This document shows, piece after piece, positions 1 to 50,809 of a stretch of 50,809 bases of DNA. Numbering within the stretch: position 1 is the stretch's first letter; the number at the start of each line of letters is the position of its first letter. This DNA comes from a phage. Location of the stretch: sequence record NC_136442.1. The stretch is one strand, 5' to 3'. Under the pieces are notes generated by a model that made no database searches, was not told the origin of the DNA, and was given only the letters and a program-made list of their open reading frames with translations. The translations under genes were made by a program, and so were the position numbers.

Positions 1-127
1 CGGCGGTATCACTATCGACTCTATCGCAGAGCTTGAGGATATTGACGGCAAAGGTACGAAAGGTTGCTTGGTTTACGAAAAAGATCCAATGAACATGAGC
101 ATTGAGATTCCAGAAGCGTTTAACATG
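1..127. repeat. terminal duplication, identical to 50683-50809 (circular closure or assembly overlap)
   Basis: Exact 127-nt identity between window start and end, read directly. Confidence 0.95.
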
Positions 128-247
128 CTTCCGGCGCAGCCAAAAGACCTGCATTTCAAGGTTCCTTGCACTTCCAAGTGTACTGGCCTTACGATTTATC
201 GTCCGTTTACGATGGTGCTCATTACCGGCTTGAAAAAAGCTGAGTAA
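1..247 (+). CDS. major capsid protein, C-terminal part (in-frame continuation of 49958..50809 across the junction; stop TAA 245-247)
   Basis: Frame continuity through the duplicated junction; position between head proteins and head-tail connector genes. Confidence 0.7.
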   Translation, partial: GGITIDSIAELEDIDGKGTKGCLVYEKDPMNMSIEIPEAFNMLPAQPKDLHFKVPCTSKCTGLTIYRPFTMVLITGLKKAE

Positions 248-258
248 TTAGATAACAT

Positions 259-287
259 GGGGAGCCTTAAGGGTTCCCCTTTTTTAT
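259..287 (+). terminator. intrinsic terminator after major capsid gene
   Basis: GGGGAGCC-TTAA-GGGTTCCCC hairpin followed by TTTTTTATTT. Confidence 0.7.
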
Positions 288-303
288 TTATGGAGTACAC
301 AAA

Positions 304-570
304 ATGAGCAAAAATTTAAAACTTAAAGTAACTGGCGTTTGCATGATTATTATGGACGGTAAGCGTTATCATCCTGGTGATGAAATTGAAATTGAATCTG
401 AACGCATTAATGATTCCGCAGTTGAATACCTGATCGCTCGCGGTGATGTGGAAGTTAAAGACAATTCCGAAATTAACGAGCAAATCAAGGCGAAAGCGGA
501 GAAGAAGCGCAAAAAAGATCCTACCGAGGGCAAGAGCCGCAAAGAGCTAGAGGACGGCGGCGAATATTAA
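304..570 (+). CDS. hypothetical protein (88 aa, lysine-rich C-terminus)
   Basis: ORF with GGAG RBS 8 nt upstream; located in head/neck module. Confidence 0.6.
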
Positions 571-616
571 TAATTGGGGCGCTTATGCGCCCTTTGTCAC
601 ATCTGGAGAAAACAAA

Positions 617-1036
617 ATGGTAGATGAATTTTACACAGACGCTGAAATCATGCAGCAAATCGTAAAGTTAGCGCCGCCAATGCAACAAGTTGATCCCGAT
701 TTAATTGTGGCATGGATTGAGCTTGCTAAAGAATTTGTTTGCAAAAAACGGTTTAAAAACTCATACCCGAAAGCGGTTGCGCTTTACACTCTTCACCTTA
801 TGACCTTAGACGGGGCAATGAAACAGGAAGGTGAAAGCGTAGAAAGCTATTCCCGCCGCGTTTCCTCGTTCACTCTGACTGGTGAGTTTAGTCAGACGTT
901 TGATCGAATTTCTTCCGATACAAGCGGAAAGCAGATCCGACAAACGCCGTGGGGCAAAATGTACGAAGTGTTAAACCGTAAGCACGGTGGCGGCTTTGGC
1001 CTTGTGACTGGATTGCGCCGGAGATGCTGCCGATGA
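617..1036 (+). CDS. head-tail connector protein (gp6-like adaptor)
   Basis: 139-aa ORF, GGAG RBS, size and position typical of siphovirus head-tail adaptor. Confidence 0.55.
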
Positions 1037-1404
1037 ACTACAATGAGATTGCAAGAATGGCTACTGCTGGGATTAAATTTTTCAGCGACGCTAACGGTAT
1101 GTTTAAGTGCATCACGCAGCAGGGAGGGGTTGAGATTATCGGCGGGGAGGAAGTTACCAAGCCGGAGATTTCAGTGATGATAAAGGGGCTTGTTAGATCT
1201 CCGAGGACTAGAGAGGTTGACGGTGAAACAATCCGAGTAACCGACAAGTTGGGGATATTCACCAATGAAACTGAGATCAAAAATGGTTATCAGATTGAAA
1301 TTGATGGCGAACGTTATGTTGTCGTTGAAGCAAGACCAGTCAGGCAGACTAACATCACGGCGGCTTATCGTCCGATATTAAGGAGGATTGCTGTGCATGG
1401 CTGA
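1033..1404 (+). CDS. putative head-tail joining / head closure protein
   Basis: ATGA start-stop overlap with upstream gene; neck module synteny. Confidence 0.5.
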
Positions 1405-1840
1405 TAATTATAAGATCAGGGAATTTCACGGTGATATAAGCAGGTGGATTGATTCAGTAAGCAGCGGCCTTGTTGATTGCGTTGAAATGTTCGCGACAAA
1501 CGTCCACGAGGATCTTGTAAATCGCTCGCCAGTTGATACGGGCCGATATAAAGCCAACTGGCAGATAACAGCAAACAAGCCGCCGCTATATGCGCTCAAC
1601 CAATACGATCGCGATGGTGGTAAAACCATTGCAGAAGGTAAGCGAGCAATATATGCAATCATGCGTGGCGGTGGCGCGGTGCGGTCAATCTATTTTTCAA
1701 ACATGCTCATTTACGCCAACGCGCTTGAATACGGGCATTCAAAACAAGCGCCGTCAGGCGTACTTGGAATCGTGGCGGTAAAGCTGCGATCTTATATGGC
1801 TAAGGCAATAAAGGATTCGAGGGCAAAAAATGCACTATGA
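1397..1840 (+). CDS. HK97 gp10-like neck/tail component
   Basis: C-terminal NMLIYANALEYGHS resembles the HK97 gp10 family signature; AGGAGG RBS upstream. Confidence 0.55.
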   Translation: MADNYKIREFHGDISRWIDSVSSGLVDCVEMFATNVHEDLVNRSPVDTGRYKANWQITANKPPLYALNQYDRDGGKTIAEGKRAIYAIMRGGGAVRSIYFSNMLIYANALEYGHSKQAPSGVLGIVAVKLRSYMAKAIKDSRAKNAL

Positions 1841-2231
1841 TTTAATGTTGGCGGCAAGAAAGGCGCTGGCGGCTGAATATGAATCACAATTTAAGATAGC
1901 CTATGAAAACGTTGATTTTGTGCCGCCTGGAGATGGTTCTATGTGGTTAAAATTTAACTACATGGAAGCAGACACGGATCGCATATCTCTTGATAGAAAA
2001 TGTGTTTCTTATATCGGTTTGGTTCAGGTTGGGATTGTTATTCCTCCTGGCGGTGGCACTGATAAAGCGCGTTTGCTGGCTAAAGAGATTGCGAGATTTT
2101 TCTATGATGGTAGAATGCTTGAAACTGGCTATATTAGCGAGGGGGCAAACGTCCACGCATTACTAAAAAGTGAAACAGGTTGGTTCTTGCCGATCCGTTT
2201 CAGTGTTAGGCTTGATACAAAGGAGGAATAA
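1830..2231 (+). CDS. putative tail terminator / tail completion protein
   Basis: 133-aa ORF immediately upstream of major tail gene; synteny. Confidence 0.5.
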   Translation: MHYDLMLAARKALAAEYESQFKIAYENVDFVPPGDGSMWLKFNYMEADTDRISLDRKCVSYIGLVQVGIVIPPGGGTDKARLLAKEIARFFYDGRMLETGYISEGANVHALLKSETGWFLPIRFSVRLDTKEE

Positions 2232-2233
2232 TC

Positions 2234-2896
2234 ATGCACTTGCCTAATGGTTCTCAAATTTTCATCGGCGTTAATATGGGTGATCCGATTCAGGCTACGG
2301 CTATTTCAAATGCTGATGATCCTGTTTTTACTACTGACAATACTCAAAATATTGAGAAGGGCGCTTATGTTCTTATTGAAACATCTTCCTGGGGAAAACT
2401 TGTTAGTCGAGTCCTTCGAGTAAAGGAAGTAACTAGCAATCAAAGTGTTACTCTTGAGGGTGTAAGCACGAAAGACACCAATGTGTTTCCTGCTGGTTCT
2501 AATACAGCAACCTTCCGAGAAGTAAAATCATGGGTAGAGATTCCTTGCGTACAGGATCTTGCGCAGGACGGCGGCGAGCAACAGTATTACACTTATCAGT
2601 GTTTGGCTGACGACCAGGAGCAGCAGTTACCGACCTATAAGAGCGCCGTTTCTCTTACCTACACTTTCGCGCATGAATATGATAATCCGATTTATCCGAT
2701 CTTACGCGAGGCTGAGGAATCCGGCGACGTAACCGCTTTGCGTATGTACGTTCCGAAAGCTAAAGAGATGCGTTGCTGGGCTGGCGTATTGTCTTTTAAT
2801 GACATTCCGCAAACCACTATGAACGAAATGGAAACTGTTTCCCTTTCCGTATCTCTGAAAGGTCGATTCACGTTCTTACCTTCTGACGTTAAGTAA
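2234..2896 (+). CDS. major tail protein
   Basis: Strong RBS AAGGAGGA, 220 aa, followed by strong terminator, immediately upstream of the G/GT chaperone and tape measure. Confidence 0.7.
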   Translation: MHLPNGSQIFIGVNMGDPIQATAISNADDPVFTTDNTQNIEKGAYVLIETSSWGKLVSRVLRVKEVTSNQSVTLEGVSTKDTNVFPAGSNTATFREVKSWVEIPCVQDLAQDGGEQQYYTYQCLADDQEQQLPTYKSAVSLTYTFAHEYDNPIYPILREAEESGDVTALRMYVPKAKEMRCWAGVLSFNDIPQTTMNEMETVSLSVSLKGRFTFLPSDVK

Positions 2897-2901
2897 AACA
2901 A

Positions 2902-2922
2902 GGGGCGTTGCGCCCCTTTTTT
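2902..2922. terminator. bidirectional intrinsic terminator after major tail gene
   Basis: GGGGCGTTGCGCCCC hairpin flanked by A-run upstream and T-run downstream. Confidence 0.8.
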
Positions 2923-2962
2923 CATTCCTGTAAAATCAATCTATCAAATAAATTAATTCCAC

Positions 2963-2981
2963 TTTTAACAAAAAGTGCTAT
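2963..2981 (-). promoter_or_regulatory. 20-nt family motif in reverse orientation (TTTTAACAAAAAGTGCTAT) abutting the RBS of the tail chaperone gene
   Basis: Motif read directly; followed immediately by AAGGAG and ATG 2996. Confidence 0.6.
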
Positions 2982-2995
2982 AAGGAGATCTTGAG

Positions 2996-3313
2996 ATGGC
3001 AAAGATGAAACTAACGTTAGGCCCACTGCCTGATTTTAAACTGCCTGTTTCTTTCGTGCTTCCAAATGGTGATGAGCAAGTTATTGTTTTCACTGTGCGC
3101 CACAAGAAGGCAAGCGAGATTCACGAACGATACACGGCAGAAAAGCCGATGAGCGACGTAGAAATGATCACCTTCCTTGCTTCCGGTTGGGATCTGGAAG
3201 ATGAATTTAACGAGGAAAACGTTGCTAAATTGCTGGATTATTACCCTTCTGCGTCATTATCGCTGACTGGTCATTATATGAAAGCACTTGCGGGGCAGCG
3301 GGTAAAAAACTAA
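2996..3313 (+). CDS. tail assembly chaperone G
   Basis: 105-aa ORF between major tail and tape measure genes, ending in a slippery heptamer. Confidence 0.75.
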   Translation: MAKMKLTLGPLPDFKLPVSFVLPNGDEQVIVFTVRHKKASEIHERYTAEKPMSDVEMITFLASGWDLEDEFNEENVAKLLDYYPSASLSLTGHYMKALAGQRVKN

Positions 3314-3630
3314 AGCGGGCGGTTTACCTGTTTTACCTCAAGCCGCCAACTGACGCACAATTAGAGGCCGTCGGCCTATCCCGTTCAGACTACGAAGGGG
3401 AGGAGCCGCCGGAGGTAATTTTTGATGAATCAATGTTTCAATCTTGGGATCTGTTTTGCGCTATGCAGACGCAATGGAGATCGACTAGCGGCAGCGTGTA
3501 TGGGTTCGACTATAACGTTTTGCCTATGCTTTTTGACATTTACAAGATTGATGATCGGGAGATGGCGCTAAATGATTTGCGCATCATGGAACAAAAGGCG
3601 CTAGAAATGATTCATTCAAACAAAACATAA
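2996..3630 (+). CDS. tail assembly chaperone G-T fusion produced by -1 frameshift at 3304-3310
   Basis: -1 frame (KKLKRAVYLF...MFQSWDLF...) contiguous with listed ORF 3433..3630; conserved G/GT arrangement upstream of tape measure. Confidence 0.65.
3304..3310 (+). other. programmed -1 ribosomal frameshift site (slippery heptamer A AAA AAC)
   Basis: X XXY YYZ heptamer at the end of G; the -1 frame is open from 3304 to 3630 with no stop. Confidence 0.7.
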
Positions 3631-3650
3631 GCGCCGCGAGGCGCTTTTTT
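3629..3650 (+). terminator. intrinsic terminator / attenuator after GT
   Basis: AAGCGCC-GCGA-GGCGCTT hairpin plus TTTTTT. Confidence 0.65.
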
Positions 3651-3669
3651 AATATCTGGAGGTTTTAAA

Positions 3670-6351
3670 ATGGCTGAAAAATACGCTGGCCTAACGCTAG
3701 GCGTTGACGTGTCGCAGGTCAACAATGCTGTTAAATCATTGCAGCAATTCAAGAAGGCAAACGACGACGCAAAAAAAAGCGTTAATGAATTTGTTGATTC
3801 TGAGGTTGTGGCCCGACAGCAAGCAAAACAGCTTGCAGAAGAACTGGCGCGCCAGAAAGCAGAATTTAAGAAAATCCAGGAGTCAATTGATCCCACCGCA
3901 TCAAAGATGGATAAGCTGAGAAAGGCAGCGACACAGCTTGATGCGCTATGGAAAAAGGGCGTTGTTCCTGATCAGACTTTTTTTGAGCTTGGGGCAATTC
4001 TTGAGACGCAGCAAAACAAGCTGATCGCAACCAAAAAAGCGATGACAGAGGAAGGCCGCGCGGCGCTTGAGGAATCAAAGAACAAGGCGCGTGCAGCGGA
4101 AGAGGCTAAAAAATTCGTCCAGGCTTTGCGTGAACAGGAAGAAGCAGCAGGAAAAAGCAAGTCTGAATTGCTGGAAATGAAAGCGGCACAGCTTGGAGTT
4201 AGCCAGGAGGCAGCACCTTACATCGCAAGGATGAAAGAGCAGGAAAAGCAGATCCAGAAACTTGGTATTTCTACAGGCCAATACAAACAAGCAATGCAGC
4301 AATTGCCAATGCAGATCACAGACGTGGTGACTTCACTTGCTTCTGGTATGCCCGTTTGGTTGGTCGCAGTCCAGCAGGGTGGACAGATCAAGGATTCTTT
4401 TGGTGGTGCATCCAATGCTTTAAAAGCGTTGCTATCTTTCCTGAATCCGGTAAACGTGGCGTTTGGTTTGCTTTCCGGCACGCTGGCAATTGCTGCATAT
4501 AATGCCCACAAAGCACAGACAGAGCTTGAGGCAATTAAAAAAACCGTTCAGGAAACAACTGGCTTGAGTGGTGAGTTTGCCGAAAAGATTGCTATAGGAA
4601 TCCAGGAGCTTTCCGACAAGACAGGCGAAAGCGCCGAAGATCTGGCAAAGGCTTACATAACAACGAAAGACGGCGCGAGCGAGGCGATTAAAAAACTGGT
4701 TGACGTTGGAATGACTTATGATGACGCAAAAAAGAAAGTCAACGAGTACAAGGGCGCGTCTAGCTTTGTCAGCTTGAATAACGAAATTGCAAACCACAAA
4801 AACAAAGTCCTTGAGCTGGGCGAGTCGTGGTATGAAGTTTTGAAAGCTAAGCGTGATTACGCTTCCCCGTCCGGCGGCCTGTTAGGTAAAGAGCTTGGAT
4901 ATGTTAATCCTATGCTTAAGTTTGCACTTAACACTTATGAAGACATTGGAAAGGTCGTAAAAGATGCGAATAAGGACATGGCGGAGCGAGCGGAGCGAAT
5001 CGACAAAGAAAACCTGTCATTAAACAGAGTGAGAGCGGCGCAAGAGGCTTTAAACAAAGCCATTGAGGATCAGAAGGGCGTGGCGCGTTCGGCTGATGAA
5101 GAACTGAAAAAGCGCGCGGCTGAAAACGTGGAGTTCAGACGCAAAGAGCTTGAGGAGATCAAGAAGCAGGAGCAGAAAAAGAAAGAGGCTAAAGGGGGAA
5201 TAGTTCGCGGCCCTACTGAGCAGCTTGATAAAGAGTTGTACGTTTTAAAAGCTCAACTGGAAACTCTTAAAGAGCATCGCACTGTTAACGATGTTATTTC
5301 TCGCCAGCGTAAATCTTTATGGAGCATCGAAAAGCAGATCGAGATCCTGGAGAATGCGCAGAGCAAGCGTAAATTGACCGGAGCGGAACAGGCGCTACTA
5401 AGCGAGCAAAAAGCCGTTCTTGAAATGGCAAGACAAAAAGCGGAGCTAGGGGATCAGATTGTTTTGCAGGAGCGCAAAAACAAACTGGAGCAAGATAGTC
5501 TTAAGTTTATCCGTGAAACGGAGGCGGCTATTGATGCGATTGGCCTTAAGCAACTTGGCTACACTGAAAAGCAGATCGAGCGTGAGCTAGAGTTACGCAA
5601 GCTGCGCACCGACTACGAGGCGCAAGGCGGAAGCGTTAGCGACGAAGTTTTTCAGCAAATGGAGACGAAACTTAAGCTGTATTACCAGGCACAAGACGAG
5701 GCGCAAGGCAACTGGTTAGCCGGAGCAAAGAACGCATGGGAGCTATTCGCGGAAGATGCAAACAATGCCTATGGCAATGTTCAGCAGATTGCAAGCGAGG
5801 CGTTAAACGGCCTTACAAACCAATTAGCGAATTTTATCGCTACTGGCAAGGCAAACTTTAAAGACTTCTCGACGGCTATCATCAAAATGATTATTCAGAT
5901 GATCACGAAAATGGTTGTCTTTAATGCGTTATCTGGCCTGATGGGTGGTCAAACCTGGACGATGGGGAGCTTGCTTAAGAATATTGGCGGATTTGCTGGC
6001 GGTGGATACACTGGCGACGGCGGGAAGTATGAGCCAGCCGGAATTGTTCATAAGGGTGAATTTGTCATGACGAAGGAGGCAACGCAGCGTATCGGAGTAG
6101 GCAACTTGTACCGCATGATGCGAGGCTATGCTAACGGCGGCGTTGTTGGTGGTTCCGGCTATACTGGCGGTGGCACTGTCACTGGTGGAGCACCTCAATT
6201 TAACATCGGTGGGATTGATGTTAGCATCAATAACGGCAATGATCCGAAGGGTATCGAAACTGGTGTTAAGATGATCTTTACTGATATGATTAGACGTTCC
6301 TGTATGCAGGGCGGGGAGGTTTACGAATTTGTTATGAGCAAGCGAGGTTGA
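3670..6351 (+). CDS. tail tape measure protein
   Basis: 893 aa, long coiled-coil-rich ORF with glycine-rich C-terminus, directly after G/GT. Confidence 0.85.
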   Translation: MAEKYAGLTLGVDVSQVNNAVKSLQQFKKANDDAKKSVNEFVDSEVVARQQAKQLAEELARQKAEFKKIQESIDPTASKMDKLRKAATQLDALWKKGVVPDQTFFELGAILETQQNKLIATKKAMTEEGRAALEESKNKARAAEEAKKFVQALREQEEAAGKSKSELLEMKAAQLGVSQEAAPYIARMKEQEKQIQKLGISTGQYKQAMQQLPMQITDVVTSLASGMPVWLVAVQQGGQIKDSFGGASNALKALLSFLNPVNVAFGLLSGTLAIAAYNAHKAQTELEAIKKTVQETTGLSGEFAEKIAIGIQELSDKTGESAEDLAKAYITTKDGASEAIKKLVDVGMTYDDAKKKVNEYKGASSFVSLNNEIANHKNKVLELGESWYEVLKAKRDYASPSGGLLGKELGYVNPMLKFALNTYEDIGKVVKDANKDMAERAERIDKENLSLNRVRAAQEALNKAIEDQKGVARSADEELKKRAAENVEFRRKELEEIKKQEQKKKEAKGGIVRGPTEQLDKELYVLKAQLETLKEHRTVNDVISRQRKSLWSIEKQIEILENAQSKRKLTGAEQALLSEQKAVLEMARQKAELGDQIVLQERKNKLEQDSLKFIRETEAAIDAIGLKQLGYTEKQIERELELRKLRTDYEAQGGSVSDEVFQQMETKLKLYYQAQDEAQGNWLAGAKNAWELFAEDANNAYGNVQQIASEALNGLTNQLANFIATGKANFKDFSTAIIKMIIQMITKMVVFNALSGLMGGQTWTMGSLLKNIGGFAGGGYTGDGGKYEPAGIVHKGEFVMTKEATQRIGVGNLYRMMRGYANGGVVGGSGYTGGGTVTGGAPQFNIGGIDVSINNGNDPKGIETGVKMIFTDMIRRSCMQGGEVYEFVMSKRG

Positions 6352-6704
6352 TAATGAGGCTGGATCAGTTTAAGTGGTGTACACAGGTTCAGAACGGCGG
6401 CGGGGCAATGACGTCATCGAATAACGATCGAGAGATTGCATTCGGTAACGGATACACACAGGTAGCATCTGGAGGTTTTAACACAATCCGGCGAGAGTTT
6501 AGCATTGTTTACGCTGGGCTTGATTACAGAGATGTTGTCAAGTTCCTGAATGAGCACAGGCTAAAGCCTTTCTTGTGGATCATGCCTGATGGAAGCCCTG
6601 GATTGTTCAGGGTGAAAAGCGGCAGCGTCGGCCTTACTCCACTGTCGCCAACCGTTCAGGAAGTAAAAGCCACTTTTACGGAGCAATTTACATCAATGCA
6701 ATAA
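6348..6704 (+). CDS. minor tail protein (lambda M-like)
   Basis: 118 aa, ATGA overlap with tape measure stop; M-L-K-I-J synteny. Confidence 0.6.
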   Translation: MIMRLDQFKWCTQVQNGGGAMTSSNNDREIAFGNGYTQVASGGFNTIRREFSIVYAGLDYRDVVKFLNEHRLKPFLWIMPDGSPGLFRVKSGSVGLTPLSPTVQEVKATFTEQFTSMQ

Positions 6705-6708
6705 TTTA

Positions 6709-6733
6709 AAGCCGCCTTTGTGCGGCTTTTTTC
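6709..6733 (+). terminator. intrinsic terminator
   Basis: AAGCCGC-CTTTGT-GCGGCTT hairpin plus TTTTTC. Confidence 0.6.
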
Positions 6734-6766
6734 TTGATGTTACAATGAGCAAAAAGGAGGTAGAAA

Positions 6767-7528
6767 ATGGCTAATAAAGAATCAGGTAGAGTTGAATTTG
6801 AGAACTGCCTACAAAGTTTGTACCCAGGAGAAATTATAACGCTTGTAGAGATTGACGGGACGAAGTTCGGGGCAAATATTTACCGATTTCACAATGAGAA
6901 CATTTCTTATACTGCCGAAGAATTAATGCAAGCGCAGCAAACCGGAATCTTGCCGCCGAAAGATATTATTTTTCAGGGTGAGGTTTACGGAGCGCGGCCT
7001 TTCGGTGTGAGCGGGATTAACTTCACAAGTAACGGCAGGGCAGATAAGCCTCAACTTATAGTGTCAAACCTTGACAGCAGGGTTAGCGCCATGATCAGAA
7101 ATTACAATGGCATGATGCAAGCAAAGGTGACTTTCTGGATTACGGCAAAGGAATTTATAGGAGAAGACGGAGCAATCAAAGATGGCGCTTACAGAAAATT
7201 GGTTTATTACATTGAGCGCCCAAGCCAGTATAATAGAGAGGTGGCGAAATTTGATCTGACGTCGCCTTACGATATGGATGGACTGATGATCCCGCCGCGC
7301 ATCACTCAAAGCGTTTGCTATTGGGCGCAAAGGGGGTGGTACAGGAGCGGAAAGGGTTGCTCTTATAACGGATCGGCAATGTTCGATAAAGACAATAAGC
7401 CAGTAACAGATCCATCGCAAGACTATTGCGCAGGAACTGTAACGGCTTGCAAATTGAGATTCGGTCAGCAAAACGAGTTGGATTTCGGCGGTTGCGCGGT
7501 GGCGTCACTGCTACGGAGGAATCAATAA
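6767..7528 (+). CDS. minor tail protein L-like
   Basis: 253 aa, strong RBS AAGGAGG, position after M-like gene. Confidence 0.65.
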   Translation: MANKESGRVEFENCLQSLYPGEIITLVEIDGTKFGANIYRFHNENISYTAEELMQAQQTGILPPKDIIFQGEVYGARPFGVSGINFTSNGRADKPQLIVSNLDSRVSAMIRNYNGMMQAKVTFWITAKEFIGEDGAIKDGAYRKLVYYIERPSQYNREVAKFDLTSPYDMDGLMIPPRITQSVCYWAQRGWYRSGKGCSYNGSAMFDKDNKPVTDPSQDYCAGTVTACKLRFGQQNELDFGGCAVASLLRRNQ

Positions 7529-8259
7529 TGATTAGTGCAAAAATTAAACTTGAAATAATGCAGCACGTTAAAGAGGAATACCCTAAAGAGGCTTGCGGCG
7601 TCATAACTCAAAAGTCACGGGTACAGAAATATCACCGCATAACCAACGTGCATGACGATCCAGAAAATCATTTTGAAATGGACGCCGTAGAATACGCTGA
7701 ATCGCTCGACAAAGGCGAATTAATCGCGGTGGTGCATTCCCATTGCGGGGATGGTGCTAGTACGATACCGAGCGCGCACGACTCATGTATGTGCGATGAA
7801 ATGGGTGTGTCGTGGATTATAGTTTCATGGCCCGAAGGTGATATGAGAATTGTCGAGCCGCAGGAAAGGCCGCTTATCGGTCGCCCGTGGTCGCTGGGGT
7901 CGTTCGATTGCTGGGGTCTTATCATGGCGTGGCATAAACAGCACGGAGTAGTATTGAATGACTTCCGAAAACCTTACGAGTGGTGGAAGTCAGAATATGG
8001 TGAAAATCTTTACCAGGATAATTATTTGAAAGAGGGATTTGTTGAAACTAACGAGCCTCCAAAACCTGGTGATATGGTGATTATGCAACTATCATCGCCA
8101 GTCTGGAATCATGCGGGGATTTATTTGGGTAACAACCAGCTATTACATCATGCGTTTGGAAAGCTATCTCGCATCGACTTGTATTCTGGATGGTATCAGG
8201 AGCACACTGTAAAAATTTGCCGACATAAGGATCTGAAATATGACATTGAAAGTAATTAA
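7528..8259 (+). CDS. tail assembly protein K-like (JAB/MPN plus NlpC/P60-like domains)
   Basis: HSHCGDG motif (JAMM-like) and Cys/His C-terminal domain; start chosen at MISAK with GGAGGA RBS and TAATG overlap. Confidence 0.7.
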   Translation: MISAKIKLEIMQHVKEEYPKEACGVITQKSRVQKYHRITNVHDDPENHFEMDAVEYAESLDKGELIAVVHSHCGDGASTIPSAHDSCMCDEMGVSWIIVSWPEGDMRIVEPQERPLIGRPWSLGSFDCWGLIMAWHKQHGVVLNDFRKPYEWWKSEYGENLYQDNYLKEGFVETNEPPKPGDMVIMQLSSPVWNHAGIYLGNNQLLHHAFGKLSRIDLYSGWYQEHTVKICRHKDLKYDIESN

Positions 8260-8836
8260 GCTATCTGGTTCCCTGGGTCGTAGATTTGGCGTCTTTCACA
8301 AAATGGCGGTTGACTCATACCCCGAAGCAATACGCGCGTTATCTTCCCAGGTTGAAGGGTTCAAGGACTACATGCAAAGCGAAGTAGGATCGCGAATGAA
8401 GTATGCTGTATTCGTTGATGGAAAAAACGTTGGTCAGCATGATGAAAAATCATGGAAGTGCGCGCGAGAGGTTCGAATAGTTCCTGTTCCAACTGGTTCT
8501 AAGTCCGGCGGCCTGTTCAATGTTGTTTTTGGTGCTGTAATTATGGCTACTGCGTTCATTACTGGCGGTGCAAGCCTGGCGGCTATGGGCGCTTTTGCAT
8601 CTTCCGCATTTATGATGGGTGGTGCTATCGCGCTTGGCGGTGTCATGCAAATGATCTCGCCGCAGCAGGGCGGAATGAAACTGCAAAGCCAATCAGCAGA
8701 AAATAAGCCTTCTTACGCTTTCGGAGGCGCAGTAAATACCACGGCGGCAGGTTATCCGGTTCCTTTGCCATATGGATATAGGACAGTAGGCGGCGCGATT
8801 TGGTCGGCTGGCAGCTACGCAGAAGATAAAGCATAA
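8240..8836 (+). CDS. tail assembly protein I-like
   Basis: 198 aa, glycine/alanine-rich hydrophobic C-terminal half, overlaps end of K. Confidence 0.65.
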   Translation: MTLKVIKLSGSLGRRFGVFHKMAVDSYPEAIRALSSQVEGFKDYMQSEVGSRMKYAVFVDGKNVGQHDEKSWKCAREVRIVPVPTGSKSGGLFNVVFGAVIMATAFITGGASLAAMGAFASSAFMMGGAIALGGVMQMISPQQGGMKLQSQSAENKPSYAFGGAVNTTAAGYPVPLPYGYRTVGGAIWSAGSYAEDKA

Positions 8837-8843
8837 AAAAATA

Positions 8844-8866
8844 CCCGCCTTGCGCGGGTTTTTTTG
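8844..8866 (+). terminator. intrinsic terminator after I
   Basis: ACCCGCC-TTGC-GCGGGT hairpin plus TTTTTTT. Confidence 0.8.
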
Positions 8867-8914
8867 TGCCTTTATAATGTGCAAACCAAGAAACAGCACA
8901 AAAGGTTAAAAGTC

Positions 8915-11900
8915 ATGGCTAAATATATGATAAGTGGCAGTAAAGGGGGCGGTCAAAAGCCCTACGTGCCAAAAGAGATGGAAGATAACCTGATCTCGAT
9001 AAACAAGATTAAAGTTTTGCTGGCTGTATCTGATGGCGAGTGCGATCCAGATTTTACGTTGCGTGATCTTTATCTTGATGATGTTCCGGTTATTGCCAGC
9101 GATGGCACTGTTAACTACGAGGGAGTTACGGCTGAATATAGGCCAGGTACGCAGACGCAAGATTACATCCAGGGTTTTACTGACACATCAAGTGAGGTTA
9201 CAGTTGCCAGAGATATTACCGGAGACAATCCTTATGTTATTTCTGTTACAAATAAAAACCTATCTGCGGTAAGAATAAAGATCCTGATGCCAGTAGGCAT
9301 TAAAACAGAGGATAATGGCGATCTTGTTGGCGTAAGGGTTGAGTATGCCGTAGATATGGCTGTTGATGGCGGTTCTTATAGCGAGGTTATGAGAGATGTA
9401 ATTGACGGCAAGACAAGATCAGGATACGACCGCAGCAGAAGGATTGATCTTCCTAAGTTTGATGAGCGCGTTTTAATCAGGGTTAAGCGACTTACCCCAG
9501 ACAGCACATCTTCAAAGGTGACTGATAAAATCAAACTGCAAAGTTACGCTGAGGTTGTGGATGCAAAATTCCGTTATCCTCTGACTGGCCTTGTATTTGT
9601 AGAATTTGACAGCGAATTGTTTCCTACACAAATCCCTAACATTTCTATAAAAAAGAAATGGAAGATTATTAATGTGCCAAGCAACTATGATCCAATATCA
9701 AGAGAATATCACGGGTCATGGGATGGGACTTTTAAGAAAGCGTGGTCAAATAATCCTGCATGGGTTCTTTATGATCTGGTGACGAATCAGCGTTATGGGC
9801 TTGACCAGCGAGAGTTAGGGATACAGATCGACAAGTGGAGCTTATACGAGGCAGGCGTTTACTGTGATCAGAAAGTTCCAGACGGTAAGGGCGGTACAGA
9901 GCCTCGCTACCTATGCGATGTGGTGATTCAGAATCAAGTTGAGGCTTATCAGCTAATCCGTGACATTTGCTCAATCTTTCGCGGAATGAGCTTTTGGAAT
10001 GGTGAGAGCTTATCAATCGTGATTGATAAGCCGCGCGATCCATCATACGTGTTTACTAATGAAAACGTCATCAACGGTGATTTTCAGTACACAACCGCAA
10101 GCGAAAAAAGCATGTACACGCAATGTAATGTGACGTTTGACGACGAACAAAACATGTATCAACAGGACGTCGAGGGGGTTTTTGATACTGAGGCGGCATT
10201 ACGATTTGGATACAATCCAACAAGCATTACAGCGATCGGGTGTACACGCAGGAGCGAAGCGAATCGTCGAGGTCGGTGGGTTTTGAAAACAAACCTTAGA
10301 AGCACTACTGTAAACTTTGCTACTGGACTGGAGGGGATGATTCCATCCATAGGTGATGTGATTGCTATCGCTGATAATTTTCAGAGCAGCAATCTAACGT
10401 TAAATCTTTCGGGCCGAGTAATGGAAGTTTCAGGCTTGCAAGTTTTCGTTCCGTTTAAAGTTGATGCGCGTCCTGGTGATTTTATTATCATCAATAAGCC
10501 GGACGGCAAGCCAGTTAAGCGAACGATCTCAAAGGTGAGCGCGGACGGAAAAACCATTGAGTTAAATATTGGCTTTGGTTTTGATGTTAAGCCAGACACT
10601 GTTTTTGCGATTGACCGTACTGACCTTGCGTTGCAGCAATACGTTGTGACCACTATCAGCAAGGGAGATGACGAAAACGAGTTTACCTATTCAATCACGG
10701 CTGTGGAGTACGATCCGAACAAATACGACGAGATTGATTATGGCGTAAACATTGATGACAGGCCTACTTCAATTGTTCAGCCTGACGTGATGGCAGCGCC
10801 GGAGAATGTTCAGATCTCATCTTATTCTCGCGTCGTGCAGGGTGTTAGCGTTGAAACTATGGTTGTTTCATGGGATAAGGTTCCTTACGCATCGCTTTAT
10901 GAAATGCAGTGGCGAAAAGGTGATGGTAACTGGCTGAATACGCCGCAGACCGCTAACAAAGAGATAGAGGTAGAAGGAATTTATTCAGGCAACTACCAAG
11001 TAAGGGTGAGATCCGTTTCTGCAAGCGGTAACACTTCCCCGTGGTCAAAGATTGCAACAGCTACCCTGACAGGTAAAGTTGGCGAGCCAGGAGCGCCGAT
11101 TAATCTTACAGCTTCTGATAATGAAGTTTTTGGCATTCGTGTCAAATGGGGCATGCCGGAAGGATCTGGCGATACGGCTTACATTGAGCTTCACCAATCG
11201 CCAGATGGAACGGTGGAAAACTCAAGTTTGCTTACGCTGATTCCATATCCTCAATATGAGTATTGGCATAGCACGTTACCAGCGGGTAAAGTTGTATGGT
11301 ATAGAATCCGTAGCGTTGACAGGATCGGCAACGTTTCAGGCTGGACTGACTTTGTTCGTGGCATGGCGTCAGATGATGTTGAATCTGTTTTAGGCGACAT
11401 TCTTGACAAGATTTTTGATACCGAAGCTGGTCAAGAAATCAAAGAGAACGCCATAGACAGTGCCAACAAAATCAAAGACCAGGCGCAATCAATCATCCAG
11501 AACGCATTGGCAAATGATTCTGATGTTAGAGTTATGAAAAAGGAGAATGGGAAACGGAAAGCTGAATTTAGGCAATCTATACAGATGATTGCTGATGAAA
11601 CAGAGGCAAGGGTAACAGCGTTAACGCAATTAAAAGCAGAATTTGATGAGGAGATAACTAGCGAAGTAACAAGACTTGATCAGGCGATCGCAACAGAATC
11701 AGAAACGCGAGCAACAGCTATAGAGGAATTAAAATCACAGATTGGTGATGATATTCAGGGGCAGTTAACGAGAGTTGAGGAAGCGATTGCAAGCGAAACA
11801 GAAGCGCGCGTTTCTGCCGATACTGCATTAACGGCAAAGTTTGGTGATCTTGAGTCAGCACTTACTGAAAAACTTGATTCATGGGCTGGCGTTGATTCCG

Positions 11901-12340
11901 TTGGTGCTCAATATTCAATGAAGCTGGGCCTAACCTATAACGGTCAGCAGTACAGCGCCGGAATGGTTATGCAGTTAACGCAATCACCGCAAGGATTAAT
12001 ATCACAGATTCTGTTTGACGCTAACAGATTCGCGATCATGACAAGTTCTAGCGGCGGGGTATATACGCTTCCTTTCGTGGTTGAGAATAACCAGGTTTTC
12101 ATCAATAGCTTACTTGTGAAAGATGGTTCAATAACTAATGCTATGATTGGAAACTTTATTCAGTCAAACAATTTTGTTCAAAATCAGCAAGGTTGGAGGC
12201 TTGATAAAAACGGAATATTTGAAAACTACGGATCAACTCCAGGAGAGGGAGCTACTAAATTCACCAACGAAGGATTGAAGGTAAAAGATGCAAACGGAGT
12301 ATTGAGGGTTGAAGTCGGAAGGATTACCGGAAGCTGGTAA
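8915..12340 (+). CDS. host specificity protein J-like (central tail fibre / tip)
   Basis: About 1140 aa, last gene of the lambda-like tail tip cluster; start chosen at MAKYMISGSK. Confidence 0.8.
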   Translation: MAKYMISGSKGGGQKPYVPKEMEDNLISINKIKVLLAVSDGECDPDFTLRDLYLDDVPVIASDGTVNYEGVTAEYRPGTQTQDYIQGFTDTSSEVTVARDITGDNPYVISVTNKNLSAVRIKILMPVGIKTEDNGDLVGVRVEYAVDMAVDGGSYSEVMRDVIDGKTRSGYDRSRRIDLPKFDERVLIRVKRLTPDSTSSKVTDKIKLQSYAEVVDAKFRYPLTGLVFVEFDSELFPTQIPNISIKKKWKIINVPSNYDPISREYHGSWDGTFKKAWSNNPAWVLYDLVTNQRYGLDQRELGIQIDKWSLYEAGVYCDQKVPDGKGGTEPRYLCDVVIQNQVEAYQLIRDICSIFRGMSFWNGESLSIVIDKPRDPSYVFTNENVINGDFQYTTASEKSMYTQCNVTFDDEQNMYQQDVEGVFDTEAALRFGYNPTSITAIGCTRRSEANRRGRWVLKTNLRSTTVNFATGLEGMIPSIGDVIAIADNFQSSNLTLNLSGRVMEVSGLQVFVPFKVDARPGDFIIINKPDGKPVKRTISKVSADGKTIELNIGFGFDVKPDTVFAIDRTDLALQQYVVTTISKGDDENEFTYSITAVEYDPNKYDEIDYGVNIDDRPTSIVQPDVMAAPENVQISSYSRVVQGVSVETMVVSWDKVPYASLYEMQWRKGDGNWLNTPQTANKEIEVEGIYSGNYQVRVRSVSASGNTSPWSKIATATLTGKVGEPGAPINLTASDNEVFGIRVKWGMPEGSGDTAYIELHQSPDGTVENSSLLTLIPYPQYEYWHSTLPAGKVVWYRIRSVDRIGNVSGWTDFVRGMASDDVESVLGDILDKIFDTEAGQEIKENAIDSANKIKDQAQSIIQNALANDSDVRVMKKENGKRKAEFRQSIQMIADETEARVTALTQLKAEFDEEITSEVTRLDQAIATESETRATAIEELKSQIGDDIQGQLTRVEEAIASETEARVSADTALTAKFGDLESALTEKLDSWAGVDSVGAQYSMKLGLTYNGQQYSAGMVMQLTQSPQGLISQILFDANRFAIMTSSSGGVYTLPFVVENNQVFINSLLVKDGSITNAMIGNFIQSNNFVQNQQGWRLDKNGIFENYGSTPGEGATKFTNEGLKVKDANGVLRVEVGRITGSW

Positions 12341-12345
12341 AAAAA

Positions 12346-12368
12346 GGGGGCATAGCCCCCTTTAATTT
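12346..12368. terminator. bidirectional terminator between J and the leftward locus
   Basis: GGGGGC-ATA-GCCCCC hairpin flanked by A-run and T-run. Confidence 0.8.
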
Positions 12369-12982
12369 TAATCATAGTGTGATGCATTTATAACCAAAAC
12401 AGATGAGGCGGTGTAAATACCAACAGGTCCAGGGGTTTGTGCAACCTGCCTGGAAAAAGAGTAGATCCCGTTACCATACGCGGCAGCTTGAGACTCAAAA
12501 ATCATAAATCCACCTAAAGCCGGATTAGGTACAGAGTTTAACGCTGTTAGTGATGGCATTATTGCGCAAGGGTAGCCCAGGTTAACATCAAACGCGATCC
12601 CGCTCACACCAACTTGCTTTGCATCAAGCGGCCTCATTTTTCCATGATAAACCATTTCACCATGAGCGTTATAAAACGCTATGCCGTGACTACCTGGAGG
12701 AGTCACCATGTTACTAAAAGCATAAACAATAACCTCCCCTTGATTATCAGATCTATCAATTCTTATTGCGTGCCTTCCGCCATTGTTAAATTGCGTAAAT
12801 GATATGTATGATTTAGCAGTCAATCTAACAAAGAAAAAACATACCCTATCAACAGGAATTGACGAAGTAAAAACGGTTCCGGTATTAGCAGATATTACGG
12901 CCCGATCAATTAGATTAACTGGAGTGAAATCTGGACTTAACCATAACGATCCGTCTGGTTTTTTTATACTCATCCCGTACAT
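12368..12982 (-). CDS. hypothetical protein, candidate receptor-binding protein (or C-terminal part of one)
   Basis: 204-aa ORF downstream of J on the opposite strand; ATG chosen after GGGGG RBS; a T5G5 run separates it from the upstream ORF in another frame. Confidence 0.5.
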   Translation of the reverse strand: MYGMSIKKPDGSLWLSPDFTPVNLIDRAVISANTGTVFTSSIPVDRVCFFFVRLTAKSYISFTQFNNGGRHAIRIDRSDNQGEVIVYAFSNMVTPPGSHGIAFYNAHGEMVYHGKMRPLDAKQVGVSGIAFDVNLGYPCAIMPSLTALNSVPNPALGGFMIFESQAAAYGNGIYSFSRQVAQTPGPVGIYTASSVLVINASHYD

Positions 12983-12984
12983 TA

Positions 12985-13263
12985 TCACCCCCAAAAAGTA
13001 TATATATATCTTGAATCAGATCCAGAAAGCCCACTCCATGTAACGGTGTCGCCACTTACCCCTAAGTTTGGCGCTCCAGGGTCGCCACCACGCCAGGAAT
13101 TCATGCCAACATATATTGCTTTCAATGATTTACCTGGTGGCCTGTTTTGGTAAGTCTTGCTACCTGATGGCTGAGTGAATTTATCAAGGAAGAAAACAGG
13201 CGTTAAAAGTCCTGTAACTTCCCTTCCTCGATCGTCATATATTGCATAACCATATTGCGCCAT
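12985..13263 (-). CDS. hypothetical protein (92 aa), possibly N-terminal part of a frameshifted receptor-binding gene
   Basis: GAGGTG RBS; ends in TGA inside a TTTTTGGGGG run just upstream of the next ORF. Confidence 0.5.
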   Translation of the reverse strand: MAQYGYAIYDDRGREVTGLLTPVFFLDKFTQPSGSKTYQNRPPGKSLKAIYVGMNSWRGGDPGAPNLGVSGDTVTWSGLSGSDSRYIYTFWG

Positions 13264-13532
13264 TAATTACACCTCAAATCAATAAATTTACTTTCATTTT
13301 GCCAACGGTTGATAAATTTAACTTCTTTATTGTCAACGCTCAACCTGTATTGCTTTTGGCTGAATCTGTTTTCGCGTACTGCATTAATTTTAACTTCATG
13401 GAATCCGTTAACAGGGAATGTTTTAACGTTAAATTTTGCCGTGCAGTCGATCTCATTGAAGTTGCCAGTAGGAGACGCTGCGCACCCGGTCAGAGCGGCT
13501 ACAGTGGCGATAACTGCGATTAATTTTTTCAT
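13263..13532 (-). CDS. lipoprotein, candidate superinfection-exclusion protein (Cor/Llp-like role)
   Basis: N-terminus MKKLIAVIATVAALTGC carries a lipobox; AAGGAG RBS 8 nt upstream of ATG at 13532. Confidence 0.6.
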   Translation of the reverse strand: MKKLIAVIATVAALTGCAASPTGNFNEIDCTAKFNVKTFPVNGFHEVKINAVRENRFSQKQYRLSVDNKEVKFINRWQNESKFIDLRCN

Positions 13533-13563
13533 CTTCAATACTCCTTAGTTGTCGTTGCCTGTA

Positions 13564-13606
13564 ACTATACACGATCCGACAAGCGGCGTTTAGCAAAAAG
13601 TGCTAC
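13564..13606 (-). promoter_or_regulatory. motif-type promoter cassette (variant GTAGCACTTTTTGCTAAAC, 18-nt spacer, TATAGT) for the lipoprotein gene
   Basis: Motif, spacing and -10-like hexamer read on the minus strand. Confidence 0.55.
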
Positions 13607-13975
13607 TTGTTATTTTTTGTTTTTCGGCGTTATCGAATTTAAGGCGGCGTAAATTTAGCGCAAATTTTAGCCAACATAAGGGCAATAAACAATCAATAAA
13701 ATAGATATATACATATAAAATCAATAGTTTATTTATTTATGTATGTATATTTGTTTTTTCTTGTTATCTGTGTTTCTTGTGGTTTTGGTTGTTTGTGGTG
13801 ATTTTTCTTTCTGAGTATCTGTATGTGCCATCATTCATGTGTATGTATATAATCCGGCGTATCTGAGAGAACAAGGGAACAAGAAAAATAACACATATTA
13901 ATCATTGACTTACGTTTCAAATTTGTTTTATTGCAATCTAAGAACGTTTAGAAAACAGAAAAAACAAAACAGCTA

Positions 13976-14003
13976 TTGACTAAATCAACCAAATGGCTAC
14001 AAT
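13976..14003 (+). promoter_or_regulatory. sigma70-type promoter TTGACT-16-TACAAT driving the exonuclease-Erf-SSB module
   Basis: Near-consensus -35 and -10 at correct spacing, 30 nt upstream of the RBS/ATG at 14034. Confidence 0.65.
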
Positions 14004-14033
14004 GCACACACAAAGCAACAAGGAGCATCAAAG

Positions 14034-15089
14034 ATGAGTGATTTTAACGCCTACACTAGCGAAGAAATGAGCAATGAGCTTTATCATGATCCTAACGCGT
14101 GGACGGCTGAATACGTCAGCGGTTCCAGCTTGGCGGAGATTTACAGCACTTGCCCGGCGTACTGGAAGTACAAGCCTCGCCAGGAAACTAAGGCACTTGT
14201 TTTCGGTACGCAGTCGCATACCAATTTTGAAAGCAAGGAGTTATTCGAAAAAACATATCGCCGCGCACCGTCGCAGGATGACTTTAAAGATCTGATCACA
14301 AGCCAAACTGCGTTAGCTGCAAAGCTGAAATCTTTTGGCCTGAAAGGTACAACGGGTAAGCAATATCCAGAATTGCTGGAAATGCTGTACAAGTGCGGTG
14401 AGGATCTCAATGTATGGTGGCTTATCGAAATGATGGCAGAATGCCAGGCCGCAGCGGACGGAGTGCAGTTAATCGACGCGAAAGATTATGATGCCTGTGT
14501 AGCGATGCGGCGCGTACTTGAGGCAATACCTGAGCATAATGCTTGCATGAATAGCCCAACCGCGCAGCGTGAAATGTCAATATTCGGGATCATCAATGGC
14601 GTAAAAGTTAAAGTGCGCCTTGATCACGTTGACGTAAACAAGGATGTAAAGGCCACAATCATTAACGGTTACGACGAAAAAGGCCGACCGATTTATGAAG
14701 AAGTCATCTATCCAGAAGCTGTGATTATCACTGACTATAAAACAACGGTTAGCGCAAATCCGGTTGACTTCCAGCGCCTGGCTTACAATCACGGCTATTA
14801 TCTCAAAATGGCTTTGCAGCATGATTTATTTAAAAAGGCGTATCCAGACGAGGAAAGGCCAGTAATTGTGAGATTGCTTGCTCAAGAGAAGAAAGAGCCT
14901 TACTTGCCGCTCGCATTCCGCATGAACATTGAGCAATTGAAGATCGGGCGTATCCAGTACATGAGCGTGATCAACAAGTTCAACGTTTGCCAACAGTTAG
15001 ATGAATGGCCTTCGTATGCAAACGGGCAGCCAGAAATTGATCTTGATACTCCTGATTGGGTGCGCGCTCAATTCAGGCAGTATCTATAA
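14034..15089 (+). CDS. PD-(D/E)XK family exonuclease (recombination exonuclease)
   Basis: RLDHVD ... ITDYKT motif pattern; adjacent to Erf and SSB. Confidence 0.65.
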   Translation: MSDFNAYTSEEMSNELYHDPNAWTAEYVSGSSLAEIYSTCPAYWKYKPRQETKALVFGTQSHTNFESKELFEKTYRRAPSQDDFKDLITSQTALAAKLKSFGLKGTTGKQYPELLEMLYKCGEDLNVWWLIEMMAECQAAADGVQLIDAKDYDACVAMRRVLEAIPEHNACMNSPTAQREMSIFGIINGVKVKVRLDHVDVNKDVKATIINGYDEKGRPIYEEVIYPEAVIITDYKTTVSANPVDFQRLAYNHGYYLKMALQHDLFKKAYPDEERPVIVRLLAQEKKEPYLPLAFRMNIEQLKIGRIQYMSVINKFNVCQQLDEWPSYANGQPEIDLDTPDWVRAQFRQYL

Positions 15090-15164
15090 CAAACTAAACA
15101 AATAGCTAAACTTTTATAATGGTTGGTGATATAATTCGCCAACCAGATAACAGGAGAATTAGAG

Positions 15165-15422
15165 ATGACAGATAAAGACAATGCCACATTATTGCATTTA
15201 GAACGATTCATTGATCGAGTAACCATTGCAATGAAAGAATTTATTAAGCCGATGAACATTAAAGAGTCGGAAGAAATGAAGACTTACATCAAGGACGTGG
15301 TTGCATCCATTGACAACGTTATCCTTGTTGCAACGATGAGCAAGGGAAACAAAGAGCGCGAGAGGTTGGTTGCTGAATCAACAGAAGAATTTATTAAAAT
15401 GCTTGAAAGCGAGAAGGAATAA
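15165..15422 (+). CDS. hypothetical acidic protein (85 aa)
   Basis: ORF with AGGAGA RBS between exonuclease and Erf genes. Confidence 0.55.
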   Translation: MTDKDNATLLHLERFIDRVTIAMKEFIKPMNIKESEEMKTYIKDVVASIDNVILVATMSKGNKERERLVAESTEEFIKMLESEKE

Positions 15423-16079
<657 letters not shown>

Positions 16080-16122
16080 TAAACGGGGCGCTTGCGCCCC
16101 TTTTGTCATAGGAGAAAACAAA

Positions 16123-16575
16123 ATGCACGTTATTACAGGTGAGATCCGAAAAGAGCCAAAAGTAAAGCAAATGCCTAACGGCAGCACGCTATATGTTGTT
16201 GAGCTTTCCGAACGATATAAAGACCGTGAAGGTAATTGGCAGTATACAAACTATGTGTTTTTCTTTAACGCGAAAACAGACGGCCTGAATGGTTGGTATG
16301 CTGAGGCGTTCCAGGTAGGCAAGGTTATTTCTGTTTCCTGCGATACATTGCGAGTTGAAACGCGAGAATACAACGGAAAGATTTACAGCACAGTGCAGCC
16401 TGGCGGATTTGCAAATCTGCTATTTAGCCAGCGCGGAGAAAGCCAGCAGCAATATCAGCAGCGAACGCAAGGAGGCTGGGGGCAACCACAACAGCAACAG
16501 CAACAAAACCATCAACAGCAACCACAGCAAAGCAATCAGCCGCCGATTGACTTTGATGATGACATCCCTTTCTGA
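16123..16575 (+). CDS. ssb: single-stranded DNA-binding protein
   Basis: OB-fold-like N-terminus, Q-rich linker, acidic C-terminal tail DFDDDIPF typical of SSB. Confidence 0.8.
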   Translation: MHVITGEIRKEPKVKQMPNGSTLYVVELSERYKDREGNWQYTNYVFFFNAKTDGLNGWYAEAFQVGKVISVSCDTLRVETREYNGKIYSTVQPGGFANLLFSQRGESQQQYQQRTQGGWGQPQQQQQQNHQQQPQQSNQPPIDFDDDIPF

Positions 16576-16584
16576 TAACAAAAA

Positions 16585-16610
16585 GCCCCGCATATGCGGG
16601 GCATATTTTA
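16585..16610. terminator. bidirectional terminator between ssb and the tail fibre gene
   Basis: GCCCCGC-ATAT-GCGGGGC hairpin flanked by A-run and T-rich tract. Confidence 0.75.
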
Positions 16611-18740
16611 TTTATCACTTAACTTTGAAATTAAATTTCTAATTTCGTTAATTTCTGATTTTAACATTTCTATTTCCTCTTGCTGTTTTTTTATTAATTC
16701 CTCTTGTCTATCTGAGTCATAGATCATCTCATTTATAGCATTTACAAGCAATGCAGTAACGCCGCTATAACTTACACCCAAGTAATCAGAGTCTGATATT
16801 TTGTAAACAGCCTCCGGTAAAACATTTTGCACATCTTGAGCTATTACCCCAGCCTCTTCTGAGTACAAAGAATGTTCATCTTCATCAATATTATTTCTCT
16901 TAAAATAAGTATAACCTTTTATTGATTTTACCTTATCTTTGGCTGATTTGATCTCTTTTAAATTTGCTTTAAGCCTGATGTCAGAAGTGCTAACCCATTG
17001 AACGCATGATGCGTAACCAGCATCGTTAAATGAGTAAATCGCCCCCCTTACATTAAATCGAGTATCACAAGATCCTGAACTATATCTAACAACATCAAGA
17101 CCAGCAACCCAATCTCCTCCCCATCTAACAGCCTTAAAAACGTTTGATGCTGCATCATCTCCTGGCAACTCAACAAGAAGGCCTGCCGCTCGATCCCTCC
17201 AGTCAACAAAGCCACCCCCAGATACTTGACCGCCAATTAGAGCATTGCCTCCGCCAATTCTAGATCCTGAAACTCTAATGCCATTTGCGTTATTATCAAT
17301 AGGCCATATGTTTAAAAGACCGTTAAGATGAAAGTTTTGAGGATCAAATGATGCAACGTTTCTACCATTACAAAAAACCTGCAATACTCCGTCGCCGCCT
17401 TGCTTAAACCCGGTGTCGCTATCACCTATAACTAACGAATTAGACCCAAGTGAATTTATAATGCCTCTACCAATTGTTATTGTATTGTAATTTATGGCGT
17501 TTCCGCTTTCGTCAAATTGATAATAGTTTGTATCTCCACCTTCTCTTGTTACCTGTATTGTTGCTTTAGCTGTACCACCTATAATTTCATTGTAGACCCT
17601 TGAGTATGAAAGCTGCACACCTTCTGCGTTCTTGTTTCTAAGGTAAAGAATGCCTGATGCTTCTCCGTTGTTGTTATCAAGATTTACCCCCAAGAATACA
17701 GGGATATGATTTGTCGCAAGCCCTAAATTGTGCCTTACTCCATCGGGAGTTGTTGCGCCTGTACCGCCAGCGCCAATAGAAAGCGCATATGTAGCGTTAT
17801 CACTATTACTTGCAACTCTCCATTCTCCATTGTTAGCAATCCTCAATTCATAGCTTGCTTGCGGATTAGTAAAGCTGTTGTAATCGCCAGGCGTTGAATG
17901 AGAAGCCGGATCATTGCTAATTACCGCTTGAACCTGCAACACTTTTCTTGCTTCAGCCTTATCAGTAAGATCATTAAGGTTTTGATCCTTATGGAGAATA
18001 TTTTCAGGATTTACTTGTTGCGCCCATTGCATAGCCTCATCTCTTGCAGATTCAGCGGCTGATTTTGCACTTTCAGCATAATTCTTGGCATTGTCAGCCT
18101 CATTTTTAGCATTAATTGCGCCATCTCTAGCCGATTCAGCCTCTGATTTAATGCTTGTAACCTCAACAACTGCAGAGTCCTTTATTTGCTGAGTCTGATC
18201 TTTAATTGATTGAGCCTCGTTTTTTATGGCGTTAGTTTCGCTTACTGCGTCATCTTTGATCTTCTGAGTTTCAGCTAGGGCAGAATCCTTTATCTGTTGA
18301 GTGTCATTTTTTAATTGCTCAGTGGCTGCGCGATCTGTTGCTACTTGTTGCGCAGACTCCTTAACTTGATTCACCAGATCCTTTAAGCCATCCAAATCAA
18401 AATCTTTAAAAAACTCTATTGCTTCTGCAATTTCTGTTTCCTTGCTCTGGTAATAACGCAAAGTTTCCGCTACATCCTGCGCAAGCCCGTCAATCGTTAA
18501 CGAGTCATGAAGCAAGATCAGGTAATTTGTTTGTTGAACTACTTCACCGCCAGTAGTAATGGCGCGAATGCTTGTATCGCTAATCACCTCTGTGATCACG
18601 GCAGCTTGCAAAGGTTGAGTAAGAAAGAAAATAGTTGCACCTGGGCGAATCAATGTTAATTGCTCGCGCCATTTTGTGTCGTAACCAGTAACATAACCTT
18701 GAGCGTCCATCGACGCTTGGCCTTGTCTGTAAATCGCCAT
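16608..18740 (-). CDS. tail fibre protein with C-terminal intramolecular chaperone (peptidase S74-like) domain
   Basis: 710 aa; central coiled-coil repeats and Gly-rich region; C-terminal chaperone-type segment ending ...[15 protein letters not shown]; start MAIYRQG after AGGAGGA RBS. Confidence 0.7.
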
Positions 18741-18757
18741 TTGTAAAATCCTCCTAA

Positions 18758-18778
18758 ATAGCACTTTTTGCTAATGAC
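18758..18778 (+). promoter_or_regulatory. 20-nt family motif (variant ATAGCACTTTTTGCTAATGAC) directly abutting the tail fibre RBS on the opposite strand
   Basis: Motif read directly; lies between the primase terminator and the tail fibre start. Confidence 0.55.
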
Positions 18779-18814
18779 AATGCAGATAATAGCATTTTCA
18801 AATGCAAAAAAAAA

Positions 18815-18840
18815 CCCCGCATAAGCGGGGCAATACTAGC
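18815..18840 (-). terminator. intrinsic terminator after primase gene
   Basis: CCCCGC-TTAT-GCGGGG hairpin followed by T9 on the minus strand. Confidence 0.8.
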
Positions 18841-18846
18841 GGAGTT

Positions 18847-19776
18847 TTATAGCAGTGATTCGGGCTTGTATAGTTTTCTTTCTACGCCCTGTTTAAAATT
18901 ATCGTTAACAGGCATCATTATGTCAAGACCTCTTTCCTCTGCTGCGATTATCACATCACGATCATCTTTCCGGCAGACTACGCGCATCCTTCTTTCTCCT
19001 TTATATCTATGCGCAACCATTTCAAGATTTGAAGGAGTAAAGCAAGCCCACACCTCTTGACCAGTTGATAAATGAACATGTTGGGAGTCAACCCAATCAA
19101 GGCACAAATAGATCGTCTTATCTGTGCTACCTGTTTTAACAACAGATCCGCGCGTGTAGTCGCGAGCTAAAAACCAATCCTTTCCATCCTCATCAATGAA
19201 AAGCACGTTACACATTTCATCATCAAGCCCGTCATCATGCACCAAGTGACAAGGTAGCGCGTGAATGTATCGACCATCCTTGACGCCGCAATCATAATGA
19301 CAACCTTCCGGCGGATATATCCCCTCATAAACGCTTAAAGGTGTGCGATCGAATTTTAATGTTTTTGCCATCACTTTTTCGCAGCATTCATGACTTGCCT
19401 GTTTCCCGAACGAGTAACCAGAAGAACGCGAAGCGCGCTTGTTTGCTCTGATCCTGTAATCCTGCGGCACTTTTCCGAGGAAGCGGCCCAAAATGTTGAT
19501 GGCCTCGCTGTAAGGTTCGCCAGTTAATTTCATTAACCAGCCGATCCCCGTGTCGTTACCGCACACGTTGCAGATCGCGCCGCCGTCGCCCTCTTCATTT
19601 AGCTTATCAGTCCATCTAAAACGATCCTTACCGCCGCAGTGTGGGCAAGGCTGATGCTTTTTGTTGAAAACATCGCTATGCAGTCCGCAAATGCTTTGTA
19701 GTGCTTCACGCCATAACCCCTTCATATATGGCAAAACGTCTTCTTTCTGATAGGTCATAAAGTTTTCAGTATTCAT
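18847..19776 (-). CDS. DNA primase (zinc-binding plus TOPRIM-like)
   Basis: CPHCGG...C zinc-finger motif and acidic DxD/E clusters; start MNTENF chosen over upstream in-frame codons. Confidence 0.55.
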   Translation of the reverse strand: MNTENFMTYQKEDVLPYMKGLWREALQSICGLHSDVFNKKHQPCPHCGGKDRFRWTDKLNEEGDGGAICNVCGNDTGIGWLMKLTGEPYSEAINILGRFLGKVPQDYRIRANKRASRSSGYSFGKQASHECCEKVMAKTLKFDRTPLSVYEGIYPPEGCHYDCGVKDGRYIHALPCHLVHDDGLDDEMCNVLFIDEDGKDWFLARDYTRGSVVKTGSTDKTIYLCLDWVDSQHVHLSTGQEVWACFTPSNLEMVAHRYKGERRMRVVCRKDDRDVIIAAEERGLDIMMPVNDNFKQGVERKLYKPESLL

Positions 19777-19788
19777 GGCAAACCCCAA

Positions 19789-19824
19789 TAAAAAAGCCCA
19801 GCAAATATTATCATTTCGCTGGGC
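19789..19824 (-). terminator. intrinsic terminator between HTH gene and primase gene
   Basis: GCCCAGC ... GCTGGGC hairpin followed by T6 on the minus strand. Confidence 0.6.
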
Positions 19825-19831
19825 CTTATCA

Positions 19832-20308
19832 TTAGCTATTCGTGCTGTTATCACCTTTGTAGAATCGTCCGCCTGGTTCGTAGTCTGAATTTTTGACTAC
19901 GCGCAACATTTCGTATTTGTCGCAACGGGTAGTAAGAGGCTTGCCGTTAGAATCAAACCGCAGATCTGGACGACAAAACGAGGCGCGGTATCCTTTGCAT
20001 CCATTATATTTGTAGTCGTTATGCACCTTTTGTGCTCCAGCGGCTGAAATCATACCACGCTTTCGCCACTGGTTAACGACTTGCTGAGATACGCGCAGAC
20101 GTCGAGCCATAGCAGGAACACCGCCGTAATACTCGATCAGAATGTCAAGGCGAGATTTTAGGCTTGCTTTTACCTCATCTCGCAGGATAAGAAATCCGGT
20201 TCGGTGTTTTCGTGGCTTTTTGTCTTTACCTCGTCGCGTTCCGTTGTTACCGTTAATAGTGCGCTTGTCGATCTCACCCGTAGACACTGCAATTCGTGCA
20301 TCTTTCAT
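19832..20308 (-). CDS. basic HTH DNA-binding protein (Cro/YdaS-like helix-turn-helix)
   Basis: GGVPAMARRLRVSQQVVNQWRKRG helix-turn-helix-like segment; arginine/lysine-rich N-terminus. Confidence 0.55.
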   Translation of the reverse strand: MKDARIAVSTGEIDKRTINGNNGTRRGKDKKPRKHRTGFLILRDEVKASLKSRLDILIEYYGGVPAMARRLRVSQQVVNQWRKRGMISAAGAQKVHNDYKYNGCKGYRASFCRPDLRFDSNGKPLTTRCDKYEMLRVVKNSDYEPGGRFYKGDNSTNS

Positions 20309-20319
20309 CTAGTCACCTC

Positions 20320-20363
20320 ATAGCATTTTTTGTTAAAACAGTTTATTGTAATGAGTCTATTAT
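20320..20363 (+). promoter_or_regulatory. motif-type promoter cassette (ATAGCATTTTTTGTTAAAAC, 18 nt, TATTAT) upstream of helicase
   Basis: Motif and spacing read directly; divergent to the HTH gene. Confidence 0.6.
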
Positions 20364-20395
20364 ATACTCCAAATGGCATTTTTTAAAGGTTTAAG

Positions 20396-22393
20396 ATGAT
20401 TCCAAATATCGAAAAACAAATATCAGCGTTAGGCGAGGCAGTAATAAAAAGCATCCAAGAGCGATTCACTGTTGGCAATATAGTGCCTTATCCTTATCAG
20501 TGCGTTGCGTATGCCGAGATCGCAAAGCGCATGAAAAACTATGAGCATCCTTTCTTTGTTAAGGCTTCTGTGTCGGCTGGCAAAACATTGATGTTTGCGA
20601 TGGTTGCGGCGCAATGCCGCAAAATGGGATTGAAAATGATGGTCCTTGCTCGCCAGGCTGAAATTGTTGATCAGGATTCGGAAGAGATCAGCAATCTTGG
20701 CGTGCCAAACTCAATCTATTGCGCCGGACTGAAAACAAAAAGCGCATACTTTCCGATCGTAGTCGGTTCTGAGGGCACTGTAGTAAACGGATTGTTTAAG
20801 TCGTTAGGTGATTATGTTCCGCACGTTATCGGTATTGATGAATGTCACCAGGTGGATTGGGAGGATCTCGCTGATGCGATAGAAAATAATGAATCTTACC
20901 AGCAGATGACCACTAAGAAGGATTTGCCTGTACTGATTGGAGAAGAACAGCAATTTGATTCCAATGGCGATCCAATGTTCGGAACAGGGCGCACACAGTA
21001 CACCGTAATAATCATGGAAATGATGCGCAGGTGTCGCGAGGCATACGGGCACGAATTGCGAATATTCGGTATGACTGGATCTGAGTTTCGCGGCGTGGTT
21101 CCAATACTGGTTGAAGATAAGAACAAAAAGGGATTCTGGCGTGAGCAGGTGACTAACATAGACACAAACTACTTAATCAAATTTGGTTCGGTAGTGCCAA
21201 CAAATTTCGGCGACGTAGGCGACCTGGGGTATGACCTTTCAGAGTTCGAAGCCAGTAGCGAGGATGGCGTTTCAGACTTTGACGCTAAAACATTGCGCAA
21301 GATGGAAGAAAAAATCCATCAAGACGCAACAATGACACAGAAAATCATGGCTAAAGTCCATGAGATATGCAAAGACAGGAACGGAGTTTTAGTTACATGC
21401 GCAGGGGAAAGGCACTGCAAGGAGGCCGCCGCCGCACTGCCTCCAGGCGTTGAATACAGGATCATAACTGGCAAGACTGGAGACAATCAGCGTAAAGAGT
21501 GGCTGAGGGAGGCATACGATGGAAAAGTAAAATACATCTTCCAGGTACAGGCGCTTACCACTGGCGTTAACGTTCCGTTTTGGGATACTTCGGTAATACT
21601 GAGAAAGATAGGATCTCTAACATTGCTTATCCAGCTTTTGGGGCGCGGTATGCGACTGCTTAAGCAATGGCACATTGAGCAGGGATTCAAGAAAAAAGAC
21701 CATCTTGTATTGGATTTTGCCGGTACTATGGATGAGTTAGGGGATTTGTATTTCGATCCAATCCTTGAGCAAGCGCAATTCCAAAAGAGATTTACAAACG
21801 GGAAAGAGCCTAAGACTTGTCCGATATGTGGAACGCTAAACAGCTTTTACGCTCGCCGATGTATGCACGTAGACGATAACGGGAAGAGATGCGAGCATTT
21901 TTGGACTTACAGAATTTGCGAGGACCAGGTAGATCCGAGAACGAAAAAGATAATCAAGCGCGGTTGCGGAACAAAAAACGACGTAGTGGCGAGAGTATGC
22001 CGTTGTTGCGATATTTCTCTTGTCGATCCTAACGAGAAGTTAAGCGGCAAGCACTACACCAAAAACGATTGGTGCAACGTTAAATCTTTCCGCGTTGATA
22101 TGACGAAAAACCAGAAAGGAATTGTTTTTTGCTATGAGCTTGAGGCCAACGGCGACACGTTCAAGGCATACGAAAGATTTTTCCCTGAGTCAGAAAGCAA
22201 CATTTGCCGGACGATATGGAGAAAAATAGCATTGCAGCACATACCGGATCGCAAGATTGCTGGTATGGTGGCGAGCTATAGAAATGCGCGTAAAATAATG
22301 TCATACGCTCATCACATCATGCCTCCTGTACGCGTAACGCATCGCAAAAACGGCAAAGGTGAGGATAACATTGCAAAACGGGAGTTTGTTTAA
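20396..22393 (+). CDS. superfamily 2 DNA helicase (DECH box) with C-terminal Cys-rich zinc-finger region
   Basis: Walker A-like SAGKT, motif II GIDECHQ, motif VI QLLGRGMR, CxxC pairs in C-terminus. Confidence 0.75.
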   Translation: MIPNIEKQISALGEAVIKSIQERFTVGNIVPYPYQCVAYAEIAKRMKNYEHPFFVKASVSAGKTLMFAMVAAQCRKMGLKMMVLARQAEIVDQDSEEISNLGVPNSIYCAGLKTKSAYFPIVVGSEGTVVNGLFKSLGDYVPHVIGIDECHQVDWEDLADAIENNESYQQMTTKKDLPVLIGEEQQFDSNGDPMFGTGRTQYTVIIMEMMRRCREAYGHELRIFGMTGSEFRGVVPILVEDKNKKGFWREQVTNIDTNYLIKFGSVVPTNFGDVGDLGYDLSEFEASSEDGVSDFDAKTLRKMEEKIHQDATMTQKIMAKVHEICKDRNGVLVTCAGERHCKEAAAALPPGVEYRIITGKTGDNQRKEWLREAYDGKVKYIFQVQALTTGVNVPFWDTSVILRKIGSLTLLIQLLGRGMRLLKQWHIEQGFKKKDHLVLDFAGTMDELGDLYFDPILEQAQFQKRFTNGKEPKTCPICGTLNSFYARRCMHVDDNGKRCEHFWTYRICEDQVDPRTKKIIKRGCGTKNDVVARVCRCCDISLVDPNEKLSGKHYTKNDWCNVKSFRVDMTKNQKGIVFCYELEANGDTFKAYERFFPESESNICRTIWRKIALQHIPDRKIAGMVASYRNARKIMSYAHHIMPPVRVTHRKNGKGEDNIAKREFV

Positions 22394-22812
22394 TGGCTAT
22401 AACTGATAAAGGCGATTATCTTGAGTTTTACGAAAGGGATCCAACCGACACGAGAAGGGAAGTTAATCACCAGATAGATAGTTTTCAGTGGTTGACTTAT
22501 GCTCATCCTTATTTGCTGGCGTGGCATACGGTAAACGAGAATGAGAAGTCTAAAGCAACGGCGATGATTGATCAGCAGTCCGGCTTGGTTAAGGGAGTAA
22601 GCGATTTCATCATCCTGATTGGTTTAAACGGAAAATACCCCTTTGCAGCGATTGAGATCAAACGAGTGAATAAATCAGGCAAGGGGAAAGCATCACCAGT
22701 CAGCGATGAACAAAAGGCTTTTTTGCGTCGCGTTCGCAGCTTAGGAGGATTCGCTGCGGTAGCCTACGGATTCAATCAGTTTAAGTTGGCTATTGAATAC
22801 ATGCTTAAATAG
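22393..22812 (+). CDS. VRR-NUC domain nuclease
   Basis: GVSDF...IEIK PD-(D/E)XK-type motif in a roughly 140-aa protein after the helicase. Confidence 0.55.
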   Translation: MAITDKGDYLEFYERDPTDTRREVNHQIDSFQWLTYAHPYLLAWHTVNENEKSKATAMIDQQSGLVKGVSDFIILIGLNGKYPFAAIEIKRVNKSGKGKASPVSDEQKAFLRRVRSLGGFAAVAYGFNQFKLAIEYMLK

Positions 22813-22852
22813 CACTTTTTGTTAAAACTGGCGCGATGGATTGCGCCATAAT
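22809..22852 (+). promoter_or_regulatory. motif-type promoter cassette (motif, hairpin spacer, CATAAT) upstream of dam
   Basis: Consensus motif 22809-22828; inverted repeat GGCGCGATGGATTGCGCC in spacer; hexamer 22847-22852. Confidence 0.6.
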
Positions 22853-22892
22853 TCAATAACACGAGATGGCTTTTAATAGCGGAGAAATGAAA

Positions 22893-23618
22893 ATGGCTAA
22901 AGATATTTTAGATAAAGACACCCATGACGCATTCGTTAGCTTTGAGCAGTTGGAGAGAGAAACGTTTATAGGGAATGCCCTTGCAACTGGAGGCCATTAC
23001 CAGGCAGTAAAGCAAAATCAATATTATAAGGTAAGCGGAAACCGATACGCTGGAAGCACTACGCCGGACGTTGTGCGAGATATGTGGAGCACGCCTCAAG
23101 AGATCGTGGAGTGGATGGAATCAGAATTTGGTGAATACGATCTCGACGCGGCAGCAAGCCAGGAAAACGCAGTTTGCGAGAAGTTCTATAGCAAGGAAAC
23201 AAACTGCTTAAAGCGTTGGTGGGGTAGCAACAAGCACGTATGGCTTAACCCGCCGTACAGCAACCCAACTCCATTTATCAAGAAAGCAATTGAGCAAATG
23301 GAGCACAACAACCAAATTGATGTTTTGTTGCCAGCAGAAAACTCTACAGCATGGTTTTATGAGGCGCAGAAAAACGCGGCTGAAATCATCTGGATCACTG
23401 GTGAGGTTTACGAAGAGGGTGGAGTAGAATACTCCCGCACCGGAAGAATTGCCTTTGTGTCTGGATTGACTGGTGAGCCTGTGCAGGGCAACAACAAGGG
23501 AAGCGTGATTTTTGTCATGCGCAAACTTAAAGAAGGCGAGGAGCAGAAAACGCGATACGTTAAGATCAGCGATATTTGCCCTTCTGTAACCGAACGTCGC
23601 GCACGCAAACGGAGCTAA
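22893..23618 (+). CDS. dam: DNA N6-adenine methyltransferase (phage Dam-like)
   Basis: DLDAAAS and NPPYS motifs; start chosen 8 nt after GGAG. Confidence 0.7.
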   Translation: MAKDILDKDTHDAFVSFEQLERETFIGNALATGGHYQAVKQNQYYKVSGNRYAGSTTPDVVRDMWSTPQEIVEWMESEFGEYDLDAAASQENAVCEKFYSKETNCLKRWWGSNKHVWLNPPYSNPTPFIKKAIEQMEHNNQIDVLLPAENSTAWFYEAQKNAAEIIWITGEVYEEGGVEYSRTGRIAFVSGLTGEPVQGNNKGSVIFVMRKLKEGEEQKTRYVKISDICPSVTERRARKRS

Positions 23619-23622
23619 CACG

Positions 23623-23880
23623 ATGAAAAAAGAGAGAAGCGTTTATTTAAATGAAACTGGCGAATGGTTGTTATTTCGCGCTATGGTGTGCGATGCACTT
23701 GATAAAAATCCTAACGTGAAAAAGATGATTGATTGCGATCCGTGGGAATTTTCAAGCGCATTAGATATGAGCTTTGAGGAGACAAAAAAACTCCCGCTTG
23801 AAAAATGGCACGAACAAATCAGAAATGACATGCAAGAGTTTGTCGATTCGTGGAATTTTCAGCACGGAATGATCCACTAA
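23623..23880 (+). CDS. hypothetical protein (85 aa)
   Basis: ORF with GGAG RBS; stop overlaps next motif. Confidence 0.55.
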   Translation: MKKERSVYLNETGEWLLFRAMVCDALDKNPNVKKMIDCDPWEFSSALDMSFEETKKLPLEKWHEQIRNDMQEFVDSWNFQHGMIH

Positions 23881-23923
23881 TAGCACTTTTTGTTAAAACG
23901 CCCGACCTAGTGTCGGGCATAAT
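23880..23923 (+). promoter_or_regulatory. motif-type promoter cassette (motif, hairpin GCCCGACCTAGTGTCGGGC, CATAAT)
   Basis: Read directly. Confidence 0.6.
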
Positions 23924-23955
23924 TATTTCAACGAAGCAAACATGAGGAAATAAAA

Positions 23956-24135
23956 ATGGTGGTATTCGATAAACGCGCTTTTAATCTTGCTCAAGAAGTA
24001 GCAAAAGGTTCAGTGGATGGCGGTTCAAAGGAAGGATTCCAGTTTGATTGGGAGATCGCAATGTTTTTACTGAAAGTTGCATACGGTCACGCACCAATTG
24101 AACAAGCGGAGGCATATTATAAGCATGAAGGTTGA
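23956..24135 (+). CDS. hypothetical protein (59 aa)
   Basis: ATG preceded by GAGGAAATAAAA; below the ORF-track size cutoff. Confidence 0.45.
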   Translation: MVVFDKRAFNLAQEVAKGSVDGGSKEGFQFDWEIAMFLLKVAYGHAPIEQAEAYYKHEG

Positions 24136-24367
24136 GCAAGGAAGAGATGCGGTATGGAATCACGCTAAAGAATGCGGTATTGCCGACGATATAAAGAAGA
24201 TCGCGCAATACTTTGATATTGCAGATGTGAGCATAATTAGCGGCGACAAGATGACTTTCCTCAAGGAAAGGCCGCGAAAAATGGTAAGAGTTCCAGCAGT
24301 TCCAACAAAAATTGATTTCAAAGAGGCAATGGCTAAAATCCGAGAGCCTCGCAAATATTATAAATGA
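24125..24367 (+). CDS. hypothetical protein (80 aa)
   Basis: ORF overlapping previous stop; start uncertain. Confidence 0.45.
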   Translation: MKVEQGRDAVWNHAKECGIADDIKKIAQYFDIADVSIISGDKMTFLKERPRKMVRVPAVPTKIDFKEAMAKIREPRKYYK

Positions 24368-24461
24368 GGATAGTTATCATGTGGCGCTTGTTTGTTCTAC
24401 CGTTACCAGTTATCATCGCTGTTACAGTTATGTACCATATAGTGATGAGATAGGTAGCAGA

Positions 24462-25577
24462 ATGAAAAATGTAAAAATTACAGATGAGAAATTCAAGATC
24501 GAACGGGCGGCAGGTAAGACATATAAACAGATCGCTCAAGAGTACGGAATGAATGTGAGAAGCGTCGAGCGTCGCGCGGCGCGTCTTGCAAAGCAAGGAC
24601 AGCTATCGACCATCGGAGCGCCTGGTTTTGGTGTTCATGGTGAGTCAGTAATGACTGACAAAGAAGGAAATATAATCCTCAAGTGGACCAAAACCAGCAA
24701 GGATAAAGAGCAATTAGAGGCATTGATGCGCGCAGCTATGGAGGCGTTTAGCGAGGAAGTGCCGCGATTAGATCCAGTTCCATTGCAGGAGCGTAATTAT
24801 AATGAAACGCTTTCATTGTATCCGATCTTTGACATGCACTTAGGCGCTATGGCCCATAAGCACGAATGCGGCGAAAATTGGGATACTGCGACGGCAGAGC
24901 GCGTTATGAATAACTTTATCGACTATGCTTTGATGTGCGCGCCGGACAGCGAAAAGGCTGTTATCCTGATTGGTGGCGATATGCTTCATAGCGATGGCCT
25001 GGAGGCTGTGACACCTGCAAGCGGTCACGTACTTGATCAAGATAGCCGATATGCAAAATTGGTTTACGTTGCAATCCGTGCAATGCGTCGCGCAATTAAT
25101 AAAATGCTGTTAAAGCATAAACATGTTGAGGTTCAGATCGTAGAGGGGAATCACGACCAATCAGGAATGATTTGGCTACGCGCAGCAATGGCGGCAGCAT
25201 ATGAGAACGAGCCGCGCGTTTACGTTGATGTTTCTCCTCGCGTTGTTCACCACACGCAATACGGAAAAACTTTCCTTGCGTACCATCACGGGCACACAGT
25301 GCGTAAACCGGAGACTTTGCTAATGATGTGCGCGTCAGATTGGCGGGAGGACTTCGGAAACTCAAAAACGATGTATGCGCACGTAGGGCACTGGCATCAC
25401 CAGACCGTGACGGAAACGTCGCTTGGGATCGTGGAGGTGCATAGCACCCTGGCGGCAAAAGACGCATACGCCGCGCGCGGTGGCTGGAGATCTCGACGCC
25501 GTGCAGCGGTTATCATTTACGACAAAGAGCATGGAGAAGTTGGGCGATTTGTTCACTATCCAGAAATGATGAATTGA
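24462..25577 (+). CDS. calcineurin-like metallophosphoesterase with N-terminal HTH-like segment
   Basis: FDMHLG, GGDMLHSD, EGNHDQ, YHHGH metallophosphatase motifs; N-terminal KTYKQIAQEYGMNVRSVERRAARL. Confidence 0.6.
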   Translation: MKNVKITDEKFKIERAAGKTYKQIAQEYGMNVRSVERRAARLAKQGQLSTIGAPGFGVHGESVMTDKEGNIILKWTKTSKDKEQLEALMRAAMEAFSEEVPRLDPVPLQERNYNETLSLYPIFDMHLGAMAHKHECGENWDTATAERVMNNFIDYALMCAPDSEKAVILIGGDMLHSDGLEAVTPASGHVLDQDSRYAKLVYVAIRAMRRAINKMLLKHKHVEVQIVEGNHDQSGMIWLRAAMAAAYENEPRVYVDVSPRVVHHTQYGKTFLAYHHGHTVRKPETLLMMCASDWREDFGNSKTMYAHVGHWHHQTVTETSLGIVEVHSTLAAKDAYAARGGWRSRRRAAVIIYDKEHGEVGRFVHYPEMMN

Positions 25578-25626
25578 TGAATTTTTATTTAAATCAATGA
25601 CAAATTAAATCAAAAACTTGCAAAGT

Positions 25627-25652
25627 GGCGGCGTTTGTCGCCTCTTTTTTTT
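25627..25652 (+). terminator. intrinsic terminator upstream of lysis cassette
   Basis: GGCGGCG-TTTG-TCGCC hairpin followed by T8. Confidence 0.65.
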
Positions 25653-25722
25653 GTTTAATTTTTTACCATGTGCGTTTATCATGCGGTCAATATATTGACT
25701 TTAATTAATATGGAGAATAAAA

Positions 25723-25938
25723 ATGAAAGATTTTATTAACGCAGCTACCGCCGGATCTGGCGGTTCATCTATCGCAAGCGCCGCTACAGGGCAGTTAACC
25801 ATTGCTATTGCCAGTTTTATTTTAATGGCTGCATTCGGTGCGTGGGGCGCTTACCTTCGCTGGCGTGATAGTAAAAAATTCCACGAGGCGATCGAAAAAG
25901 GTGATATTCAAAAAGCTATTGAGATCAGGGGCAAGTAA
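25723..25938 (+). CDS. holin (small, possibly pinholin-type)
   Basis: 71 aa, hydrophobic helix [21 protein letters not shown], charged C-terminus, directly upstream of endolysin. Confidence 0.7.
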
Positions 25939-26429
25939 TGAGCATAAAGAACAGGGTAGCGGCTGCGGCCTTTGGCGTTGCGGTTGCCTTGACTTCTCCA
26001 CTTCTTGAAGAGATCGAAGGGGTAAGATACAAGCCATACAAAGATATTGCGGGGGTATGGACGGTTTGCGCAGGAATCACCGGACCCGATGTTATCCTGG
26101 GGAAAACGTACACTAAAAAAGAGTGTGATGCTTTGTTGGCTAAGCATATCCAGGTTGCCAAAAAGGAAGTTGACAAGCAAGTTAAGGTTGACATTCCTGA
26201 TAGTATGCGTGCAGCAATGTACTCATTCACTTACAATGCAGGTGTGGGAGCTTTCAGAAATTCAACAATGCTGAAACTCATCAACCAGGGGAAATTAAAA
26301 GATGCTTGCGATCAGCTTTATCGTTGGACGTATTACCATAACCCCAAAACAGGAAGGCGCGAGAAGTCTAAAGGCTTACTTAACAGGCGCAATGTCGAAT
26401 ACAAATATTGCACAATGGATCTGAAATGA
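25938..26429 (+). CDS. endolysin, lysozyme-like with N-terminal signal-anchor-release (SAR) domain
   Basis: Catalytic-type E-x8-D-x5-T ([16 protein letters not shown]) after a weakly hydrophobic N-terminus [18 protein letters not shown]. Confidence 0.7.
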
Positions 26430-26821
26430 TGAAGAAATTTTTACTTACACCAATCGCAATGGCGGTGATCTTGTCTGGATGTTCAAGCGTTACGCCACTG
26501 ACCGGATTAATCGGCAGTAAGCCGGAAATCACAGCACAGGCTGGCGCGGAGAACGTGAAGCAGACAGTTGGCATTACAGCAAAGCAGGACGCCAGCACAA
26601 AACAGAAAACCACAATAAAGGAATCTGCGGTTGACAAGGTTGACACGTCCAGCAAGAAGGATTTCACAACATCAACCATTCAGGCCAATACCATCAAGGC
26701 AGACAAAATTCAGGTCGTGCAGGGTAATAACGGCAGATGGTACGATCCAATAATCATATGCGTGGTTGTGTTAATTGTGCTGATTTGTCTTTACTGGAGA
26801 GAAAAGAAAAAGGAGGCTTAA
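26426..26821 (+). CDS. unimolecular spanin (T1 gp11-like): lipoprotein signal plus C-terminal transmembrane helix
   Basis: Lipobox ILSGC at the N-terminus and C-terminal [15 protein letters not shown] helix in one polypeptide. Confidence 0.7.
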
Positions 26822-26840
26822 TGCCTCCTTTATTTTTATG
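26808..26840. terminator. bidirectional terminator between lysis cassette and leftward early genes
   Basis: AAGGAGGC-TTAA-TGCCTCCTT hairpin with flanking A/T runs. Confidence 0.7.
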
Positions 26841-27060
26841 CGTCGGGCCACATATGAGTTTCGTTTGTTGGCTTGTTCGATTCGTCGTACTGCCTTACTT
26901 CAATGCTGCAAGTGTCGCCATACATTCCTGCAATCTTGCGCTCATTTTCAACAGCCGATTGCTCACTCCATCCAAAATCCCTGTCATAAATTGTCGGGAT
27001 TTCAGCAGAAGATCCGTTGTCATGATTATATACGCGAACTACTAAAAACTTGCTGGACAT
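26836..27060 (-). CDS. hypothetical protein (74 aa)
   Basis: ORF downstream of a motif cassette with conserved leader and RBS. Confidence 0.55.
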   Translation of the reverse strand: MSSKFLVVRVYNHDNGSSAEIPTIYDRDFGWSEQSAVENERKIAGMYGDTCSIEVRQYDESNKPTNETHMWPDA

Positions 27061-27096
27061 AATTTTACCTTTTGGTTGTTTCGTTTCGATGAAACA

Positions 27097-27140
27097 AATA
27101 TACCCGACACTAGGCCGGGCGTTTTAACAAAAAATGCTAT
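27097..27140 (-). promoter_or_regulatory. motif-type promoter cassette (ATAGCATTTTTTGTTAAAAC, hairpin spacer, TATATT)
   Basis: Read on minus strand; hairpin GCCCGGCCTAGTGTCGGGT nearly identical to the one at 23900. Confidence 0.6.
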
Positions 27141-27331
27141 TCCATACGCTTTACCGTAACCAGTAATACACCATCATCATTGCATAAAACATGTTCAGTG
27201 GTGCTAAAAGCGCGCATATCTGAATAAAGTAGCGTAAGTAAAGCATGAATAAAATCCTCATGTGATATTGAATTTACGGCGCAGTGCTTCAAGATCTTGT
27301 CTATTAGCTTTTGCCTGGAACAATTCATCAT
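27137..27331 (-). CDS. hypothetical protein (64 aa)
   Basis: AGGGGAG RBS 7 nt upstream; stop TAG embedded in motif as for many early genes; overlaps 3' end of the upstream ORF. Confidence 0.45.
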   Translation of the reverse strand: MMNCSRQKLIDKILKHCAVNSISHEDFIHALLTLLYSDMRAFSTTEHVLCNDDGVLLVTVKRME

Positions 27332-27653
27332 CGCCCATCTCCCCTATTCTCGCCATATCCCTGATCCAGTCGTTGCGCATACCATCCAGGCTATACAATT
27401 CGAATCCGAAAGGCCGCTTTGACGATCCTTTGGACCAGTATTTTCCGCAGACCCCATCTATATAACCAGCCGTCATCATTCTTGCGCAAAATTCCTTAGA
27501 TGCAAGGCTGGCGAACATTCGCGGCGTAAGTCCGGCGGCCCTTGCGAGCCGCTCACATTCTCTATGCTGATAGATAAATTTGGCTATGTGCTGCCTGTTA
27601 AACCAGTCGTATGACTCACACCATTTATACAGATCAAGCAAAAACATAATCAT
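27258..27653 (-). CDS. hypothetical protein (131 aa)
   Basis: ATGA start-stop coupling with upstream ATPase gene. Confidence 0.55.
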   Translation of the reverse strand: MIMFLLDLYKWCESYDWFNRQHIAKFIYQHRECERLARAAGLTPRMFASLASKEFCARMMTAGYIDGVCGKYWSKGSSKRPFGFELYSLDGMRNDWIRDMARIGEMGDDELFQAKANRQDLEALRRKFNIT

Positions 27654-29230
27654 CCCAGCAGTATTGGATTGACAAAAATAACACCATTAATAACACAAAC
27701 ATAATTTCTTTCTTCCAGCATTGGCAGCAAGTGCCCTTCTATCCTCTTCATTACGCCAGCTTGACCAACGAAAGGTTTTACCTTTCTCGCTGATTCGTAC
27801 AGGGCGCGAATATTCAGAATCCCTTTATTAGCCTTGCCGTGTCTAGTGATCAATTCAATCAATTTGCCCATTTCAGCATCATCACCAGCATAACCAGAAG
27901 CATTGGCGGCGCTAATGTATGTTTTGCTCAATTCCTGAAACATGATCAGCGCCTCTTGCATTGTTTCCACGTCGATCTCTTTCGACTTCTGCGGGTATCC
28001 GGCAGGATTAAACCAGTTGCGGATAACATGCAGGACGGAAGCAAGCCTGATCACCTGTTTATCCATTTTACCCAGCGCACCGCGTAACATTGTATGAGAA
28101 TACTTTCCGCCGTCTGCAAGATGCGGTTCCATATCCTGGCGAGCAATGTTGAGCACTCGCATAGCTGAACGGCTTATTTTCAGCGATATATTTGATTCGC
28201 TCATGATGTTATGCACCAATTGATAATATTGGGCCTTCAATTCAGGATCCACCGCCTCATAGGTAGAATCACCATTTTCATCAATGAATGAGCGACGGCC
28301 TAAGAATGATTCCTCACGGACCAACAAAAAGCGCTCACTCACACCGATACCGCGCGATCCAGCGTCCATGATTCCGCTTATCGTTTCATCCTGGGCTATA
28401 ACGCTCATACATCCAAGCGCGCGAAAACTCATGTTATTGTCAGCATTAGCACGGGCAATTGATACGTGACCATTATCCCACGCCTTAAGCACTAGCTCGC
28501 TGTTAGTCTTCCTTTCGCTATTGGCATAGGTCAAGCCTAACAGGCTGTTAATACTTGTTGCTTCGTCAGATATTACGGCAAAGTTACCTTGCTTGTTGTT
28601 GATTTTCGCCAAGCCTTCTGGAGTGGTATCTGAAACAGGGAAAGTTATATCACACATCTTTTCCAGCTTCTCCTCCAGATCCTCTTTTTCCTGGTATAGA
28701 GATTCCATATCAGCGCCTGATCTTTCGCTTTTCATCTCCTTTGCAAGACCTGCCAACTTTGCCTGTATTTTCTTTCTTTCCTTGCGGCGTTGCTCGTTGA
28801 TCTTCTCAACTTCCGCAATCATCGGAGCAATAGCCATACTGTTGATCGCAGATTTACCAGTTGACGGCGGCTGGCTTGTAACGACGTAAAGCGCAGTCGG
28901 CTGATCGGTTCCGTGATAGTCAACTGTAAAGCGTCCAAGCATAGCGGCAGAAATGCAGCCGATAAAGTGCATGTAAGCCGATGATTCAGGGAATTGAACT
29001 GATCGCGCAATGCTGCGTGATAACTTGCCGACAACATCAATATCATTACCAAGAGAAATAACGGGGTAGCGATCGTGACCGCTATTTACATCCTTCACGT
29101 CGCCCCAAAAGCTGGACGACTGGCGATAGCCGTTAGCCTGAATTGATACGCGAACTGGTGAAAGGTTCTGGCTTTCAGCCATAGCGATTATTTGCTGTGG
29201 AGTTAATTTGTTCGTTTCTAATGAAAACAT
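27650..29230 (-). CDS. P-loop NTPase, putative replication helicase/primase-associated ATPase (DUF3987-like)
   Basis: Walker A-like SQPPSTGKS, 526 aa, AAGGAG RBS. Confidence 0.55.
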   Translation of the reverse strand: MFSLETNKLTPQQIIAMAESQNLSPVRVSIQANGYRQSSSFWGDVKDVNSGHDRYPVISLGNDIDVVGKLSRSIARSVQFPESSAYMHFIGCISAAMLGRFTVDYHGTDQPTALYVVTSQPPSTGKSAINSMAIAPMIAEVEKINEQRRKERKKIQAKLAGLAKEMKSERSGADMESLYQEKEDLEEKLEKMCDITFPVSDTTPEGLAKINNKQGNFAVISDEATSINSLLGLTYANSERKTNSELVLKAWDNGHVSIARANADNNMSFRALGCMSVIAQDETISGIMDAGSRGIGVSERFLLVREESFLGRRSFIDENGDSTYEAVDPELKAQYYQLVHNIMSESNISLKISRSAMRVLNIARQDMEPHLADGGKYSHTMLRGALGKMDKQVIRLASVLHVIRNWFNPAGYPQKSKEIDVETMQEALIMFQELSKTYISAANASGYAGDDAEMGKLIELITRHGKANKGILNIRALYESARKVKPFVGQAGVMKRIEGHLLPMLEERNYVCVINGVIFVNPILLG

Positions 29231-29258
29231 TCGTTAGCTTCTCCTTTGTGGGCCGTAA

Positions 29259-29302
29259 ATTTTAACGGCCCAATACTACCCCGTTTTGTCAAAAAGTGCT
29301 AT
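29259..29302 (-). promoter_or_regulatory. motif-type promoter cassette (variant ATAGCACTTTTTGACAAAAC, 18 nt, TAAAAT)
   Basis: Read on minus strand. Confidence 0.6.
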
Positions 29303-29520
29303 TTGATCCGCTCTATTGCAACCAGAAGTCGATCAGGCTGGCGGTCGCTGTAGCATTCTCCTGTAATCCCATCCTTAAACGTAAAGTAAAGCGCCTTATG
29401 ATATGAAAAACCAATCAGCCAACCTACCGCCGTTTTTTTGATGGGCCTGACTATATCGCCAGGCTTGAAAGTCTTTGTGGTAGAATGCGTTACTTTGTAA
29501 CGGTTTTCACTGTTTATCAC
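29299..29520 (-). CDS. hypothetical protein (73 aa, GTG start)
   Basis: GTGA overlap with upstream stop; GAGGGT RBS. Confidence 0.45.
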   Translation of the reverse strand: MINSENRYKVTHSTTKTFKPGDIVRPIKKTAVGWLIGFSYHKALYFTFKDGITGECYSDRQPDRLLVAIERIK

Positions 29521-29903
29521 AGATATTTACCCTCAAAAAGATAACAGCCGCCAGCAGAGAATCCGACCTCTTCACGGTACAGGTTCCAGCGATCGCCGCA
29601 CTCATCAAAAACATAACCCGCAACGCTTCCAAGCGGTCGCCCTTTCTCGATCTGGTATCGCTTGCCCTGCTTAAAGTGCTTTTTGCACGGCATGTTATGA
29701 TCTACAAACGTGCAAAGAACGGTTTTTGTGTTAATGGCGCGGTAATCATCTCGGTTTGCTGGAAGCCAGCGGCTACCCTTAACAAGCGTCTTAACCTGGA
29801 ACTCTTCCACCTCGATCACATCATCACTTCCTGCAATCTTCTGATAAACCGTTTTAAAACGGCCTTTCATCAATACGTTGGTTTCATTACAGACAACATT
29901 CAT
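29517..29903 (-). CDS. hypothetical protein (128 aa, Cys/His-containing)
   Basis: AAGGAG RBS; first gene after motif cassette. Confidence 0.6.
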   Translation of the reverse strand: MNVVCNETNVLMKGRFKTVYQKIAGSDDVIEVEEFQVKTLVKGSRWLPANRDDYRAINTKTVLCTFVDHNMPCKKHFKQGKRYQIEKGRPLGSVAGYVFDECGDRWNLYREEVGFSAGGCYLFEGKYL

Positions 29904-29932
29904 GATCAGATCTCCTTTGTTTGTTCGATGTG

Positions 29933-29976
29933 ATTATGCCAGGTTTTTACACCTGGCTTTTAACAAAAAGTGCTAT
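29933..29976 (-). promoter_or_regulatory. motif-type promoter cassette (motif, hairpin CCAGGTGTAAAAACCTGG, CATAAT)
   Basis: Read on minus strand. Confidence 0.6.
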
Positions 29977-30689
29977 TTTGAGTTTGACTCAAAGACGGCG
30001 CGAGCAAATCCGCGCGGAGTGAGGGAGCGGATCATCTTTGTGCGCGATGACTTACCGCCAGTTTTGGCCCAGCCTGGATTATCTTTGTCTTCCTCTTTCG
30101 GCAGGATTAAAGCGCGCGGAGGAATAACAAAGCCGTTGCCAGTCCAGAGGCACGTTTTCTTAAAATAGCGATCCCGTGCCGGAATAATATCAGGGAAGTC
30201 GGGATGTTTATCATCTTCCGGCAGATAGCCAGCGTAATCGCACGGATGGAACGTATAATCAGGCTTACGCCATAACGTTGACAACTTGCCAACCGGATTT
30301 TCGATCATGTAAGGAACACCGAAATAATCAGCTATATCAGCCGCAATTCTGCAAGTGTCGGCGGCCTCATCCTGGAATGATGGATTCTCAAGGCGTTTTT
30401 TGGCCCAATGGCGAGATCCGCTATTTGCAAGGTCGGTGCATGGTGGGAAGGCCATAATAAAATCAGGATTGCCCCACTCATTATTGATTGCCTTAACATA
30501 AAAAGCATCATCAATCCAGACGTTAACGTATTCGATATTCTCATGCTGTATGCGCACTGACTGGTAATCACCGTGATCGCCGCCGTCAGCATTAAAGCAA
30601 ATGCACTTATAGCCATTATCAGCCCAATCTTTAACGGCTTTACCAGATCCATCAAATAGGGAGAATATTAAACCTTTATACATCGTCAT
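29973..30689 (-). CDS. putative DNA (cytosine-5)-methyltransferase-like protein
   Basis: LFDGSG (motif I-like), PPC (motif IV-like), ENPVG (motif VI-like) in canonical order; alternative start at 30683. Confidence 0.45.
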   Translation of the reverse strand: MTMYKGLIFSLFDGSGKAVKDWADNGYKCICFNADGGDHGDYQSVRIQHENIEYVNVWIDDAFYVKAINNEWGNPDFIMAFPPCTDLANSGSRHWAKKRLENPSFQDEAADTCRIAADIADYFGVPYMIENPVGKLSTLWRKPDYTFHPCDYAGYLPEDDKHPDFPDIIPARDRYFKKTCLWTGNGFVIPPRALILPKEEDKDNPGWAKTGGKSSRTKMIRSLTPRGFARAVFESNSK

Positions 30690-30693
30690 TACC

Positions 30694-30918
30694 TCAAAAC
30701 GGAAAACAGCGCGCACAACCAGGATCGAAATCGCATCCACAATCATTAACAATCATAGTGGGATCTGCAAATATTGCGCTTGACTCAAGATCCATATCCA
30801 TATCACCTAAAGCCTCATCAAGAGTCTTAATTTTATATGCCACTTCAAGCGCCGCCTCTTTATTTAGTCCGGCATCTTCTGCCATTTGAAGGCGCTCAAA
30901 AAAACCATCTTGACTCAT
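30694..30918 (-). CDS. hypothetical acidic protein with C-terminal CGCDFDPGCARC motif
   Basis: 74-aa ORF, TGA/ATG coupling with upstream mini-gene. Confidence 0.5.
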   Translation of the reverse strand: MSQDGFFERLQMAEDAGLNKEAALEVAYKIKTLDEALGDMDMDLESSAIFADPTMIVNDCGCDFDPGCARCFPF

Positions 30919-31031
30919 CGCATAATCCCCTTAATAACAGCCAAGATAATAGCCAGGCCAGCAGCAGTAACCAAAAATCCAACCGCGCCAATAATCGAAT
31001 AAAAAAAGAAATCAATAGCTTTATCTATCAT
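30915..31031 (-). CDS. small hydrophobic membrane peptide (38 aa)
   Basis: MIDKAIDFFFYSIIGAVGFLVTAAGLAIILAVIKGIMR; GAGGTGG RBS; ATGA coupling to downstream gene; below ORF-track cutoff. Confidence 0.45.
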   Translation of the reverse strand: MIDKAIDFFFYSIIGAVGFLVTAAGLAIILAVIKGIMR

Positions 31032-31072
31032 TTTCCACCTCATTTAAAAGGCGGCAAACGCCGCCAGATTAA

Positions 31073-31300
31073 TTAAAGAGCGCGCCAACTTTGAATATAG
31101 AAAGCGTTTTCTTCCAGTAATTCTTTTACCTGATCTTTATTGTATTTGCGCACCTTGCCGCCTGGATGGATACCAATAAGATAGCCGCCTTTGCCCTCGG
31201 TAATAGTGATTTGGCTAATTCCGCAGGACTTATCAAGTTTTACAGCCACGCGGTGATGAGCGTCAATAGTTGCCATAATGTTTAAAACTTTTGCTTTCAT
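31073..31300 (-). CDS. hypothetical protein (75 aa)
   Basis: GAGGA RBS. Confidence 0.55.
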   Translation of the reverse strand: MKAKVLNIMATIDAHHRVAVKLDKSCGISQITITEGKGGYLIGIHPGGKVRKYNKDQVKELLEENAFYIQSWRAL

Positions 31301-31455
31301 TTAAATATCCTCAATTGAAATATGAATGACGTGGCGCTCTTTTTCCGTCGCCGCCGTAATGGTCATTTGCAACCGCCACCATCCAGGCATTTTTGAATAT
31401 AAAAAGCCTCATTTCTTATTTTTCAGCTTAAATTTATGAAATGGAATACCCGCCA

Positions 31456-31737
31456 TTATACGATCCCAGTTACGTTAAAACTTACAGCCTTTGTTGCGCT
31501 AAATACATAAGCATCAACAGCGCCGCCAAATACACGAATTTTACCCTGGCCGTACTGCGCATTCATATTTCGCCAAACCGTTCTATTAGAGCAGAATGCG
31601 CTACCAGTCTTAATAAGCGTATCCATCTCTTTTCTTAGATCGCGATAGTCCAGCCAGAATCTAAAGGCACGCTGTTTAATTCGCGCCGCCTTGATTTTTT
31701 CTCTTGCGCTATTGAAATCATTCTTTTCGTATGCCAT
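31456..31737 (-). CDS. hypothetical protein (93 aa)
   Basis: TAATG overlap with upstream gene. Confidence 0.5.
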   Translation of the reverse strand: MAYEKNDFNSAREKIKAARIKQRAFRFWLDYRDLRKEMDTLIKTGSAFCSNRTVWRNMNAQYGQGKIRVFGGAVDAYVFSATKAVSFNVTGIV

Positions 31738-31934
31738 TAAATGATCTCCATGTATGTTTCAAAGCCATTTAACTTGAACAGGCCGTTTTCACATTTGCGC
31801 ACGTTCCAAGTTAGCCCTGAGTGGTACGCCTCCATATCATCAAGGTCAATGGTGATTTCAGCACCTTTCTTAAACAAACCTTTTTCGTGAGACTTGTCGC
31901 GCTTAACAACTTTAACATCAACCTGATTTTCCAT
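31737..31934 (-). CDS. hypothetical protein (65 aa)
   Basis: Start MENQVDV follows cassette leader ...CATCGACAACAAGCGAGGATTTAAAG. Confidence 0.55.
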   Translation of the reverse strand: MENQVDVKVVKRDKSHEKGLFKKGAEITIDLDDMEAYHSGLTWNVRKCENGLFKLNGFETYMEII

Positions 31935-31965
31935 CTTTAAATCCTCGCTTGTTGTCGATGGGTGT

Positions 31966-32009
31966 AATATACCATTCAGGCGCACATCGTTTTTAACAAA
32001 AAGTGCTAT
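31966..32009 (-). promoter_or_regulatory. motif-type promoter cassette (motif with extra A, TATATT)
   Basis: Read on minus strand. Confidence 0.6.
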
Positions 32010-32296
32010 TCAACAACTTTTCCAGTTAAAGAGATAAGTTGCCTTGTGATCTTGTGGCGGCGATACTTACGCGCAACAACCGGAAGGTTTTCACCGCTTT
32101 GATGACCAAAGCAGATCGGCAATTCACCTTCAAGGGAGCGGAAGCCACCAAATTCAAGATCCCGCACTGGCTTAGCGCGCCAGGCTTCAATAAATCCGCG
32201 CTCGTCACGAGTGATATAGCGGTATATATTTGGGAGGGGCAATTGTATCCCCTCAAAATCAACTGTGTCGGTGTAGCTGTAAAACTTAGAACTCAT
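32006..32296 (-). CDS. hypothetical protein (96 aa from ATG 32296; frame open further upstream)
   Basis: GGAG RBS before ATG 32296; stop TAG embedded in motif. Confidence 0.5.
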   Translation of the reverse strand: MSSKFYSYTDTVDFEGIQLPLPNIYRYITRDERGFIEAWRAKPVRDLEFGGFRSLEGELPICFGHQSGENLPVVARKYRRHKITRQLISLTGKVVE

Positions 32297-32471
32297 AGTC
32301 AACAACTCCAAACTCGTTAACGATTTGCGCCTTGTAGAATCCGCCATTTTTCGCAAGGTTGTAGCAAGCGGCTACGGTTTCAAATTCGCGCGCTTCCGGC
32401 TGGCTGTTTTCGTGTTCCCAGGTAATCAGAGTAACCATTTTCAAATCCTCGCATTCGTTGTCGATGCGTGT

Positions 32472-32515
32472 AATGTACAGGAATACGAGGATTGAGTTTT
32501 AACAAAAAGTGCTAT
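32472..32515 (-). promoter_or_regulatory. motif-type promoter cassette (consensus motif, 18 nt, TACATT)
   Basis: Read on minus strand; leader ACACGCATCGACAACGAA. Confidence 0.6.
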
Positions 32516-32779
32516 TTAGTCCAGGAATTCGATTTCACGCTCTCCAGTTAACGGATCCACAAGCCAGAATCCGAGCGGTTCGCCGTGAACACCGCCATAG
32601 AATCCAAGCGCCGTCAGATCTTCACCTTTAACGAATACCAGATTCCCGCTACGGCTTACGTGAGACACGTTAACGATAACCGGAAATGTGCGATCCTTAA
32701 ATGCAGGCCGCAGGGCGTAACATCCGTTGTTGAGCAAACGTGCTTTGCGCTTAACTGGAATAGGTGCATTAATTTTCAT
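32516..32779 (-). CDS. hypothetical protein (87 aa)
   Basis: GGAG RBS; stop adjacent to motif. Confidence 0.55.
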   Translation of the reverse strand: MKINAPIPVKRKARLLNNGCYALRPAFKDRTFPVIVNVSHVSRSGNLVFVKGEDLTALGFYGGVHGEPLGFWLVDPLTGEREIEFLD

Positions 32780-32791
32780 GGTTATTACTCC

Positions 32792-33004
32792 TTATCGTAA
32801 AGATTTAAAGACGTATAGTTTACTGCGGTAACTATATATCCGCATTGTTATTTCTCGCAGTGCAATATATTCCTTCCTGTTTTCCGGCAGACTGGCGAGC
32901 AACAACAGGCAGTATTTATAAGCGCGGTCAAGATTCCTTTCCGTGCCCCTGCAATATCCCTTGTTGCGCCTGGAGCGGTACAGCCATAACAATTTCTTGA
33001 ACAT
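32792..33004 (-). CDS. hypothetical basic protein (70 aa); coding status uncertain
   Basis: ATG 2 nt after upstream stop; arginine-rich, weak RBS. Confidence 0.3.
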   Translation of the reverse strand: MFKKLLWLYRSRRNKGYCRGTERNLDRAYKYCLLLLASLPENRKEYIALREITMRIYSYRSKLYVFKSLR

Positions 33005-33005
33005 T

Positions 33006-33215
33006 TCAGATACGCCCATATAGATCACAGACTTCGTTGATAAAACAGCGTTGAGACTCTTTATCCTGCTTCTCAAACATCGCACGGCACTCATAGCGGT
33101 GATTATGTACGATGACAACAACCATATTTTCAGGTGCTGACGGGTTACGCGCGGAAGCGTCGCAGATTGAAACATCCATACCCATCTCATGTGCTTTCTT
33201 GATCACATCCAACAT
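33006..33215 (-). CDS. hypothetical protein (69 aa)
   Basis: AGGAG RBS 9 nt upstream of ATG 33215. Confidence 0.5.
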   Translation of the reverse strand: MLDVIKKAHEMGMDVSICDASARNPSAPENMVVVIVHNHRYECRAMFEKQDKESQRCFINEVCDLYGRI

Positions 33216-33469
33216 TTTTTCTTCTCCTGCAATAAGCAAACATCATTGATAAAATCAGCACGGCCCTTAATGTTGCTGATGTGGAACGTCTTTTCAGCGT
33301 ACAGGCCATCACCTTCAATCACGATCATTACGCGAGTCGGTTTATTTACGGGCGCACACGAAAAGAGTGGTCGCGCCGGAAGAAATTTAGTAGCCACATC
33401 CAGGTTAGCCCTGGCGGCCCTGCAAAACGCCTCCGCCAGATCCAAATCATTTTCGGTAATCACCGCCAT
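33203..33469 (-). CDS. hypothetical protein (88 aa)
   Basis: TAATG coupling with upstream gene. Confidence 0.5.
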   Translation of the reverse strand: MAVITENDLDLAEAFCRAARANLDVATKFLPARPLFSCAPVNKPTRVMIVIEGDGLYAEKTFHISNIKGRADFINDVCLLQEKKKCWM

Positions 33470-33741
33470 TACTTCTTGATCTCCTCACTGATAAATTTCA
33501 GCACCTGACGCAAGAAAACCTCGTTGTTGATAGTCGCTGGCAATTCTTCTTTCACTTCTTGCGGCAGATAGATATTGCCGTGCCAGGTCAAGCAATCGTA
33601 GTTGATACGATAAGAGCAAAGCCACTCGCAATCGTTATCTGCTTCCCAAATGCAGAGTTGCAGAACATCGCCAAAATCTTCAACAGTCAGATCCAGACCG
33701 TGACGCTTAGCGAAATTGAAAGTGGTTTTGCTGATGTTCAT
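33469..33741 (-). CDS. hypothetical protein (90 aa), first gene of the leftward early block
   Basis: Follows motif cassette; AGGAGA RBS. Confidence 0.6.
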   Translation of the reverse strand: MNISKTTFNFAKRHGLDLTVEDFGDVLQLCIWEADNDCEWLCSYRINYDCLTWHGNIYLPQEVKEELPATINNEVFLRQVLKFISEEIKK

Positions 33742-33775
33742 TGCTATCTCCTGAGCGGTTCGTTTCGATGTGTGT

Positions 33776-33819
33776 AATGTACCCGATCAGGTGGCCTGAG
33801 TTTTAACAAAAAGTGCTAT
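33776..33819 (-). promoter_or_regulatory. motif-type promoter cassette (consensus motif, 18 nt, TACATT)
   Basis: Read on minus strand; leader ACACACATCGAAACGAAC. Confidence 0.6.
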
Positions 33820-33850
33820 TTGACGGTTAGAGCCAGGATTGTGATCGAAA

Positions 33851-33938
33851 TAATCAGAAGTAATCATTCGTAATCAAATCACGTCAAAATGATGATTGCC
33901 TTTGCAAATTTGATGAGAAAAGTAATCACGTTTAATCA
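33851..33938. repeat. five TAATCA direct repeats phased at 10-bp intervals (33851, 33861, 33871, 33923, 33933)
   Basis: Read directly; helical phasing in a non-coding divergent region. Confidence 0.8.
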
Positions 33939-34358
33939 TTGGTTGCAGGGGAGATAGTGAAACATTCCCCTCTTGCCTCACTTTTCCGCCTGGCTGTCAG
34001 TGGTTGTTATGTTCCGTTCCCGCCTGTTCTTTTGTTGACCTTCCGCAAAATACGATAACAAAAAATAACAAACAATACCTATATAATACATTGAAAAATA
34101 AGGATTATTTATTTATATGTATCTATATATTCTCTTTTGTTATCTTGGTTATTGTGGTATTTGGTGGGGGTATATAGTTTTTGTGTATCTATATGTGTGT
34201 ATGGGTATGTAAGGGCATATATATCTATATGGCACTTTCCGCGAGAAAACTTCGATAACAATCAATGATAACATTGATTTATAAGGAAAAATAACGCCTA
34301 TATTGTTATTGTGCCACCATATAAAATTGATAAAACACGCGGGAACAAGAAAAAACAG

Positions 34359-34387
34359 TTGACACATTAAATAGCATTATTGATAAT
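34359..34387 (+). promoter_or_regulatory. consensus sigma70-type promoter TTGACA-17-GATAAT for the rightward early block
   Basis: Perfect -35, 17-nt spacer, -10 GATAAT, followed by AGGAGG RBS and ATG 34416. Confidence 0.7.
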
Positions 34388-34415
34388 GCCGACACCTAAC
34401 AACCAGGAGGCAGAA

Positions 34416-34880
34416 ATGAGCGAGCAATCATTCACTGACACGCTGCGCCGTGCAGCTATTATGCTGGCTAATGGCGAGGAAGAGACGATTAAGATTCCTG
34501 ACGCGTATTTGCAGGTCCACATGTTCGGCAAGAAGTCGGCAAGCAATCCGGCGGCCTACATTCGCCAGATCATGAGTCGAGTGCCAGAAGTCGCCGAGCG
34601 GGGGCGCGTATCCGTTACCCGTGGCGTTTACGGGCCGGAAGATGAAAACTTCGGTAGCACTTTCTACGAGGTGCGCATTGTTGAAGGCCGTCGCAAGGTT
34701 TACAACAAAGAGGCACTGGAAAGGGCAGTACGCCAGGCTAAGCGCAAAGTTGCAGAGGCGATCATTGATATGTCACCCAACCTGGCAAACTATGCGCCGG
34801 AAGAGTATGAAACATTATCAAAGGCCGTCGCTGACTTTCACGCGATGATCAAAAAAACTTTCCTGGAGGATGAGCAATGA
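34416..34880 (+). CDS. hypothetical protein (154 aa), first rightward early gene
   Basis: AGGAGG RBS 6 nt upstream; immediately downstream of the consensus promoter. Confidence 0.65.
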   Translation: MSEQSFTDTLRRAAIMLANGEEETIKIPDAYLQVHMFGKKSASNPAAYIRQIMSRVPEVAERGRVSVTRGVYGPEDENFGSTFYEVRIVEGRRKVYNKEALERAVRQAKRKVAEAIIDMSPNLANYAPEEYETLSKAVADFHAMIKKTFLEDEQ

Positions 34881-35137
34881 AAAAGGCGTTAATCGGTGTT
34901 TTGGTGGCAATGACACTCCTGACCGGATGCGAAAAGGCATCAGAATCAACGGTTGTCGTAGGCGTGGAGTCAGATTTCAAAGTCGGCCGCCTGTTCACTG
35001 TTGACGGATGCACAGCATACAGATTCTATGATAACGGTCGCGCGATCTATTACACCAATTGCAAAGGCGCAACGGATAGCACGTACAACAGCGGAAAGAA
35101 CGTAATGCACCAGCAAGTCACAACAGATATTAAATAG
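34877..35137 (+). CDS. lipoprotein (86 aa)
   Basis: Signal MKKALIGVLVAMTLLTGC with lipobox; ATGA overlap with upstream gene. Confidence 0.6.
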   Translation: MKKALIGVLVAMTLLTGCEKASESTVVVGVESDFKVGRLFTVDGCTAYRFYDNGRAIYYTNCKGATDSTYNSGKNVMHQQVTTDIK

Positions 35138-35177
35138 CACTTTTTGTTAAAACGCCAGGCGCAAAGCCTGGCATAAT
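35134..35177 (+). promoter_or_regulatory. motif-type promoter cassette (consensus motif, hairpin GCCAGGCGCAAAGCCTGGC, CATAAT)
   Basis: Read directly; leader AGCCTCATCGAAACGAGA then GAGGAA RBS. Confidence 0.65.
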
Positions 35178-35209
35178 AGCCTCATCGAAACGAGATTGAG
35201 GAAACAAAA

Positions 35210-35395
35210 ATGGCACGTCGCATCACCAAAGACCTTAAAGTTCTTAACAAAGAAAACGTAGTTAAAATCCTGGTTATCTGGGGCTACAACGAAGAAACAG
35301 CAAAGCAGAAGGTAGAGGCAGGTTATGACCTGGCTGTAAAAGCAATGCCAAACGACGACGCCAAAGGCATTGCAAACTATGTAGCTTTCTTTTAA
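35210..35395 (+). CDS. hypothetical protein (61 aa)
   Basis: ORF after cassette with RBS. Confidence 0.55.
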   Translation: MARRITKDLKVLNKENVVKILVIWGYNEETAKQKVEAGYDLAVKAMPNDDAKGIANYVAFF

Positions 35396-35410
35396 TTAGC
35401 AGGTGAATAA

Positions 35411-35596
35411 ATGAAAACGAAATTAGTCCATAAATCAGAAATCAAGATCGGCGATACTGTGATTCACAACGGAGAGCTTAGAACGGTTGGCAAAGAGTCA
35501 ATAAGCCACGATGAATTTATGGGGATTTTGTTGTTCGGTGACTCTTATCGTCTTGGTTACAAGATGGTTGAGCTTGTGGAAGAGGTAAAATTCTAA
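35411..35596 (+). CDS. hypothetical protein (61 aa)
   Basis: GGTGA RBS; stop adjacent to next motif. Confidence 0.5.
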   Translation: MKTKLVHKSEIKIGDTVIHNGELRTVGKESISHDEFMGILLFGDSYRLGYKMVELVEEVKF

Positions 35597-35640
35597 ATAG
35601 CACTTTTTGTTAAAACTCAAAAACGACAACCAGGCATAAT
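35597..35640 (+). promoter_or_regulatory. motif-type promoter cassette (consensus motif, 18 nt, CATAAT)
   Basis: Read directly; leader contains hairpin GGGGCGGCACGGCGTCGCCC. Confidence 0.6.
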
Positions 35641-35695
35641 AAATCACATGGGGCGGCACGGCGTCGCCCAGTAAAACCAATCAGGAGAAAGCATC

Positions 35696-36586
35696 ATGTT
35701 AAAACTTACTGACATTAAATTCCCGATCACCTTCGAATCTCGCGGCGTTGGTCATTTCATGTTTACCGACGAGAAGACATGCACTAAGTTTAACGAATAC
35801 GGAAGTCCAAACGCTTCAACAATGGAGATTGAACACTTCATTGAAGCGCACAATAAACACTACAACTCACTCAGAGACTACGGTTACGCAATGCCAGGCT
35901 ACACCTGTTTCCACTACAAGCCATATAAAGGCCAGGTGTTGCCAGTGCGCTCACCGGAACGCGCAGAGATTCCGATGGTCGAGATGAAAACCTGCGACTA
36001 TAAAAAATTGTGGTGCTTAAGTGTGGACAATATCAAGTATCCGATCACGTTCCGCTCCGCTGGTAATTCAACGATTCGCTACACATCGCGCGACAATGGC
36101 GTTTATAGCAGTGGTCAGAAATCAGAGCTTAAGGTGGATTTCTTTGTTAATGGTCATAATAAATACAATCCGCACAATGAAAAAGATAAGATTTACTATG
36201 TGGAAGACATTACAAAACACTTGTTTGGAGAAACTCCATTCGGCGGCGGAAAGACGTCAATTCAAAAAATAATTGGCGAGGAGATCCACAAAGCGGCTGC
36301 CGAAATGAAAGCGCCTGGAGGCTGGCGTATTGATAAGAGCGCCTTTGCAAATCAAGAAATCGTAACGCAGGGCGCGATTGAAGATATGCCAGTTGCAGCC
36401 ACGCTAAAAGGAGTCCGGCTTGATGATGGTGTGTGGTTTGAATTAACGGCTACACCAAAGACGATCGAGATTCATGATGATGTTGTTATCCTCCTGCTTC
36501 ACTACGGCGGCACTAAAAATCGGACTGTTGCAGGTGAGATCAGCATCAAGCGCGGAACGACGGTTAAGTGGAAGGTAAAGATTTGA
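35696..36586 (+). CDS. hypothetical protein (296 aa) with internal tandem duplication
   Basis: Segments DIKFPITFESRGVGH and NIKYPITFRSAGNST repeated within the protein; AGGAGA RBS. Confidence 0.65.
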   Translation: MLKLTDIKFPITFESRGVGHFMFTDEKTCTKFNEYGSPNASTMEIEHFIEAHNKHYNSLRDYGYAMPGYTCFHYKPYKGQVLPVRSPERAEIPMVEMKTCDYKKLWCLSVDNIKYPITFRSAGNSTIRYTSRDNGVYSSGQKSELKVDFFVNGHNKYNPHNEKDKIYYVEDITKHLFGETPFGGGKTSIQKIIGEEIHKAAAEMKAPGGWRIDKSAFANQEIVTQGAIEDMPVAATLKGVRLDDGVWFELTATPKTIEIHDDVVILLLHYGGTKNRTVAGEISIKRGTTVKWKVKI

Positions 36587-36662
36587 GTTTGTTCACTGCG
36601 GCGCACGTCGCCGCATGGATCGGATTGTTTGCCTACCTGTTTAGATTTTATTGAGGTGAGAG

Positions 36663-36815
36663 ATGGCTACCTGGATTTTGCTGATTCTTATGATTGATGG
36701 CGGCGTTGACCATATCGAAATGAATAGCCAGCAATCTTGCATTGAGGCACGAGAGCAGATCAAGAACAACAACAGGTTTTATGCGTACACTCACACGCTA
36801 TGTATTAAGAAATAG
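36663..36815 (+). CDS. hypothetical small hydrophobic protein (50 aa)
   Basis: GAGGTGAGAG RBS; stop TAG lies inside next motif; below ORF-track cutoff. Confidence 0.45.
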   Translation: MATWILLILMIDGGVDHIEMNSQQSCIEAREQIKNNNRFYAYTHTLCIKK

Positions 36816-36854
36816 CACTTTTTGTTAAAACTCAAATGTGGGGCCAGGTATAAT
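36812..36854 (+). promoter_or_regulatory. motif-type promoter cassette (consensus motif, TATAAT inside hairpin GGCCAGG...GGCC)
   Basis: Read directly. Confidence 0.6.
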
Positions 36855-36884
36855 GGCCTCACTTTCAACGAAGGAGATAAAACG

Positions 36885-37115
36885 ATGTACATTAAAAAGA
36901 AGATGAAATGCGTTTCCGTTAACTATGCTTGCTCTGGCATGTTCAAGCCTGGCGAAATCTATACGGCGCAAAAACTGAAATCATCAACCGGATCTTTTTA
37001 CGTGAGCAATAGTAAGGGGCATCGCATGTTCCTGAACGGCGGCGAAGGCACTAAGGTTATGGCACACGCTATGGTAATGGCTGAATTTGAGGAAGTGAAA
37101 GATGAAAACAAATAA
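36885..37115 (+). CDS. hypothetical protein (76 aa)
   Basis: AAGGAGA RBS before ATG 36885. Confidence 0.55.
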   Translation: MYIKKKMKCVSVNYACSGMFKPGEIYTAQKLKSSTGSFYVSNSKGHRMFLNGGEGTKVMAHAMVMAEFEEVKDENK

Positions 37116-37323
37116 GCGCGTCAAGCACAGGTTTACTGATAACCACGGCGACGCGATTGATGTATACAAGTTCGGAGATCGCGTGTTTATTGATGGCACG
37201 TTTGAAGGTGGGCGTAGGCCGGATTTTAGGTCGATACTTACCGTTGACCAAGTGCGCAAGCTGGCAGATAAGTTAAATGATCTGGCAGATGAAATAGAAT
37301 ACAAGCAAATCCATTTTAATTGA
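37102..37323 (+). CDS. hypothetical protein (73 aa)
   Basis: Overlaps previous gene end; GAGGAAG upstream. Confidence 0.5.
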   Translation: MKTNKRVKHRFTDNHGDAIDVYKFGDRVFIDGTFEGGRRPDFRSILTVDQVRKLADKLNDLADEIEYKQIHFN

Positions 37324-37334
37324 TAGGTTTGATA

Positions 37335-38045
37335 ATGAAAAAATACACTTTCGAACTGTGGGGCAAGAAGTACGAATTTACGACAAGCAAGCCGATTGTT
37401 ATCGTTGACCTAGACGGCACACTATCGGACGGATCGCATCGTTTGCATTTGCTGCCAACTGAAAACTTGCACCTTACGGAATCGTGGCGCGAGTTTAACA
37501 GGGCCGCCGCCGGAGATTCACCTATTAAAAGCACTATCGCGGTTATTAACGGTTTATGGGTGTCGGGATTTGCCATCGTCATCTTGACCGGACGCAGCGA
37601 CGAGGTTCGCTATGAAACCTGCAAATGGTTGAATGAGAACGGCGTGAAGTTTGACGAAATCATCATGCGCCGCCATGAGGACAACCGAAAGGATACGGTT
37701 ATTAAAGAAGAAGCCTTGCGCGCTATTGGCCTGGACAACATTGTTTGCGCCTTTGACGATTCGCCGAACGTGGTTAAGCACTTCCGCAGCTTGGGGATCA
37801 CAACCTATCAGGTCACGGAATACGACAAGCCACACGCTCACATACAATCTCACGGCGTGGAATCAATCAAGATAACGAAGCGCGCCCGATTCGTTGGCAG
37901 CAAAGATAGCCTTGTCAATGCCAGCTTTACCAGAGGAATAGCCTATGACGTTGTTTCTTATCATGACAAGAGTTTTATAGTTCATGATGATTCTGGATGC
38001 GCCTGGTCATTCAATCATAGTGACGGCGATTTTGTTAATGCGTAA
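37335..38045 (+). CDS. HAD-superfamily phosphatase (nucleotidase or polynucleotide 3-phosphatase-like)
   Basis: Motif I VIVDLDGTLSDG (DxDGT) near the N-terminus; ATG at 37335 chosen over TTG at 37320. Confidence 0.55.
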   Translation: MKKYTFELWGKKYEFTTSKPIVIVDLDGTLSDGSHRLHLLPTENLHLTESWREFNRAAAGDSPIKSTIAVINGLWVSGFAIVILTGRSDEVRYETCKWLNENGVKFDEIIMRRHEDNRKDTVIKEEALRAIGLDNIVCAFDDSPNVVKHFRSLGITTYQVTEYDKPHAHIQSHGVESIKITKRARFVGSKDSLVNASFTRGIAYDVVSYHDKSFIVHDDSGCAWSFNHSDGDFVNA

Positions 38046-38088
38046 TAGCACTTTTTGTTAAAACATCTCAACGGGCTTGCGGTATAGT
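38045..38088 (+). promoter_or_regulatory. motif-type promoter cassette (consensus motif, 18 nt, TATAGT within hairpin GGGCTT...AAGCCC)
   Basis: Read directly; leader CATCAACAACAAACGAGGA. Confidence 0.6.
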
Positions 38089-38119
38089 AAGCCCATCAAC
38101 AACAAACGAGGATTAAATC

Positions 38120-38383
38120 ATGGCTAACAAGATCGAATTTTTCAAAGCGGTAGACATTATTGATGGCGCGCCTAGCTTCTTTGCGAACCATTCTATTGAC
38201 GGCAAGGATATTGGGTACAACGTTATCCGTCGAGATGGAATATCAAAACTTAGTGACCTGGTAGGCCATATTGTGTCAATCGGGAAATGCGCATGGCCCG
38301 ATTCGCCACGAGAGCCGCGCCGCCGCGACATGATTAATCCTGAATTGCTTTACACGCTGGTAGTAGAGGGAGAAAATAAATGA
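38120..38383 (+). CDS. hypothetical protein (87 aa)
   Basis: GAGGA RBS. Confidence 0.55.
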   Translation: MANKIEFFKAVDIIDGAPSFFANHSIDGKDIGYNVIRRDGISKLSDLVGHIVSIGKCAWPDSPREPRRRDMINPELLYTLVVEGENK

Positions 38384-38565
38384 TTTGGTTACTTGCTTTT
38401 TTGGTTGTTTTTCTTTACATTTCAGGCTTGTTTACGTTCCGCGCGTTGGTGAAATATTCTGACGCGACAGACAAAGACGATAAAATCGTTCTCGCTTTCT
38501 GGTTTGTTTGGGTGTGGTTAGCAATTTACGAGATCATCAGAGACAAACAGAAATTTGAGTGGTGA
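38380..38565 (+). CDS. small membrane protein (61 aa, two hydrophobic segments)
   Basis: ATGA coupling; LLAFLVVFLYISGLF and LAFWFVWVWLAIY segments. Confidence 0.5.
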   Translation: MIWLLAFLVVFLYISGLFTFRALVKYSDATDKDDKIVLAFWFVWVWLAIYEIIRDKQKFEW

Positions 38566-38622
38566 TTCTTGCTATGGCGCATTCATGCAGTGCGCCATGT
38601 TGAGAAAACCTAAAGGGGGGAA

Positions 38623-38853
38623 ATGATGCGTAACTTTGAAAAAATCATTACCAAAAAGAAGCGTCGCGGGTACGATGAGCATGTGGAGCTTGTGAAAAGC
38701 AACGCAAGAAGCGCAACGAAGACAAGAAGCGCGGGAAAAAATTTAATGCGATTTTTCGCTATGGAGGAAACTAAATGCAATTGCCACCATTTAACGAAAA
38801 AAGCGAAGAGATTGCCAAAACTGCATGTCACCTTCGAGAGCTTGCCGACATGA
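38623..38853 (+). CDS. hypothetical basic protein (76 aa)
   Basis: Strong RBS AAAGGGGGG; overlaps start of next ORF. Confidence 0.45.
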   Translation: MMRNFEKIITKKKRRGYDEHVELVKSNARSATKTRSAGKNLMRFFAMEETKCNCHHLTKKAKRLPKLHVTFESLPT

Positions 38854-38966
38854 TAGAGCGCGGTCAGGTTATGATTGTCAATATGGCTATCAAAAGCGAG
38901 AATAGAAATTTCAAGGTTTTAAGCGAGACAACAGAAATTACTGTGTTGAAAGCAAGGGGAGAATAA
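38775..38966 (+). CDS. hypothetical protein (63 aa)
   Basis: Strong RBS GGAGGA 7 nt upstream; overlaps 3' end of the previous ORF in another frame. Confidence 0.45.
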   Translation: MQLPPFNEKSEEIAKTACHLRELADMIERGQVMIVNMAIKSENRNFKVLSETTEITVLKARGE

Positions 38967-38968
38967 TC

Positions 38969-39559
38969 ATGAAGCGAGACATTATTATCCTTAATGGGCC
39001 ACCTGGTTGTGGAAAGGACACTATTGCAGCTTACCTAACGGGCCATCGTTACCCAGCGGTTAAGGCGTCATTCAAACAGCCGATGTTCGATATTGCGTTT
39101 TCCATGCTGGGCGTGTACCGATACGATGAATTTATGGACCTGTACAACGACCGAGAACAAAAAGAAAAGCCTCAAGTTATCTTAGGCGGCAAGTCACCTC
39201 GACAATTCATGATCTGGATTAGCGAGGATGTAATGAAGCCAGTTTTTGGGGATCACTATTTCGGGCGTCGAATGGTTGAAGAGATTCACGAGATGTACCG
39301 AGATTTGGCGGTTGTGATCAGTGATGGCGGATTCCCCGAAGAAATCAAGCCGCTGGTTAAGGCGGGGCATGAGGTGCATATTTGCCGATTGCATCGCGAC
39401 GGCTTCACGTTTGCTGGCGATTCGAGAGACTACATTGACCTGAGCGGTTATCACTATCGAATCCATCACTATGATTTCCACTTGCAGGACGGTAAGCCGG
39501 AACTGGCTGTAAACGAGATCGTCAATGCTGTCAAATGGAAGCACACACAGATTAAATAG
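38969..39559 (+). CDS. P-loop nucleotide kinase (dNMP kinase-like)
   Basis: Walker A NGPPGCGKDT near the N-terminus; GGGGAGAATAATC RBS. Confidence 0.6.
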   Translation: MKRDIIILNGPPGCGKDTIAAYLTGHRYPAVKASFKQPMFDIAFSMLGVYRYDEFMDLYNDREQKEKPQVILGGKSPRQFMIWISEDVMKPVFGDHYFGRRMVEEIHEMYRDLAVVISDGGFPEEIKPLVKAGHEVHICRLHRDGFTFAGDSRDYIDLSGYHYRIHHYDFHLQDGKPELAVNEIVNAVKWKHTQIK

Positions 39560-39599
39560 CACGAATTGCTAAACGCGGGGTTATCGGCCCCGCTATAAT
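39556..39599 (+). promoter_or_regulatory. motif-type promoter cassette (variant ATAGCACGAATTGCTAAAC, hairpin CGGGGTTATCGGCCCCG, TATAAT)
   Basis: Read directly. Confidence 0.55.
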
Positions 39600-39629
39600 G
39601 CTCACATCAACAAGCAAGAGGAAATCACA

Positions 39630-40010
39630 ATGGTTAACATTCGAAAAATCCGCGTCGGCACTAAATTCTTAGTTACTTACGCAATTCCAGATAGCGGAAT
39701 GAAGAAGGGCCAGATTGTTAAGGTTGATAGCAAAAGGTTCGGAATCCCTGGTATCAATGGATATCTAATCAATAGAGATCTTGGATTCGACGGCTTCGCT
39801 ATCCGTGCGCTTGAGGGCATTGTTGCAACTCTTAAACGAATCACTAATCATCGCGGCTGCCCAATCAAGACGATTAAAGCGCCAGTAAATTACGGCAAAC
39901 TGGATAATCGTCGAATCCGCCGCCTGGCGCGTAACGCGTTAAAATTCCGTGGCGTAGGCGATGATTTCTACTATGGATACAAGAGGATTGCGCGCAATGC
40001 TGGGAAATAA
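39630..40010 (+). CDS. hypothetical protein (126 aa)
   Basis: AGAGGAAA RBS. Confidence 0.6.
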   Translation: MVNIRKIRVGTKFLVTYAIPDSGMKKGQIVKVDSKRFGIPGINGYLINRDLGFDGFAIRALEGIVATLKRITNHRGCPIKTIKAPVNYGKLDNRRIRRLARNALKFRGVGDDFYYGYKRIARNAGK

Positions 40011-40109
40011 CAATAACGCAACGAATCCTAAGCCACCTTTTGATTTTCATTCCGCAATGATTGCGGTATTATCAATGCTACTTTTTCTTTATAGCATGAG
40101 GGCGCTACT

Positions 40110-40358
40110 ATGGTTTTTAACGCATTGAAACGACTGTTTAAGCCGGAATACCGGATCGTATTTTGCCGCGACTGTTCTACTTATCATGTGCAGCGACGCA
40201 GCTTAGGCGGCAATTGGCACTATGTTACAGACGACTTTTTCGGCATCATTGCCACTGAATTTAAGTATTACAGTGATGCTTATATGTACGTCAAGAATCG
40301 CCACCGCTTACGCAAGTGTCGTTTTTCCGTGCTGATTCACGTTAATGATTGTTACTGA
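40110..40358 (+). CDS. hypothetical protein (82 aa, Cys-containing)
   Basis: GAGGG RBS; preceded by a hairpin-plus-TATTAT element without the motif. Confidence 0.5.
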   Translation: MVFNALKRLFKPEYRIVFCRDCSTYHVQRRSLGGNWHYVTDDFFGIIATEFKYYSDAYMYVKNRHRLRKCRFSVLIHVNDCY

Positions 40359-40365
40359 GGTGAAA

Positions 40366-40557
40366 ATGAAAACTGGCATTATTATTCTTTTTCTGATCCT
40401 TTTCGGCAGCTATTTAACCATTAACTATGAGGGCATTATGGCCTTTTGGGGCAACTTGATGATGTTTACCGCTGGTTCGATTGCTGGCTACTCTGACGGG
40501 AAAAAGGATGGCGTTCGCAAGATGCTGATGGGGCTTAAACAAAATAAGGGGATCTGA
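40366..40557 (+). CDS. small membrane protein (63 aa)
   Basis: GAGGTGAAA RBS; two hydrophobic segments. Confidence 0.5.
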   Translation: MKTGIIILFLILFGSYLTINYEGIMAFWGNLMMFTAGSIAGYSDGKKDGVRKMLMGLKQNKGI

Positions 40558-40558
40558 A

Positions 40559-40849
40559 ATGGCAAACAAAACTTACCGCAAACTACTGGTTAACGCTTTT
40601 GAAAATATCGCGCAGTGTAACAAGTGGAACGACTCTAAACACTCGCCAATCACAATGAAGCGCGCCGGATTCAAAAATGCTCGTTCATGGGCGCGAGCTT
40701 TCGCAGCTTGCTATATGCCGGATGGTGGACTAGGAGCGATGAACGAGTTTTTGATCAACATGATAGAGGAAGCTGCGCGAGATGATCGACCGCTGACACA
40801 GCGAGATTTTGATGATTTCGCGCGCGATGAGCTTTACTATCTGAGCTAA
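40559..40849 (+). CDS. hypothetical protein (96 aa)
   Basis: ORF ends at TAA adjacent to next motif. Confidence 0.55.
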   Translation: MANKTYRKLLVNAFENIAQCNKWNDSKHSPITMKRAGFKNARSWARAFAACYMPDGGLGAMNEFLINMIEEAARDDRPLTQRDFDDFARDELYYLS

Positions 40850-40892
40850 TAGCACTTTTTGTTAAAACTTCCGCAAGGGCATTTGGTAAAGT
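40849..40892 (+). promoter_or_regulatory. motif-type promoter cassette (consensus motif, 18 nt, TAAAGT within hairpin AGGGCA...TGCCCT)
   Basis: Read directly. Confidence 0.6.
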
Positions 40893-40924
40893 GCCCTTAT
40901 TGAAGCGAAACAGAGGAAAGCGCA

Positions 40925-41137
40925 ATGAAAATCAAAATCACCAAAATCGACACTATCAACGGCGACGGATCAATCACTCTTGAGCAATGCGGTTTGGTTG
41001 TTGGTGATGTGCTGGAAGTTGACGGACATTTCAGCGACGGATCTTATTGTGTTATTGCGCCGCGTAACAGCGAGTTTATCAAGGCTGGCGACAATATTAG
41101 TGTTAACCATGACGAATGCGAGGTAGTAGAAGAATGA
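40925..41137 (+). CDS. hypothetical protein (70 aa)
   Basis: AGAGGAAAG RBS. Confidence 0.55.
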   Translation: MKIKITKIDTINGDGSITLEQCGLVVGDVLEVDGHFSDGSYCVIAPRNSEFIKAGDNISVNHDECEVVEE

Positions 41138-41397
41138 TCACGATTAACCTGTCAGAGCAGCAAGCGCGCATTATGTTGTCTGCCTTCGGTTGGCGAGACA
41201 ATGACGGTTTACAGGCCACAGTTAAAATTTATGAGCCAGTGGCGCGTGAAGTTTTCAGCCAGCTAGAACACGCATTTGATCCTGCTGGGACTGAGCAAGC
41301 GGAAACTGCCGCATGGTTCGGAGAGAACGGATACAGAGATCAGCAAGTCGAAAACTGGAAGCGCATAAACGAGACTATGGAGGAATCAGGTTTATGA
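41134..41397 (+). CDS. hypothetical protein (87 aa)
   Basis: ATGA coupling; GAGGTAG RBS. Confidence 0.5.
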   Translation: MITINLSEQQARIMLSAFGWRDNDGLQATVKIYEPVAREVFSQLEHAFDPAGTEQAETAAWFGENGYRDQQVENWKRINETMEESGL

Positions 41398-41708
41398 TTT
41401 ACATTCACTACTACCAAATCGGAACTAACGAGAACAAAAAAGAGCATCGTTTCATCCACGATGATTTGGACAAGGCAAAGGCACAGCAACAGGTTTTAGG
41501 CGGCGTCATTCAGGCTTTTGAGCCTGTAGAAGATATTGAGTACCGCGAGCATTTAAAAGATGTTGTTATTGATGAGATCTCTTGCTTGATTGATGATATG
41601 ACAAATCACGGCCCTGGTTCCCCGTGGGAAGACGCAGGATCTGTAACGTGGGACAAGGCCAAAATTAAGACGCTAAACAACTTTCGAGAGATTCTCGACG
41701 GTTTTTAA
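41394..41708 (+). CDS. hypothetical protein (104 aa)
   Basis: GGAGGA RBS; ATGA coupling. Confidence 0.55.
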   Translation: MIYIHYYQIGTNENKKEHRFIHDDLDKAKAQQQVLGGVIQAFEPVEDIEYREHLKDVVIDEISCLIDDMTNHGPGSPWEDAGSVTWDKAKIKTLNNFREILDGF

Positions 41709-41778
41709 TTAAAAACGCATAGCCGTTAGAGCACCTCAATCGCATTCTAACGAGCTATTTTTCTGGTAAGGTGATTTA

Positions 41779-41907
41779 ATGGATGAGTACAAACAACCTT
41801 CGCAGTGGTGCAAAGAGAAGCAAGAAGAGGCACTGGAGCGCGGAGATGTGGAAGAAGCTATGAACTATTTCAAACTTGCGGAAGAATGGAAGGGGAGAGG
41901 GTACTGA
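41779..41907 (+). CDS. hypothetical small protein (42 aa)
   Basis: AAGGTGA RBS; TGATG coupling to next ORF; below ORF-track cutoff. Confidence 0.35.
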   Translation: MDEYKQPSQWCKEKQEEALERGDVEEAMNYFKLAEEWKGRGY

Positions 41908-42137
41908 TGTTCGGCATGAATGAGGCGCAATTCAACGCAGCTAAACGCCAGGCTAAAAAGTGCGGCGAGGCGATGAAAGCGGATGTGGAAAAGCGCGGGA
42001 AGTATGTTGATGAAGTAATGAAGGGCATCATTGCAGAACACTACCAGCCAATCGCGCCAATGTTGACGATCACTCAATTCATTTGGCTGTGTGGTTACTT
42101 GCGCGGACGTTGGGGGAACGCTTTCGACAGGGAATGA
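41907..42137 (+). CDS. hypothetical protein (76 aa)
   Basis: In-frame ATG inside listed ORF 41805..42137, coupled to the upstream mini-ORF. Confidence 0.5.
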   Translation: MFGMNEAQFNAAKRQAKKCGEAMKADVEKRGKYVDEVMKGIIAEHYQPIAPMLTITQFIWLCGYLRGRWGNAFDRE

Positions 42138-42286
42138 TTGACAACTCTTTCCTGATTGGTTAGCATGGCGTCGTTTACATAAGAGCGGCTTAGTCCGAAC
42201 GCGTGACGCGATAGTCACACAACAACGGCGATATGCAGGAGGTTTTTGCAATGCAAAATAATCCGTAAGACGTATCGCCTTTTTTA
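42138..42286 (+). promoter_or_regulatory. candidate structured leader or small RNA: TTGACA-17-TAGCAT promoter, nested hairpins, 5-codon mini-ORF with AGGAGG RBS, hairpin plus T6
   Basis: Elements read directly in a 150-nt non-coding gap. Confidence 0.35.
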
Positions 42287-42299
42287 ATGGAGATTCAAA

Positions 42300-42533
42300 A
42301 TGATCAAATACAAATTAACCGTTTCTTTCCGTGATACCGTTATTCATCCTTTCTACAATAGCTTTGTTAACAGCTTTACAGTAGAAGTTACAGAGGATCA
42401 GCTAGACGGTGACGAAACTTGCATTTCTATTGGAAATGTTGCTTACCCGATTCACAACATTACCAGCATTAAGCGTGAGGTTGTCGCTGATGAATTACAA
42501 AGTGAAGATGACGATCCGGCGAATGGGGCGTAA
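42300..42533 (+). CDS. hypothetical protein (77 aa)
   Basis: GGAG RBS. Confidence 0.55.
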   Translation: MIKYKLTVSFRDTVIHPFYNSFVNSFTVEVTEDQLDGDETCISIGNVAYPIHNITSIKREVVADELQSEDDDPANGA

Positions 42534-42675
42534 TTGCCAATCATGCAAACAGGAATATGAATGCGTAGTTGATGCTCTTGATGAACTGGAAGCGGTAGCA
42601 AAAGCAAAAGAGCAATCGGGCGCTAATCCTGAAACACATCAATTTTCAATTAACCTTGTGAGGACTTTACAATGA
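42523..42675 (+). CDS. hypothetical protein (50 aa, Cys-containing); start uncertain
   Basis: In-frame ATG within listed ORF 42409..42675; ATGA coupling to next gene. Confidence 0.35.
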   Translation: MGRNCQSCKQEYECVVDALDELEAVAKAKEQSGANPETHQFSINLVRTLQ

Positions 42676-42896
42676 TCGCATTATCTTTCTGCATTGGTTT
42701 TATCATGGCTATCATTATCTTTTCCGTTGTCATGCGCTTTGCTTATAAGTTCGTGATCAATAAAGGCTGGTACGCTTCTGCAATCTGGAGCGAAAAACAA
42801 AAGAAATGGCTTGTTCGTGGTCAATACCTGACAATCGGTAGCAAGATCCTTAATTCCATTCGAGCCAAAGATGGGAAAGTAAAATATACAGCTTAA
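42672..42896 (+). CDS. small membrane protein (74 aa)
   Basis: N-terminal hydrophobic helix; followed by terminator. Confidence 0.5.
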   Translation: MIALSFCIGFIMAIIIFSVVMRFAYKFVINKGWYASAIWSEKQKKWLVRGQYLTIGSKILNSIRAKDGKVKYTA

Positions 42897-42902
42897 AAAT
42901 CA

Positions 42903-42927
42903 CCCGCCGCACGGCGGGTTTTTTATT
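42903..42927 (+). terminator. intrinsic terminator closing the rightward early block
   Basis: CCCGCCG-CA-CGGCGGG hairpin plus TTTTTTATT. Confidence 0.8.
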
Positions 42928-42937
42928 GCCCGTTGTT

Positions 42938-42946
42938 TGGTATAAT
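42938..42946 (+). promoter_or_regulatory. extended -10 promoter (TGG TATAAT) upstream of terminase small subunit
   Basis: TGnTATAAT read directly, about 28 nt upstream of the RBS/ATG. Confidence 0.5.
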
Positions 42947-42974
42947 CAGGCATCTAACCAAAGGAGGATTAACA

Positions 42975-43502
42975 ATGGCTAAAAATGTTGAGCCTGCTGT
43001 AAAGGCATTAAATTTCAAAGAGTTATACAATAAAACTTATGGAGATATTGTTACGCTAAACAACCGCCACAAGTACACGCCGGAACAGGTTTTTGATATG
43101 GCGATCCGATATTTCACTTGGGCCGAAGAGAATCACATCCAGGCGGCTGAAACCGCTTCCTTTCAGGGTGACGTGTACGAGAGCAGAGTTTACAAGCCTC
43201 GCGTTTTCACGGTTAACGGATTCAGCTTGTATCTCGGCGTGACTGAGGCCGCCGTAAGCAAATGGCGTAAAGAGCCTGGATTCTGCGATGTGATGGAGTT
43301 TGTTGATAAAGTAATTTACGAGCAAAAATTCCAGCTTGCGGCAAATAACATGATTAATGCTGGGTTTATCGGTAAAGAGATCGGAGTAGAGAAGCCAGCA
43401 ACAGTGAGCGTCGAAGCGAGCGCGGCAGCTAATGCAAGCATTGACGCAGTAACTGCCGATGAGGTGAAAGAGGCTGTTATTGATATTCTGGAGCAACTTT
43501 AA
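42975..43502 (+). CDS. terS: terminase small subunit
   Basis: 175-aa ORF with AAGGAGG RBS directly upstream of the terminase large subunit, ATGA coupled. Confidence 0.65.
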   Translation: MAKNVEPAVKALNFKELYNKTYGDIVTLNNRHKYTPEQVFDMAIRYFTWAEENHIQAAETASFQGDVYESRVYKPRVFTVNGFSLYLGVTEAAVSKWRKEPGFCDVMEFVDKVIYEQKFQLAANNMINAGFIGKEIGVEKPATVSVEASAAANASIDAVTADEVKEAVIDILEQL

Positions 43503-45070
43503 TGATCATATGGGAAGATTTGACGGCGGCGCAAAAGCGAGCCATTAAAGAAATCAGCGAGCATTCATTCGAAAAGATGATCAGAATCTGGTTCCAATTG
43601 TTGCAGGGGCAAAAATTCCAGAGCAACTGGCATTTTAGCTTATTGTGCAGTGAGGTAGAGAAGATCATCAATGGAGAGTCGCAGAATGTGATTTTCAACA
43701 TTACGCCAGGTAGCGGTAAGACTGAGATTTTCTCGATCCACATGTCACCATACGCGTCATTGAAAAGCCGGAAGGTGAGAAACCTTAACCTTTCGTTTAG
43801 TGATGGCCTTGTCCAGCAAAACAGCAACCGGATAAAGGAGATTATTGGTTCTCCTGAGTGGCAAGAGCTATGGCCTGGAAAACTGGCAAAGGCGAGCGCT
43901 AAAGATCTGATAGTCACCGAAGGCGGCAAGGTTAAATTGCAAGTTAACTCACGTTCTATTGGCGGCCAGGTAACAGGTTTGCGTGGCGGCTATATGGACG
44001 ATGGTTTTACTGGTATGCTGGTTCTTGACGATCCAGACAAGCCGGATGATATGCTTTCTAAGGTAAAGCGCGAGGCTATTCACATGCGGTTAAAAAACAC
44101 AGTGCGATCGCGTCGAATGAAAGACACCACGCCAATTGTTATGGTGCAACAGCGACTACACGTTAATGATTCCACCTGGTTCATGCTTAATGGCGGGATG
44201 GGTGGTATTGAGTTTAAAGTCGTGAGCATTCCGGCGCTGGTTACGAAAGAATACCGCGAAACGCTTCCTGATTGGTTGAAGCCTGAATTTGATCGTGATG
44301 TGCTGTCAAGTAAGCCAGTGATGATAGATGGCGTCGCTCATTATTCATTTTGGCCTGCGAAGGAAAGCGCTGAGGAGTTGCTTGCATTGCGCAATGCAGA
44401 TCCTTACACGTTCTCCAGCCAATACCAACAGCAACCAATCGCGCTTGGCGGGAACGTGTTTAAAACAGAGTGGTTCCAGTATTACGGCAGCGGCGAAAAG
44501 TGCGCACTACCAAAACCGGATCGCTTTGAATACACATTTATTACTGGAGATACCGCGCAGAAGGCCGGAGAGCTTAACGACTATTCGGTTTTTTGTTATT
44601 GGGGGATGTATAAGAATCGCGTTTACTTCATTGATGGCATTCGCGGAAAGTGGGAAGCGCCGGATCTTGAATTAAATTTTATTGCCTTCGTTAACCAGTG
44701 CTGGAAGCGCAATAAGGAGTGTGGCAGCTTGCGACGTATCCACATTGAGGATAAGGCCAGCGGCACGGGTTTGATTCAGGGGGCCAAAAAGAAGATCCCG
44801 ATTGATATAAATCCCGTTCAGCGAAGCAATGACAAGGTGACGCGAGCAATGGACGCCGCGCCAGTAATGAGGGCCGGACGTGTGGCGCTGCCAGAAAATC
44901 ACCCAATGCTGCCTGAGATACTGGCAGAGGTTGCAGCATTCACTTTTGATGATTCTCATCCCCATGATGATATTGTCGATAATATAGTTGATGCTGTTAA
45001 CGTCGAAATGAACTTGGCAGATGATCCGGTGGCAAGGATGAAAAAGCTGGCTGGTCTACGCAATAAATAG
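43502..45070 (+). CDS. terL: terminase large subunit
   Basis: ATPase-type motifs (PGSGKT Walker A-like, VLDDPD Walker B-like) and C-terminal acidic nuclease-type region; 522 aa. Confidence 0.8.
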   Translation: MIIWEDLTAAQKRAIKEISEHSFEKMIRIWFQLLQGQKFQSNWHFSLLCSEVEKIINGESQNVIFNITPGSGKTEIFSIHMSPYASLKSRKVRNLNLSFSDGLVQQNSNRIKEIIGSPEWQELWPGKLAKASAKDLIVTEGGKVKLQVNSRSIGGQVTGLRGGYMDDGFTGMLVLDDPDKPDDMLSKVKREAIHMRLKNTVRSRRMKDTTPIVMVQQRLHVNDSTWFMLNGGMGGIEFKVVSIPALVTKEYRETLPDWLKPEFDRDVLSSKPVMIDGVAHYSFWPAKESAEELLALRNADPYTFSSQYQQQPIALGGNVFKTEWFQYYGSGEKCALPKPDRFEYTFITGDTAQKAGELNDYSVFCYWGMYKNRVYFIDGIRGKWEAPDLELNFIAFVNQCWKRNKECGSLRRIHIEDKASGTGLIQGAKKKIPIDINPVQRSNDKVTRAMDAAPVMRAGRVALPENHPMLPEILAEVAAFTFDDSHPHDDIVDNIVDAVNVEMNLADDPVARMKKLAGLRNK

Positions 45071-45096
45071 CACTAATTGCTAAAAAGTTATATAAT
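45067..45096 (+). promoter_or_regulatory. motif variant (ATAGCACTAATTGCTAAAAAG) with TATAAT upstream of portal
   Basis: Read directly; hexamer lies 3 nt upstream of a terminator hairpin. Confidence 0.5.
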
Positions 45097-45098
45097 CA

Positions 45099-45124
45099 AG
45101 GCTGGATTTTTCCAGCCTTTTTTA
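45099..45124 (+). terminator. intrinsic terminator between terL and portal
   Basis: AGGCTGGA-TTTT-TCCAGCCT hairpin plus TTTTTT. Confidence 0.75.
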
Positions 45125-45140
45125 TTATGGAGATTTGACG

Positions 45141-46433
45141 ATGAGTGAAAAAACAAGGCTAGTTAAGGCCGATGGGTACAACGAGATTTTCAAGGGCAGC
45201 AAGGGCAATGGGCGTGTGGAGTTGCCTTTCTTTATGCAAGGGTTCGAATACACCACGCACGCTGATTTTTACATTCGCGACGGCCTAGCAAAACGAATCA
45301 TCGACGTTGTTCCAGAAGAAATGGTGACGCCTGGATTTAATATTGACGGCGTGGAAGACGAGGAAAGTTTTAGATCTTTGTGGGATGAGAAGCGACTAAA
45401 CGATAAAATCATTGATGCGCTTTGCTGGTCGCGTCTTTTTGGTGGCGCTGCAATCGTGGCAATCGTTCAGGATGGAAGGGCATTAAAGTCACCTGTAGCG
45501 CCTGGTGCAATCCTTGAAGATGTTCGCGTTTACGATCGCTTTCAGGTTCGCGTAGAAAAGCGCGAAACTAATCCACGTAAGGTGCGATATGGTGAGCCAT
45601 TAATTTACACCATTTCACCTGGTGCGGACTTGCCAGAATATCAGGTTCACTATTCGCGAGTCTGTATTATCGACGGTGAGCGGCTACCAAATCAGCGACG
45701 TCAGTCAAATGATGGTTGGGGTGAGTCAATCCTGAATAAGCGATTGGTTGAGGCTATTTGTGATTACAACTACTGCGAAAACTTAGCAACTCAATTGTTG
45801 CGACGTAAGCAACAGGCAGTATGGAAAGCTAAAGGACTTGCCGATCTTTGTGATGATGATGATGGTGTTAACGCCGCACGTTTGCGCCTTGCTCAAGTTG
45901 ATGATGAGGGTGGCGTAGGCCGCGCGATCGGCATTGATGCGGAAGATGAGGAATATGATGTTTTAAATTCTGATATTTCCGGCGTCGATTCATTCCTGGA
46001 AAAGAAGATGGATCGCATTGTATCTCTTTCCGGCATCCATGAAATCATCCTCAAAAACAAGAACGTTGGCGGTGTTAGCGCGAGCCAAAACACGGCGCTT
46101 GAAACCTTCTACAAGCTGATCGATCGAAAGCGAAAGGAAGAATACAAACCAATCCTTGAATTTCTGATCCCGTTCCTGATTCAAGAGGAAGAATGGAGTA
46201 TTCACTTTGCGCCGTTAAGCGTTCCCAGCGAAAAGGACCAGGCCGAGATCTTGAACAAGAATATTGATTCTTTGAGCAAGGCTATTGACGGTCAATTCAT
46301 GGATACAGAGGAGGCGCGCGACACATTGCGAGCCATTGCGCCTAACGTTAAACTAAAGGACGGCAATAACATTAAATTACCTGAGCAGGACGTAGAGCCG
46401 GAGCCAGGAACAACCGAGGGTAGCAATCAATGA
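45141..46433 (+). CDS. portal protein
   Basis: 430 aa directly after terminase large; GGAG RBS 8 nt upstream; ATG chosen over TTG at 45135. Confidence 0.7.
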   Translation: MSEKTRLVKADGYNEIFKGSKGNGRVELPFFMQGFEYTTHADFYIRDGLAKRIIDVVPEEMVTPGFNIDGVEDEESFRSLWDEKRLNDKIIDALCWSRLFGGAAIVAIVQDGRALKSPVAPGAILEDVRVYDRFQVRVEKRETNPRKVRYGEPLIYTISPGADLPEYQVHYSRVCIIDGERLPNQRRQSNDGWGESILNKRLVEAICDYNYCENLATQLLRRKQQAVWKAKGLADLCDDDDGVNAARLRLAQVDDEGGVGRAIGIDAEDEEYDVLNSDISGVDSFLEKKMDRIVSLSGIHEIILKNKNVGGVSASQNTALETFYKLIDRKRKEEYKPILEFLIPFLIQEEEWSIHFAPLSVPSEKDQAEILNKNIDSLSKAIDGQFMDTEEARDTLRAIAPNVKLKDGNNIKLPEQDVEPEPGTTEGSNQ

Positions 46434-47185
46434 TAGTGAAAGGCGTCGTTAAACAATGGCGCTTTCCTGAAGCAAGCGAGCGGCAATTGCGCCGCTCAAT
46501 TCAGGAGGCGATAAGGGATCTTGTTGTGCTGATGCGCAGCAAAACAAAGGAAATGAAATTTGACGCGGACACCGAAGAAATCAACGCCGCAGAGGATGAG
46601 ATTAGTAGCTTCGCGTTAAAGCTAATAGCTGGCATCGCCGCATCACTTCCGGTTATCGGCCTTGCTGTTTATAAATTCAACGCAAAGCAATTTATTAACG
46701 TAGCGAAATCAACGGGAGGCAAGTCAAATTCCGCCGTTATCATCCTTATGGCTATTGGGGCCAATGCGAATGAGAGTTGGTATAGGACGCTATACGGTCA
46801 ATGGCATGACATGACGATCGCATCTCTTCAAAAACTATTTGGAAACATTGTGTCTGACTGGTCAACCAATATCAGATCGGCAAACTTTCGCGGAATGAGA
46901 GATAGTCAGGTTAATGAATTGGCTGGTAAGAGGTTCGCAGTTTATAGCTCTTGGGGTAAGACAAGGGCGGAAAACATCATAGGCGCTTGGAATAGTAGAC
47001 TCATGCGCCAGCGTCTGTATGATGCAAAAGTAACTCATTATTTTTGGCATGGTATGCTTGATGACAGAGAGCGATTGCAGCATGTACAATGGGAAGGTAA
47101 GCGCATTGCGCTAGATTCTGAACATGATTTTCCTGGTGAGCCTTTCGGTTGTCGTTGTTGGGCAATACCAGATTGGAACGGTTAA
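46430..47185 (+). CDS. head morphogenesis protein (SPP1 gp7-like minor head protein)
   Basis: 251 aa, ATGA coupled to portal, conserved position. Confidence 0.6.
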   Translation: MIVKGVVKQWRFPEASERQLRRSIQEAIRDLVVLMRSKTKEMKFDADTEEINAAEDEISSFALKLIAGIAASLPVIGLAVYKFNAKQFINVAKSTGGKSNSAVIILMAIGANANESWYRTLYGQWHDMTIASLQKLFGNIVSDWSTNIRSANFRGMRDSQVNELAGKRFAVYSSWGKTRAENIIGAWNSRLMRQRLYDAKVTHYFWHGMLDDRERLQHVQWEGKRIALDSEHDFPGEPFGCRCWAIPDWNG

Positions 47186-47195
47186 GAGGTATTAA

Positions 47196-48311
47196 ATGAA
47201 AGCAAAACAAAGATTTGATAGCGCCAAAGTAAAGGCGCACTTTGATGATAACGGGTTTTTAGTTGATCGCCCTATCGTGGCGCGAATTGGTTTACAAGTC
47301 TATCAGACTCCTTTCGGTGAGCGCAGAGAATTTCGTCCTGCGTCCGAAGTATTCAAGGCCGACTCGCTCGCCACCTTTGCAGGTAAGCCGGTCACGGTTG
47401 GTCACGTCACGGTAACGCCAGAAAACGCAGAAAAGGTTGTGGTTGGTTCTTGTGCTGGCGCTGGTGTGCCGAACGGGATCGGCGTAGAGGTTCCGTTAAG
47501 CATTTACTCAAAACGAGCAATCGAAAGCGCGAAGAAGCGAGACACGGCGGAAATTTCAGTTGGTTATACATCGGTTGATATTGATAAACCAGGCTGGGGC
47601 AATAATAAAACTGGTGAGTACGTTTTCGATGAGGATGTTAGCGAAGACTGGAAACCTGATTCTCCTGATTGGGTTAAGTTTGATGCAATCCAGACTGAAA
47701 TCAAGGTAAACCACATCGCGTTAGTTTTCCGAGGTCGAGCTGGCATTGCAAAATTAAACCTTGATAGCCAGCAAGATTTTCCGTATAGTGACGATGTTAT
47801 TAACAACAAAGAGGATCAAATCATGACTGTAAAAATTAAACTGGATGGCGCTGTAGAGTTTGACGTGCCAAAAGCAGTTGCGGATCACATTGAATCACTG
47901 AAAGCTGATGCCAAAGCACAGAAAGAAAAGGCGGACGGCCTGGAAGCTGAGCGAGATGCACTGCAAACCAAAGTAGATGGCATTCAGGATCAGATTGATG
48001 CCGCAGTCAAGAAAGCCAAAGAAGATGCCGCGCAACATGCTCAATTAGTAGCAGACGCTAAAGAGTTAGGCATCAAGTGCGACGGCCTGGATGCGAAAGC
48101 AATCAAGGTTGCATACATCAAAGAAGTTATGGGCAATGACGTTTCCGATAAAACTGATGCCTATATCGAAACAGCTTTCGACATCGCCAAAAACTCTGAT
48201 AAAATGGCGGCACAGCGTAAGAGTATTAAAGGTGACTCTTTCGCTAATGAAAAACAGGATGACGCAGGTTCTAAGCTGAATCCTAACGCTCGTTTTGAGA
48301 AACTGAAATAA
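47196..48311 (+). CDS. putative prohead scaffold/core protein (coiled-coil C-terminus)
   Basis: 371 aa; alanine/lysine/glutamate-rich coiled-coil segment after residue 210; position between morphogenesis and head proteins. Confidence 0.5.
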   Translation: MKAKQRFDSAKVKAHFDDNGFLVDRPIVARIGLQVYQTPFGERREFRPASEVFKADSLATFAGKPVTVGHVTVTPENAEKVVVGSCAGAGVPNGIGVEVPLSIYSKRAIESAKKRDTAEISVGYTSVDIDKPGWGNNKTGEYVFDEDVSEDWKPDSPDWVKFDAIQTEIKVNHIALVFRGRAGIAKLNLDSQQDFPYSDDVINNKEDQIMTVKIKLDGAVEFDVPKAVADHIESLKADAKAQKEKADGLEAERDALQTKVDGIQDQIDAAVKKAKEDAAQHAQLVADAKELGIKCDGLDAKAIKVAYIKEVMGNDVSDKTDAYIETAFDIAKNSDKMAAQRKSIKGDSFANEKQDDAGSKLNPNARFEKLK

Positions 48312-48323
48312 GGAGTAATTAAA

Positions 48324-48803
48324 ATGGCTAAAATTGGAGCAAGTTATTTTGACACTATGGCGATCGCACTACCTGGCATGGTTGCCGACACTTCTAAATA
48401 CAACATTGACGGCGCTTGCGTCGTTAGTGAAGGTGGGGAAATTCTTGTTGGTACTGCCGTGCAGGTTGTCGCAGTGCAAGCGGTTGAAGGTCATAAACTT
48501 ATTAAGCGCATGGAAACAGGAAAATATCCTTACGGTGTGGCAATTCGTTCTCACTGGCAAACTGTTAACTCTCAAGGACAGATGGTTTATGAAGAAGGAA
48601 GCGCAATCAACGTAATGACATCTGGCAGAGTTTGGATTCGTTCAAGGTCCAGCGCAGCACCAGTCTTCGGCACTGCCGTTAAACTTGATGTTGATGGTCA
48701 TGAAAAATCAGACGGTTCAATCACTACTAACTGGACATACGCTGGCGGATTTGTCAAATATAAAGATATTAATCTTGTAGAAGTTCAGTTGCAGCAACTG
48801 TAA
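48324..48803 (+). CDS. head structural protein (paralogue of 48863 gene N-terminal domain)
   Basis: Shares YNIDGACV, PYG(V/I)A(I/F)RS, GRVW, AGGFVK segments with the next ORF; AAGGAG RBS. Confidence 0.55.
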   Translation: MAKIGASYFDTMAIALPGMVADTSKYNIDGACVVSEGGEILVGTAVQVVAVQAVEGHKLIKRMETGKYPYGVAIRSHWQTVNSQGQMVYEEGSAINVMTSGRVWIRSRSSAAPVFGTAVKLDVDGHEKSDGSITTNWTYAGGFVKYKDINLVEVQLQQL

Positions 48804-48862
48804 TTAGAGTTTAATATTGGGACCATCCAAAAGGATGGTCCTTTTTTTATGGAGAAATTATT

Positions 48863-49876
48863 ATGGCTTATGAAAATTTAATGATGCACTATGCATGTCC
48901 TGGCAATCTCTCTGATACTTCAACCTATAACATTGATGGCGCTTGTGTTGCTCAAGGTGATATTGAGTTTGGATCAGCGGTTCGGGTTGTCGGAATAGTG
49001 GATGGAATGAGGGTTGTGACGGCGCTTTCTGATGGTGAAACTCCTTACGGCATCGCTTTTCGTTCCCAATATGAGCACCTGAGCGGTAAAATTCTCGACG
49101 GAGAGGTGTGTAACGTCGTTTCTCAAGGTCGGGTGTGGGCGCTTACTTCTCTTAGTGAAGCCCCGAAATCATTCTCAAAACTAAGAATCGGTGTTGGAGG
49201 AGTAGTAACTGGCGTAGATGATTATGTTGGTTGGACCTTTGCTGGTGGCTTTGTTAAGCATGAAGACGGTCACATTATTGAGGTTCAGGTGAAGCAAAAT
49301 GCTCTAATCGTTCCACCCCCTCCGCCTCCTGTGGTGCTGGTAGAGTCTGCAACAATTAACACTGACAAGGAGAGTCCGCAGCCAAACAATGCTCCTGTAA
49401 AATGCAGTATCACAGTAGAGCCTGGCAACGCCACAGATAAAACTGGTGTTTGGTCTGTTGATGCTGTAAACATTGCGACTATTGATGCCGATACAGGTAT
49501 TCTAACTCCTGTTGGTAGTGATGCATTCGGTAGTGTAAACGTAAATTGGACTGCTAACGATGGAAGCAAGACTAAGGCCACGATTGTTTATCAATTCGAA
49601 AAAGCTGTTGTTAGCGTCGCTAGTGCAACCGTAAGCCTTGAGAAAAATTCTGCAATTGTTGGTGAAGCCGTTCAGGCGAGCGTTGTCGTTGCTCCAGAGG
49701 GTGCTACAAATAAATCCGGTTCTTGGTCTTTGTCAAGTGGTGATTTTGCATCTGTAGATCCTGGTACTGGACTAGTAACTACTATCGCCGCTGGCGAGGT
49801 TGATGTTATCTGGACCGCTGCTGATGGTTCTGGCGTTAAAGGTCAGCAAAGACTAACCATCACCGATCCTGAATAA
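48863..49876 (+). CDS. head structural protein with proline linker and two C-terminal Ig-like (Big_2-like) repeats
   Basis: N-terminal domain paralogous to the previous ORF; PPPPPP linker; two similar roughly 80-aa beta-rich repeats. Confidence 0.55.
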   Translation: MAYENLMMHYACPGNLSDTSTYNIDGACVAQGDIEFGSAVRVVGIVDGMRVVTALSDGETPYGIAFRSQYEHLSGKILDGEVCNVVSQGRVWALTSLSEAPKSFSKLRIGVGGVVTGVDDYVGWTFAGGFVKHEDGHIIEVQVKQNALIVPPPPPPVVLVESATINTDKESPQPNNAPVKCSITVEPGNATDKTGVWSVDAVNIATIDADTGILTPVGSDAFGSVNVNWTANDGSKTKATIVYQFEKAVVSVASATVSLEKNSAIVGEAVQASVVVAPEGATNKSGSWSLSSGDFASVDPGTGLVTTIAAGEVDVIWTAADGSGVKGQQRLTITDPE

Positions 49877-49888
49877 CATAAAAACGCT

Positions 49889-49916
49889 TTGACGCTTTAA
49901 CAAAAAGTGCTATCAT
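49889..49916 (+). promoter_or_regulatory. sigma70-type promoter TTGACG-16-TATCAT upstream of major capsid gene
   Basis: Read directly; spacer is formed by the family motif in reverse orientation. Confidence 0.5.
49895..49913 (-). promoter_or_regulatory. 20-nt family motif, reverse orientation (CTTTAACAAAAAGTGCTAT)
   Basis: Read directly. Confidence 0.6.
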
Positions 49917-49919
49917 CTA

Positions 49920-49945
49920 GGCCGTTACATTTAACGGCCTTTTAT
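49920..49945 (+). terminator. terminator-like hairpin immediately upstream of the capsid RBS
   Basis: GGCCGTTACATTTAACGGCC plus TTTTAT. Confidence 0.55.
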
Positions 49946-49957
49946 GGAGGAAACAAA

Positions 49958-50809
49958 ATGGCTAAAAAATATGATGAATTAGATGCTACTATTGTAGCAA
50001 ATCATTTGCAGATTCAGGGTGTTAAGTCCGACGCTTCTGATATGGGTATTTGGACCGCTCAAGAGCTACACAAGATCCGCTCTAACGCATACGAGAAAGA
50101 GTATCCGGCAGGTTCCGCGCTTCGCGTATTCCCTGTAACAAACGAGCTTTCTGATACTGACAAGACTTTCGAATATCAGACTTTTGATAAGGTTGGCTAC
50201 GCGAAAATTATCGCCGACTACACCGATGATCTGCCGACTGTGGACGCGTTGATGACTTCTGAGTTTGGCAAAGTGTTCCGCCTGGGTAACGCTTATCTGA
50301 TCTCCATTGATGAGATTAAAGCAGGTCAGCGAACTGGCAAGAGCCTGTCAACTCGCAAGGCTAACGCTGCGCAAAATGCACATGATCAGTTGATTAACTT
50401 CCTGGTGTTCAAGGGTTCCAAGCCTCACAAGATCGTTTCCGTTTTCGATCATCCTAACCTTACGAAAATTGTTTCTAAAGGCTGGATGAGCAATGACGGC
50501 AATACCAAGTTCCCGCAGGTAGCAAGCGATGAACTGGAGGCTGCAATCGAAACGATCGAGGAAGTGACCAAAGGCCAGCACCGCGCGACCAACATCCTGA
50601 TCCCGCCGTCCATGCGTAAAGTCCTAACGGTTCGAATGGAAAATACCACTGAAAGTTATCTTGAATACTTTCAGAAGCAAAACGGCGGTATCACTATCGA
50701 CTCTATCGCAGAGCTTGAGGATATTGACGGCAAAGGTACGAAAGGTTGCTTGGTTTACGAAAAAGATCCAATGAACATGAGCATTGAGATTCCAGAAGCG
50801 TTTAACATG
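49958..50809 (+). CDS. major capsid protein, N-terminal 284 codons (continues at 1..247)
   Basis: GGAGG RBS; ORF runs to the window end and continues in frame through the duplicated junction. Confidence 0.7.
   Translation, partial: MAKKYDELDATIVANHLQIQGVKSDASDMGIWTAQELHKIRSNAYEKEYPAGSALRVFPVTNELSDTDKTFEYQTFDKVGYAKIIADYTDDLPTVDALMTSEFGKVFRLGNAYLISIDEIKAGQRTGKSLSTRKANAAQNAHDQLINFLVFKGSKPHKIVSVFDHPNLTKIVSKGWMSNDGNTKFPQVASDELEAAIETIEEVTKGQHRATNILIPPSMRKVLTVRMENTTESYLEYFQKQNGGITIDSIAELEDIDGKGTKGCLVYEKDPMNMSIEIPEAFNM
50683..50809. repeat. terminal duplication, identical to 1-127
   Basis: Exact identity read directly. Confidence 0.95.

What the first reader, a model, noticed from the sequence alone, without database searches (positions are those of the whole stretch)
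24462..25577. Metallophosphoesterase fused to an N-terminal HTH-like segment, just upstream of the lysis cassette
The complete calcineurin-like motif set (DMH, GDMLHSD, GNHD, HHGH) follows an N-terminal segment resembling a sigma region 4 / helix-turn-helix (KTYKQIAQEYGMNVRSVERRAARLAKQG). The fold is shared by Ser/Thr phosphatases, Mre11/SbcD nucleases and cyclic-nucleotide phosphodiesterases. A phage-encoded phosphodiesterase could degrade cyclic-nucleotide defence signals, and a DNA-binding phosphatase or nuclease would be unusual either way.
Basis: partly seen in the sequence, partly recalled or inferred. Interest (0 to 1): 0.45.

Follow-up and report, generated by a model that had tools for sequence, protein, structure and literature searches.

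The report
T1-type phage HTH-metallophosphoesterase (gp16 family)
This is the ordinary, near-universal T1-like phage gene (T1 ORF16, PHROG 704) for a DNA-binding helix-turn-helix domain fused to an Mre11/DP1-like metallophosphoesterase, most likely a DNA nuclease, whose function has never been tested directly.

Summary
Window 24462-25577 (+) is a 371-aa ORF carrying all five calcineurin-type motifs (DMH, GDMLHSD, GNHD, HHGH, GHWHH). An N-terminal tri-helical HTH is predicted with high confidence.

It is not a new fusion. The window is a Drexlerviridae (T1-like) coliphage, and this gene is the counterpart of T1 ORF16. It matches PHROG 704 ('DNA repair exonuclease') at E=3e-148. Relatives occur in 2,041 of 50,697 phage records and in about 4,600 50%-identity clusters, nearly all with the same N-terminal-extension-plus-phosphoesterase layout. 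About half of those sampled show a detectable HTH.

The nearest studied analogues are the mycobacteriophage Bxb1 gp47 and A10ZJ24 Gp48 phosphoesterases, which are nucleases. They are tied to phage DNA replication and to host-DNA breakdown.

My best reading, at about 0.5 confidence, is a DNA-tethered Mn/Mg nuclease acting in phage DNA metabolism or host-chromosome degradation. The cyclic-nucleotide anti-defence idea is not excluded but has no support. A Ser/Thr phosphatase is unlikely.

The gene ends at its own terminator, so it is not part of the lysis cassette. Interest is low to moderate.

The parts
24462..25577 (+). CDS, 371 aa: HTH-metallophosphoesterase, counterpart of T1 ORF16, PHROG 704
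   Evidence: Translation. PHROG 704 at E=3e-148 over residues 5-370. 99% DNA identity to genes annotated 'DNA repair exonuclease' or 'putative phosphoesterase' in vB_Eco_mar001J1, NorthRox and tonnikala. T1 ORF16 has the same position.
24483..24593 (+). N-terminal tri-helical helix-turn-helix (aa 8-44), sigma-70 region 4 / LuxR-GerE-like
   Evidence: AF2 helices at 8-16, 21-27 and 32-44 with pLDDT 87-93. Pfam Sigma70_r4_2 E=0.0017 here and 1.5e-9 in homologues, GerE 2.4e-8. The family profile hits GerE in the PDB at E=0.02.
24627..24755 (+). Linker module (aa 56-98): beta-hairpin plus long helix, with near-invariant W75
   Evidence: AF2 secondary structure E56-65, E71-80, H82-98. W75 is conserved in at least 90% of 46 relatives. 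Function unknown.
24801..25556 (+). Metallophosphoesterase catalytic domain (aa 114-365)
24831..24839 (+). Motif I, D124-M-H126
   Evidence: D124 and H126 invariant.
24975..24995 (+). Motif II, G172-D-M-L-H176-S-D178 (GDxxH type, as I recall for Mre11)
   Evidence: D173 and D178 invariant, H176 at least 90% conserved. A GDxxH match is present in essentially all 149 family representatives (148 matches counted).
25008..25058 (+). Family-specific conserved loop VTPASGHVLDQDSRYAK (aa 183-199), between motif II and the long helix
   Evidence: T184 invariant; L191, D192 and R196 at least 90% conserved in 31-55% identical relatives. Disordered in the shallow-alignment model and ordered in the deep one. 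A role in substrate binding is inferred.
25146..25157 (+). Motif III, G229-N-H-D232
   Evidence: N230 and H231 invariant. GNHD occurs in 129 of 149 representatives.
25284..25295 (+). Motif IV, H275-H276-G-H278
   Evidence: H276 invariant; G277 and H278 at least 90% conserved.
25386..25400 (+). Motif V, G309-H310-W-H312-H313
   Evidence: G309 and H312 invariant, H310 at least 90% conserved.
25627..25652 (+). Intrinsic-terminator-like hairpin (GGCGGCGTTTGTCGCC) plus T-run, ending the transcription unit before the holin
   Evidence: Terminator scan. The intergenic fold has z -2.7 with an A/U-flanked hairpin. T1 has an annotated rho-independent terminator at the same place after ORF16.

Best explanation
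The gene encodes a two-domain enzyme. The C-terminal domain is a binuclear-metal (Mn2+/Mg2+-type) phosphodiesterase whose fold and active site are closest to the DNA nucleases of the calcineurin-like superfamily (PolD DP1, Mre11, SbcD). It is held on DNA by an N-terminal sigma-region-4/LuxR-type helix-turn-helix.

It most likely cuts or trims DNA during infection. One possibility is breakdown of the host chromosome, feeding the phage's own dNMP kinase. The other is processing of ends and intermediates of the recombination-dependent replication that T1-like phages rely on.

Shown here: the ORF, the motifs, the fold, the HTH, the family size, the conserved architecture, the separate transcription unit, and near-universal presence in T1-like phages with at least one natural loss. 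Inferred: that the substrate is DNA, that the HTH binds DNA, and the biological role.
For: All metal-ligand motifs are invariant across relatives of 31-55% identity.

Motif II is GDxxH throughout the family, which from memory is the Mre11 form. The only PDB phosphoesterases the family profile touches at all are nucleases, though not significantly: Nuclease MPE at E=1 and SbcD at E=1.5.

The N-terminal HTH recurs across the family, even where the N-terminus has diverged.

The genomic context is DNA metabolism. Here the order is helicase, VRR-NUC, Dam, three small ORFs, then this gene. In lambdoid prophages it sits between the O-like gene and DnaB. In Webervirus and Yersinia phage vB_YenM_646 it lies directly upstream of polynucleotide kinase/phosphatase and dNMP kinase, and this window also encodes both of those.

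T1 robustly degrades the host chromosome (bioRxiv 10.64898/2026.03.01.708804), yet the genome of a close relative lists no SbcC/Rad50 and no polymerase.

The gene tracks the T1-type helicase almost one to one across phage records, for example 468 against 469 Klebsiella phages.
Against: No member of this family has been assayed, and I found no paper on it.

Sequence links to any characterised phosphoesterase are weak. Single-sequence hhalign probabilities are 20% or less, and the 73% link to the gp47 family had no balanced comparator profiles.

Mre11/SbcD need Rad50/SbcC and DP1 needs DP2, and no such partner is encoded here.

In several other phage groups the gene lies with lysis, packaging or structural genes. 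One virion proteome detected a T1-like phosphoesterase that I did not verify as a family member (PMC8004638). A purely replicative role would not predict either observation.

phiJLA23 lacks the catalytic domain, so the enzyme is not essential for growth.
Confidence: 0.5

Rival explanations
1. It is a nucleic-acid end-healing phosphoesterase, for example a 2',3'-cyclic phosphodiesterase or 3'-phosphatase. It would work with the phage polynucleotide kinase/phosphatase to repair RNA or DNA ends damaged by host nucleases, in the manner of bacterial Pnkp.
For: In two distinct lineages the gene is immediately followed by a polynucleotide kinase/3'-phosphatase gene: Webervirus PKP126 and Yersinia phage vB_YenM_646. 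The window phage and T1 also encode a PNK. From memory, the phosphoesterase domain of Clostridium Pnkp belongs to the same superfamily.
Confidence: 0.12
2. It is mainly a DNA-binding regulator or architectural factor, for example for the switch to late, lysis or packaging genes, or a moonlighting cofactor like the Bxb1 RDF. The phosphoesterase domain would be auxiliary.
For: The HTH is of the sigma-region-4/LuxR type. In Dhillonvirus, Acinetobacter LAPP1, Yersinia vB_YenM_646, a Vibrio phage and Rhodobacter RcWhiteOak the gene sits at the border of lysis, terminase or head genes. Here it sits just before the lysis promoter region. phiJLA23 retains only the HTH part. Bxb1 gp47 shows that a phage phosphoesterase can moonlight as a recombination directionality factor (PMC1470463, PMC11795197).
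Against: Every catalytic residue is invariant over about 4,600 clusters, so the selected function is the enzyme. The catalytic domain is better conserved than the HTH, even at the DNA level. No repeated operator-like sequence was found near the gene.
Confidence: 0.1
3. It is an anti-defence phosphodiesterase that destroys cyclic nucleotide or oligonucleotide immune signals (CBASS, Pycsar, Thoeris, type III CRISPR).
Against: Known signal-degrading phage enzymes have other folds (Acb1 2H, Apyc1 MBL; PMC9117128), and my searches turned up no metallophosphoesterase among them. The gene is near-universal in T1-like phages and spread across many virulent siphovirus groups, rather than patchy like typical counter-defence genes. 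A DNA-binding HTH has no obvious use for a soluble-nucleotide enzyme. PADLOC gives no hit. A lysate screen of 32 E. coli phages for cGAMP binding or degradation named only SPO1-type phages as new hits (PMC11722364). I did not verify that any screened phage carries this gene, so that point is weak.
Confidence: 0.08
4. It is a Ser/Thr (or Tyr) protein phosphatase like lambda NinI.
For: It has the same superfamily motifs in the broad sense. Lambda encodes such an enzyme near its late regulator.
Confidence: 0.03

Closest known systems
PHROG 704 / T1 ORF16 family ('DNA repair exonuclease', 'putative phosphoesterase')
   Same: Full-length profile match at E=3e-148. Up to 99.7% protein identity to annotated genes in close relatives. 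Same position as T1 ORF16 with the same downstream terminator. Same HTH plus phosphoesterase layout.
   Different: Nothing of substance. The family name is a homology-based guess, not a tested function.
Mycobacteriophage stand-alone phosphoesterases: Bxb1 gp47 (RDF), L5 gp54, A10ZJ24 Gp48 (PHROG 221)
   Different: A different PHROG with no cross-hit. Bxb1 gp47 is 255 aa with no HTH. Its motif I is D-x-Q rather than D-x-H, and its motif II is GDVLD rather than GDxxH. Its host range and genome context differ (next to primase and polymerase).
Mre11 / SbcD nucleases
   Different: No Rad50/SbcC ATPase in the genome of the close relative. E. coli SbcD belongs to PHROG 100, which this protein does not hit. 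hhalign probability to SbcD is 3.7%. An N-terminal HTH is present instead of SbcD's C-terminal extension beyond the nuclease core; which Mre11/SbcD capping or Rad50-binding elements are missing was not examined.
Archaeal PolD small subunit DP1 (3'-5' proofreading exonuclease)
   Different: 13% identity. No DP2-like polymerase, and no annotated polymerase at all, in T1-like genomes.
Lambda NinI Ser/Thr phosphatase and class III cNMP phosphodiesterases (CpdA/Rv0805)
   Same: Same superfamily and metal-binding core.

Membership tests
Calcineurin-like metallophosphoesterase superfamily (Pfam PF00149 clan) | Five ordered motifs: DxH, GDxx[DH], GNH[DE], H, GHxH | tested here: met
   aa 124-126, 172-176, 229-232, 276-278 and 309-312. 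The ligand residues are invariant in 46 distant relatives.
Calcineurin-like metallophosphoesterase superfamily (Pfam PF00149 clan) | The superfamily's core fold, judged by structural matches to solved members | tested here: met
Calcineurin-like metallophosphoesterase superfamily (Pfam PF00149 clan) | Score above Pfam's gathering threshold | tested here: not met
   16.8 bits against 21.5 for this protein. Homologue P0157 passes at 25.1 bits. The family is a divergent branch.
PHROG 704 | Full-length profile match | tested here: met
   E=3.1e-148, residues 5-370 on profile positions 3-389 of 390.
Sigma-70 region 4 / LuxR-GerE type HTH | Helix-turn-helix sequence signature | tested here: inconclusive
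   This protein is sub-threshold (Sigma70_r4_2 18.4 against 25.7 bits). Among homologues, P0200 passes (Sigma70_r4 25.3 against 24.1 bits) and others give E=1.5e-9 for Sigma70_r4_2 and 2.4e-8 for GerE. The exact HTH class is not fixed, because several HTH families hit.
Sigma-70 region 4 / LuxR-GerE type HTH | Three-helix bundle with a recognition helix | tested here: met
   Helices at 8-16, 21-27 and 32-44 with pLDDT 87-93.
Sigma-70 region 4 / LuxR-GerE type HTH | Binds DNA (or the RNA polymerase beta-flap) | not testable with these tools
   Needs EMSA or footprinting.
Mre11/SbcD nuclease | Nuclease-type phosphoesterase domain | tested here: met
Mre11/SbcD nuclease | Partner Rad50/SbcC ATPase encoded alongside | tested here: not met
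   None is annotated among the 83 genes of the closely related phage tonnikala (about 99% identical in this gene), nor in T1.
Mre11/SbcD nuclease | Sequence-level family membership | tested here: not met
   No hit to PHROG 100, the family of E. coli SbcD. hhalign 3.7%. PDB profile E=1.5.
PPP-type Ser/Thr phosphatase (lambda NinI) | PPP-type motifs as they appear in lambda NinI: GDLHG, GDLVDRG, GNHE | tested here: not met
Known phage signal-nucleotide nucleases (Acb1, Apyc1) | 2H-phosphoesterase or metallo-beta-lactamase fold | tested here: not met
   The fold is calcineurin-like. The folds of Acb1 and Apyc1 are as described in PMC9117128.
Known phage signal-nucleotide nucleases (Acb1, Apyc1) | Hydrolysis of cyclic di- or oligonucleotides | not testable with these tools
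   Needs an enzyme assay.
Bxb1 gp47 family (PHROG 221) | Profile match to PHROG 221 | tested here: not met
   No PHROG 221 hit at E<=0.01. Only a remote profile-profile link, 73%.

The most novel reading that the evidence does not exclude
The HTH-phosphoesterase is the enzyme behind T1's rapid destruction of the host chromosome. On this reading it is a DNA-tethered nuclease that spares phage DNA, perhaps through the phage's own Dam-type methylation encoded four genes upstream. It would both feed dNMP salvage and silence host defence genes, as reported for mycobacteriophage Gp48. Because the family is present in more than 2,000 sequenced phages, this would define a very widespread host-takeover or counter-defence nuclease.
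Probability: 0.2. Interest if true: 0.55.

Novelty: already known. Interest (0 to 1): 0.27.

Why it matters
The gene is among the most widespread phage genes that have a clear enzymatic signature but no tested function. It occurs in about 4% of sequenced phage genomes and is close to universal in the therapeutically used T1-like, Webervirus and related groups.

Knowing its role would improve annotation of thousands of genomes. The candidates are host-DNA destruction, replication or recombination processing, and counter-defence. The answer would also bear on transduction risk, because phages that fail to degrade host DNA would be expected to transduce more.

As a discovery from this window it adds little. 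The family, its fold class and its HTH are already recorded in public annotation.

Tried and rejected
1. Sequence search of the PDB with the protein found nothing relevant. With a family profile, only HTH proteins were hit, plus non-significant nuclease hits.

2. NCBIfam gave no family, only a weak PdeM fragment at E=0.003. PADLOC gave none.

4. The afdb50 fold library was unavailable. BFVD returned only uncharacterised viral relatives.

5. I tried to build balanced comparator profiles for hhalign. NinI relatives in IMG/VR were all at least 95% identical, and SbcD had none. The 73% link to the gp47 family therefore cannot be ranked against other subfamilies. A local hmmsearch against a four-protein panel gave trivial scores.

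6. The search for related loci with the diverse alignment failed for lack of a conserved stretch. Context was instead taken from 14 annotated phage or prophage lineages.

7. Literature searches found no experimental paper on this family. Savinov 2012 is not held. The transposon-mutagenesis preprint does not mention T1-like phages or this gene.

8. I looked for operator-like repeats around the gene and found none. Rfam found nothing at 23500-26500.

9. I considered that the gene belongs to the lysis cassette. I rejected this because of the terminator between them, and because T1 has extra genes (an HNH endonuclease and ORF14) in between.

10. I recalled from memory that classical T1 'gene 2.5' mutants fail to degrade host DNA. 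I could not link that gene to this ORF with the tools, so it remains a lead only.

Full report
**What is there.** The window is a T1-like coliphage of the family Drexlerviridae. The gene's DNA is 99.2% identical to vB_Eco_mar001J1 and 98.7% identical to the Warwickvirus phage tonnikala. The flagged interval 24462-25577 (+) is an intact ORF of 371 codons. A longer ORF can be read from the GTG at 24381, and that is the start annotated in RefSeq for tonnikala gp08. In an alignment of 29 homologues, however, nearly all begin at the methionine corresponding to 24462.

**Family.** The protein matches PHROG 704 ('DNA repair exonuclease') end to end at E=3e-148. It corresponds in position and sequence to ORF16 of phage T1 itself.
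- tblastn finds relatives in 2,041 of 50,697 phage records: Drexlerviridae, Dhillonvirus, a Casjensviridae phage (Rhodobacter RcWhiteOak), Xiamenvirus, lambdoid mEp phages, and Salmonella, Vibrio, Flavobacterium and Campylobacter phages.
- An exhaustive HMMER scan finds 4,615 50%-identity clusters at E<=1e-3, nearly all 360-420 aa long.
- Public names include 'DNA repair exonuclease', 'putative phosphoesterase', 'DNA polymerase II small subunit' and 'winged helix-turn-helix domain-containing protein'.
- The T1-type helicase and this gene occur in almost the same sets of genomes: 721 against 649 records at 60% identity or more, and 469 against 468 Klebsiella phages.

The gene is therefore close to a core gene of T1-like phages. 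It is not strictly essential, because phiJLA23 retains only a 110-aa N-terminal remnant.

**Anatomy.** A first AlphaFold model from close homologues was mediocre (pLDDT 75.8). A second model from 46 diverse relatives reached pLDDT 91.3. It shows three parts:
- a three-helix HTH at residues 8-44;
- a beta-hairpin plus long helix at residues 56-98;
- a phosphoesterase core at residues 114-365.

The HTH is also supported by sequence. Pfam hits here are sub-threshold. One homologue exceeds its gathering score (P0200), and others give strong E-values (Sigma70_r4_2 1.5e-9, GerE 2.4e-8). Even among homologues with divergent N-termini, 4 of 10 show HTH hits.

The metal ligands D124, H126, D173, N230, H231, H276 and H312 are invariant in relatives of 31-55% identity. 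A GDxxH match for motif II is present in essentially all 149 representatives, and motif III is GNHD in 129. Two family-specific loops are also strongly conserved: VTPxSGHxLDxDxRxxK after motif II, and D-A-Y...GG[WY]RS.R near the C-terminus. They are candidates for substrate contacts, which is inference. At the DNA level, conservation among distant T1-like phages begins only at about nt 348, where the catalytic domain starts. The N-terminal third evolves faster.

Single-sequence hhalign gives Bxb1 gp47 20%, CpdA 4.7%, SbcD 3.7% and lambda NinI 0.6%. Against a 15-sequence gp47-family profile the value rises to 73% at E=3e-5, covering motifs II-V. I could not build equally diverse comparator profiles, so this shows a remote relationship rather than specific sisterhood.

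The PPP signatures seen in lambda NinI (GDLHG, GDLVDRG, GNHE) are absent here. NCBIfam and PADLOC give nothing useful. Overall the nuclease branch is favoured, a Ser/Thr phosphatase is unlikely, and a small-molecule phosphodiesterase is not excluded.

**Context.** Upstream on the same strand lie a helicase (20396-22393), a VRR-NUC protein (22393-22812), a Dam-type methyltransferase (22866-23618) and three small ORFs. Downstream of the stop codon there is a GC-rich hairpin followed by a T-run (25627-25652). It is flanked by an A-run, like a bidirectional terminator. After it come a promoter-like site and then the holin, endolysin and spanin genes. The spanin ORF has a lipobox-like N-terminus and a hydrophobic C-terminus, which from memory is the T1 gp11 unimolecular-spanin pattern. 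T1 has an annotated terminator at the equivalent place, with an HNH gene and ORF14 between ORF16 and the holin. The gene is thus a neighbour of the lysis cassette, not part of it.

Elsewhere the neighbourhood varies:
- Lambdoid E. coli prophages place the gene between the O-like replication gene and DnaB.
- Webervirus and Yersinia phage vB_YenM_646 place it directly before a polynucleotide kinase/phosphatase and a dNMP kinase.
- Dhillonvirus and Acinetobacter LAPP1 place it just before the terminase genes.
- RcWhiteOak places it after the lysis genes.
- A Salmonella phage (SE126_1H4) and a Vibrio phage place it before an HNH endonuclease.

The window phage itself encodes a PNK (37320-38045) and a dNMP kinase (38969-39559) elsewhere in the genome. 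The annotated genome of the close relative lists no DNA polymerase, ligase or SbcC/Rad50.

**What is known experimentally.** I found no study of this family. The nearest studied proteins are stand-alone mycobacteriophage phosphoesterases.
- A10ZJ24 Gp48 is a phosphodiesterase that degrades linear, plasmid and genomic DNA. It is toxic and lets the phage overcome host defences (PMC12287305).
- T1 robustly degrades the host chromosome (bioRxiv 10.64898/2026.03.01.708804).
- A virion proteome of the T1-like Pantoea phage AAS23 detected a protein its authors call a phosphoesterase (gp38), encoded next to PNK and dNMP kinase genes (PMC8004638). I did not confirm that gp38 belongs to this family, and the significance of the detection is unclear.

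**Most likely mechanism.** I judge it to be a DNA-tethered binuclear-metal nuclease. The HTH holds the enzyme on duplex DNA, and the Mre11/DP1-like site hydrolyses phosphodiester bonds. The biological role would be either host-chromosome breakdown feeding dNMP salvage, or trimming of ends and intermediates in the RecE/Erf-dependent replication of these polymerase-less phages. I put about 0.5 on 'nuclease acting on DNA'. The choice between the two roles is open. Rivals, in descending order, are an end-healing phosphoesterase working with PNK (0.12), a primarily regulatory or architectural HTH protein (0.10), an anti-defence cyclic-nucleotide phosphodiesterase (0.08) and a protein phosphatase (0.03).

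**Novelty and score.** The gene, its family, its fold class and its HTH are all already recorded in public annotation, and the sequence is up to 99.7% identical at the protein level to deposited phage proteins. The fusion is the rule for the family, not an oddity. What remains open is the real substrate and role of a very widespread phage enzyme. That is a fair experimental question, but the window adds nothing new to it. Interest 0.27.

Noticed in passing
window 24381-24461: RefSeq annotates the close homologue (tonnikala gp08, 398 aa) from a GTG equivalent to window 24381. Nearly all homologues start at the ATG at 24462, so the database start is probably 27 codons too long.
   Followed up: partly
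window 24379-24453 (+, other frame): A 24-codon, strongly hydrophobic ORF (MWRLFVLPLPVIIAVTVMYHIVMR) lies in the spacer just upstream of the gene. It may be chance.
   Followed up: no
window 37320-38045 and 38969-39559: The phage encodes a polynucleotide kinase/phosphatase (PHROG 415) and a dNMP kinase (PHROG 139). The dNMP kinase counterpart in tonnikala appears to be gp41, a 196-aa ORF labelled only 'hypothetical'. In Webervirus and Yersinia phage vB_YenM_646 these two genes sit immediately downstream of the phosphoesterase gene.
   Followed up: partly
L157 (phiJLA23, NC_047740) 3489-3821: This Rogunavirus keeps only a 110-aa N-terminal (HTH plus linker) remnant of the gene. The catalytic domain is replaced by three small ORFs, so the enzyme is dispensable for a viable isolate, provided the assembly is correct.
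   Followed up: partly
phage records MG065649, MG065636; protein P0050: Unannotated 'Campylobacter phage' A143 and A16a records of about 50 kb, and 'Streptococcus phage MBBL140', carry copies 77-85% identical to this E. coli phage gene. The host labels are probably wrong, or the records are contaminants.
   Followed up: no
window 25602-25661: The terminator hairpin after the gene is flanked by an A-run and a T-run that can pair, in the manner of a bidirectional terminator. The intergenic fold has z -2.7.
   Followed up: partly
window 26408-26821: The spanin ORF has a lipobox (LSGC) near its N-terminus and a C-terminal hydrophobic stretch. From memory this is the unimolecular-spanin pattern of T1 gp11. 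It overlaps the end of the endolysin gene.
   Followed up: no
L020 (Bxb1, NC_002656) 6876-7788: RefSeq product names in this Bxb1 region look shifted or odd. 'RDF' is placed on gp46, whereas the literature assigns it to gp47, and neighbouring genes are called 'sigma-K factor' and 'phosphofructokinase'.
   Followed up: no
(blastn across T1-like phages): DNA similarity to distant T1-like phages begins at about nt 348 of the gene, the start of the catalytic domain. The HTH/linker third diverges much faster, which would fit a changing binding partner or target.
   Followed up: no

What the first reader, a model, noticed from the sequence alone, without database searches (positions are those of the whole stretch)
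26836..33741. Leftward early block of about 18 small genes of unknown function with translationally coupled starts
Apart from a P-loop ATPase and a C5-methyltransferase-like gene, this 6.9-kb block consists of 60-130-aa ORFs without recognisable motifs. Many are joined by ATGA, TAATG or GTGA overlaps and are punctuated by six motif cassettes. Members include an acidic protein with a CGCDFDPGCARC C-terminus (30694..30918) coupled to a 38-aa membrane peptide (30915..31031), and several Cys/His-containing small proteins. In lytic phages such early blocks typically hold host-takeover and anti-defence functions, so this is where novel inhibitors are most likely to be found.
Basis: inference. Interest (0 to 1): 0.6.

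Follow-up and report, generated by a model that had tools for sequence, protein, structure and literature searches.

The report
Shuffled accessory-gene block of T1-like phage
This is the leftward non-structural gene block of a T1-family (Warwickvirus) coliphage: twenty real, mostly tiny genes in six promoter-cassette modules that relatives gain, lose and swap. It is ordinary in kind, but two members are already known triggers of bacterial immune systems, and one of those and its neighbour are predicted here to share the rare fold of the other.

Summary
Window 26836-33741 (minus strand) carries 20 ORFs, 18 of them 33-131 aa. The junctions ATGA, TAATG and GTGA, the six motif cassettes, the acidic Cys-tailed protein and the 38-aa membrane peptide are all as described. 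The window is a Warwickvirus (Drexlerviridae), 98.8% identical to phage tiwna and about 98% to SECphi27 and Bas04, so the block is already annotated in dozens of genomes. All 20 ORFs are under purifying selection.

"No recognisable motifs" is outdated. g8 is a Gp54-family protein (Pfam PF25180, PDB 9AXB), the CapRelSJ46 trigger family. g15 is 127/128 identical to the SECphi27 protein that triggers Mokosh type I. g17 is a DUF3987 ATPase and g14 a divergent C5-methyltransferase.

New here:
- The cassettes belong to a genome-wide family of at least 15 copies. They bound modules that are replaced, deleted or relocated in close relatives, like PeSL elements of T4-type phages.
- g19 is a conserved overlapping gene.

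"Early" timing and anti-defence function remain inferred. This is an ordinary kind of locus with moderately interesting details.

The parts
33469..33741 (-). g1, 90 aa, acidic (pI 4.7), 4 Cys; first gene after cassette 1
   Evidence: phrog_6147 at E=3e-44. Present across Tempevirinae at 43-98% identity. dN/dS 0.03.
33203..33469 (-). g2, 88 aa; found only in Warwickvirus; joined to g1 by TAATG
   Evidence: No Pfam or PHROG hit. Found only in Warwickvirus. pN/pS 0.37.
33006..33215 (-). g3, 69 aa; overlaps the end of g2 by 13 nt
   Evidence: Good Shine-Dalgarno sequence. Reads through to 95 aa in tiwna (TGA to CGA). Fused to the g4 frame in Bas04 by a 1-nt deletion.
32792..33004 (-). g4, 70 aa, basic (pI 10.3); TGAaATG junction with g3
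   Evidence: 15 synonymous against 6 non-synonymous polymorphisms, pN/pS 0.11. Annotated as a 213-nt CDS in NorthRox, EcoS-95 and others.
32516..32779 (-). g5, 87 aa; last gene of transcription unit 1
   Evidence: phrog_9595 at E=5e-15. dN/dS 0.13-0.25.
32286..32438 (-). g6, 50 aa, DUF7170
   Evidence: PF23776 at E=2.8e-28. The homologue, preceded by its own cassette, lies in the rightward block of Bas11 and RCIP0096.
32006..32296 (-). g7, 96 aa; overlaps g6 by 11 nt. Together with g6 it is the swappable cargo of unit 2
   Evidence: phrog_1972. g6-g7 are absent or replaced in 4 of 10 Warwickvirus genomes.
31737..31934 (-). g8, 65 aa, Gp54-family six-stranded beta-barrel; 100% identical to SECphi27 Gp19
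   Evidence: PF25180 at E=1.7e-38. PDB 9AXB at E=4.4e-17. 100% identity to SECphi27. Literature.
31456..31737 (-). g9, 93 aa, basic; joined to g8 by TAATG; variable
   Evidence: Absent in 3 of 10 Warwickvirus genomes. dN/dS 0.15-0.18.
31311..31412 (-). g10, 33-aa micro-ORF
   Evidence: phrog_32259 at E=1e-19. dN/dS 0.05-0.12.
31073..31300 (-). g11, 75 aa, basic; conserved as far as T1
   Evidence: phrog_4344. 38-63% identity across the family, including T1.
31050..31065 (-). GC-rich hairpin followed by TTTT (GGCGGCGTTTGCCGCC TTTTAAAT) between g11 and g12; candidate leaky terminator or attenuator
   Evidence: Terminator-like hit.
30915..31031 (-). g12, 38-aa single-pass membrane peptide; joined to g13 by ATGA
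   Evidence: Maximum 19-residue hydropathy 2.5. Positionally conserved hydrophobic peptides occur in pSf-1, BEK1-23 and RCIP0096. dN/dS 0.34-0.45. pN/pS 0.14.
30694..30918 (-). g13, 74 aa, acidic (pI 4.1), with a C-terminal CxC-x5-CxxC knuckle
   Evidence: phrog_9323. 68-100% identity in 97 homologues. The Cys motif is nearly invariant in Tempevirinae and absent in T1.
29973..30683 (-). g14, 236 aa, divergent C5-cytosine methyltransferase-like protein
   Evidence: phrog_757 at E=4e-85. FDGSG, FP(P/D)CT and ENPV are invariant. A family profile hits only C5-methyltransferases in the PDB, at E=0.02-0.5. No Pfam or NCBIfam hit.
29517..29903 (-). g15, 128 aa, orthologue of the SECphi27 Mokosh type I trigger. 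All-beta; the C-terminal part (about residues 57-128) is predicted to be Gp54-like
29299..29520 (-). g16, 73 aa; joined to g15 by GTGA; predicted Gp54-like barrel
27650..29230 (-). g17, 526 aa, DUF3987 P-loop ATPase, annotated 'DNA helicase' in relatives
   Evidence: PF13148 at E=6e-44 and phrog_2373. 58-100% identity across the family, including T1. 67 synonymous against 3 non-synonymous changes.
27258..27653 (-). g18, 131 aa; joined to g17 by ATGA; mislabelled 'YdbL' in some records
   Evidence: phrog_2794. Conserved as far as T1, where the curators note weak HTH similarity. No PDB hit with the family profile.
27137..27331 (-). g19, 64 aa; own ATG and Shine-Dalgarno sequence inside g18; +1 frame; 74-nt overlap
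   Evidence: phrog_9539. The same overlap of 71-89 nt, with a conserved ATG, is seen in 6 further phages from 5 genera including T1. BEK1-23 is the exception: an endonuclease is inserted there. dN/dS 0.08.
26836..27060 (-). g20, 74 aa, acidic; sole cargo of unit 6; found only in Warwickvirus
   Evidence: phrog_27210. Replaced by an unrelated 73-74-aa protein in pSf-1 and Devorator.
33742..33820 (-). Cassette 1: box AATAGCACTTTTTGTTAAAA, -10-like TACATT at 33776-33781, leader CATCGAAACGAA, Shine-Dalgarno sequence
32439..32516 (-). Cassette 2 (-10-like TACATT at 32472-32477); upstream boundary of the swappable g6-g7 module
31935..32010 (-). Cassette 3 (-10-like TATATT at 31966-31971); downstream boundary of the g6-g7 module; drives g8 onward
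29904..29977 (-). Cassette 4 (spacer hairpin GCCAGGT..ACCTGGC, -10-like CATAAT at 29933-29938); drives g15-g16
   Evidence: Hairpin dG -14.0, z -5.3.
29231..29303 (-). Cassette 5 (box variant TTGACAAAA, -10-like TAAAAT at 29259-29264); drives g17-g19
27061..27141 (-). Cassette 6 (spacer hairpin, -10-like TATATT at 27097-27102); drives g20
26809..26831 (.). Bidirectional intrinsic terminator shared with the convergent lysis operon
   Evidence: Found on both strands.

Best explanation
The region is the leftward non-structural gene block of a Warwickvirus (Drexlerviridae, Tempevirinae) coliphage.

Organisation. It consists of six tandem transcription units. Each starts with a copy of a genome-wide, roughly 75-bp cassette: a 20-bp box AATAGCACTTTTTGTTAAAA, a 17-nt spacer that often forms a hairpin, a GGYATAAT -10-like element, a conserved leader, and a Shine-Dalgarno sequence. 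The block ends at a bidirectional terminator shared with the lysis genes. Within units, genes are packed by overlapping stop and start codons, so they are probably translated as coupled sets (inferred).

Content falls into two parts.
- A family-wide conserved distal part: g11, g13, the C5-methyltransferase-like g14, g15-g16, and the DUF3987 ATPase g17 with g18 and the overlapping g19. This part probably serves DNA modification and replication.
- A hyperplastic part (g1-g10, g12, g20) of small accessory genes.

The cassettes also act as module boundaries. Whole cassette-plus-cargo units are replaced, deleted or moved to the opposite, rightward block in close relatives. The likely route is homologous recombination between the repeated boxes or leaders (inferred), as proposed for PeSL elements of T4-type phages.

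At least three products (g8, the C-terminal domain of g15, and g16) adopt or are predicted to adopt the rare six-stranded Gp54 barrel. Members of this set are what CapRelSJ46 and Mokosh type I sense. I infer that these barrels are dispensable host- or defence-binding accessory proteins, made before the virion proteins. Their native targets are unknown.
For: Identity and context:
- 98.8% identity to tiwna over 100% of the block; 67 records cover at least 80% of it.
- The genome map shows the block between the lysis genes and a divergent intergenic region, opposite a rightward block of small genes that leads to the terminase.

All ORFs are real genes:
- dN/dS 0.02-0.45 against diverged relatives.
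- pN/pS below 0.4 for all 20 ORFs.

Cassettes:
- 20 matches against 0.45 expected.
- 15 copies are co-oriented with downstream non-structural genes, with a fixed box-to-ATG distance of 70-78 nt and consensus aAATAGCACTTTTTGTTAAAAC-N17-GgtAtAaT.
- They are conserved in Hanrivervirus, Tlsvirus, Henuseptimavirus, a Klebsiella phage and T1.

Module shuffling:
- Homology with SECphi27 and Bas04 stops at the box of cassette 3 (32010) and resumes at the box of cassette 2 (32497), with a different two-gene cargo in between.
- BEK1-23, tunus and KMB46 lack the unit; BEK1-23 carries one hybrid cassette at the junction.
- The cassette-plus-DUF7170 unit lies on the opposite strand, in the rightward block, in Bas11 and RCIP0096.
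- The g20 cargo is swapped at the 3' end of the cassette 6 leader in pSf-1 and Devorator.

Conserved core versus variable part.

Functions:
- PF25180 and PDB 9AXB for g8.
- g15 is 127/128 identical to the Mokosh type I trigger, whose E7 frameshift mutant is viable.
- DUF3987 for g17.
- C5-methyltransferase motifs, and C5-methyltransferase-only PDB hits, for g14.

Gp54 fold:
- hhalign puts FKKG of g8, FKQG of g15 and FKPG of g16 in one register. The Gly of that motif is the CapRel escape site G24D.
Against: - No expression data. 'Early' timing and promoter activity of the cassettes are inferred.
- TTGTTA lies 21-22 nt from the -10-like hexamer, so the cassettes are not canonical sigma-70 promoters. 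They may need a factor, which would make the block delayed-early or middle.
- Sequence-level homology among g8, g15 and g16 is not significant: hhalign E=0.04-0.33, and no cross-hits in a search of 1.84 billion proteins.
- The g16 model is confident in only 2 of 5 AF2 runs and rests on 8 similar sequences.
- The SECphi27 copy of g8, identical to this one, does not activate CapRelSJ46.
- No inhibitor activity is known for any gene in the block.
- Some swaps (g2-g4, g9, the tiwna gp67-like gene) have junctions at gene boundaries, not at cassettes.
Confidence: 0.6

Rival explanations
1. The block is essentially a DNA replication and modification module. On this view g17 would be the helicase or initiator, g18 and g19 its partners, and g14 the methylase. 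The small ORFs would be replisome or regulatory accessories, not host-takeover or counter-defence factors. Their recognition by CapRel and Mokosh would be incidental.
For: - The most conserved genes are the DUF3987 ATPase, g18, g19 and the methyltransferase.
- g17 shows 67 synonymous against 3 non-synonymous changes.
- The adjacent AT-rich repeat region could be an origin.
- Stokar-Avihail et al. conclude that defence systems tend to sense core rather than accessory phage functions.
Against: - g15 tolerates a frameshift at codon 7, and Gp54 of Bas11 is non-essential.
- g6-g7, g9 and g20 come and go among phages that are 97-99% identical, which core replication factors would not do.
- A separate primase, an SNF2-type helicase, an Erf-like protein and SSB lie elsewhere in the genome.
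Confidence: 0.2
2. The resemblance of g15 and g16 to Gp54 is a generic small SH3-like barrel similarity, or an AlphaFold artefact. The three proteins would then be unrelated, and nothing would link the CapRel and Mokosh triggers.
For: - No significant profile-profile score.
- Identities are 11-14%.
- Three of the five g16 models have pLDDT below 60.
- Standalone SH3-like proteins are common in Drexlerviridae (PMC13164509).
Against: - 9AXB was released in November 2024, and no templates were used in the predictions.
- Foldseek links the g15 model to a 73-aa Warwickvirus protein, probably the g16 orthologue, at probability 0.97.
- The FK-x-G motif is shared in the same register.
Confidence: 0.25
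3. The cassettes are ordinary strong early promoters read by unmodified host RNA polymerase, with the A/T-rich box acting like an UP element. Their coincidence with swap junctions would reflect only that they are the main intergenic sequence, not any role in recombination.
For: - The box resembles the UP-element pattern TTTT-N3-AAA (from my own knowledge of Estrem et al. 1998).
- The -10-like hexamers are good.
- The phage encodes no RNA polymerase.
- Other swaps occur at plain gene boundaries.
Against: - The box occupies about -50 to -31, roughly 8 bp closer than a UP element, and it replaces the -35 hexamer. No TG-extended -10 is present.
- The sigma-70 consensus scan does not call any of the six cassettes, yet it finds a near-perfect TTGACA-17-GATAAT at 34359-34387 for the rightward block.
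- Sequence identity between relatives ends within a few bases of the box or the leader.
- A hybrid cassette marks the deletion in BEK1-23.
Confidence: 0.3
4. Many of the small ORFs are not genes; they would be chance ORFs in a transcribed spacer.
For: g2, g3 and g4 have no family hit. g4, g10, g12 and g19 are missing from several database records.
Against: Every ORF shows an excess of synonymous change. Shine-Dalgarno sequences are present. 16 of the 20 ORFs have PHROG families.
Confidence: 0.03

Closest known systems
Orthologous blocks in Escherichia phages tiwna (gp59-gp75), SECphi27 (gp9-gp25) and FritzSarasin/Bas04 (bas04_0043-0062)
   Same: 97-99% nucleotide identity. Same gene order, same cassettes, same terminator.
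   Different: - SECphi27 and Bas04 carry a different two-gene cargo in place of g6-g7.
- Most of the other Warwickvirus genomes examined (7 of 9, including tiwna and Bas04) have an extra 70-aa gene (tiwna gp67) between g9 and g10; SECphi27 and NorthRox lack it too.
- g3 and g4 differ by frameshift or read-through.

Gp54 of phage Bas11 (Pfam PF25180; PDB 9AXB, 9ERV), direct activator of the fused toxin-antitoxin CapRelSJ46 (Zhang et al., Nature 2024, PMC11578894)
   Same: g8 is a full-length family member: 53% identical to Gp54 of Bas11 and 100% identical to SECphi27 Gp19. It sits in the same position in the leftward block, behind its own cassette. g15 and g16 are predicted to share the fold.
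   Different: The SECphi27 Gp19 allele, identical to g8, did not activate CapRelSJ46. g15 and g16 are not sequence members of PF25180.
SECphi27 'protein of unknown function (128 aa)', trigger of Mokosh type I from E. coli ETEC H10407 (Stokar-Avihail et al., bioRxiv 10.1101/2022.08.27.505566)
   Same: g15 differs by one residue (V4I) and two nucleotides. It has the same neighbours.
   Different: Nothing functional was tested here. The paper gives no fold or native function and does not link the protein to Gp54.
PeSL / PmSL composite promoter-stem-loop cassettes of T4-type phages (Arbiol et al. 2010, PMC2839356; Comeau et al. 2014, PMC4122927)
   Same: - Repeated conserved regulatory cassettes sit between small ORFs in non-structural, hyperplastic regions.
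- They end in a Shine-Dalgarno sequence and a start codon.
- They coincide with insertions, deletions and replacements between close relatives.
- Recombination between tandem copies deletes the intervening genes.

   Different: - The phage family is different (siphovirus, about 51 kb).
- There is no -35/N17/-10 arrangement. Instead a 20-bp box lies 21-22 nt from the -10, closer in logic to the Mot-box PmSL variant.
- The stem-loop, where present (9 of 15 copies), lies between the box and the -10 or around the -10, not upstream of the promoter.

Early accessory regions of lytic coliphages (T7 class I genes, T4 hyperplastic early regions, T5 pre-early genes)
   Same: Dense arrays of small, dispensable, fast-evolving genes, some of which inhibit or trigger host defences. 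This statement rests on my own knowledge; Ocr is cited as an example.
   Different: Timing and activities are unknown here. The block also holds conserved DNA-metabolism genes.
Standalone SH3 protein (DUF7244) of the Drexlerviridae lysis module (KanT1 study, PMC13164509)
   Same: Another small SH3-like barrel encoded by T1-family phages.
   Different: It is a different gene family, located between the exonuclease and holin genes. It is mostly found in Tunavirinae, Braunvirinae and Rogunavirinae, and it is absent from this window.

Membership tests
Gp54 family (Pfam PF25180) - g8 | Sequence match above the Pfam gathering score over the full 65-residue model | tested here: met
   130.7 bits against a cut-off of 27, model positions 1-65 of 65. 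phmmer to 9axb_A gives E=4.4e-17.
Gp54 family (Pfam PF25180) - g8 | Activates CapRelSJ46 | not testable with these tools
   In the literature, the identical SECphi27 Gp19 was not toxic when co-produced with CapRelSJ46. This allele is therefore probably a non-trigger.
Gp54 family - g15 and g16 | Sequence membership in PF25180, or a significant profile-profile score to the g8 family | tested here: not met
   No PF25180 hit at E<=0.1. hhalign gives E=0.04-0.33.
Gp54 fold - g15 and g16 | Six-stranded small barrel that superposes on 9AXB better than on any other solved fold | tested here: met
Mokosh type I trigger (SECphi27 128-aa protein) - g15 | Orthology to the tested protein | tested here: met
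   127/128 aa identity, 385/387 nt identity, and the same locus.
Mokosh type I trigger - g15 | Toxic when co-expressed with Mokosh type I; loss of the gene lets the phage escape | not testable with these tools
   Shown for the SECphi27 protein only.
C5-cytosine DNA methyltransferase - g14 | Motif I (FxGxG), motif IV (PC, catalytic Cys), motif VI (ENV) | tested here: met
   FDGSG, FP(P/D)CT and ENPV are invariant in 7 family members. Motifs I-IV align to M.HaeIII.
C5-cytosine DNA methyltransferase - g14 | Significant match to PF00145 or to a solved C5-methyltransferase; presence of a target-recognition domain | tested here: inconclusive
   No Pfam or NCBIfam hit. The family profile hits only C5-methyltransferases, but at E=0.02-0.5 and only over the N-terminal 85 residues. 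At 236 aa there is little room for a target-recognition domain.
DUF3987 P-loop ATPase ('DNA helicase' in annotations) - g17 | Pfam PF13148 above threshold, with Walker A and Walker B motifs | tested here: met
   151 bits against a cut-off of 27. PPSTGKS and VISDEA are visible in the sequence. Helicase activity itself is untested, and there is no PDB relative by sequence.
PeSL-type mobile regulatory cassette | Conserved repeated intergenic element ending in a Shine-Dalgarno sequence and start codon, concentrated among small non-structural ORFs | tested here: met
   15 co-oriented copies; box-to-ATG distance 70-78 nt in the six block cassettes. None precedes a virion gene; two odd antisense copies lie inside structural genes.
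PeSL-type mobile regulatory cassette | Sigma-70-like -35, N17, -10 promoter | tested here: not met
   TTGTTA lies 21-22 nt from the -10-like hexamer. The consensus scan does not call the cassettes.
PeSL-type mobile regulatory cassette | Stem-loop just upstream of the promoter | tested here: not met
   Hairpins with dG <= -10.9 occur in 8 of 15 copies (a ninth, cassette 5, has a weaker one at -6.7). They lie between the box and the -10, or enclose the -10.
PeSL-type mobile regulatory cassette | Indel and replacement junctions between close relatives fall in the element | tested here: met
   The g6-g7 unit is replaced or deleted with junctions in cassettes 2 and 3. The g20 cargo is swapped at the leader of cassette 6. 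The cassette-plus-g6 unit is relocated. Other swaps have junctions elsewhere.
Phage early-gene class | Transcribed in the first minutes of infection by host RNA polymerase | not testable with these tools
   No transcriptome for this family was found. Gene content and position are the only evidence.
Anti-defence / host-takeover proteins | Demonstrated inhibition of a defence system or host process, or homology to a known inhibitor | tested here: not met
   No homology to any named inhibitor in Pfam, PHROGs, NCBIfam or the PDB. Activity cannot be tested here.

The most novel reading that the evidence does not exclude
The Gp54-type barrel is a Drexlerviridae-specific, paralogously expanded family (g8, the C-terminal domain of g15, g16 and possibly further cargo genes). 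Its members bind host or defence proteins. Different bacterial immune sensors (CapRelSJ46, Mokosh type I) have independently learned to recognise them, so one fold would serve as a recurrent 'pattern' for unrelated defence systems. In parallel, the box cassettes would be activator-dependent promoters that double as recombination modules, spreading such genes between the two divergent blocks and between phages.
Probability: 0.25. Interest if true: 0.65.

Novelty: new member of a known kind. Interest (0 to 1): 0.4.

Why it matters
As first described, the finding is generic: every lytic phage has a block of small unknown genes. This particular block matters for four reasons.

- It belongs to the SECphi27/BASEL phages used worldwide to study bacterial immunity.
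- It already contains two experimentally defined immune triggers whose native roles are unknown.
- If the Mokosh type I trigger is indeed built on the same rare barrel as the CapRel trigger, there is a concrete structural hypothesis for what Mokosh senses. There is also a short list of paralogues (g16, g8) to test against both systems.
- The cassette-bounded module structure explains why near-identical phages differ in these genes. It also gives a simple rule for finding swappable cargo, that is, candidate counter-defence genes, across more than 500 Drexlerviridae genomes. It would extend the PeSL idea from T4-type myoviruses to a siphovirus family.

Tried and rejected
- Pfam, PHROGs and NCBIfam on all or half of the ORFs. 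Only DUF7170, Gp54, DUF3987 and unnamed PHROG families came back; NCBIfam gave nothing.
- Sequence searches of the PDB with g15, g17 and g14 as single sequences, and with the g18 family profile. No hits.
- All-against-all hhalign of the 20 families. No significant paralogy; the best was g7/g20 at 12% probability.
- HMM search of 1.84 billion representative proteins with the g16 profile. It found 8 proteins, no link to g15 or Gp54, and one spurious Calx-beta protein.
- Zinc-finger idea for g15. Rejected because C73, H76 and C102 are not conserved.
- The idea that g13 is a missing subunit of the methyltransferase. Weakened because T1 keeps g13 while lacking g14.
- The RAZR trigger Gp77 (Erf-like) lies outside this block.
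- The KanT1 SH3 protein is a different gene and is absent here.
- Literature search for the box sequence found no phage paper.
- Rfam and tRNA scans found nothing.
- The 140-aa ORF of Bas04 as the 'true' g3-g4 gene. Rejected: it arises from a 1-nt deletion in an A-run that the other three phages aligned (this window, tiwna and SECphi27) lack.
- The 'YdbL', 'TamB' and 'polyribonucleotide nucleotidyltransferase' labels on small ORFs in database records. No family search here supports them, and I treated them as spurious.

Full report
**What the window is.** The 6.9-kb block matches 296 phage records by megablast. Of these, 67 cover at least 80% of it. The best is Escherichia phage tiwna at 98.8% over 100% of the block, followed by NorthRox, SECphi27, FritzSarasin (Bas04) and other members of Warwickvirus (Drexlerviridae, Tempevirinae). 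The whole-genome map of tiwna places the block between the holin-endolysin-spanin genes, which converge on it, and a roughly 600-bp divergent intergenic region. Beyond that region a second, rightward array of small genes leads to the terminase genes.

**Checking the observation.** The coordinates run exactly from the last stop codon to the first start codon of a minus-strand gene array, and GC skew is negative across it. I define 20 ORFs, g1 to g20.

- TAATG at g1/g2 and g8/g9.
- ATGA at g12/g13 and g17/g18.
- GTGA at g15/g16.
- Overlaps of 13 nt (g2/g3) and 11 nt (g6/g7), and TGAaATG at g3/g4.

The acidic 74-aa protein ending CGCDFDPGCARCFPF, and the 38-aa hydrophobic peptide coupled to it, are also as described.

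The six cassettes are copies of a box, AGCACTTTTTGTTAAAA. It occurs 20 times in the window at up to 3 mismatches, against 0.45 expected.

**Are the ORFs genes?** Sixteen of the 20 ORFs have homologues in phages 70-88% identical at the DNA level. For these, dN/dS is 0.02-0.45. The four ORFs restricted to Warwickvirus (g2, g3, g4, g20) were tested with polymorphisms across nine further Warwickvirus genomes. All 20 ORFs have pN/pS below 0.4. The doubtful g4 gives 15 synonymous against 6 non-synonymous changes, g8 gives 7 against 0, and g17 gives 67 against 3.

g19 deserves a note. It starts at its own ATG, with a Shine-Dalgarno sequence, inside g18, in the +1 frame. The overlap of 71-89 nt is conserved in six further phages from five genera, including T1. 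BEK1-23 is the exception, because an endonuclease is inserted there. Many records do not annotate g19.

**What is recognisable.**
- g17 is a DUF3987 P-loop ATPase (E=6e-44). Pipelines label it 'DNA helicase'.
- g14 has no Pfam or NCBIfam hit. It belongs to a PHROG named DNA methyltransferase. It keeps invariant FDGSG, FP(P/D)CT and ENPV motifs, and a family profile hits only C5-methyltransferases in the PDB (M.HaeIII, DNMT3B; E=0.02-0.5).
- g6 is DUF7170.
- g8 matches Pfam PF25180, 'Phage antiviral trigger protein Gp54', at E=1.7e-38, and PDB 9AXB at E=4e-17.

According to Zhang et al. (PMC11578894), Gp54 of Bas11 binds and activates the fused toxin-antitoxin CapRelSJ46. It is a rare six-stranded barrel, is non-essential, and has no known native function. 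The SECphi27 homologue Gp19 does not activate CapRelSJ46, and g8 is 100% identical to Gp19.

g15 differs by one residue from the SECphi27 '128-aa protein of unknown function'. A frameshift in that protein lets SECphi27 escape Mokosh type I, and its expression is toxic only in cells carrying that system.

Profile-profile comparison is not significant (E=0.04-0.33). It does, however, consistently align FKKG of g8, FKQG of g15 and FKPG of g16. The Gly of this motif is the CapRel escape site G24D. From strand order and this register, I infer that the Gp54-like part of g15 is roughly residues 57-128. That is also the part conserved in T1 and in the longer homologues.

This evidence is structural and predicted. 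I rate the shared fold as likely, at about 0.7. Common ancestry remains open.

**The cassettes.** Fifteen copies are co-oriented with downstream non-structural genes and share the consensus aAATAGCACTTTTTGTTAAAAC-N17-GgtAtAaT, followed by a leader resembling CATCGAAACGAA, a Shine-Dalgarno sequence and the ATG. In the six block cassettes the box starts 70-78 nt before the ATG.

TTGTTA lies 21-22 nt from the -10-like hexamer, so it cannot act as a -35 element for that hexamer. No TG extension is present. A sigma-70 consensus scan ignores the cassettes, yet finds a near-perfect TTGACA-17-GATAAT at 34359-34387 for the rightward block. Nine copies carry a hairpin between the box and the -10, or around the -10; eight of these are strong (dG <= -10.9).

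The box is conserved in four other Tempevirinae genera, a Klebsiella phage and T1. I found no paper that describes it. I infer that the cassettes are promoters, possibly dependent on a factor bound at about -40. This is not shown.

**Module shuffling.**
- Against SECphi27 and Bas04, homology runs unbroken from 26700 to 32010, the box of cassette 3. It resumes at 32497, the box of cassette 2. The interval (spacer, -10, leader, g6, g7) is replaced by a different unit with its own spacer and two unrelated genes.
- BEK1-23, tunus and KMB46 lack the unit. In BEK1-23 a single hybrid cassette sits directly before the g8 homologue.
- In Bas11 and RCIP0096 the g6 homologue, preceded by a cassette, lies on the other strand in the rightward block.
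- In pSf-1 and Devorator, cassette 6 is conserved up to the end of its leader, and then a different 73-74-aa gene replaces g20.

This behaviour matches what Arbiol et al. and Comeau et al. describe for PeSL elements of T4-type phages, although the architecture differs; the membership table gives the details. Not all variation follows this pattern. The junctions for g2-g4, g9 and the tiwna gp67-like gene lie at plain gene boundaries, and homing endonucleases are inserted in BEK1-23 and T1.

**Conserved versus variable parts.** g11, g13, g14, g15, g16, g17, g18 and g19 occur throughout Tempevirinae. Of these, g11, g13, g15, g17, g18 and g19 reach T1. In contrast, g1-g10, g12 and g20 are patchy or genus-specific.

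g13 is highly conserved: 97 homologues at 68% identity or more, and dN/dS of 0.04-0.11 against Tempevirinae relatives. Its CxC-x5-CxxC tail is near-invariant in Tempevirinae but missing in T1. Its function is unknown.

g12-like hydrophobic peptides precede g13 in Warwickvirus, Hanrivervirus and a Klebsiella phage, but not in Bas11 or YSP2.

**Interpretation.** Two members are known immune triggers and are dispensable. Bas04 is unusually resistant to restriction-modification for unknown reasons. However, no inhibitor is known here, the timing of expression is unmeasured, and the conserved half of the block looks like DNA metabolism.

The locus is an ordinary kind of phage feature and is already in the databases.
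- the predicted Gp54 fold of the Mokosh trigger and its neighbour;
- the cassette-bounded module structure;
- the overlapping gene g19;
- selection evidence for every small ORF.

Noticed in passing
window 33821-34415: The divergent intergenic region of about 600 bp is AT-rich. It is full of short direct and inverted repeats: GATAACAA/TTGTTATC, GTAATCA, and TATCTATAT repeated three times. A near-consensus sigma-70 promoter, TTGACA-17-GATAAT, lies at 34359-34387 (+) and faces the rightward block. The region could hold operators or a replication origin.
   Followed up: partly
window 2963-2979 (-) and 49895-49911 (-): Two near-perfect copies of the cassette box lie antisense inside the virion-gene region, near the major tail and tape-measure chaperone genes and inside a head-region gene. 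They lack a clear downstream ORF. They might be antisense promoters or relics.
   Followed up: no
window 34416-about 43500 (+): The rightward block has the same architecture: about two dozen small hypothetical genes and at least five cassettes (35136, 35599, 36814, 38047, 40851). It exchanges cargo with the leftward block, as the DUF7170 unit shows.
   Followed up: partly
window 27258-27331 (g18/g19 overlap); L007 2883-3080, L008 5649-5852: g19 is a conserved overlapping gene in the +1 frame, with its own ATG. It is not annotated in tiwna, SECphi27, Bas11, T1 and others.
   Followed up: yes
L002 (Bas04) 8844-9266; L001 (tiwna) 8759-9046; window 32792-33215: The 140-aa ORF of Bas04 is a fusion of g3 and the g4 frame, caused by a 1-nt deletion in an A-run. 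In tiwna the g3 stop codon has changed (TGA to CGA), giving 95 aa. EcoS-95 and G3B1 also show low g3 identity (74-83%).
   Followed up: yes
L004 (pSf-1) 5977-6627: The methyltransferase homologue of pSf-1 loses similarity after about residue 165, with an apparent frameshift and a different C-terminus. It may be inactive, or this may be a sequencing error.
   Followed up: no
L005 (BEK1-23) 2761-3147 and 5388-5906; L008 (T1) 7741-8280; L004 (pSf-1) 3075-3587: Homing or HNH endonuclease genes (in pSf-1 an unnamed 513-nt gene) are inserted between conserved genes of the block: between the g19 and g18 homologues, between the g16 and g15 homologues, and next to the g17 homologue. This is a second source of plasticity besides the cassettes.
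   Followed up: no
L011 (SECphi27) 7677-8084 and L001 (tiwna) 7075-7287: SECphi27 gp20 (135 aa) and tiwna gp67 (70 aa) share a W-x-F-T-[KR]-G-x-E-Y motif that resembles FKKGAEIT of Gp54. They may be further members of the small-barrel set. This has not been tested.
   Followed up: no
window 32222-32296 and 26986-27060: g7 and g20 both begin MSSKF and align weakly over their first 25 residues (hhalign probability 12%). Both are the first or near-first cargo after a cassette. This is probably chance.
   Followed up: partly
window 27102-27120, 29939-29958; also 22829-22848, 23900-23919, 35154-35173: In five cassettes a GC-rich hairpin abuts the box. Read on the opposite strand, the sequence is hairpin followed by TTTTAACAAAAA, which looks like an intrinsic terminator for antisense transcription. 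The cassettes may therefore insulate the units in both directions.
   Followed up: partly

What the first reader, a model, noticed from the sequence alone, without database searches (positions are those of the whole stretch)
29973..30689. Compact C5-cytosine methyltransferase-like gene in the early block
The 238-aa product carries motif I-like LFDGSG, motif IV-like PPC (AFPPCTDLANSG) and motif VI-like ENPVG in canonical order, but is shorter than typical C5 methyltransferases, leaving little room for a target recognition domain. Together with the Dam-like enzyme at 22893..23618 this suggests two-base self-modification as anti-restriction. Alternatively the protein uses the methyltransferase fold for another base modification.
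Basis: partly seen in the sequence, partly recalled or inferred. Interest (0 to 1): 0.5.

Follow-up and report, generated by a model that had tools for sequence, protein, structure and literature searches.

The report
Known compact phage Dcm-like cytosine methyltransferase
This gene of a T1-like coliphage encodes an unusually small DNA cytosine-C5 methyltransferase that is already annotated in near-identical phages and whose 90%-identical ortholog has been shown to make 5-methylcytosine and to trigger the retron Ec86 defence, so the finding is correct but not new.

Summary
The ORF is real. It lies on the minus strand at 29973..30689, and the likelier start is the second ATG at 30683 (711 bp, 236 aa).

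The window is a Warwickvirus (Drexlerviridae). The same gene is annotated "Dcm-like C5 cytosine methyltransferase" in phages 97-99% identical in DNA.

Evidence for a C5-methyltransferase fold:
- Pfam and NCBIfam give no hit, but PHROG 757 "DNA methyltransferase" scores 1e-85.
- An AlphaFold model (pLDDT 89) has DNMT3B/3A, M.HhaI and M.HaeIII as its best structural matches.
- Profile-profile alignment puts motifs I, IV and VI in register with M.HhaI.

The small size is a family trait: about 2,050 representative clusters, the 42 aligned members being 210-251 aa. A 28-53-residue variable loop sits where the target recognition domain (TRD) normally lies.

The protein is 90% identical to KarlJaspers (Bas06) Dcm. 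A near relative of that phage, K42, has a 711-bp dcm gene that was shown to put 5mC on retron Ec86 msDNA and to trigger that defence (Wang et al., bioRxiv 2023; Cell Rep 2024).

The Dam partner at 22893..23618 is confirmed (PF05869). CCWGG specificity and an anti-restriction role are plausible but were never cleanly separated from host Dcm.

Verdict: already known, low interest.

The parts
29973..30683 (-). Coding sequence of the compact Dcm-like C5-cytosine DNA methyltransferase (711 bp, 236 aa plus stop).
   Evidence: ORF and sequence. PHROG 757, 1e-85. 100% identical protein in phage orkinos. 90% identical to KarlJaspers Bas06 Dcm-like. Model pLDDT 89 with C5-MTases as best structural matches.
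30692..30695 (-). Shine-Dalgarno-like GAGG, 8 nt upstream of the ATG at 30683. It overlaps the TGA stop (30694..30696) of the upstream 74-aa ORF.
   Evidence: The same arrangement occurs in KarlJaspers. [quoted passage not shown]
30642..30656 (-). Motif I (FDGSG, residues 10-14), the predicted AdoMet-binding loop after strand beta-1.
   Evidence: Aligned to M.HhaI F18-A-G-L-G22 by hhalign and to DNMT3B by HMMER. The first Gly is not conserved in the wider family.
30417..30449 (-). Motif IV (FPPCTDLANSG, residues 79-89) with the catalytic nucleophile Cys82 (codon 30438..30440).
   Evidence: Cys82 is invariant in 42 diverse members. Aligned to M.HhaI P80-C81. A K42 Dcm quadruple mutant (C82A with E128A, K175A, K176A) gives only background 5mC and does not trigger the retron.
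30291..30302 (-). Motif VI (ENPV, residues 128-131). Glu128 is the predicted proton donor to cytosine N3.
   Evidence: E128 and P130 are invariant. Aligned to M.HhaI E119-N120-V121.
30144..30173 (-). Family-specific block DRYFKKTCLW (residues 171-180) on strand beta-7, in the position of canonical motif VIII (QxRxR). K175 and K176 are the proposed substrate-binding residues.
   Evidence: D171, Y173, K175, T177 and W180 are invariant or nearly so. Secondary structure of the model. K175 and K176 were chosen by superposition on DNMT3A in the K42 study. No sequence match to motif VIII.
30060..30137 (-). Variable loop (residues 183-208) lying where the TRD sits in canonical enzymes. Inferred to be a miniature TRD.
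   Evidence: The spacer from W180 to R219 varies from 28 to 53 residues in the family, and the loop has low conservation (0.34). Model pLDDT drops to 71-82 around residues 201-220. The role is an inference.
29982..30059 (-). Conserved C-terminal block GGKSSRTKMIRSLTPRGFARAVFESN (residues 209-234, two helices). It resembles motif IX and/or motif X, but the assignment is unresolved.
   Evidence: Conservation. No significant profile match to the M.HhaI C-terminus.
22893..23618 (+). Partner gene: phage T1-type Dam N6-adenine DNA methyltransferase.
   Evidence: PF05869 Dam, E = 3.9e-61. Annotated 'Dam-like N6-adenine methyltransferase' in FritzSarasin and KarlJaspers.

Best explanation
The gene encodes a minimal AdoMet-dependent DNA cytosine-C5 methyltransferase of a phage-borne family (PHROG 757) that standard domain models miss.

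Inferred mechanism, from the conserved motifs and the chemistry of the C5-MTase class:
- The FDGSG loop and the acidic or amide residue at the end of strand beta-2 bind AdoMet.
- The target cytosine is flipped out of the helix.
- Cys82 of the PPC motif attacks C6, and Glu128 of ENPV protonates N3.
- The methyl group goes to C5.
- K175 and K176 on strand beta-7 take the place of the RxR motif.
- A 26-residue variable loop (183-208), together with the conserved loops at 138-176, does the job of the much larger TRD.

Shown experimentally, by others, on a near-identical ortholog: 5mC is produced on DNA in vivo, dependent on a quadruple C82/E128/K175/K176 mutation. This methylation of the retron Ec86 msDNA stem-loop triggers abortive infection.

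Inferred: the target is CCWGG. During infection the enzyme, together with the phage Dam, fully methylates progeny DNA. That protects it from CCWGG-directed (EcoRII-type) and GATC-directed restriction in hosts that lack or under-express Dcm and Dam.
For: Sequence and family:
- PHROG 757 'DNA methyltransferase', E = 1.1e-85.
- All 13 weak PDB profile hits are C5-MTases (DNMT3B, M.HaeIII), with motifs I and IV in register.
- hhalign of the family profile against 48 canonical C5-MTases gives P = 4.8e-4, with motifs I, IV and VI aligned to M.HhaI F18/G22, P80-C81 and E119-N120-V121.
- Cys82 and Glu128 are invariant in 42 diverse members.

Structure:
- AF2 model with pLDDT 89 and pTM 0.88.
- Foldseek: the top 19 PDB matches are all DNMT3A/B, E about 2e-6.

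Fusions: a relative is fused to a D12 Dam domain (P0250).

Link to experiment:
- 90% identity without gaps to KarlJaspers Bas06 Dcm-like, with residues 121-236 almost identical.
- K42 dcm is the same length and has the same C82/E128/K175/K176 numbering.
- LC-MS detected 5mC on msDNA, and the gene triggers retron Ec86.

Specificity:
- DNA of Pantoea phage AAS23 (syntenic ortholog, 61% identical) is reported as Dam- and Dcm-methylated from digests that included EcoRII. HHpred gives 99.7% to Shigella Dcm 3ME5.
- Klebsiella phage KP36 DNA is fully EcoRII-resistant.
- In the window, CCWGG (127 observed / 125 expected) and GATC (309 / 302) are not avoided. CCSGG (4 / 22) and most 6-bp palindromes (median O/E 0.29) are strongly avoided.
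Against: - Pfam PF00145 and NCBIfam give no hit for this protein, even at E <= 10. Only 3 of 42 relatives touch PF00145, best E = 0.0039.
- The C-terminal 100 residues show no detectable sequence similarity to motifs VIII-X.
- TM-scores to solved C5-MTases are only 0.4-0.5.
- CCWGG specificity was assumed by analogy in the K42 study. The msDNA site mutants could equally break the contact with the effector.
- In every case of EcoRII-resistant virion DNA, a host Dcm was not excluded.
- The retron work was done in MG1655, a dcm+ strain to my knowledge, where the control msDNA had little 5mC. That is odd if host and phage enzymes have the same target.
- BASEL found no simple link between methyltransferase genes and restriction resistance.
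- Phage T1, which lacks the gene, shows only mild CCWGG depletion (O/E 0.82), so the site-frequency argument is weak.
Confidence: 0.9

Rival explanations
1. It is a C5-cytosine methyltransferase, but its specificity differs from E. coli Dcm. It might methylate the outer C of CCWGG, recognise a shorter or degenerate motif, or accept hemi-sites, hairpins and mismatched DNA. The minimal variable loop would read fewer bases than a full TRD.
For: - The region in the TRD position is only 28-53 residues in the family.
- The closest solved folds are the DNMT3 enzymes, which read a 2-bp site.
- In MG1655 (dcm+ to my knowledge), control msDNA had low 5mC and the retron was not self-activated, yet the phage enzyme methylated and activated it.
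- The K42 authors note that Dcm itself is probably toxic when over-expressed.
- CCWGG was assumed, not mapped.
Against: - EcoRII resistance of AAS23 and KP36 virion DNA fits inner-C methylation of CCWGG.
- Changing either C of the msDNA CCTGG abolished defence.
- CCWGG is not avoided in this genome, whereas CCSGG is 5-fold depleted.
Confidence: 0.2
2. The methyltransferase fold is used for a different cytosine modification, such as C5-carboxymethylation with carboxy-AdoMet or another adduct.
For: - The C-terminal cofactor-side motifs (IX/X) are not recognisable by sequence.
- Motif I is loosely conserved in the wider family.
Against: - LC-MS against a 5mC standard detected 5mC dependent on the K42 enzyme.
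- Related phage DNA behaves as Dcm-methylated in digests.
- I saw no partner gene for a modified cofactor among the genes flanking it; the Pfam-scanned neighbours gave only DUF3987 or no hit.
- 8yf3 is itself an ordinary member of the C5-MTase fold, so the match says nothing about the cofactor.
Confidence: 0.03
3. The natural substrate is not the phage genome. It could be RNA (DNMT2-like tRNA m5C methylation) or host DNA, so the enzyme would act in host takeover or regulation rather than in self-protection.
For: - BASEL saw no correlation between methyltransferase genes and restriction resistance.
- The only direct substrate shown so far is msDNA, a host-made small DNA.
Against: - DNA enzymes (DNMT3, M.HhaI and prophage DNA MTases) score higher than DNMT2.
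- A relative is fused to a Dam-type DNA adenine methyltransferase.
- Virion DNA of related phages is EcoRII-resistant.
- The gene is carried by about 1,500 lytic phage records of many families.
Confidence: 0.04

Closest known systems
Dcm of phage K42 / KarlJaspers (Bas06), the trigger of retron Ec86 (Eco1). Wang et al., bioRxiv 10.1101/2023.08.16.553469; Cell Rep 2024;43:114857.
   Same: - Same gene length (711 bp) and same syntenic position, two small ORFs beyond the DUF3987 helicase gene in the same minus-strand cluster.
- 90% identity without gaps to the Bas06 protein.
- Identical C82, E128, K175 and K176.
   Different: - 24 substitutions, almost all in residues 23-120.
- A different genus (Warwickvirus rather than Hanrivervirus).
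- The K42 sequence itself was not available to me. Only Bas06, whose genome is 95.4% identical to K42's, was compared.
'Dcm-like C5 cytosine methyltransferase' / 'DNA methyltransferase' genes of Warwickvirus phages (orkinos, tonnikala, tiwna, FritzSarasin Bas04, swan01); PHROG 757.
   Same: - Protein 100% identical in orkinos.
- Gene 98-99% identical in tonnikala and swan01.
- Same neighbours.
- PHROG 757, E = 1e-85.
   Different: Nothing of substance. Some records use a longer TTG start (774 bp in Bas04, 257-259 aa), which is probably an over-extension.
Canonical bacterial C5-cytosine DNA methyltransferases (Pfam PF00145; M.HhaI, M.HaeIII, E. coli Dcm).
   Same: - Same fold.
- Motifs I, IV (PC) and VI (ENV) in the same order and register.
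- A catalytic Cys and Glu.
   Different: - 236 aa against 327 for M.HhaI (E. coli Dcm is 472 aa, from my own knowledge).
- Below all PF00145 thresholds.
- No QxRxR motif VIII. It has DxYxKKT instead.
- No recognisable motif IX or X.
- A 28-53-residue loop in place of the TRD, which is about 100 residues between motifs VIII and IX in M.HhaI.
Catalytic domain of mammalian DNMT3A/DNMT3B.
   Same: - Best sequence matches in the PDB.
- Both have a reduced TRD.
   Different: - 13-18% identity and TM-scores of only 0.4-0.5.
- DNMT3 works as a tetramer with DNMT3L and reads CpG. The oligomeric state of the phage enzyme is unknown.

Membership tests
C5-cytosine DNA methyltransferase (Pfam PF00145 class) | Scores above the curated PF00145 threshold. 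| tested here: not met
   No Pfam hit for the window protein even at E <= 10. Only 3 of 42 diverse relatives touch PF00145, best E = 0.0039. NCBIfam gives no hit. The precomputed Pfam field is empty for all 120 close homologues.
C5-cytosine DNA methyltransferase (Pfam PF00145 class) | Motif I (FxGxG AdoMet loop) after strand beta-1. | tested here: met
   F10-D-G12-S-G14 aligns to M.HhaI F18-A-G20-L-G22 and to DNMT3B. In the wider family only the last Gly is mostly kept.
C5-cytosine DNA methyltransferase (Pfam PF00145 class) | Motif IV Pro-Cys dipeptide with the catalytic Cys. | tested here: met
   P81-C82 aligns to M.HhaI P80-C81. C82 is invariant in 42 members.
C5-cytosine DNA methyltransferase (Pfam PF00145 class) | Motif VI Glu-Asn-Val. 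| tested here: met
   E128-N129-P130-V131 aligns to M.HhaI E119-N120-V121. E128 is invariant.
C5-cytosine DNA methyltransferase (Pfam PF00145 class) | Motif VIII (QxRxR). | tested here: not met
   No alignment beyond residue 136. The strand in that position carries D171-x-Y-x-K175-K176-T, conserved in the family. Lys for Arg is a plausible functional substitute, but that is inference.
C5-cytosine DNA methyltransferase (Pfam PF00145 class) | TRD between motifs VIII and IX, then motifs IX and X. | tested here: inconclusive
   Only a 28-53-residue variable spacer is present. The C-terminal IRSLTPRGFARAV resembles both motif IX (RxLxPRExAR) and motif X by eye, but gives no significant profile match. 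No residue-level structural alignment was available.
C5-cytosine DNA methyltransferase (Pfam PF00145 class) | C5-MTase three-dimensional fold. | tested here: met
   [not shown]
C5-cytosine DNA methyltransferase (Pfam PF00145 class) | Produces 5-methylcytosine in DNA. | not testable with these tools
   Literature only: LC-MS detection of 5mC for the K42 ortholog. The window protein is 90% identical to the Bas06 relative.
Dcm-type specificity (C-5mC-WGG) | Methylates the inner C of CCWGG and so blocks EcoRII. | not testable with these tools
   Indirect evidence only. AAS23 and KP36 virion DNA is reported as Dcm-methylated or EcoRII-resistant, with host Dcm not excluded. msDNA CCTGG mutants lose defence. 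CCWGG O/E is 1.02 against 0.18 for CCSGG in the window. T1, without the gene, has O/E 0.82.
PHROG 757 (phage DNA methyltransferase) | Full-length match to the family profile. | tested here: met
   E = 1.1e-85, residues 2-237 against profile positions 11-219 of 247.
Phage trigger of retron Ec86/Eco1 | Orthology to the K42 Dcm that methylates msDNA and activates the effector. | tested here: met
   Orthology is supported: 90% identity to Bas06 Dcm, synteny, the same length and the same catalytic residues. Triggering by this particular protein was not tested.

The most novel reading that the evidence does not exclude
The family may be a truly minimal C5-methyltransferase that reads DNA with a 28-53-residue loop, perhaps as a dimer. 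Its real specificity may then differ from host Dcm: relaxed, outer-C, or tolerant of hairpins and hemi-sites. That would explain why a dcm+ host does not set off retron Ec86 while the phage enzyme does. It would also make the family a useful minimal scaffold, missing from Pfam, for studying or engineering C5-MTase target recognition.
Probability: 0.2. Interest if true: 0.45.

Novelty: already known. Interest (0 to 1): 0.15.

Why it matters
The gene is a known double-edged phage function. It is a self-methylation enzyme that probably shields CCWGG sites from restriction, and it is also the signal by which retron Ec86/Eco1 detects infection.

For this window it adds nothing new beyond a corrected start codon.

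Three points remain open and are cheap to resolve. The family escapes Pfam and NCBIfam models, and at least one published analysis (Klebsiella phage KP36) concluded that no cytosine methyltransferase gene was present. Its base-resolution specificity has never been mapped in a dcm-negative background. How so small an enzyme reads its site is unknown.

Tried and rejected
- Pfam and NCBIfam scans of the protein gave nothing. phmmer and hmmsearch against PDB sequences gave only sub-significant DNMT3B and M.HaeIII hits.
- hhalign of the family against M.HhaI alone or its narrow family found only motif IV, at negligible probability. A global hhalign run gave a nonsense alignment. Only a broader canonical profile built from IMG/VR loci gave the motif I-VI alignment, and nothing for the C-terminal 100 residues.
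- The second homologous-protein search (M.HhaI) returned only relatives 71-100% identical, so it added little.
With the close alignment it found only 3 loci, so no restriction-modification operon context was obtained that could reveal specificity.
- The afdb50 fold library was unavailable.
- The published Cell Reports version could not be read.
- Literature searches for nanopore or bisulfite methylomes of these phages found nothing relevant.
- Comparing CCWGG frequency with phage T1, which lacks the gene, gave only a weak difference (0.82 against 1.02-1.11). I rejected it as evidence of specificity.
- The carboxymethyltransferase idea raised by the 8yf3 match was rejected because 5mC was measured directly.
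- The promoter and terminator scan of 26.5-36.5 kb found no more sites than in shuffled sequence, so it says nothing about timing of expression.

Full report
**1. The observation**

A minus-strand ORF ends at 29973. The quoted motifs are present and in the stated order: FDGSG (residues 10-14), FPPCTDLANSG (79-89, Cys82) and ENPV (128-131).

I favour the 30683 start, for three reasons:
- A GAGG lies 8 nt upstream of it and only 2 nt upstream of the other ATG. It overlaps the TGA stop of the preceding 74-aa ORF.
- In phage KarlJaspers the upstream ATG is out of frame and the gene is annotated as 711 bp.
- Homologues begin at this point.

This changes the product by two residues only.

**2. Where the window comes from**

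The 3-kb region around the gene is 97-99% identical to Escherichia phages tiwna, tonijn, tonnikala, vB_EcoS-95, FritzSarasin (BASEL Bas04) and others. These belong to Drexlerviridae, Tempevirinae, Warwickvirus.

The protein is 100% identical to that of phage orkinos. In these records the gene is annotated 'putative DNA methylase', 'DNA-cytosine methylase', 'dcm' or 'Dcm-like C5 cytosine methyltransferase'.

It sits in a minus-strand cluster of small ORFs. Two small ORFs separate it from a DUF3987 helicase gene at 27650..29230 (PF13148), as in FritzSarasin, KarlJaspers and Pantoea phage AAS23.

**3. Is it a C5-methyltransferase?**

Standard models miss it:
- Pfam gives no hit even at E <= 10, and NCBIfam gives none.
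- The precomputed Pfam field is empty for all 120 close homologues.
- Only 3 of 42 diverse relatives touch PF00145, best E = 0.0039.

PHROG 757 'DNA methyltransferase' matches over the full length (E = 1.1e-85).

Against PDB sequences, a family profile gives only E of about 0.08. All 13 hits are C5-MTases (DNMT3B, M.HaeIII), with motifs I and IV in register.

An AlphaFold2 model built on 28 sequences is confident (pLDDT 89.2, pTM 0.88).
- Foldseek's top 19 PDB matches are all DNMT3A/B (E about 2e-6), with modest TM-scores of 0.4-0.5.

I wrote the M.HhaI sequence from memory and verified it as identical to PDB 10mh_A. I then built a 48-sequence canonical C5-MTase alignment from IMG/VR loci. Local hhalign against the 42-member family alignment gave P = 4.8e-4 (probability 32%). 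Window residues 1-136 aligned with M.HhaI 9-127, placing:
- F10/G14 on F18/G22;
- P81-C82 on P80-C81;
- E128-N129-V131 on E119-N120-V121.

Narrower comparisons found only motif IV. Nothing aligned for the last 100 residues. An independent published HHpred run on the AAS23 ortholog reported 99.7% probability to Shigella Dcm 3ME5. That ortholog is 61% identical to the window protein and syntenic.

So the fold and the catalytic half are those of a C5-MTase. The C-terminal half is family-specific.

**4. Anatomy of the family**

A profile search of 1.84 billion representatives found 2,050 clusters at E <= 1e-3 (908 at 1e-10). The full-length proteins among the best 150 are mostly about 210-260 aa, and the 42 aligned members are 210-251 aa, median 233. 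The small size is therefore a family trait, not a truncation.

Across 42 members 33-57% identical to the window protein:
- C82, E128, P130, P147, Y173, W180 and P188 are invariant.
- F79, T83, G89, N129, R139, D171, K175, T177, R219, S220, P223 and G225 are nearly so.

The canonical QxRxR motif VIII is replaced by DxYxKKTxxW on strand beta-7.

The spacer between W180 and R219 lies where the TRD sits in canonical enzymes. It is the most length-variable segment, at 28-53 residues, and is poorly conserved. I infer that it acts as a miniature TRD.

The C-terminal block GGKSxRTKxIRSxTPRGFAxAV resembles motif IX or motif X by eye, but I could not assign it.

Relatives occur in several forms:
- a fusion with a D12-class Dam domain (P0250) and a fusion with an HNH nuclease (P0249);
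- a domain inside 1,100-1,400-aa phage proteins;
- proteins with long low-complexity N-termini that look eukaryote-like (P0241, P0262).

Close relatives are almost absent from species-representative bacterial genomes, with only 3 loci found. tblastn finds the protein in 1,498 phage records from Escherichia, Klebsiella, Salmonella, Shigella, Vibrio and other hosts. These include large myoviruses of 130-170 kb.

**5. What is already known experimentally**

Wang et al. (bioRxiv 10.1101/2023.08.16.553469; published as Cell Rep 2024;43:114857) isolated escapers of retron Ec86 from phage K42. K42 is a KarlJaspers-like Drexlerviridae phage, 95.4% identical to Bas06.
- All four escapers disrupted a 711-bp 'Dcm-like C5 cytosine methyltransferase' gene or a base 9 bp upstream of it.
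- Expression of the gene was toxic only in the presence of the retron.
- A C82A/E128A/K175A/K176A mutant was inert.
- LC-MS showed high 5mC in msDNA only with the active enzyme.
- 34 of 35 retron-sensitive phages carried the gene.

The window protein is 212/236 (90%) identical to the Bas06 protein without gaps, and nearly identical from residue 121 on. It carries C82, E128, K175 and K176 at the same numbers. Later papers treat this as established.

**6. Specificity and purpose**

CCWGG was assumed in the K42 study by analogy with E. coli Dcm. The support offered is that changing CCTGG in the msDNA stem to AATGG, ACTGG or CATGG abolished defence. That result could also reflect a lost contact with the effector.

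Virion DNA of AAS23 is reported as Dam- and Dcm-methylated from digests that included EcoRII. DNA of Klebsiella phage KP36 is fully EcoRII-resistant despite 155 sites. The KP36 authors, finding no cytosine methyltransferase gene, credited the host. Host Dcm was not excluded in either case.

In the window, site frequencies look like this:

| Site | Observed / expected |
|---|---|
| CCWGG | 127 / 125 |
| GATC | 309 / 302 |
| CCSGG | 4 / 22 |
| 6-bp palindromes | median O/E 0.29; 35 of 64 below 0.5 |

. This fits protection of exactly the Dam and Dcm sites, but host methylation would give the same picture. Phage T1 lacks the gene (no tblastn hit) and shows CCWGG O/E 0.82, against 1.02-1.11 in four carriers. 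That difference is too weak to decide anything.

BASEL found no simple relation between methyltransferase genes and restriction sensitivity.

One oddity remains. The retron experiments were done in MG1655, which to my knowledge is dcm+, yet control msDNA had little 5mC and the retron was quiet. Either host Dcm cannot reach the msDNA, or the phage enzyme has a different or broader substrate range.

**7. The partner enzyme**

22893..23618 (+) encodes a phage T1-type Dam (PF05869, E = 3.9e-61). It is annotated as such in relatives. The 'two-base self-modification' picture is therefore right as a description of the gene content.

**8. Verdict**

- The alternative reading, another modification, is not supported.
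- The item is already known: it is annotated in near-identical genomes, and an ortholog has been characterised functionally.
- Three points keep some interest: the family is invisible to Pfam and NCBIfam, its base-resolution specificity has not been mapped in a dcm-negative background, and its minimal recognition loop has no structural explanation.

Noticed in passing
window 1..50809 (whole): Restriction-site avoidance is pervasive. The 64 six-base palindromes have a median observed/expected of 0.29, and 35 are below 0.5. Examples: TCCGGA 0/20, AAGCTT 0/18, GGCGCC 0/17, GAATTC 2/14. CCSGG is 4/22. GATC (309/302) and CCWGG (127/125) are not avoided. Phage T1 shows much weaker avoidance (median 0.66) and no CCSGG depletion.
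   Followed up: partly
window 30683..30752 (-); L001:6974-7747 (FritzSarasin bas04_0049): Start-codon annotation is inconsistent among public records. The gene is 774 bp (257 aa, TTG start overlapping the upstream ORF) in FritzSarasin and in the 257-aa cluster representative P0001 (a cluster of 320 member sequences). It is 711 bp in KarlJaspers. The ribosome-binding site and the homologue N-termini favour 711 bp.
   Followed up: yes
window 31050..31065 (-): A strong terminator-like hairpin (GGCGGC-GTTT-GCCGCC followed by a T-run, 6 G-C pairs) lies about 365 nt upstream of the methyltransferase start, between two small minus-strand ORFs. It may split the leftward cluster into transcription units.
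   Followed up: no
P0250, P0249 (representative library); BFVD A0A6J5SE15, A0A6J5NPY6: The compact domain occurs fused to a D12-class Dam domain (563 aa) and to an HNH nuclease (348 aa). It also occurs inside 1,100-1,400-aa phage proteins, one of them with a helicase/UvrB N-terminal annotation.
   Followed up: partly
P0240, P0241, P0262 (representative library): Homologues of 400-450 aa carry long low-complexity, Ser/Ala/Glu-rich N-termini that look eukaryote-like. In P0240 the catalytic PPC has become PPG and ENP has become SNP, so it is probably inactive.
   Followed up: no
L089 (phage T1, NC_005833) 44105..48674: Phage T1 itself has no homologue of this gene, although it shares the helicase and small-ORF cluster. 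An HNH endonuclease gene (ST8) sits beside the helicase there.
   Followed up: partly
phage records MG0656xx ('Campylobacter phage' C9, C12, A131, A14b): About 20-39 records labelled as Campylobacter jejuni phages carry this enterobacterial-phage gene, and some have coliphage-like genome sizes. The host labels look doubtful.
   Followed up: no
literature: Klebsiella phage KP36 (PMC3620542): KP36 DNA has 155 EcoRII sites and is completely EcoRII-resistant. The authors reported no phage cytosine methyltransferase gene and credited host Dcm. Drexlerviridae Klebsiella phages commonly carry this Pfam-invisible family (521 Klebsiella phage records), so the gene may simply have been missed. I did not check the KP36 genome.
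   Followed up: no

What the first reader, a model, noticed from the sequence alone, without database searches (positions are those of the whole stretch)
33845..33940. Five TAATCA repeats phased at exactly 10-bp intervals in the divergent early control region
TAATCA occurs at 33851, 33861, 33871, 33923 and 33933, so every copy lies on the same face of the helix (spacings 10, 10, 52, 10). The array sits in a roughly 600-bp stretch without a convincing ORF, between the first leftward early gene (start 33741) and the rightward consensus promoter at 34359. Phased short direct repeats are typical of origin iterons, operator arrays for a phage regulator, or nucleoid-protein binding arrays. No ORF overlaps the array.
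Basis: seen in the sequence. Interest (0 to 1): 0.7.

Follow-up and report, generated by a model that had tools for sequence, protein, structure and literature searches.

The report
Phased TAATCA repeats beside packaging site
Five in-phase copies of TAATCA in a T1-like coliphage are a real, conserved protein-docking array that lies right next to where related phages make the first cut for DNA packaging, so it is the best current candidate for the still undefined packaging-recognition (pac) signal of this phage group.

Summary
TAATCA sits at 33851, 33861, 33871, 33923 and 33933, all on the + strand. No other hexamer in the window has more than one pair at exactly 10 bp, and 0 of 200 simulated genomes reached three.

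The window is a Warwickvirus (Drexlerviridae, T1-like). The array lies in the 675-bp divergent intergenic region. It is invariant in 7 Warwickvirus sequences apart from one base. It is partly kept in Hanrivervirus, as one TAATCA plus an invariant TTAATCA-NN-TGATTAA palindrome with a free centre. That pattern fits protein recognition.

No promoter, RNA family, stable fold, IHF core or DnaA box lies in the array.

In relatives, the first packaging cut maps to the homologous spot, just after the lineage-specific repeat array and a purine-rich block. The evidence is PhageTerm data for MSK, the SU57 genome end, restriction mapping of TLS, and the T1 terminal-repeat annotation.

Best reading (about 0.45): the array is the recognition part of pac, bound by the P22-gp3-type small terminase. 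Rivals are a regulator array, origin iterons and a host factor.

In passing: the roughly 20 "21-nt repeats" of T1-like phages are perfect class II marbox (MarA/SoxS/Rob) promoters.

The parts
33851..33876 (+). Cluster 1: three TAATCA copies (33851, 33861, 33871) at exact 10-bp spacing. Units are aaaTAATCAg, aagTAATCAt and tcgTAATCAa.
   Evidence: Invariant in 7 Warwickvirus-type sequences. In Hanrivervirus only unit 1 stays TAATCA; units 2 and 3 are TAACAG and a variable AAATCA/AACTCA/AATTCA/AAGCCA.
33877..33922 (.). 46-bp spacer between the clusters. It carries one inverted, degenerate copy (TGATTG, 33893-33898) and a TTGC-N4-GCAA mini-palindrome.
   Evidence: (I3). GATGATTG and TTGCAA resemble the repeat units of the T1, TLS and MSK arrays.
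33923..33938 (+). Cluster 2: two TAATCA copies (33923, 33933), 10 bp apart.
   Evidence: There is one T>C change in copy 4 in one metagenomic relative (L198). The positional equivalent in Hanrivervirus is the palindrome TTAATCA-NN-TGATTAAC, invariant in 11 distinct sequences, while the central NN has 4 variants.
33836..33846 (+). GGATTGTGA motif with an overlapping GATC (Dam) site, immediately left of cluster 1.
   Evidence: GGATTGTGAG also occurs in Hanrivervirus (to the right of its cluster 1), and GATTGTGAG occurs in T1.
33947..33975 (+). Purine-rich block AGGGGAGATAGTGAAA (33947-33962), which forms a weak hairpin with CCCCT (33967-33971). A block of this kind follows the repeat array in every lineage examined.
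   Evidence: The equivalent blocks are GAGGGGATAGAGAAA (Hanrivervirus), GTGAGAGGGGGGATCTAGTG (T1), GAGTAGTGAGTGAGTAGAAA (TLS) and GTGGTGAGTGAGTGAATGAAAG (MSK and SU57).
33966..33985 (+). Predicted position of the first packaging cut (pac terminus). This is inferred only by positional analogy, with packaging running rightward.
   Evidence: The MSK PhageTerm terminus is 4 nt after its purine block, and the SU57 genome end is 17-18 nt further right (PMC8421802; PMC7718038). No data exist for this phage.
33776..33819 (-). Leftward promoter. It consists of the marbox-like 19-mer ATAGCACTTTTTGTTAAAA (33819 to 33801), a 19-nt gap and the -10 TACATT (33781 to 33776). The predicted start is about 33769, and the first gene ATG is at 33741.
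   Evidence: The consensus GCAHWWWWTGYYAAA is taken from PMC6900184.
42975..43502 (+). Small terminase gene (175 aa, Pfam GP3_package, homologous to P22 gp3). It is the proposed reader of the array and lies 9 kb downstream.
   Evidence: One search gives 30% identity to P22 gp3 by tblastn (E 1e-12).

Best explanation
The TAATCA array is the recognition half of the phage's pac site.

Proposed mechanism:
1. Late in infection, the oligomeric small terminase (P22-gp3 type, gene at 42975-43499) docks on the five in-phase hexamers. They span 88 bp, about the length of DNA that could wrap once around a TerS ring.
2. The bound TerS positions the large terminase to cut a few tens of bp to the right, after the purine-rich block, at about 33966-33985.
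3. Headful packaging then runs rightward.

What is shown and what is inferred:
- Shown here: the array is real, unique in the genome and conserved.
- Shown in relatives: the first-headful terminus maps to the homologous spot, immediately after their equivalent repeat arrays.
- Inferred: that TerS is the protein that reads TAATCA, that the DNA wraps around it, and where the cut falls in this phage.
For: 1. The array is non-random and unique in the genome. That is expected for a single-copy cis site such as pac. It is not expected for a promoter-associated element: about 20 marbox promoters elsewhere in the window lack it.

2. The family architecture is conserved. In Warwickvirus, Hanrivervirus, T1, TLS, MSK and SU57 the order is leftward marbox promoter, about 130 bp of lineage-specific short repeats, purine-rich block, AT-rich region, rightward promoter.

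3. Termini map to this position in relatives.
- MSK: PhageTerm gives a forward terminus at 36,862 (p 1.6e-9; PMC8421802). This is 147 bp right of the marbox element and 4 nt after the purine block.
- SU57: the genome end was chosen from PhageTerm plus a coverage step (PMC7718038). It falls 17-18 nt from the MSK position.
- TLS: the restriction-mapped pac is record position 1, inside a TGATTG/TGATTT/TGATTA array with 21, 10, 5 and 5-bp spacing (PMC11447400).
- T1: the record annotates the terminal repeat as 1..2800, starting inside GATGTGATTGTTGC direct repeats.

4. The conservation pattern fits protein recognition. The hexamers are invariant in Warwickvirus. The Hanrivervirus palindrome has invariant half-sites and a variable centre.

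5. No promoter, Rfam family or stable fold lies in the array.

6. From established knowledge rather than any test here: known pac and cos recognition sites are built this way. Examples are P1 pac (4 + 3 TGATCA/G hexamers flanking the cut), SPP1 pacL/pacR (phased boxes) and lambda cosB (R sites).
Against: - No terminus data exist for this phage or for any Warwickvirus or Hanrivervirus.
- The relatives with mapped termini (MSK, SU57, TLS) do not use TAATCA. TAATC/GATTA is not enriched in their intergenic regions.
- T1 does have the TAATC motif, but it is spread over the whole 700-bp region (11 copies), including three tandem copies just upstream of the rightward promoter. That looks more like a regulator or a nucleoprotein organiser.
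- TerS identity does not track motif use. Identity to the window's TerS is 71% for Hanrivervirus, 57% for MSK, 54% for T1 and 51% for TLS.
- In Hanrivervirus, direct repeats are replaced by a 16-bp palindrome. This suggests a dimeric helix-turn-helix protein rather than a ring contacting successive direct repeats.
- The terS gene is 9 kb away, unlike in P22, SPP1 and P1.
- Similarity to the P22 pac sequence is not significant.
- Many GenBank records that start near here simply copy the T1 orientation (PMC13164509), so they are not independent evidence.
Confidence: 0.45

Rival explanations
1. The array binds a phage-encoded regulator or architectural protein. Candidates are the immediate-early DUF7174 protein, the conserved Cro/YdaS-like HTH protein, or an unrecognised Cox/Apl/Xis-like small protein. 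The protein would polymerise on repeats one helical turn apart and control the divergent promoters or the early-to-late switch.
For: - Direct repeats one helical turn apart between divergent promoters are the known binding mode of Apl, Cox and Xis-type proteins (PMC7498355 abstract).
- The Hanrivervirus palindrome with a free centre fits a dimeric HTH protein.
- In T1 the TAATC/GATTA copies cluster next to both promoters, including 3x CGATTAACA just upstream of the rightward -35.
- DUF7174 is the first of only two genes between the sole consensus promoter and the first rightward marbox promoter.
- A Cro/YdaS-like HTH protein is encoded at 19832-20308.
Against: - In the window the array overlaps no core promoter. 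It lies -82 to -169 from the predicted leftward start and about 420 bp from the rightward promoter.
- No TAATCA lies at the Cro-like gene's own promoter or at the rightward promoter.
- About 20 other marbox promoters work without such an array.
- Pfam finds no HTH, Xis or Cox domain in 28 small early ORFs.
- The DUF7174 fold matches are weak: the best Foldseek E is 0.025.
- Neither DUF7174 nor the Cro-like protein co-varies with motif use.
Confidence: 0.25
2. The hexamers are iterons of the replication origin. An initiator encoded next door would bind them and help melt the AT-rich region to the right.
For: - A core of 15-18% GC (34050-34140) lies about 110-200 bp to the right.
- The cumulative GC skew has a local minimum near 32-34 kb.
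Against: - A different repeat fits the iteron role better. TGTTAT/ATAACA has 7 copies in 34005-34309, against about 0.3 expected, arranged symmetrically around the AT-rich core. In Hanrivervirus there are 4 tandem copies at 9-10 bp.
- The TAATCA array is separated from the AT-rich core by the hairpin and by those repeats.
- 6-7-bp units at 10-bp spacing are unlike typical 17-22-bp iterons.
- No DnaA box lies in the region.
- The skew follows transcription direction throughout the genome, so it is uninformative.
- DUF7174 has one winged-helix-like domain, not the two found in RepE and Pi.
Confidence: 0.12
3. The array is a site for a host protein. One possibility is an OmpR/PhoB-family response regulator such as CpxR (GTAAA-N5-GTAAA). 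Others are H-NS, or IHF-like bending factors that help packaging or transcription.
For: - GTAAT-N5-GTAAT occurs at 33860-33874, and related xTAAT-N5-xTAAT pairs occur in all clusters. Tandem 10-11-bp direct repeats are the binding mode of winged-helix response regulators; this comes from my own knowledge and was not tested.
- The Hanrivervirus palindrome matches the IHF core WATCAR-N4-TTR.
Against: - The window's array has no IHF core match.
- Each copy differs from the CpxR half-site, and the conserved part of the repeat is TAATCA, not GTAA.
- There is no biological rationale and no supporting data.
- The array sequence differs between phages that share the same host.
Confidence: 0.08
4. The array has no sequence-specific function. 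It would be a recent local duplication or slippage product, or a source of intrinsic curvature, in a fast-evolving spacer.
For: The region between the marbox promoter and the purine block is a mosaic of different repeats in different lineages. Units 2 and 3 are degenerate in Hanrivervirus.
Against: Exact hexamers with diverged 4-bp spacers are not what a recent duplication leaves. The hexamers are invariant in Warwickvirus, and the half-sites are invariant across a variable centre in Hanrivervirus. The motif recurs in T1, from a different subfamily.
Confidence: 0.05

Closest known systems
Phage P1 pac site (seven TGATCA/G hexamers, 4 + 3, flanking the cleavage region and bound by PacA; from my own knowledge)
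   Same: Two clusters of an identical short hexamer (3 + 2 here) separated by a spacer of a few tens of bp. Single copy in the genome. Adjacent to the position where the first packaging cut maps in relatives. A GATC site abuts cluster 1.
   Different: The hexamer itself carries no Dam site. The spacing is strictly 10 bp. The inferred cut lies to the right of both clusters rather than between them. The site is 9 kb from the terminase genes. TerS is of the P22-gp3 type, not PacA. Binding and cleavage are untested.
SPP1/SF6 pac (pacL-pacC-pacR, with phased boxes and bent DNA wrapped by the G1P ring) and lambda cosB (R sites plus IHF); from my own knowledge
   Same: Recognition by an oligomeric small terminase of several phased short sites next to, not at, the cut.
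   Different: No A-tract bending signal. No IHF core in this phage. Different TerS fold family.
P22 pac (22 bp inside gene 3)
   Same: The TerS is a true homologue of P22 gp3 (Pfam GP3_package; 30% identity, E 1e-12).
   Different: P22 pac is a single asymmetric 22-mer inside terS. The array here has no significant similarity to it: local alignment score 6-7 against a genome-wide maximum of 12. It is also intergenic, 9 kb upstream of terS.
Apl (phage 186), Cox (P2) and Xis arrays
   Same: Direct repeats one helical turn apart in a region between divergent promoters (PMC7498355 abstract).
   Different: The array does not overlap either core promoter. The phage is virulent, with no att site or integrase. 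No Cox, Apl or Xis-like protein was detectable by Pfam.
Iteron origins (lambda ori, RepE/Pi plasmids)
   Same: Repeats near an AT-rich region and next to a gene whose product has a winged-helix-like domain.
   Different: The units are 6-7 bp at 10-bp spacing, not about 19-22 bp. A second repeat family (TGTTAT) sits closer to the AT-rich core. No DnaA boxes.

Membership tests
pac site of a headful-packaging phage | Mature-DNA terminus of the first headful maps at or next to the element | not testable with these tools
   No virion read data exist for this phage. In relatives the homologous position carries the terminus: MSK PhageTerm 36,862 (PMC8421802), the SU57 genome end (PMC7718038), TLS restriction mapping (PMC11447400) and the T1 repeat_region 1..2800.
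pac site of a headful-packaging phage | Single-copy cis element, unique in the genome | tested here: met
   No other TAATCA pair lies at 10 bp anywhere in the window, and the array is the densest AATCA/TGATT window in the genome.
pac site of a headful-packaging phage | Short repeated recognition motifs adjacent to the cleavage region (P1, SPP1 and lambda-cosB type) | tested here: met
   There are 3 + 2 identical hexamers. Lineage-specific repeat arrays occupy the same position in T1, TLS, MSK, SU57 and Hanrivervirus.
pac site of a headful-packaging phage | Specific binding by the small terminase | not testable with these tools
   TerS was identified (42975-43499, GP3_package). The only indirect test, co-variation of TerS with the motif, was negative or uninformative.
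Iteron-type replication origin | Array of direct repeats directly flanking an AT-rich unwinding element | tested here: not met
   The AT-rich core (34050-34140, 15-18% GC) is 110 bp or more away. It is flanked by a different repeat, TGTTAT/ATAACA, with 7 copies.
Iteron-type replication origin | Cognate initiator protein (two winged-helix domains, Rep_3/RepE-like) encoded nearby | tested here: inconclusive
   [not shown]
Iteron-type replication origin | DnaA boxes or IHF site in the origin | tested here: not met
   No TTWTNCACA and no WATCARNNNNTTR match lies in 33742-34416.
Operator array of a Cox/Apl/Xis-type regulator | Direct repeats spaced one helical turn apart | tested here: met
   Spacings are 10, 10 and 10 bp within the clusters.
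Operator array of a Cox/Apl/Xis-type regulator | Array overlaps or abuts the core promoter it controls | tested here: not met
   The array lies -82 to -169 from the predicted leftward start and about 420 bp from the TTGACA-17-GATAAT promoter. No promoter-like site lies inside it.
Operator array of a Cox/Apl/Xis-type regulator | Phage encodes the small winged-helix or HTH regulator | tested here: not met
   Pfam and PHROGs scans of 35 neighbouring and early ORFs found no Xis, Cox or HTH family. The only HTH is the Cro/YdaS-like protein at 19832-20308, and its own promoter lacks the motif. Sensitivity is limited to sequence profiles.
IHF binding site | Core WATCARNNNNTTR | tested here: not met
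   There are nine matches in the window and none in 33742-34416. The Hanrivervirus palindrome does match.
Structured RNA or known RNA family | Rfam match or a fold more stable than shuffled sequence | tested here: not met
   The best Rfam E-values are 0.11 and 0.42, far below gathering scores. The fold z-score is -0.88.

The most novel reading that the evidence does not exclude
The five in-phase hexamers spread over 88 bp form a wrapping track for the ring-shaped P22-gp3-type small terminase, with one contact per subunit per helical turn. This would make the array the first sequence-defined pac recognition module of the T1 family.

The lineage-specific arrays at the same position (TAATCA, TGATTG/TGATTT, ATTGTTGCA-N-TGCAAT) would then be interchangeable specificity cassettes. 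They would set which DNA a Drexlerviridae phage packages, and therefore what it transduces.
Probability: 0.25. Interest if true: 0.6.

Novelty: new member of a known kind. Interest (0 to 1): 0.45.

Why it matters
The sequence that T1-like phages recognise to start packaging has never been defined. T1 pac was mapped genetically in the 1980s. The 2024 TLS paper assigned pac only by a 6-base resemblance to P22 (PMC11447400).

This work gives a concrete 90-bp candidate element and a predicted cut window of about 20 bp. It also gives a family-wide architecture: marbox promoter, repeat array, purine block, terminus. Together these make the question directly testable by termini sequencing, TerS footprinting and plasmid-transduction assays.

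It also matters in practice. T1-like phages are generalised transducers, notorious laboratory and fermenter contaminants, and therapy candidates. Knowing pac helps with genome orientation, synthetic rebooting and transduction-risk assessment.

The by-product may matter more. If the roughly 20 marbox-type promoters really depend on host MarA, SoxS or Rob, the family's gene expression is wired to the host's antibiotic and stress regulon.

Tried and rejected
- **Genome-wide enrichment of TAATCA.** Not found: 47 against 36.5 expected. Only the clustering and phasing are unusual.
- **A promoter inside the array.** None by scan or by hand on either strand.
- **RNA element.** No Rfam family. Fold no better than shuffles.
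- **IHF and DnaA sites.** None in the region.
- **Similarity to the P22 pac 22-mer,** prompted by TerS homology and the TLS paper. Not significant.
- **A family-wide TGATT/AATCA core motif.** The array region is the top window in the Warwickvirus genome and marginally so in MSK, but not in Hanrivervirus. TAATC/GATTA is enriched in T1 and Warwickvirus, not in TLS or MSK. There is no universal motif.
- **Identifying the reader protein by co-variation.** TerS, DUF7174 and the Cro-like HTH all follow phylogeny, not motif use. Uninformative.
- **Autoregulatory TAATCA at the Cro-like gene's promoter.** Absent.
- **GenBank record start points as evidence for pac.** Discounted, because many authors simply copy the T1 orientation.
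- **Scans for more relatives.** The AT-rich 16-mer anchor in IMG/VR was unspecific. The 16-mer leader anchor gave 21 usable sequences from IMG/VR, metagenomes and GenBank.
- **A phage-encoded MarA homologue** for the marbox promoters. None found; the best tblastn E was 1.6, using a MarA sequence recalled from memory.
- **GC skew as an origin marker.** It follows transcription direction only.
- **Literature.** No termini data for Warwickvirus or Hanrivervirus. The T1 genome paper is not held in the library.
Full report
**Observation.** The + strand carries TAATCA at 33851, 33861, 33871, 33923 and 33933.
- The hexamer is not enriched genome-wide: 47 copies on both strands against 36.5 +/- 6.4 in shuffles.
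- Its arrangement is exceptional. It is the only hexamer in the 50.8-kb window with three pairs at exactly 10 bp; all others have at most one.
- None of 200 Markov-simulated genomes reached three.
- The array is the densest AATCA/TGATT window in the genome.
- 'Exactly 10 bp' holds within each cluster. The 52-bp gap is about five helical turns.
- The repeat extends to RTAATCA.
- Only a 35-codon GTG ORF on the other strand overlaps.

**Where it is.** The window is a near-complete genome of a T1-like phage of the genus Warwickvirus (Drexlerviridae, Tempevirinae). It is 98% identical to MikeNSara, atuna, tiwna and JK16 over this region.
- The array lies in the 675-bp divergent intergenic region. 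On the left is a leftward 90-aa gene (ATG 33741, phrog_6147). On the right is the rightward DUF7174 gene (ATG 34416).
- The rightward gene has a near-consensus sigma-70 promoter, TTGACA-17-GATAAT, at 34359-34387.
- The leftward gene is served by a copy of the '21-nt intergenic repeat' described for TLS and T1, aaATAGCACnnnTTGnTAAAA (PMC11447400). It lies at 33801-33819 on the - strand. After 19 nt comes the -10-like TACATT.
- Relative to the predicted start at about 33769, the array spans -82 to -169.
- Neither the scan nor hand inspection finds a promoter inside the array.
- There is no Rfam family and no fold better than shuffled sequence (z -0.88).
- There is no IHF core and no DnaA box.
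- The element therefore acts as double-stranded DNA, most plausibly as a protein-binding array.

**Conservation.** I collected the region from GenBank phages, IMG/VR and metagenomes by anchoring on the conserved leader, not on the array.
- In 7 Warwickvirus-type sequences all five hexamers are invariant except one T>C in copy 4. The few variable sites in the array fall in the spacers. Overall divergence is low, so this is weak on its own.
- The 11 distinct Hanrivervirus-type sequences, which are 67-69% identical over the region, are more telling.
  - Unit 1 is kept as TAATCA. It is embedded in a larger inverted structure, TATTCCAT x2 / TAATCA / GGAATAA x2.
  - Units 2 and 3 are degenerate.
  - Cluster 2 is replaced by the palindrome TTAATCA-NN-TGATTAAC. 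Its half-sites never vary, while the central dinucleotide has four variants.
- Invariant half-sites around a free centre are the classic signature of sequence-specific protein contacts.
- The inter-cluster distance (72 against 69 bp) and the orientation of the last copy are not conserved. Strict same-face phasing of all five copies is therefore probably not essential.

**Family-wide architecture and the packaging site.** Every lineage I looked at has the same order of elements: leftward marbox promoter, about 130 bp of short repeats, a purine-rich block, an AT-rich region, then the rightward promoter and a DUF7174-type gene.

The repeats differ by lineage:
- Warwickvirus and Hanrivervirus: TAATCA.
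- T1: GATGTGATTGTTGC x2 around a GTTGCA-N5-TGCAAC palindrome, plus GGAATA repeats and one TAATCA.
- TLS: TGATTG, TGATTT and TGATTA at 21, 10, 5 and 5-bp spacing, plus two AGACCGATTGGTCT palindromes and three GATC sites.
- MSK and SU57: three copies of a 20-nt unit, ATTGTTGCA-N-TGCAAT.

This position is where the first packaging cut has been mapped:
- For MSK, PhageTerm reports a forward terminus at 36,862 (p 1.6e-9; PMC8421802). In the sequence this is 147 bp right of the marbox element and 4 nt after the purine block.
- For SU57, the authors fixed the genome end from PhageTerm plus an abrupt coverage change (PMC7718038). The record ends 17-18 nt to the right of the MSK position in homologous sequence.
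- For TLS, restriction mapping put pac at what became record position 1, inside its repeat array (PMC11447400).
- The T1 record annotates the 2.8-kb terminal repeat as starting at position 1, also inside its array.
- Other records that start near here mostly copy the T1 orientation (PMC13164509), so I do not count them.

By positional analogy, the cut in this phage would fall at about 33966-33985, some 30-50 bp right of the last TAATCA, with packaging proceeding rightward.

**Best explanation.** The array is the recognition part of pac, read by the small terminase. That gene is at 42975-43499. The protein belongs to Pfam GP3_package and is homologous to P22 gp3.
- The design fits what is known of pac and cos recognition in P1, SPP1 and lambda: several identical short sites, in phase, in two clusters, single copy, next to rather than at the cut. 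That comparison rests on my knowledge of those systems, not on a test here.
- The 88-bp span with one contact per turn would suit DNA wrapped around a TerS ring. This is inference.
- I put this reading at 0.45. The region very probably holds pac. Whether TAATCA is what TerS reads is roughly even odds.

**What argues against it.**
- No termini are known for any TAATCA-bearing phage.
- The phages with mapped termini do not use the motif.
- In T1, TAATC/GATTA is enriched about six-fold over the whole 700-bp region: 11 copies against 2.5 per kb outside. Three tandem CGATTAACA units lie just upstream of the rightward -35. That looks regulatory.
- TerS identity follows phylogeny, not motif use (71% Hanrivervirus, 57% MSK, 54% T1, 51% TLS).
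- The Hanrivervirus palindrome suggests a dimeric HTH protein.
- The P22 pac 22-mer has no significant counterpart here.

**Rivals.**
- *Phage regulator or architectural protein (0.25).* 10-bp direct repeats between divergent promoters recall Apl, Cox and Xis arrays (PMC7498355).
  - Candidates are DUF7174 and the conserved Cro/YdaS-like HTH protein (19832-20308).
  - Against: the array overlaps no promoter. No motif copy sits at either candidate's own promoter. Pfam finds no Xis, Cox or HTH domain among 28 small early ORFs.
- *Origin iterons (0.12).* The AT-rich core (15-18% GC) is flanked by a different repeat, TGTTAT/ATAACA: seven copies in 305 bp against about 0.3 expected. In Hanrivervirus there are four tandem copies at 9-10 bp. 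If the origin is here, those are the iterons.
- *Host factor (0.08).* GTAAT-N5-GTAAT resembles CpxR half-sites. The conserved core is TAATCA, and phages that share the host use different arrays.
- *No specific function (0.05).* This is contradicted by the conservation pattern.

**Comparison with known systems and novelty.** Functionally the closest analogue is the P1 pac site, followed by SPP1 pac and lambda cosB. Formally the repeat geometry also matches Cox/Apl arrays.
- Membership in 'pac site' cannot be settled without termini and TerS binding.
- The testable features (uniqueness, repeat architecture, homologous position of termini in relatives) are met.
- Features of iteron origins and operator arrays that could be tested were mostly not met.
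- Nothing in the searchable literature describes these arrays. The TLS paper assigns pac by a 6-base match to P22 and does not mention them.
- I rate this a new member of a known kind, of moderate interest (0.45).

**Noticed in passing: marbox promoters.** This is potentially more important than the finding itself.
- The T1-family '21-nt repeat', whose function the TLS authors list as an open question, occurs about 20 times in the window: 22 hits at up to 3 mismatches against 3.0 expected.
- It always points toward the downstream genes. It is followed after 18-19 nt by a -10 hexamer (CATAAT, TATAAT, TATATT, TACATT or TATAGT), with no properly spaced -35.
- Its core, GCACTTTTTGTTAAA, is a perfect match to the marbox consensus GCAHWWWWTGYYAAA (PMC6900184). 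There are 18 strict matches in the window, against my estimate of about 0.02 expected by chance.
- It is in the forward orientation and centred near -40. That is the definition of a class II MarA/SoxS/Rob-dependent promoter (PMC12052159).
- The window encodes no MarA homologue.
- No paper in the library links Drexlerviridae or phage promoters to marboxes.

Noticed in passing
window, about 20 sites, e.g. 33801-33819(-), 35134-35152(+), 35597-35615(+), 36812-36830(+), 38045-38063(+), 40849-40867(+), 32497-32515(-), 31991-32009(-), 29958-29976(-), 22809-22827(+), 23880-23898(+): The T1-family '21-nt intergenic repeat' (ATAGCACTTTTTGTTAAAA; function stated as unknown in PMC11447400) matches the marbox consensus GCAHWWWWTGYYAAA perfectly. 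It is in forward orientation, and a -10 hexamer follows after exactly 18-19 nt with no -35. This is class II MarA/SoxS/Rob promoter geometry. There are 18 strict matches against my estimate of about 0.02 expected by chance. It also occurs in Hanrivervirus E6 (13 strict matches) and MSK (3). The window encodes no MarA homologue. This suggests that T1-like middle and late transcription depends on host Rob, MarA or SoxS, or on an unrelated phage mimic. No publication was found in the library.
   Followed up: partly
window 33990-34340: An origin-like module. There are seven TGTTAT/ATAACA copies (34005+, 34055-, 34065-, 34138+, 34255-, 34268-, 34304+), against about 0.3 expected, arranged symmetrically around a core of 15-18% GC (34050-34140) that carries three TATCTATAT repeats. 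The module is bracketed by a 24-nt imperfect inverted repeat (34005-34028 / 34334-34357). In Hanrivervirus there are four tandem TGTTAT copies at 9-10 bp. The core AAATAAGGATTATTTATTTATATGTATCTATA is nearly invariant across genera.
   Followed up: partly
window 34374-34389: A perfect 7-bp inverted repeat, GCATTAT-TG-ATAATGC, overlaps the -10 (GATAAT, 34382-34387) of the only consensus sigma-70 promoter in the region. It looks like an operator for shutting off the immediate-early transcript. It is not conserved as a palindrome in Hanrivervirus.
   Followed up: no
[not shown]
   Followed up: partly
L007 1-538 and L008 1676-1837 (phage T1 NC_005833): T1's homologous 700-bp intergenic region holds 11 TAATC/GATTA copies, against 2.5 per kb in flanking DNA. 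They include GATTACGATTACG next to a second leftward marbox element and three tandem CGATTAACA units just upstream of the rightward -35. T1 has two tandem leftward marbox promoters about 210 bp apart.
   Followed up: partly
L260 1063-1090 (MSK) versus L266 end / L265 start (SU57): Homology between the two Braunvirinae phages breaks exactly at the SU57 genome end, within about 18 nt of the MSK PhageTerm terminus. This is either a recombination junction at pac or an artefact of linearising the SU57 assembly.
   Followed up: no
L010 775-813 and 845-880 (phage TLS, just left of its mapped pac): There are two tandem 14-bp near-palindromes, AGACCGATTGGTCT, and a cluster of three GATC sites within 30 bp. 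This recalls Dam-regulated pac cleavage in P1. T1-like phages encode their own Dam methylase.
   Followed up: no
window 31737-31934 (-): A 65-aa protein matches Pfam PF25180, 'Phage antiviral trigger protein Gp54' (E 1.7e-38), among the leftward small genes.
   Followed up: no
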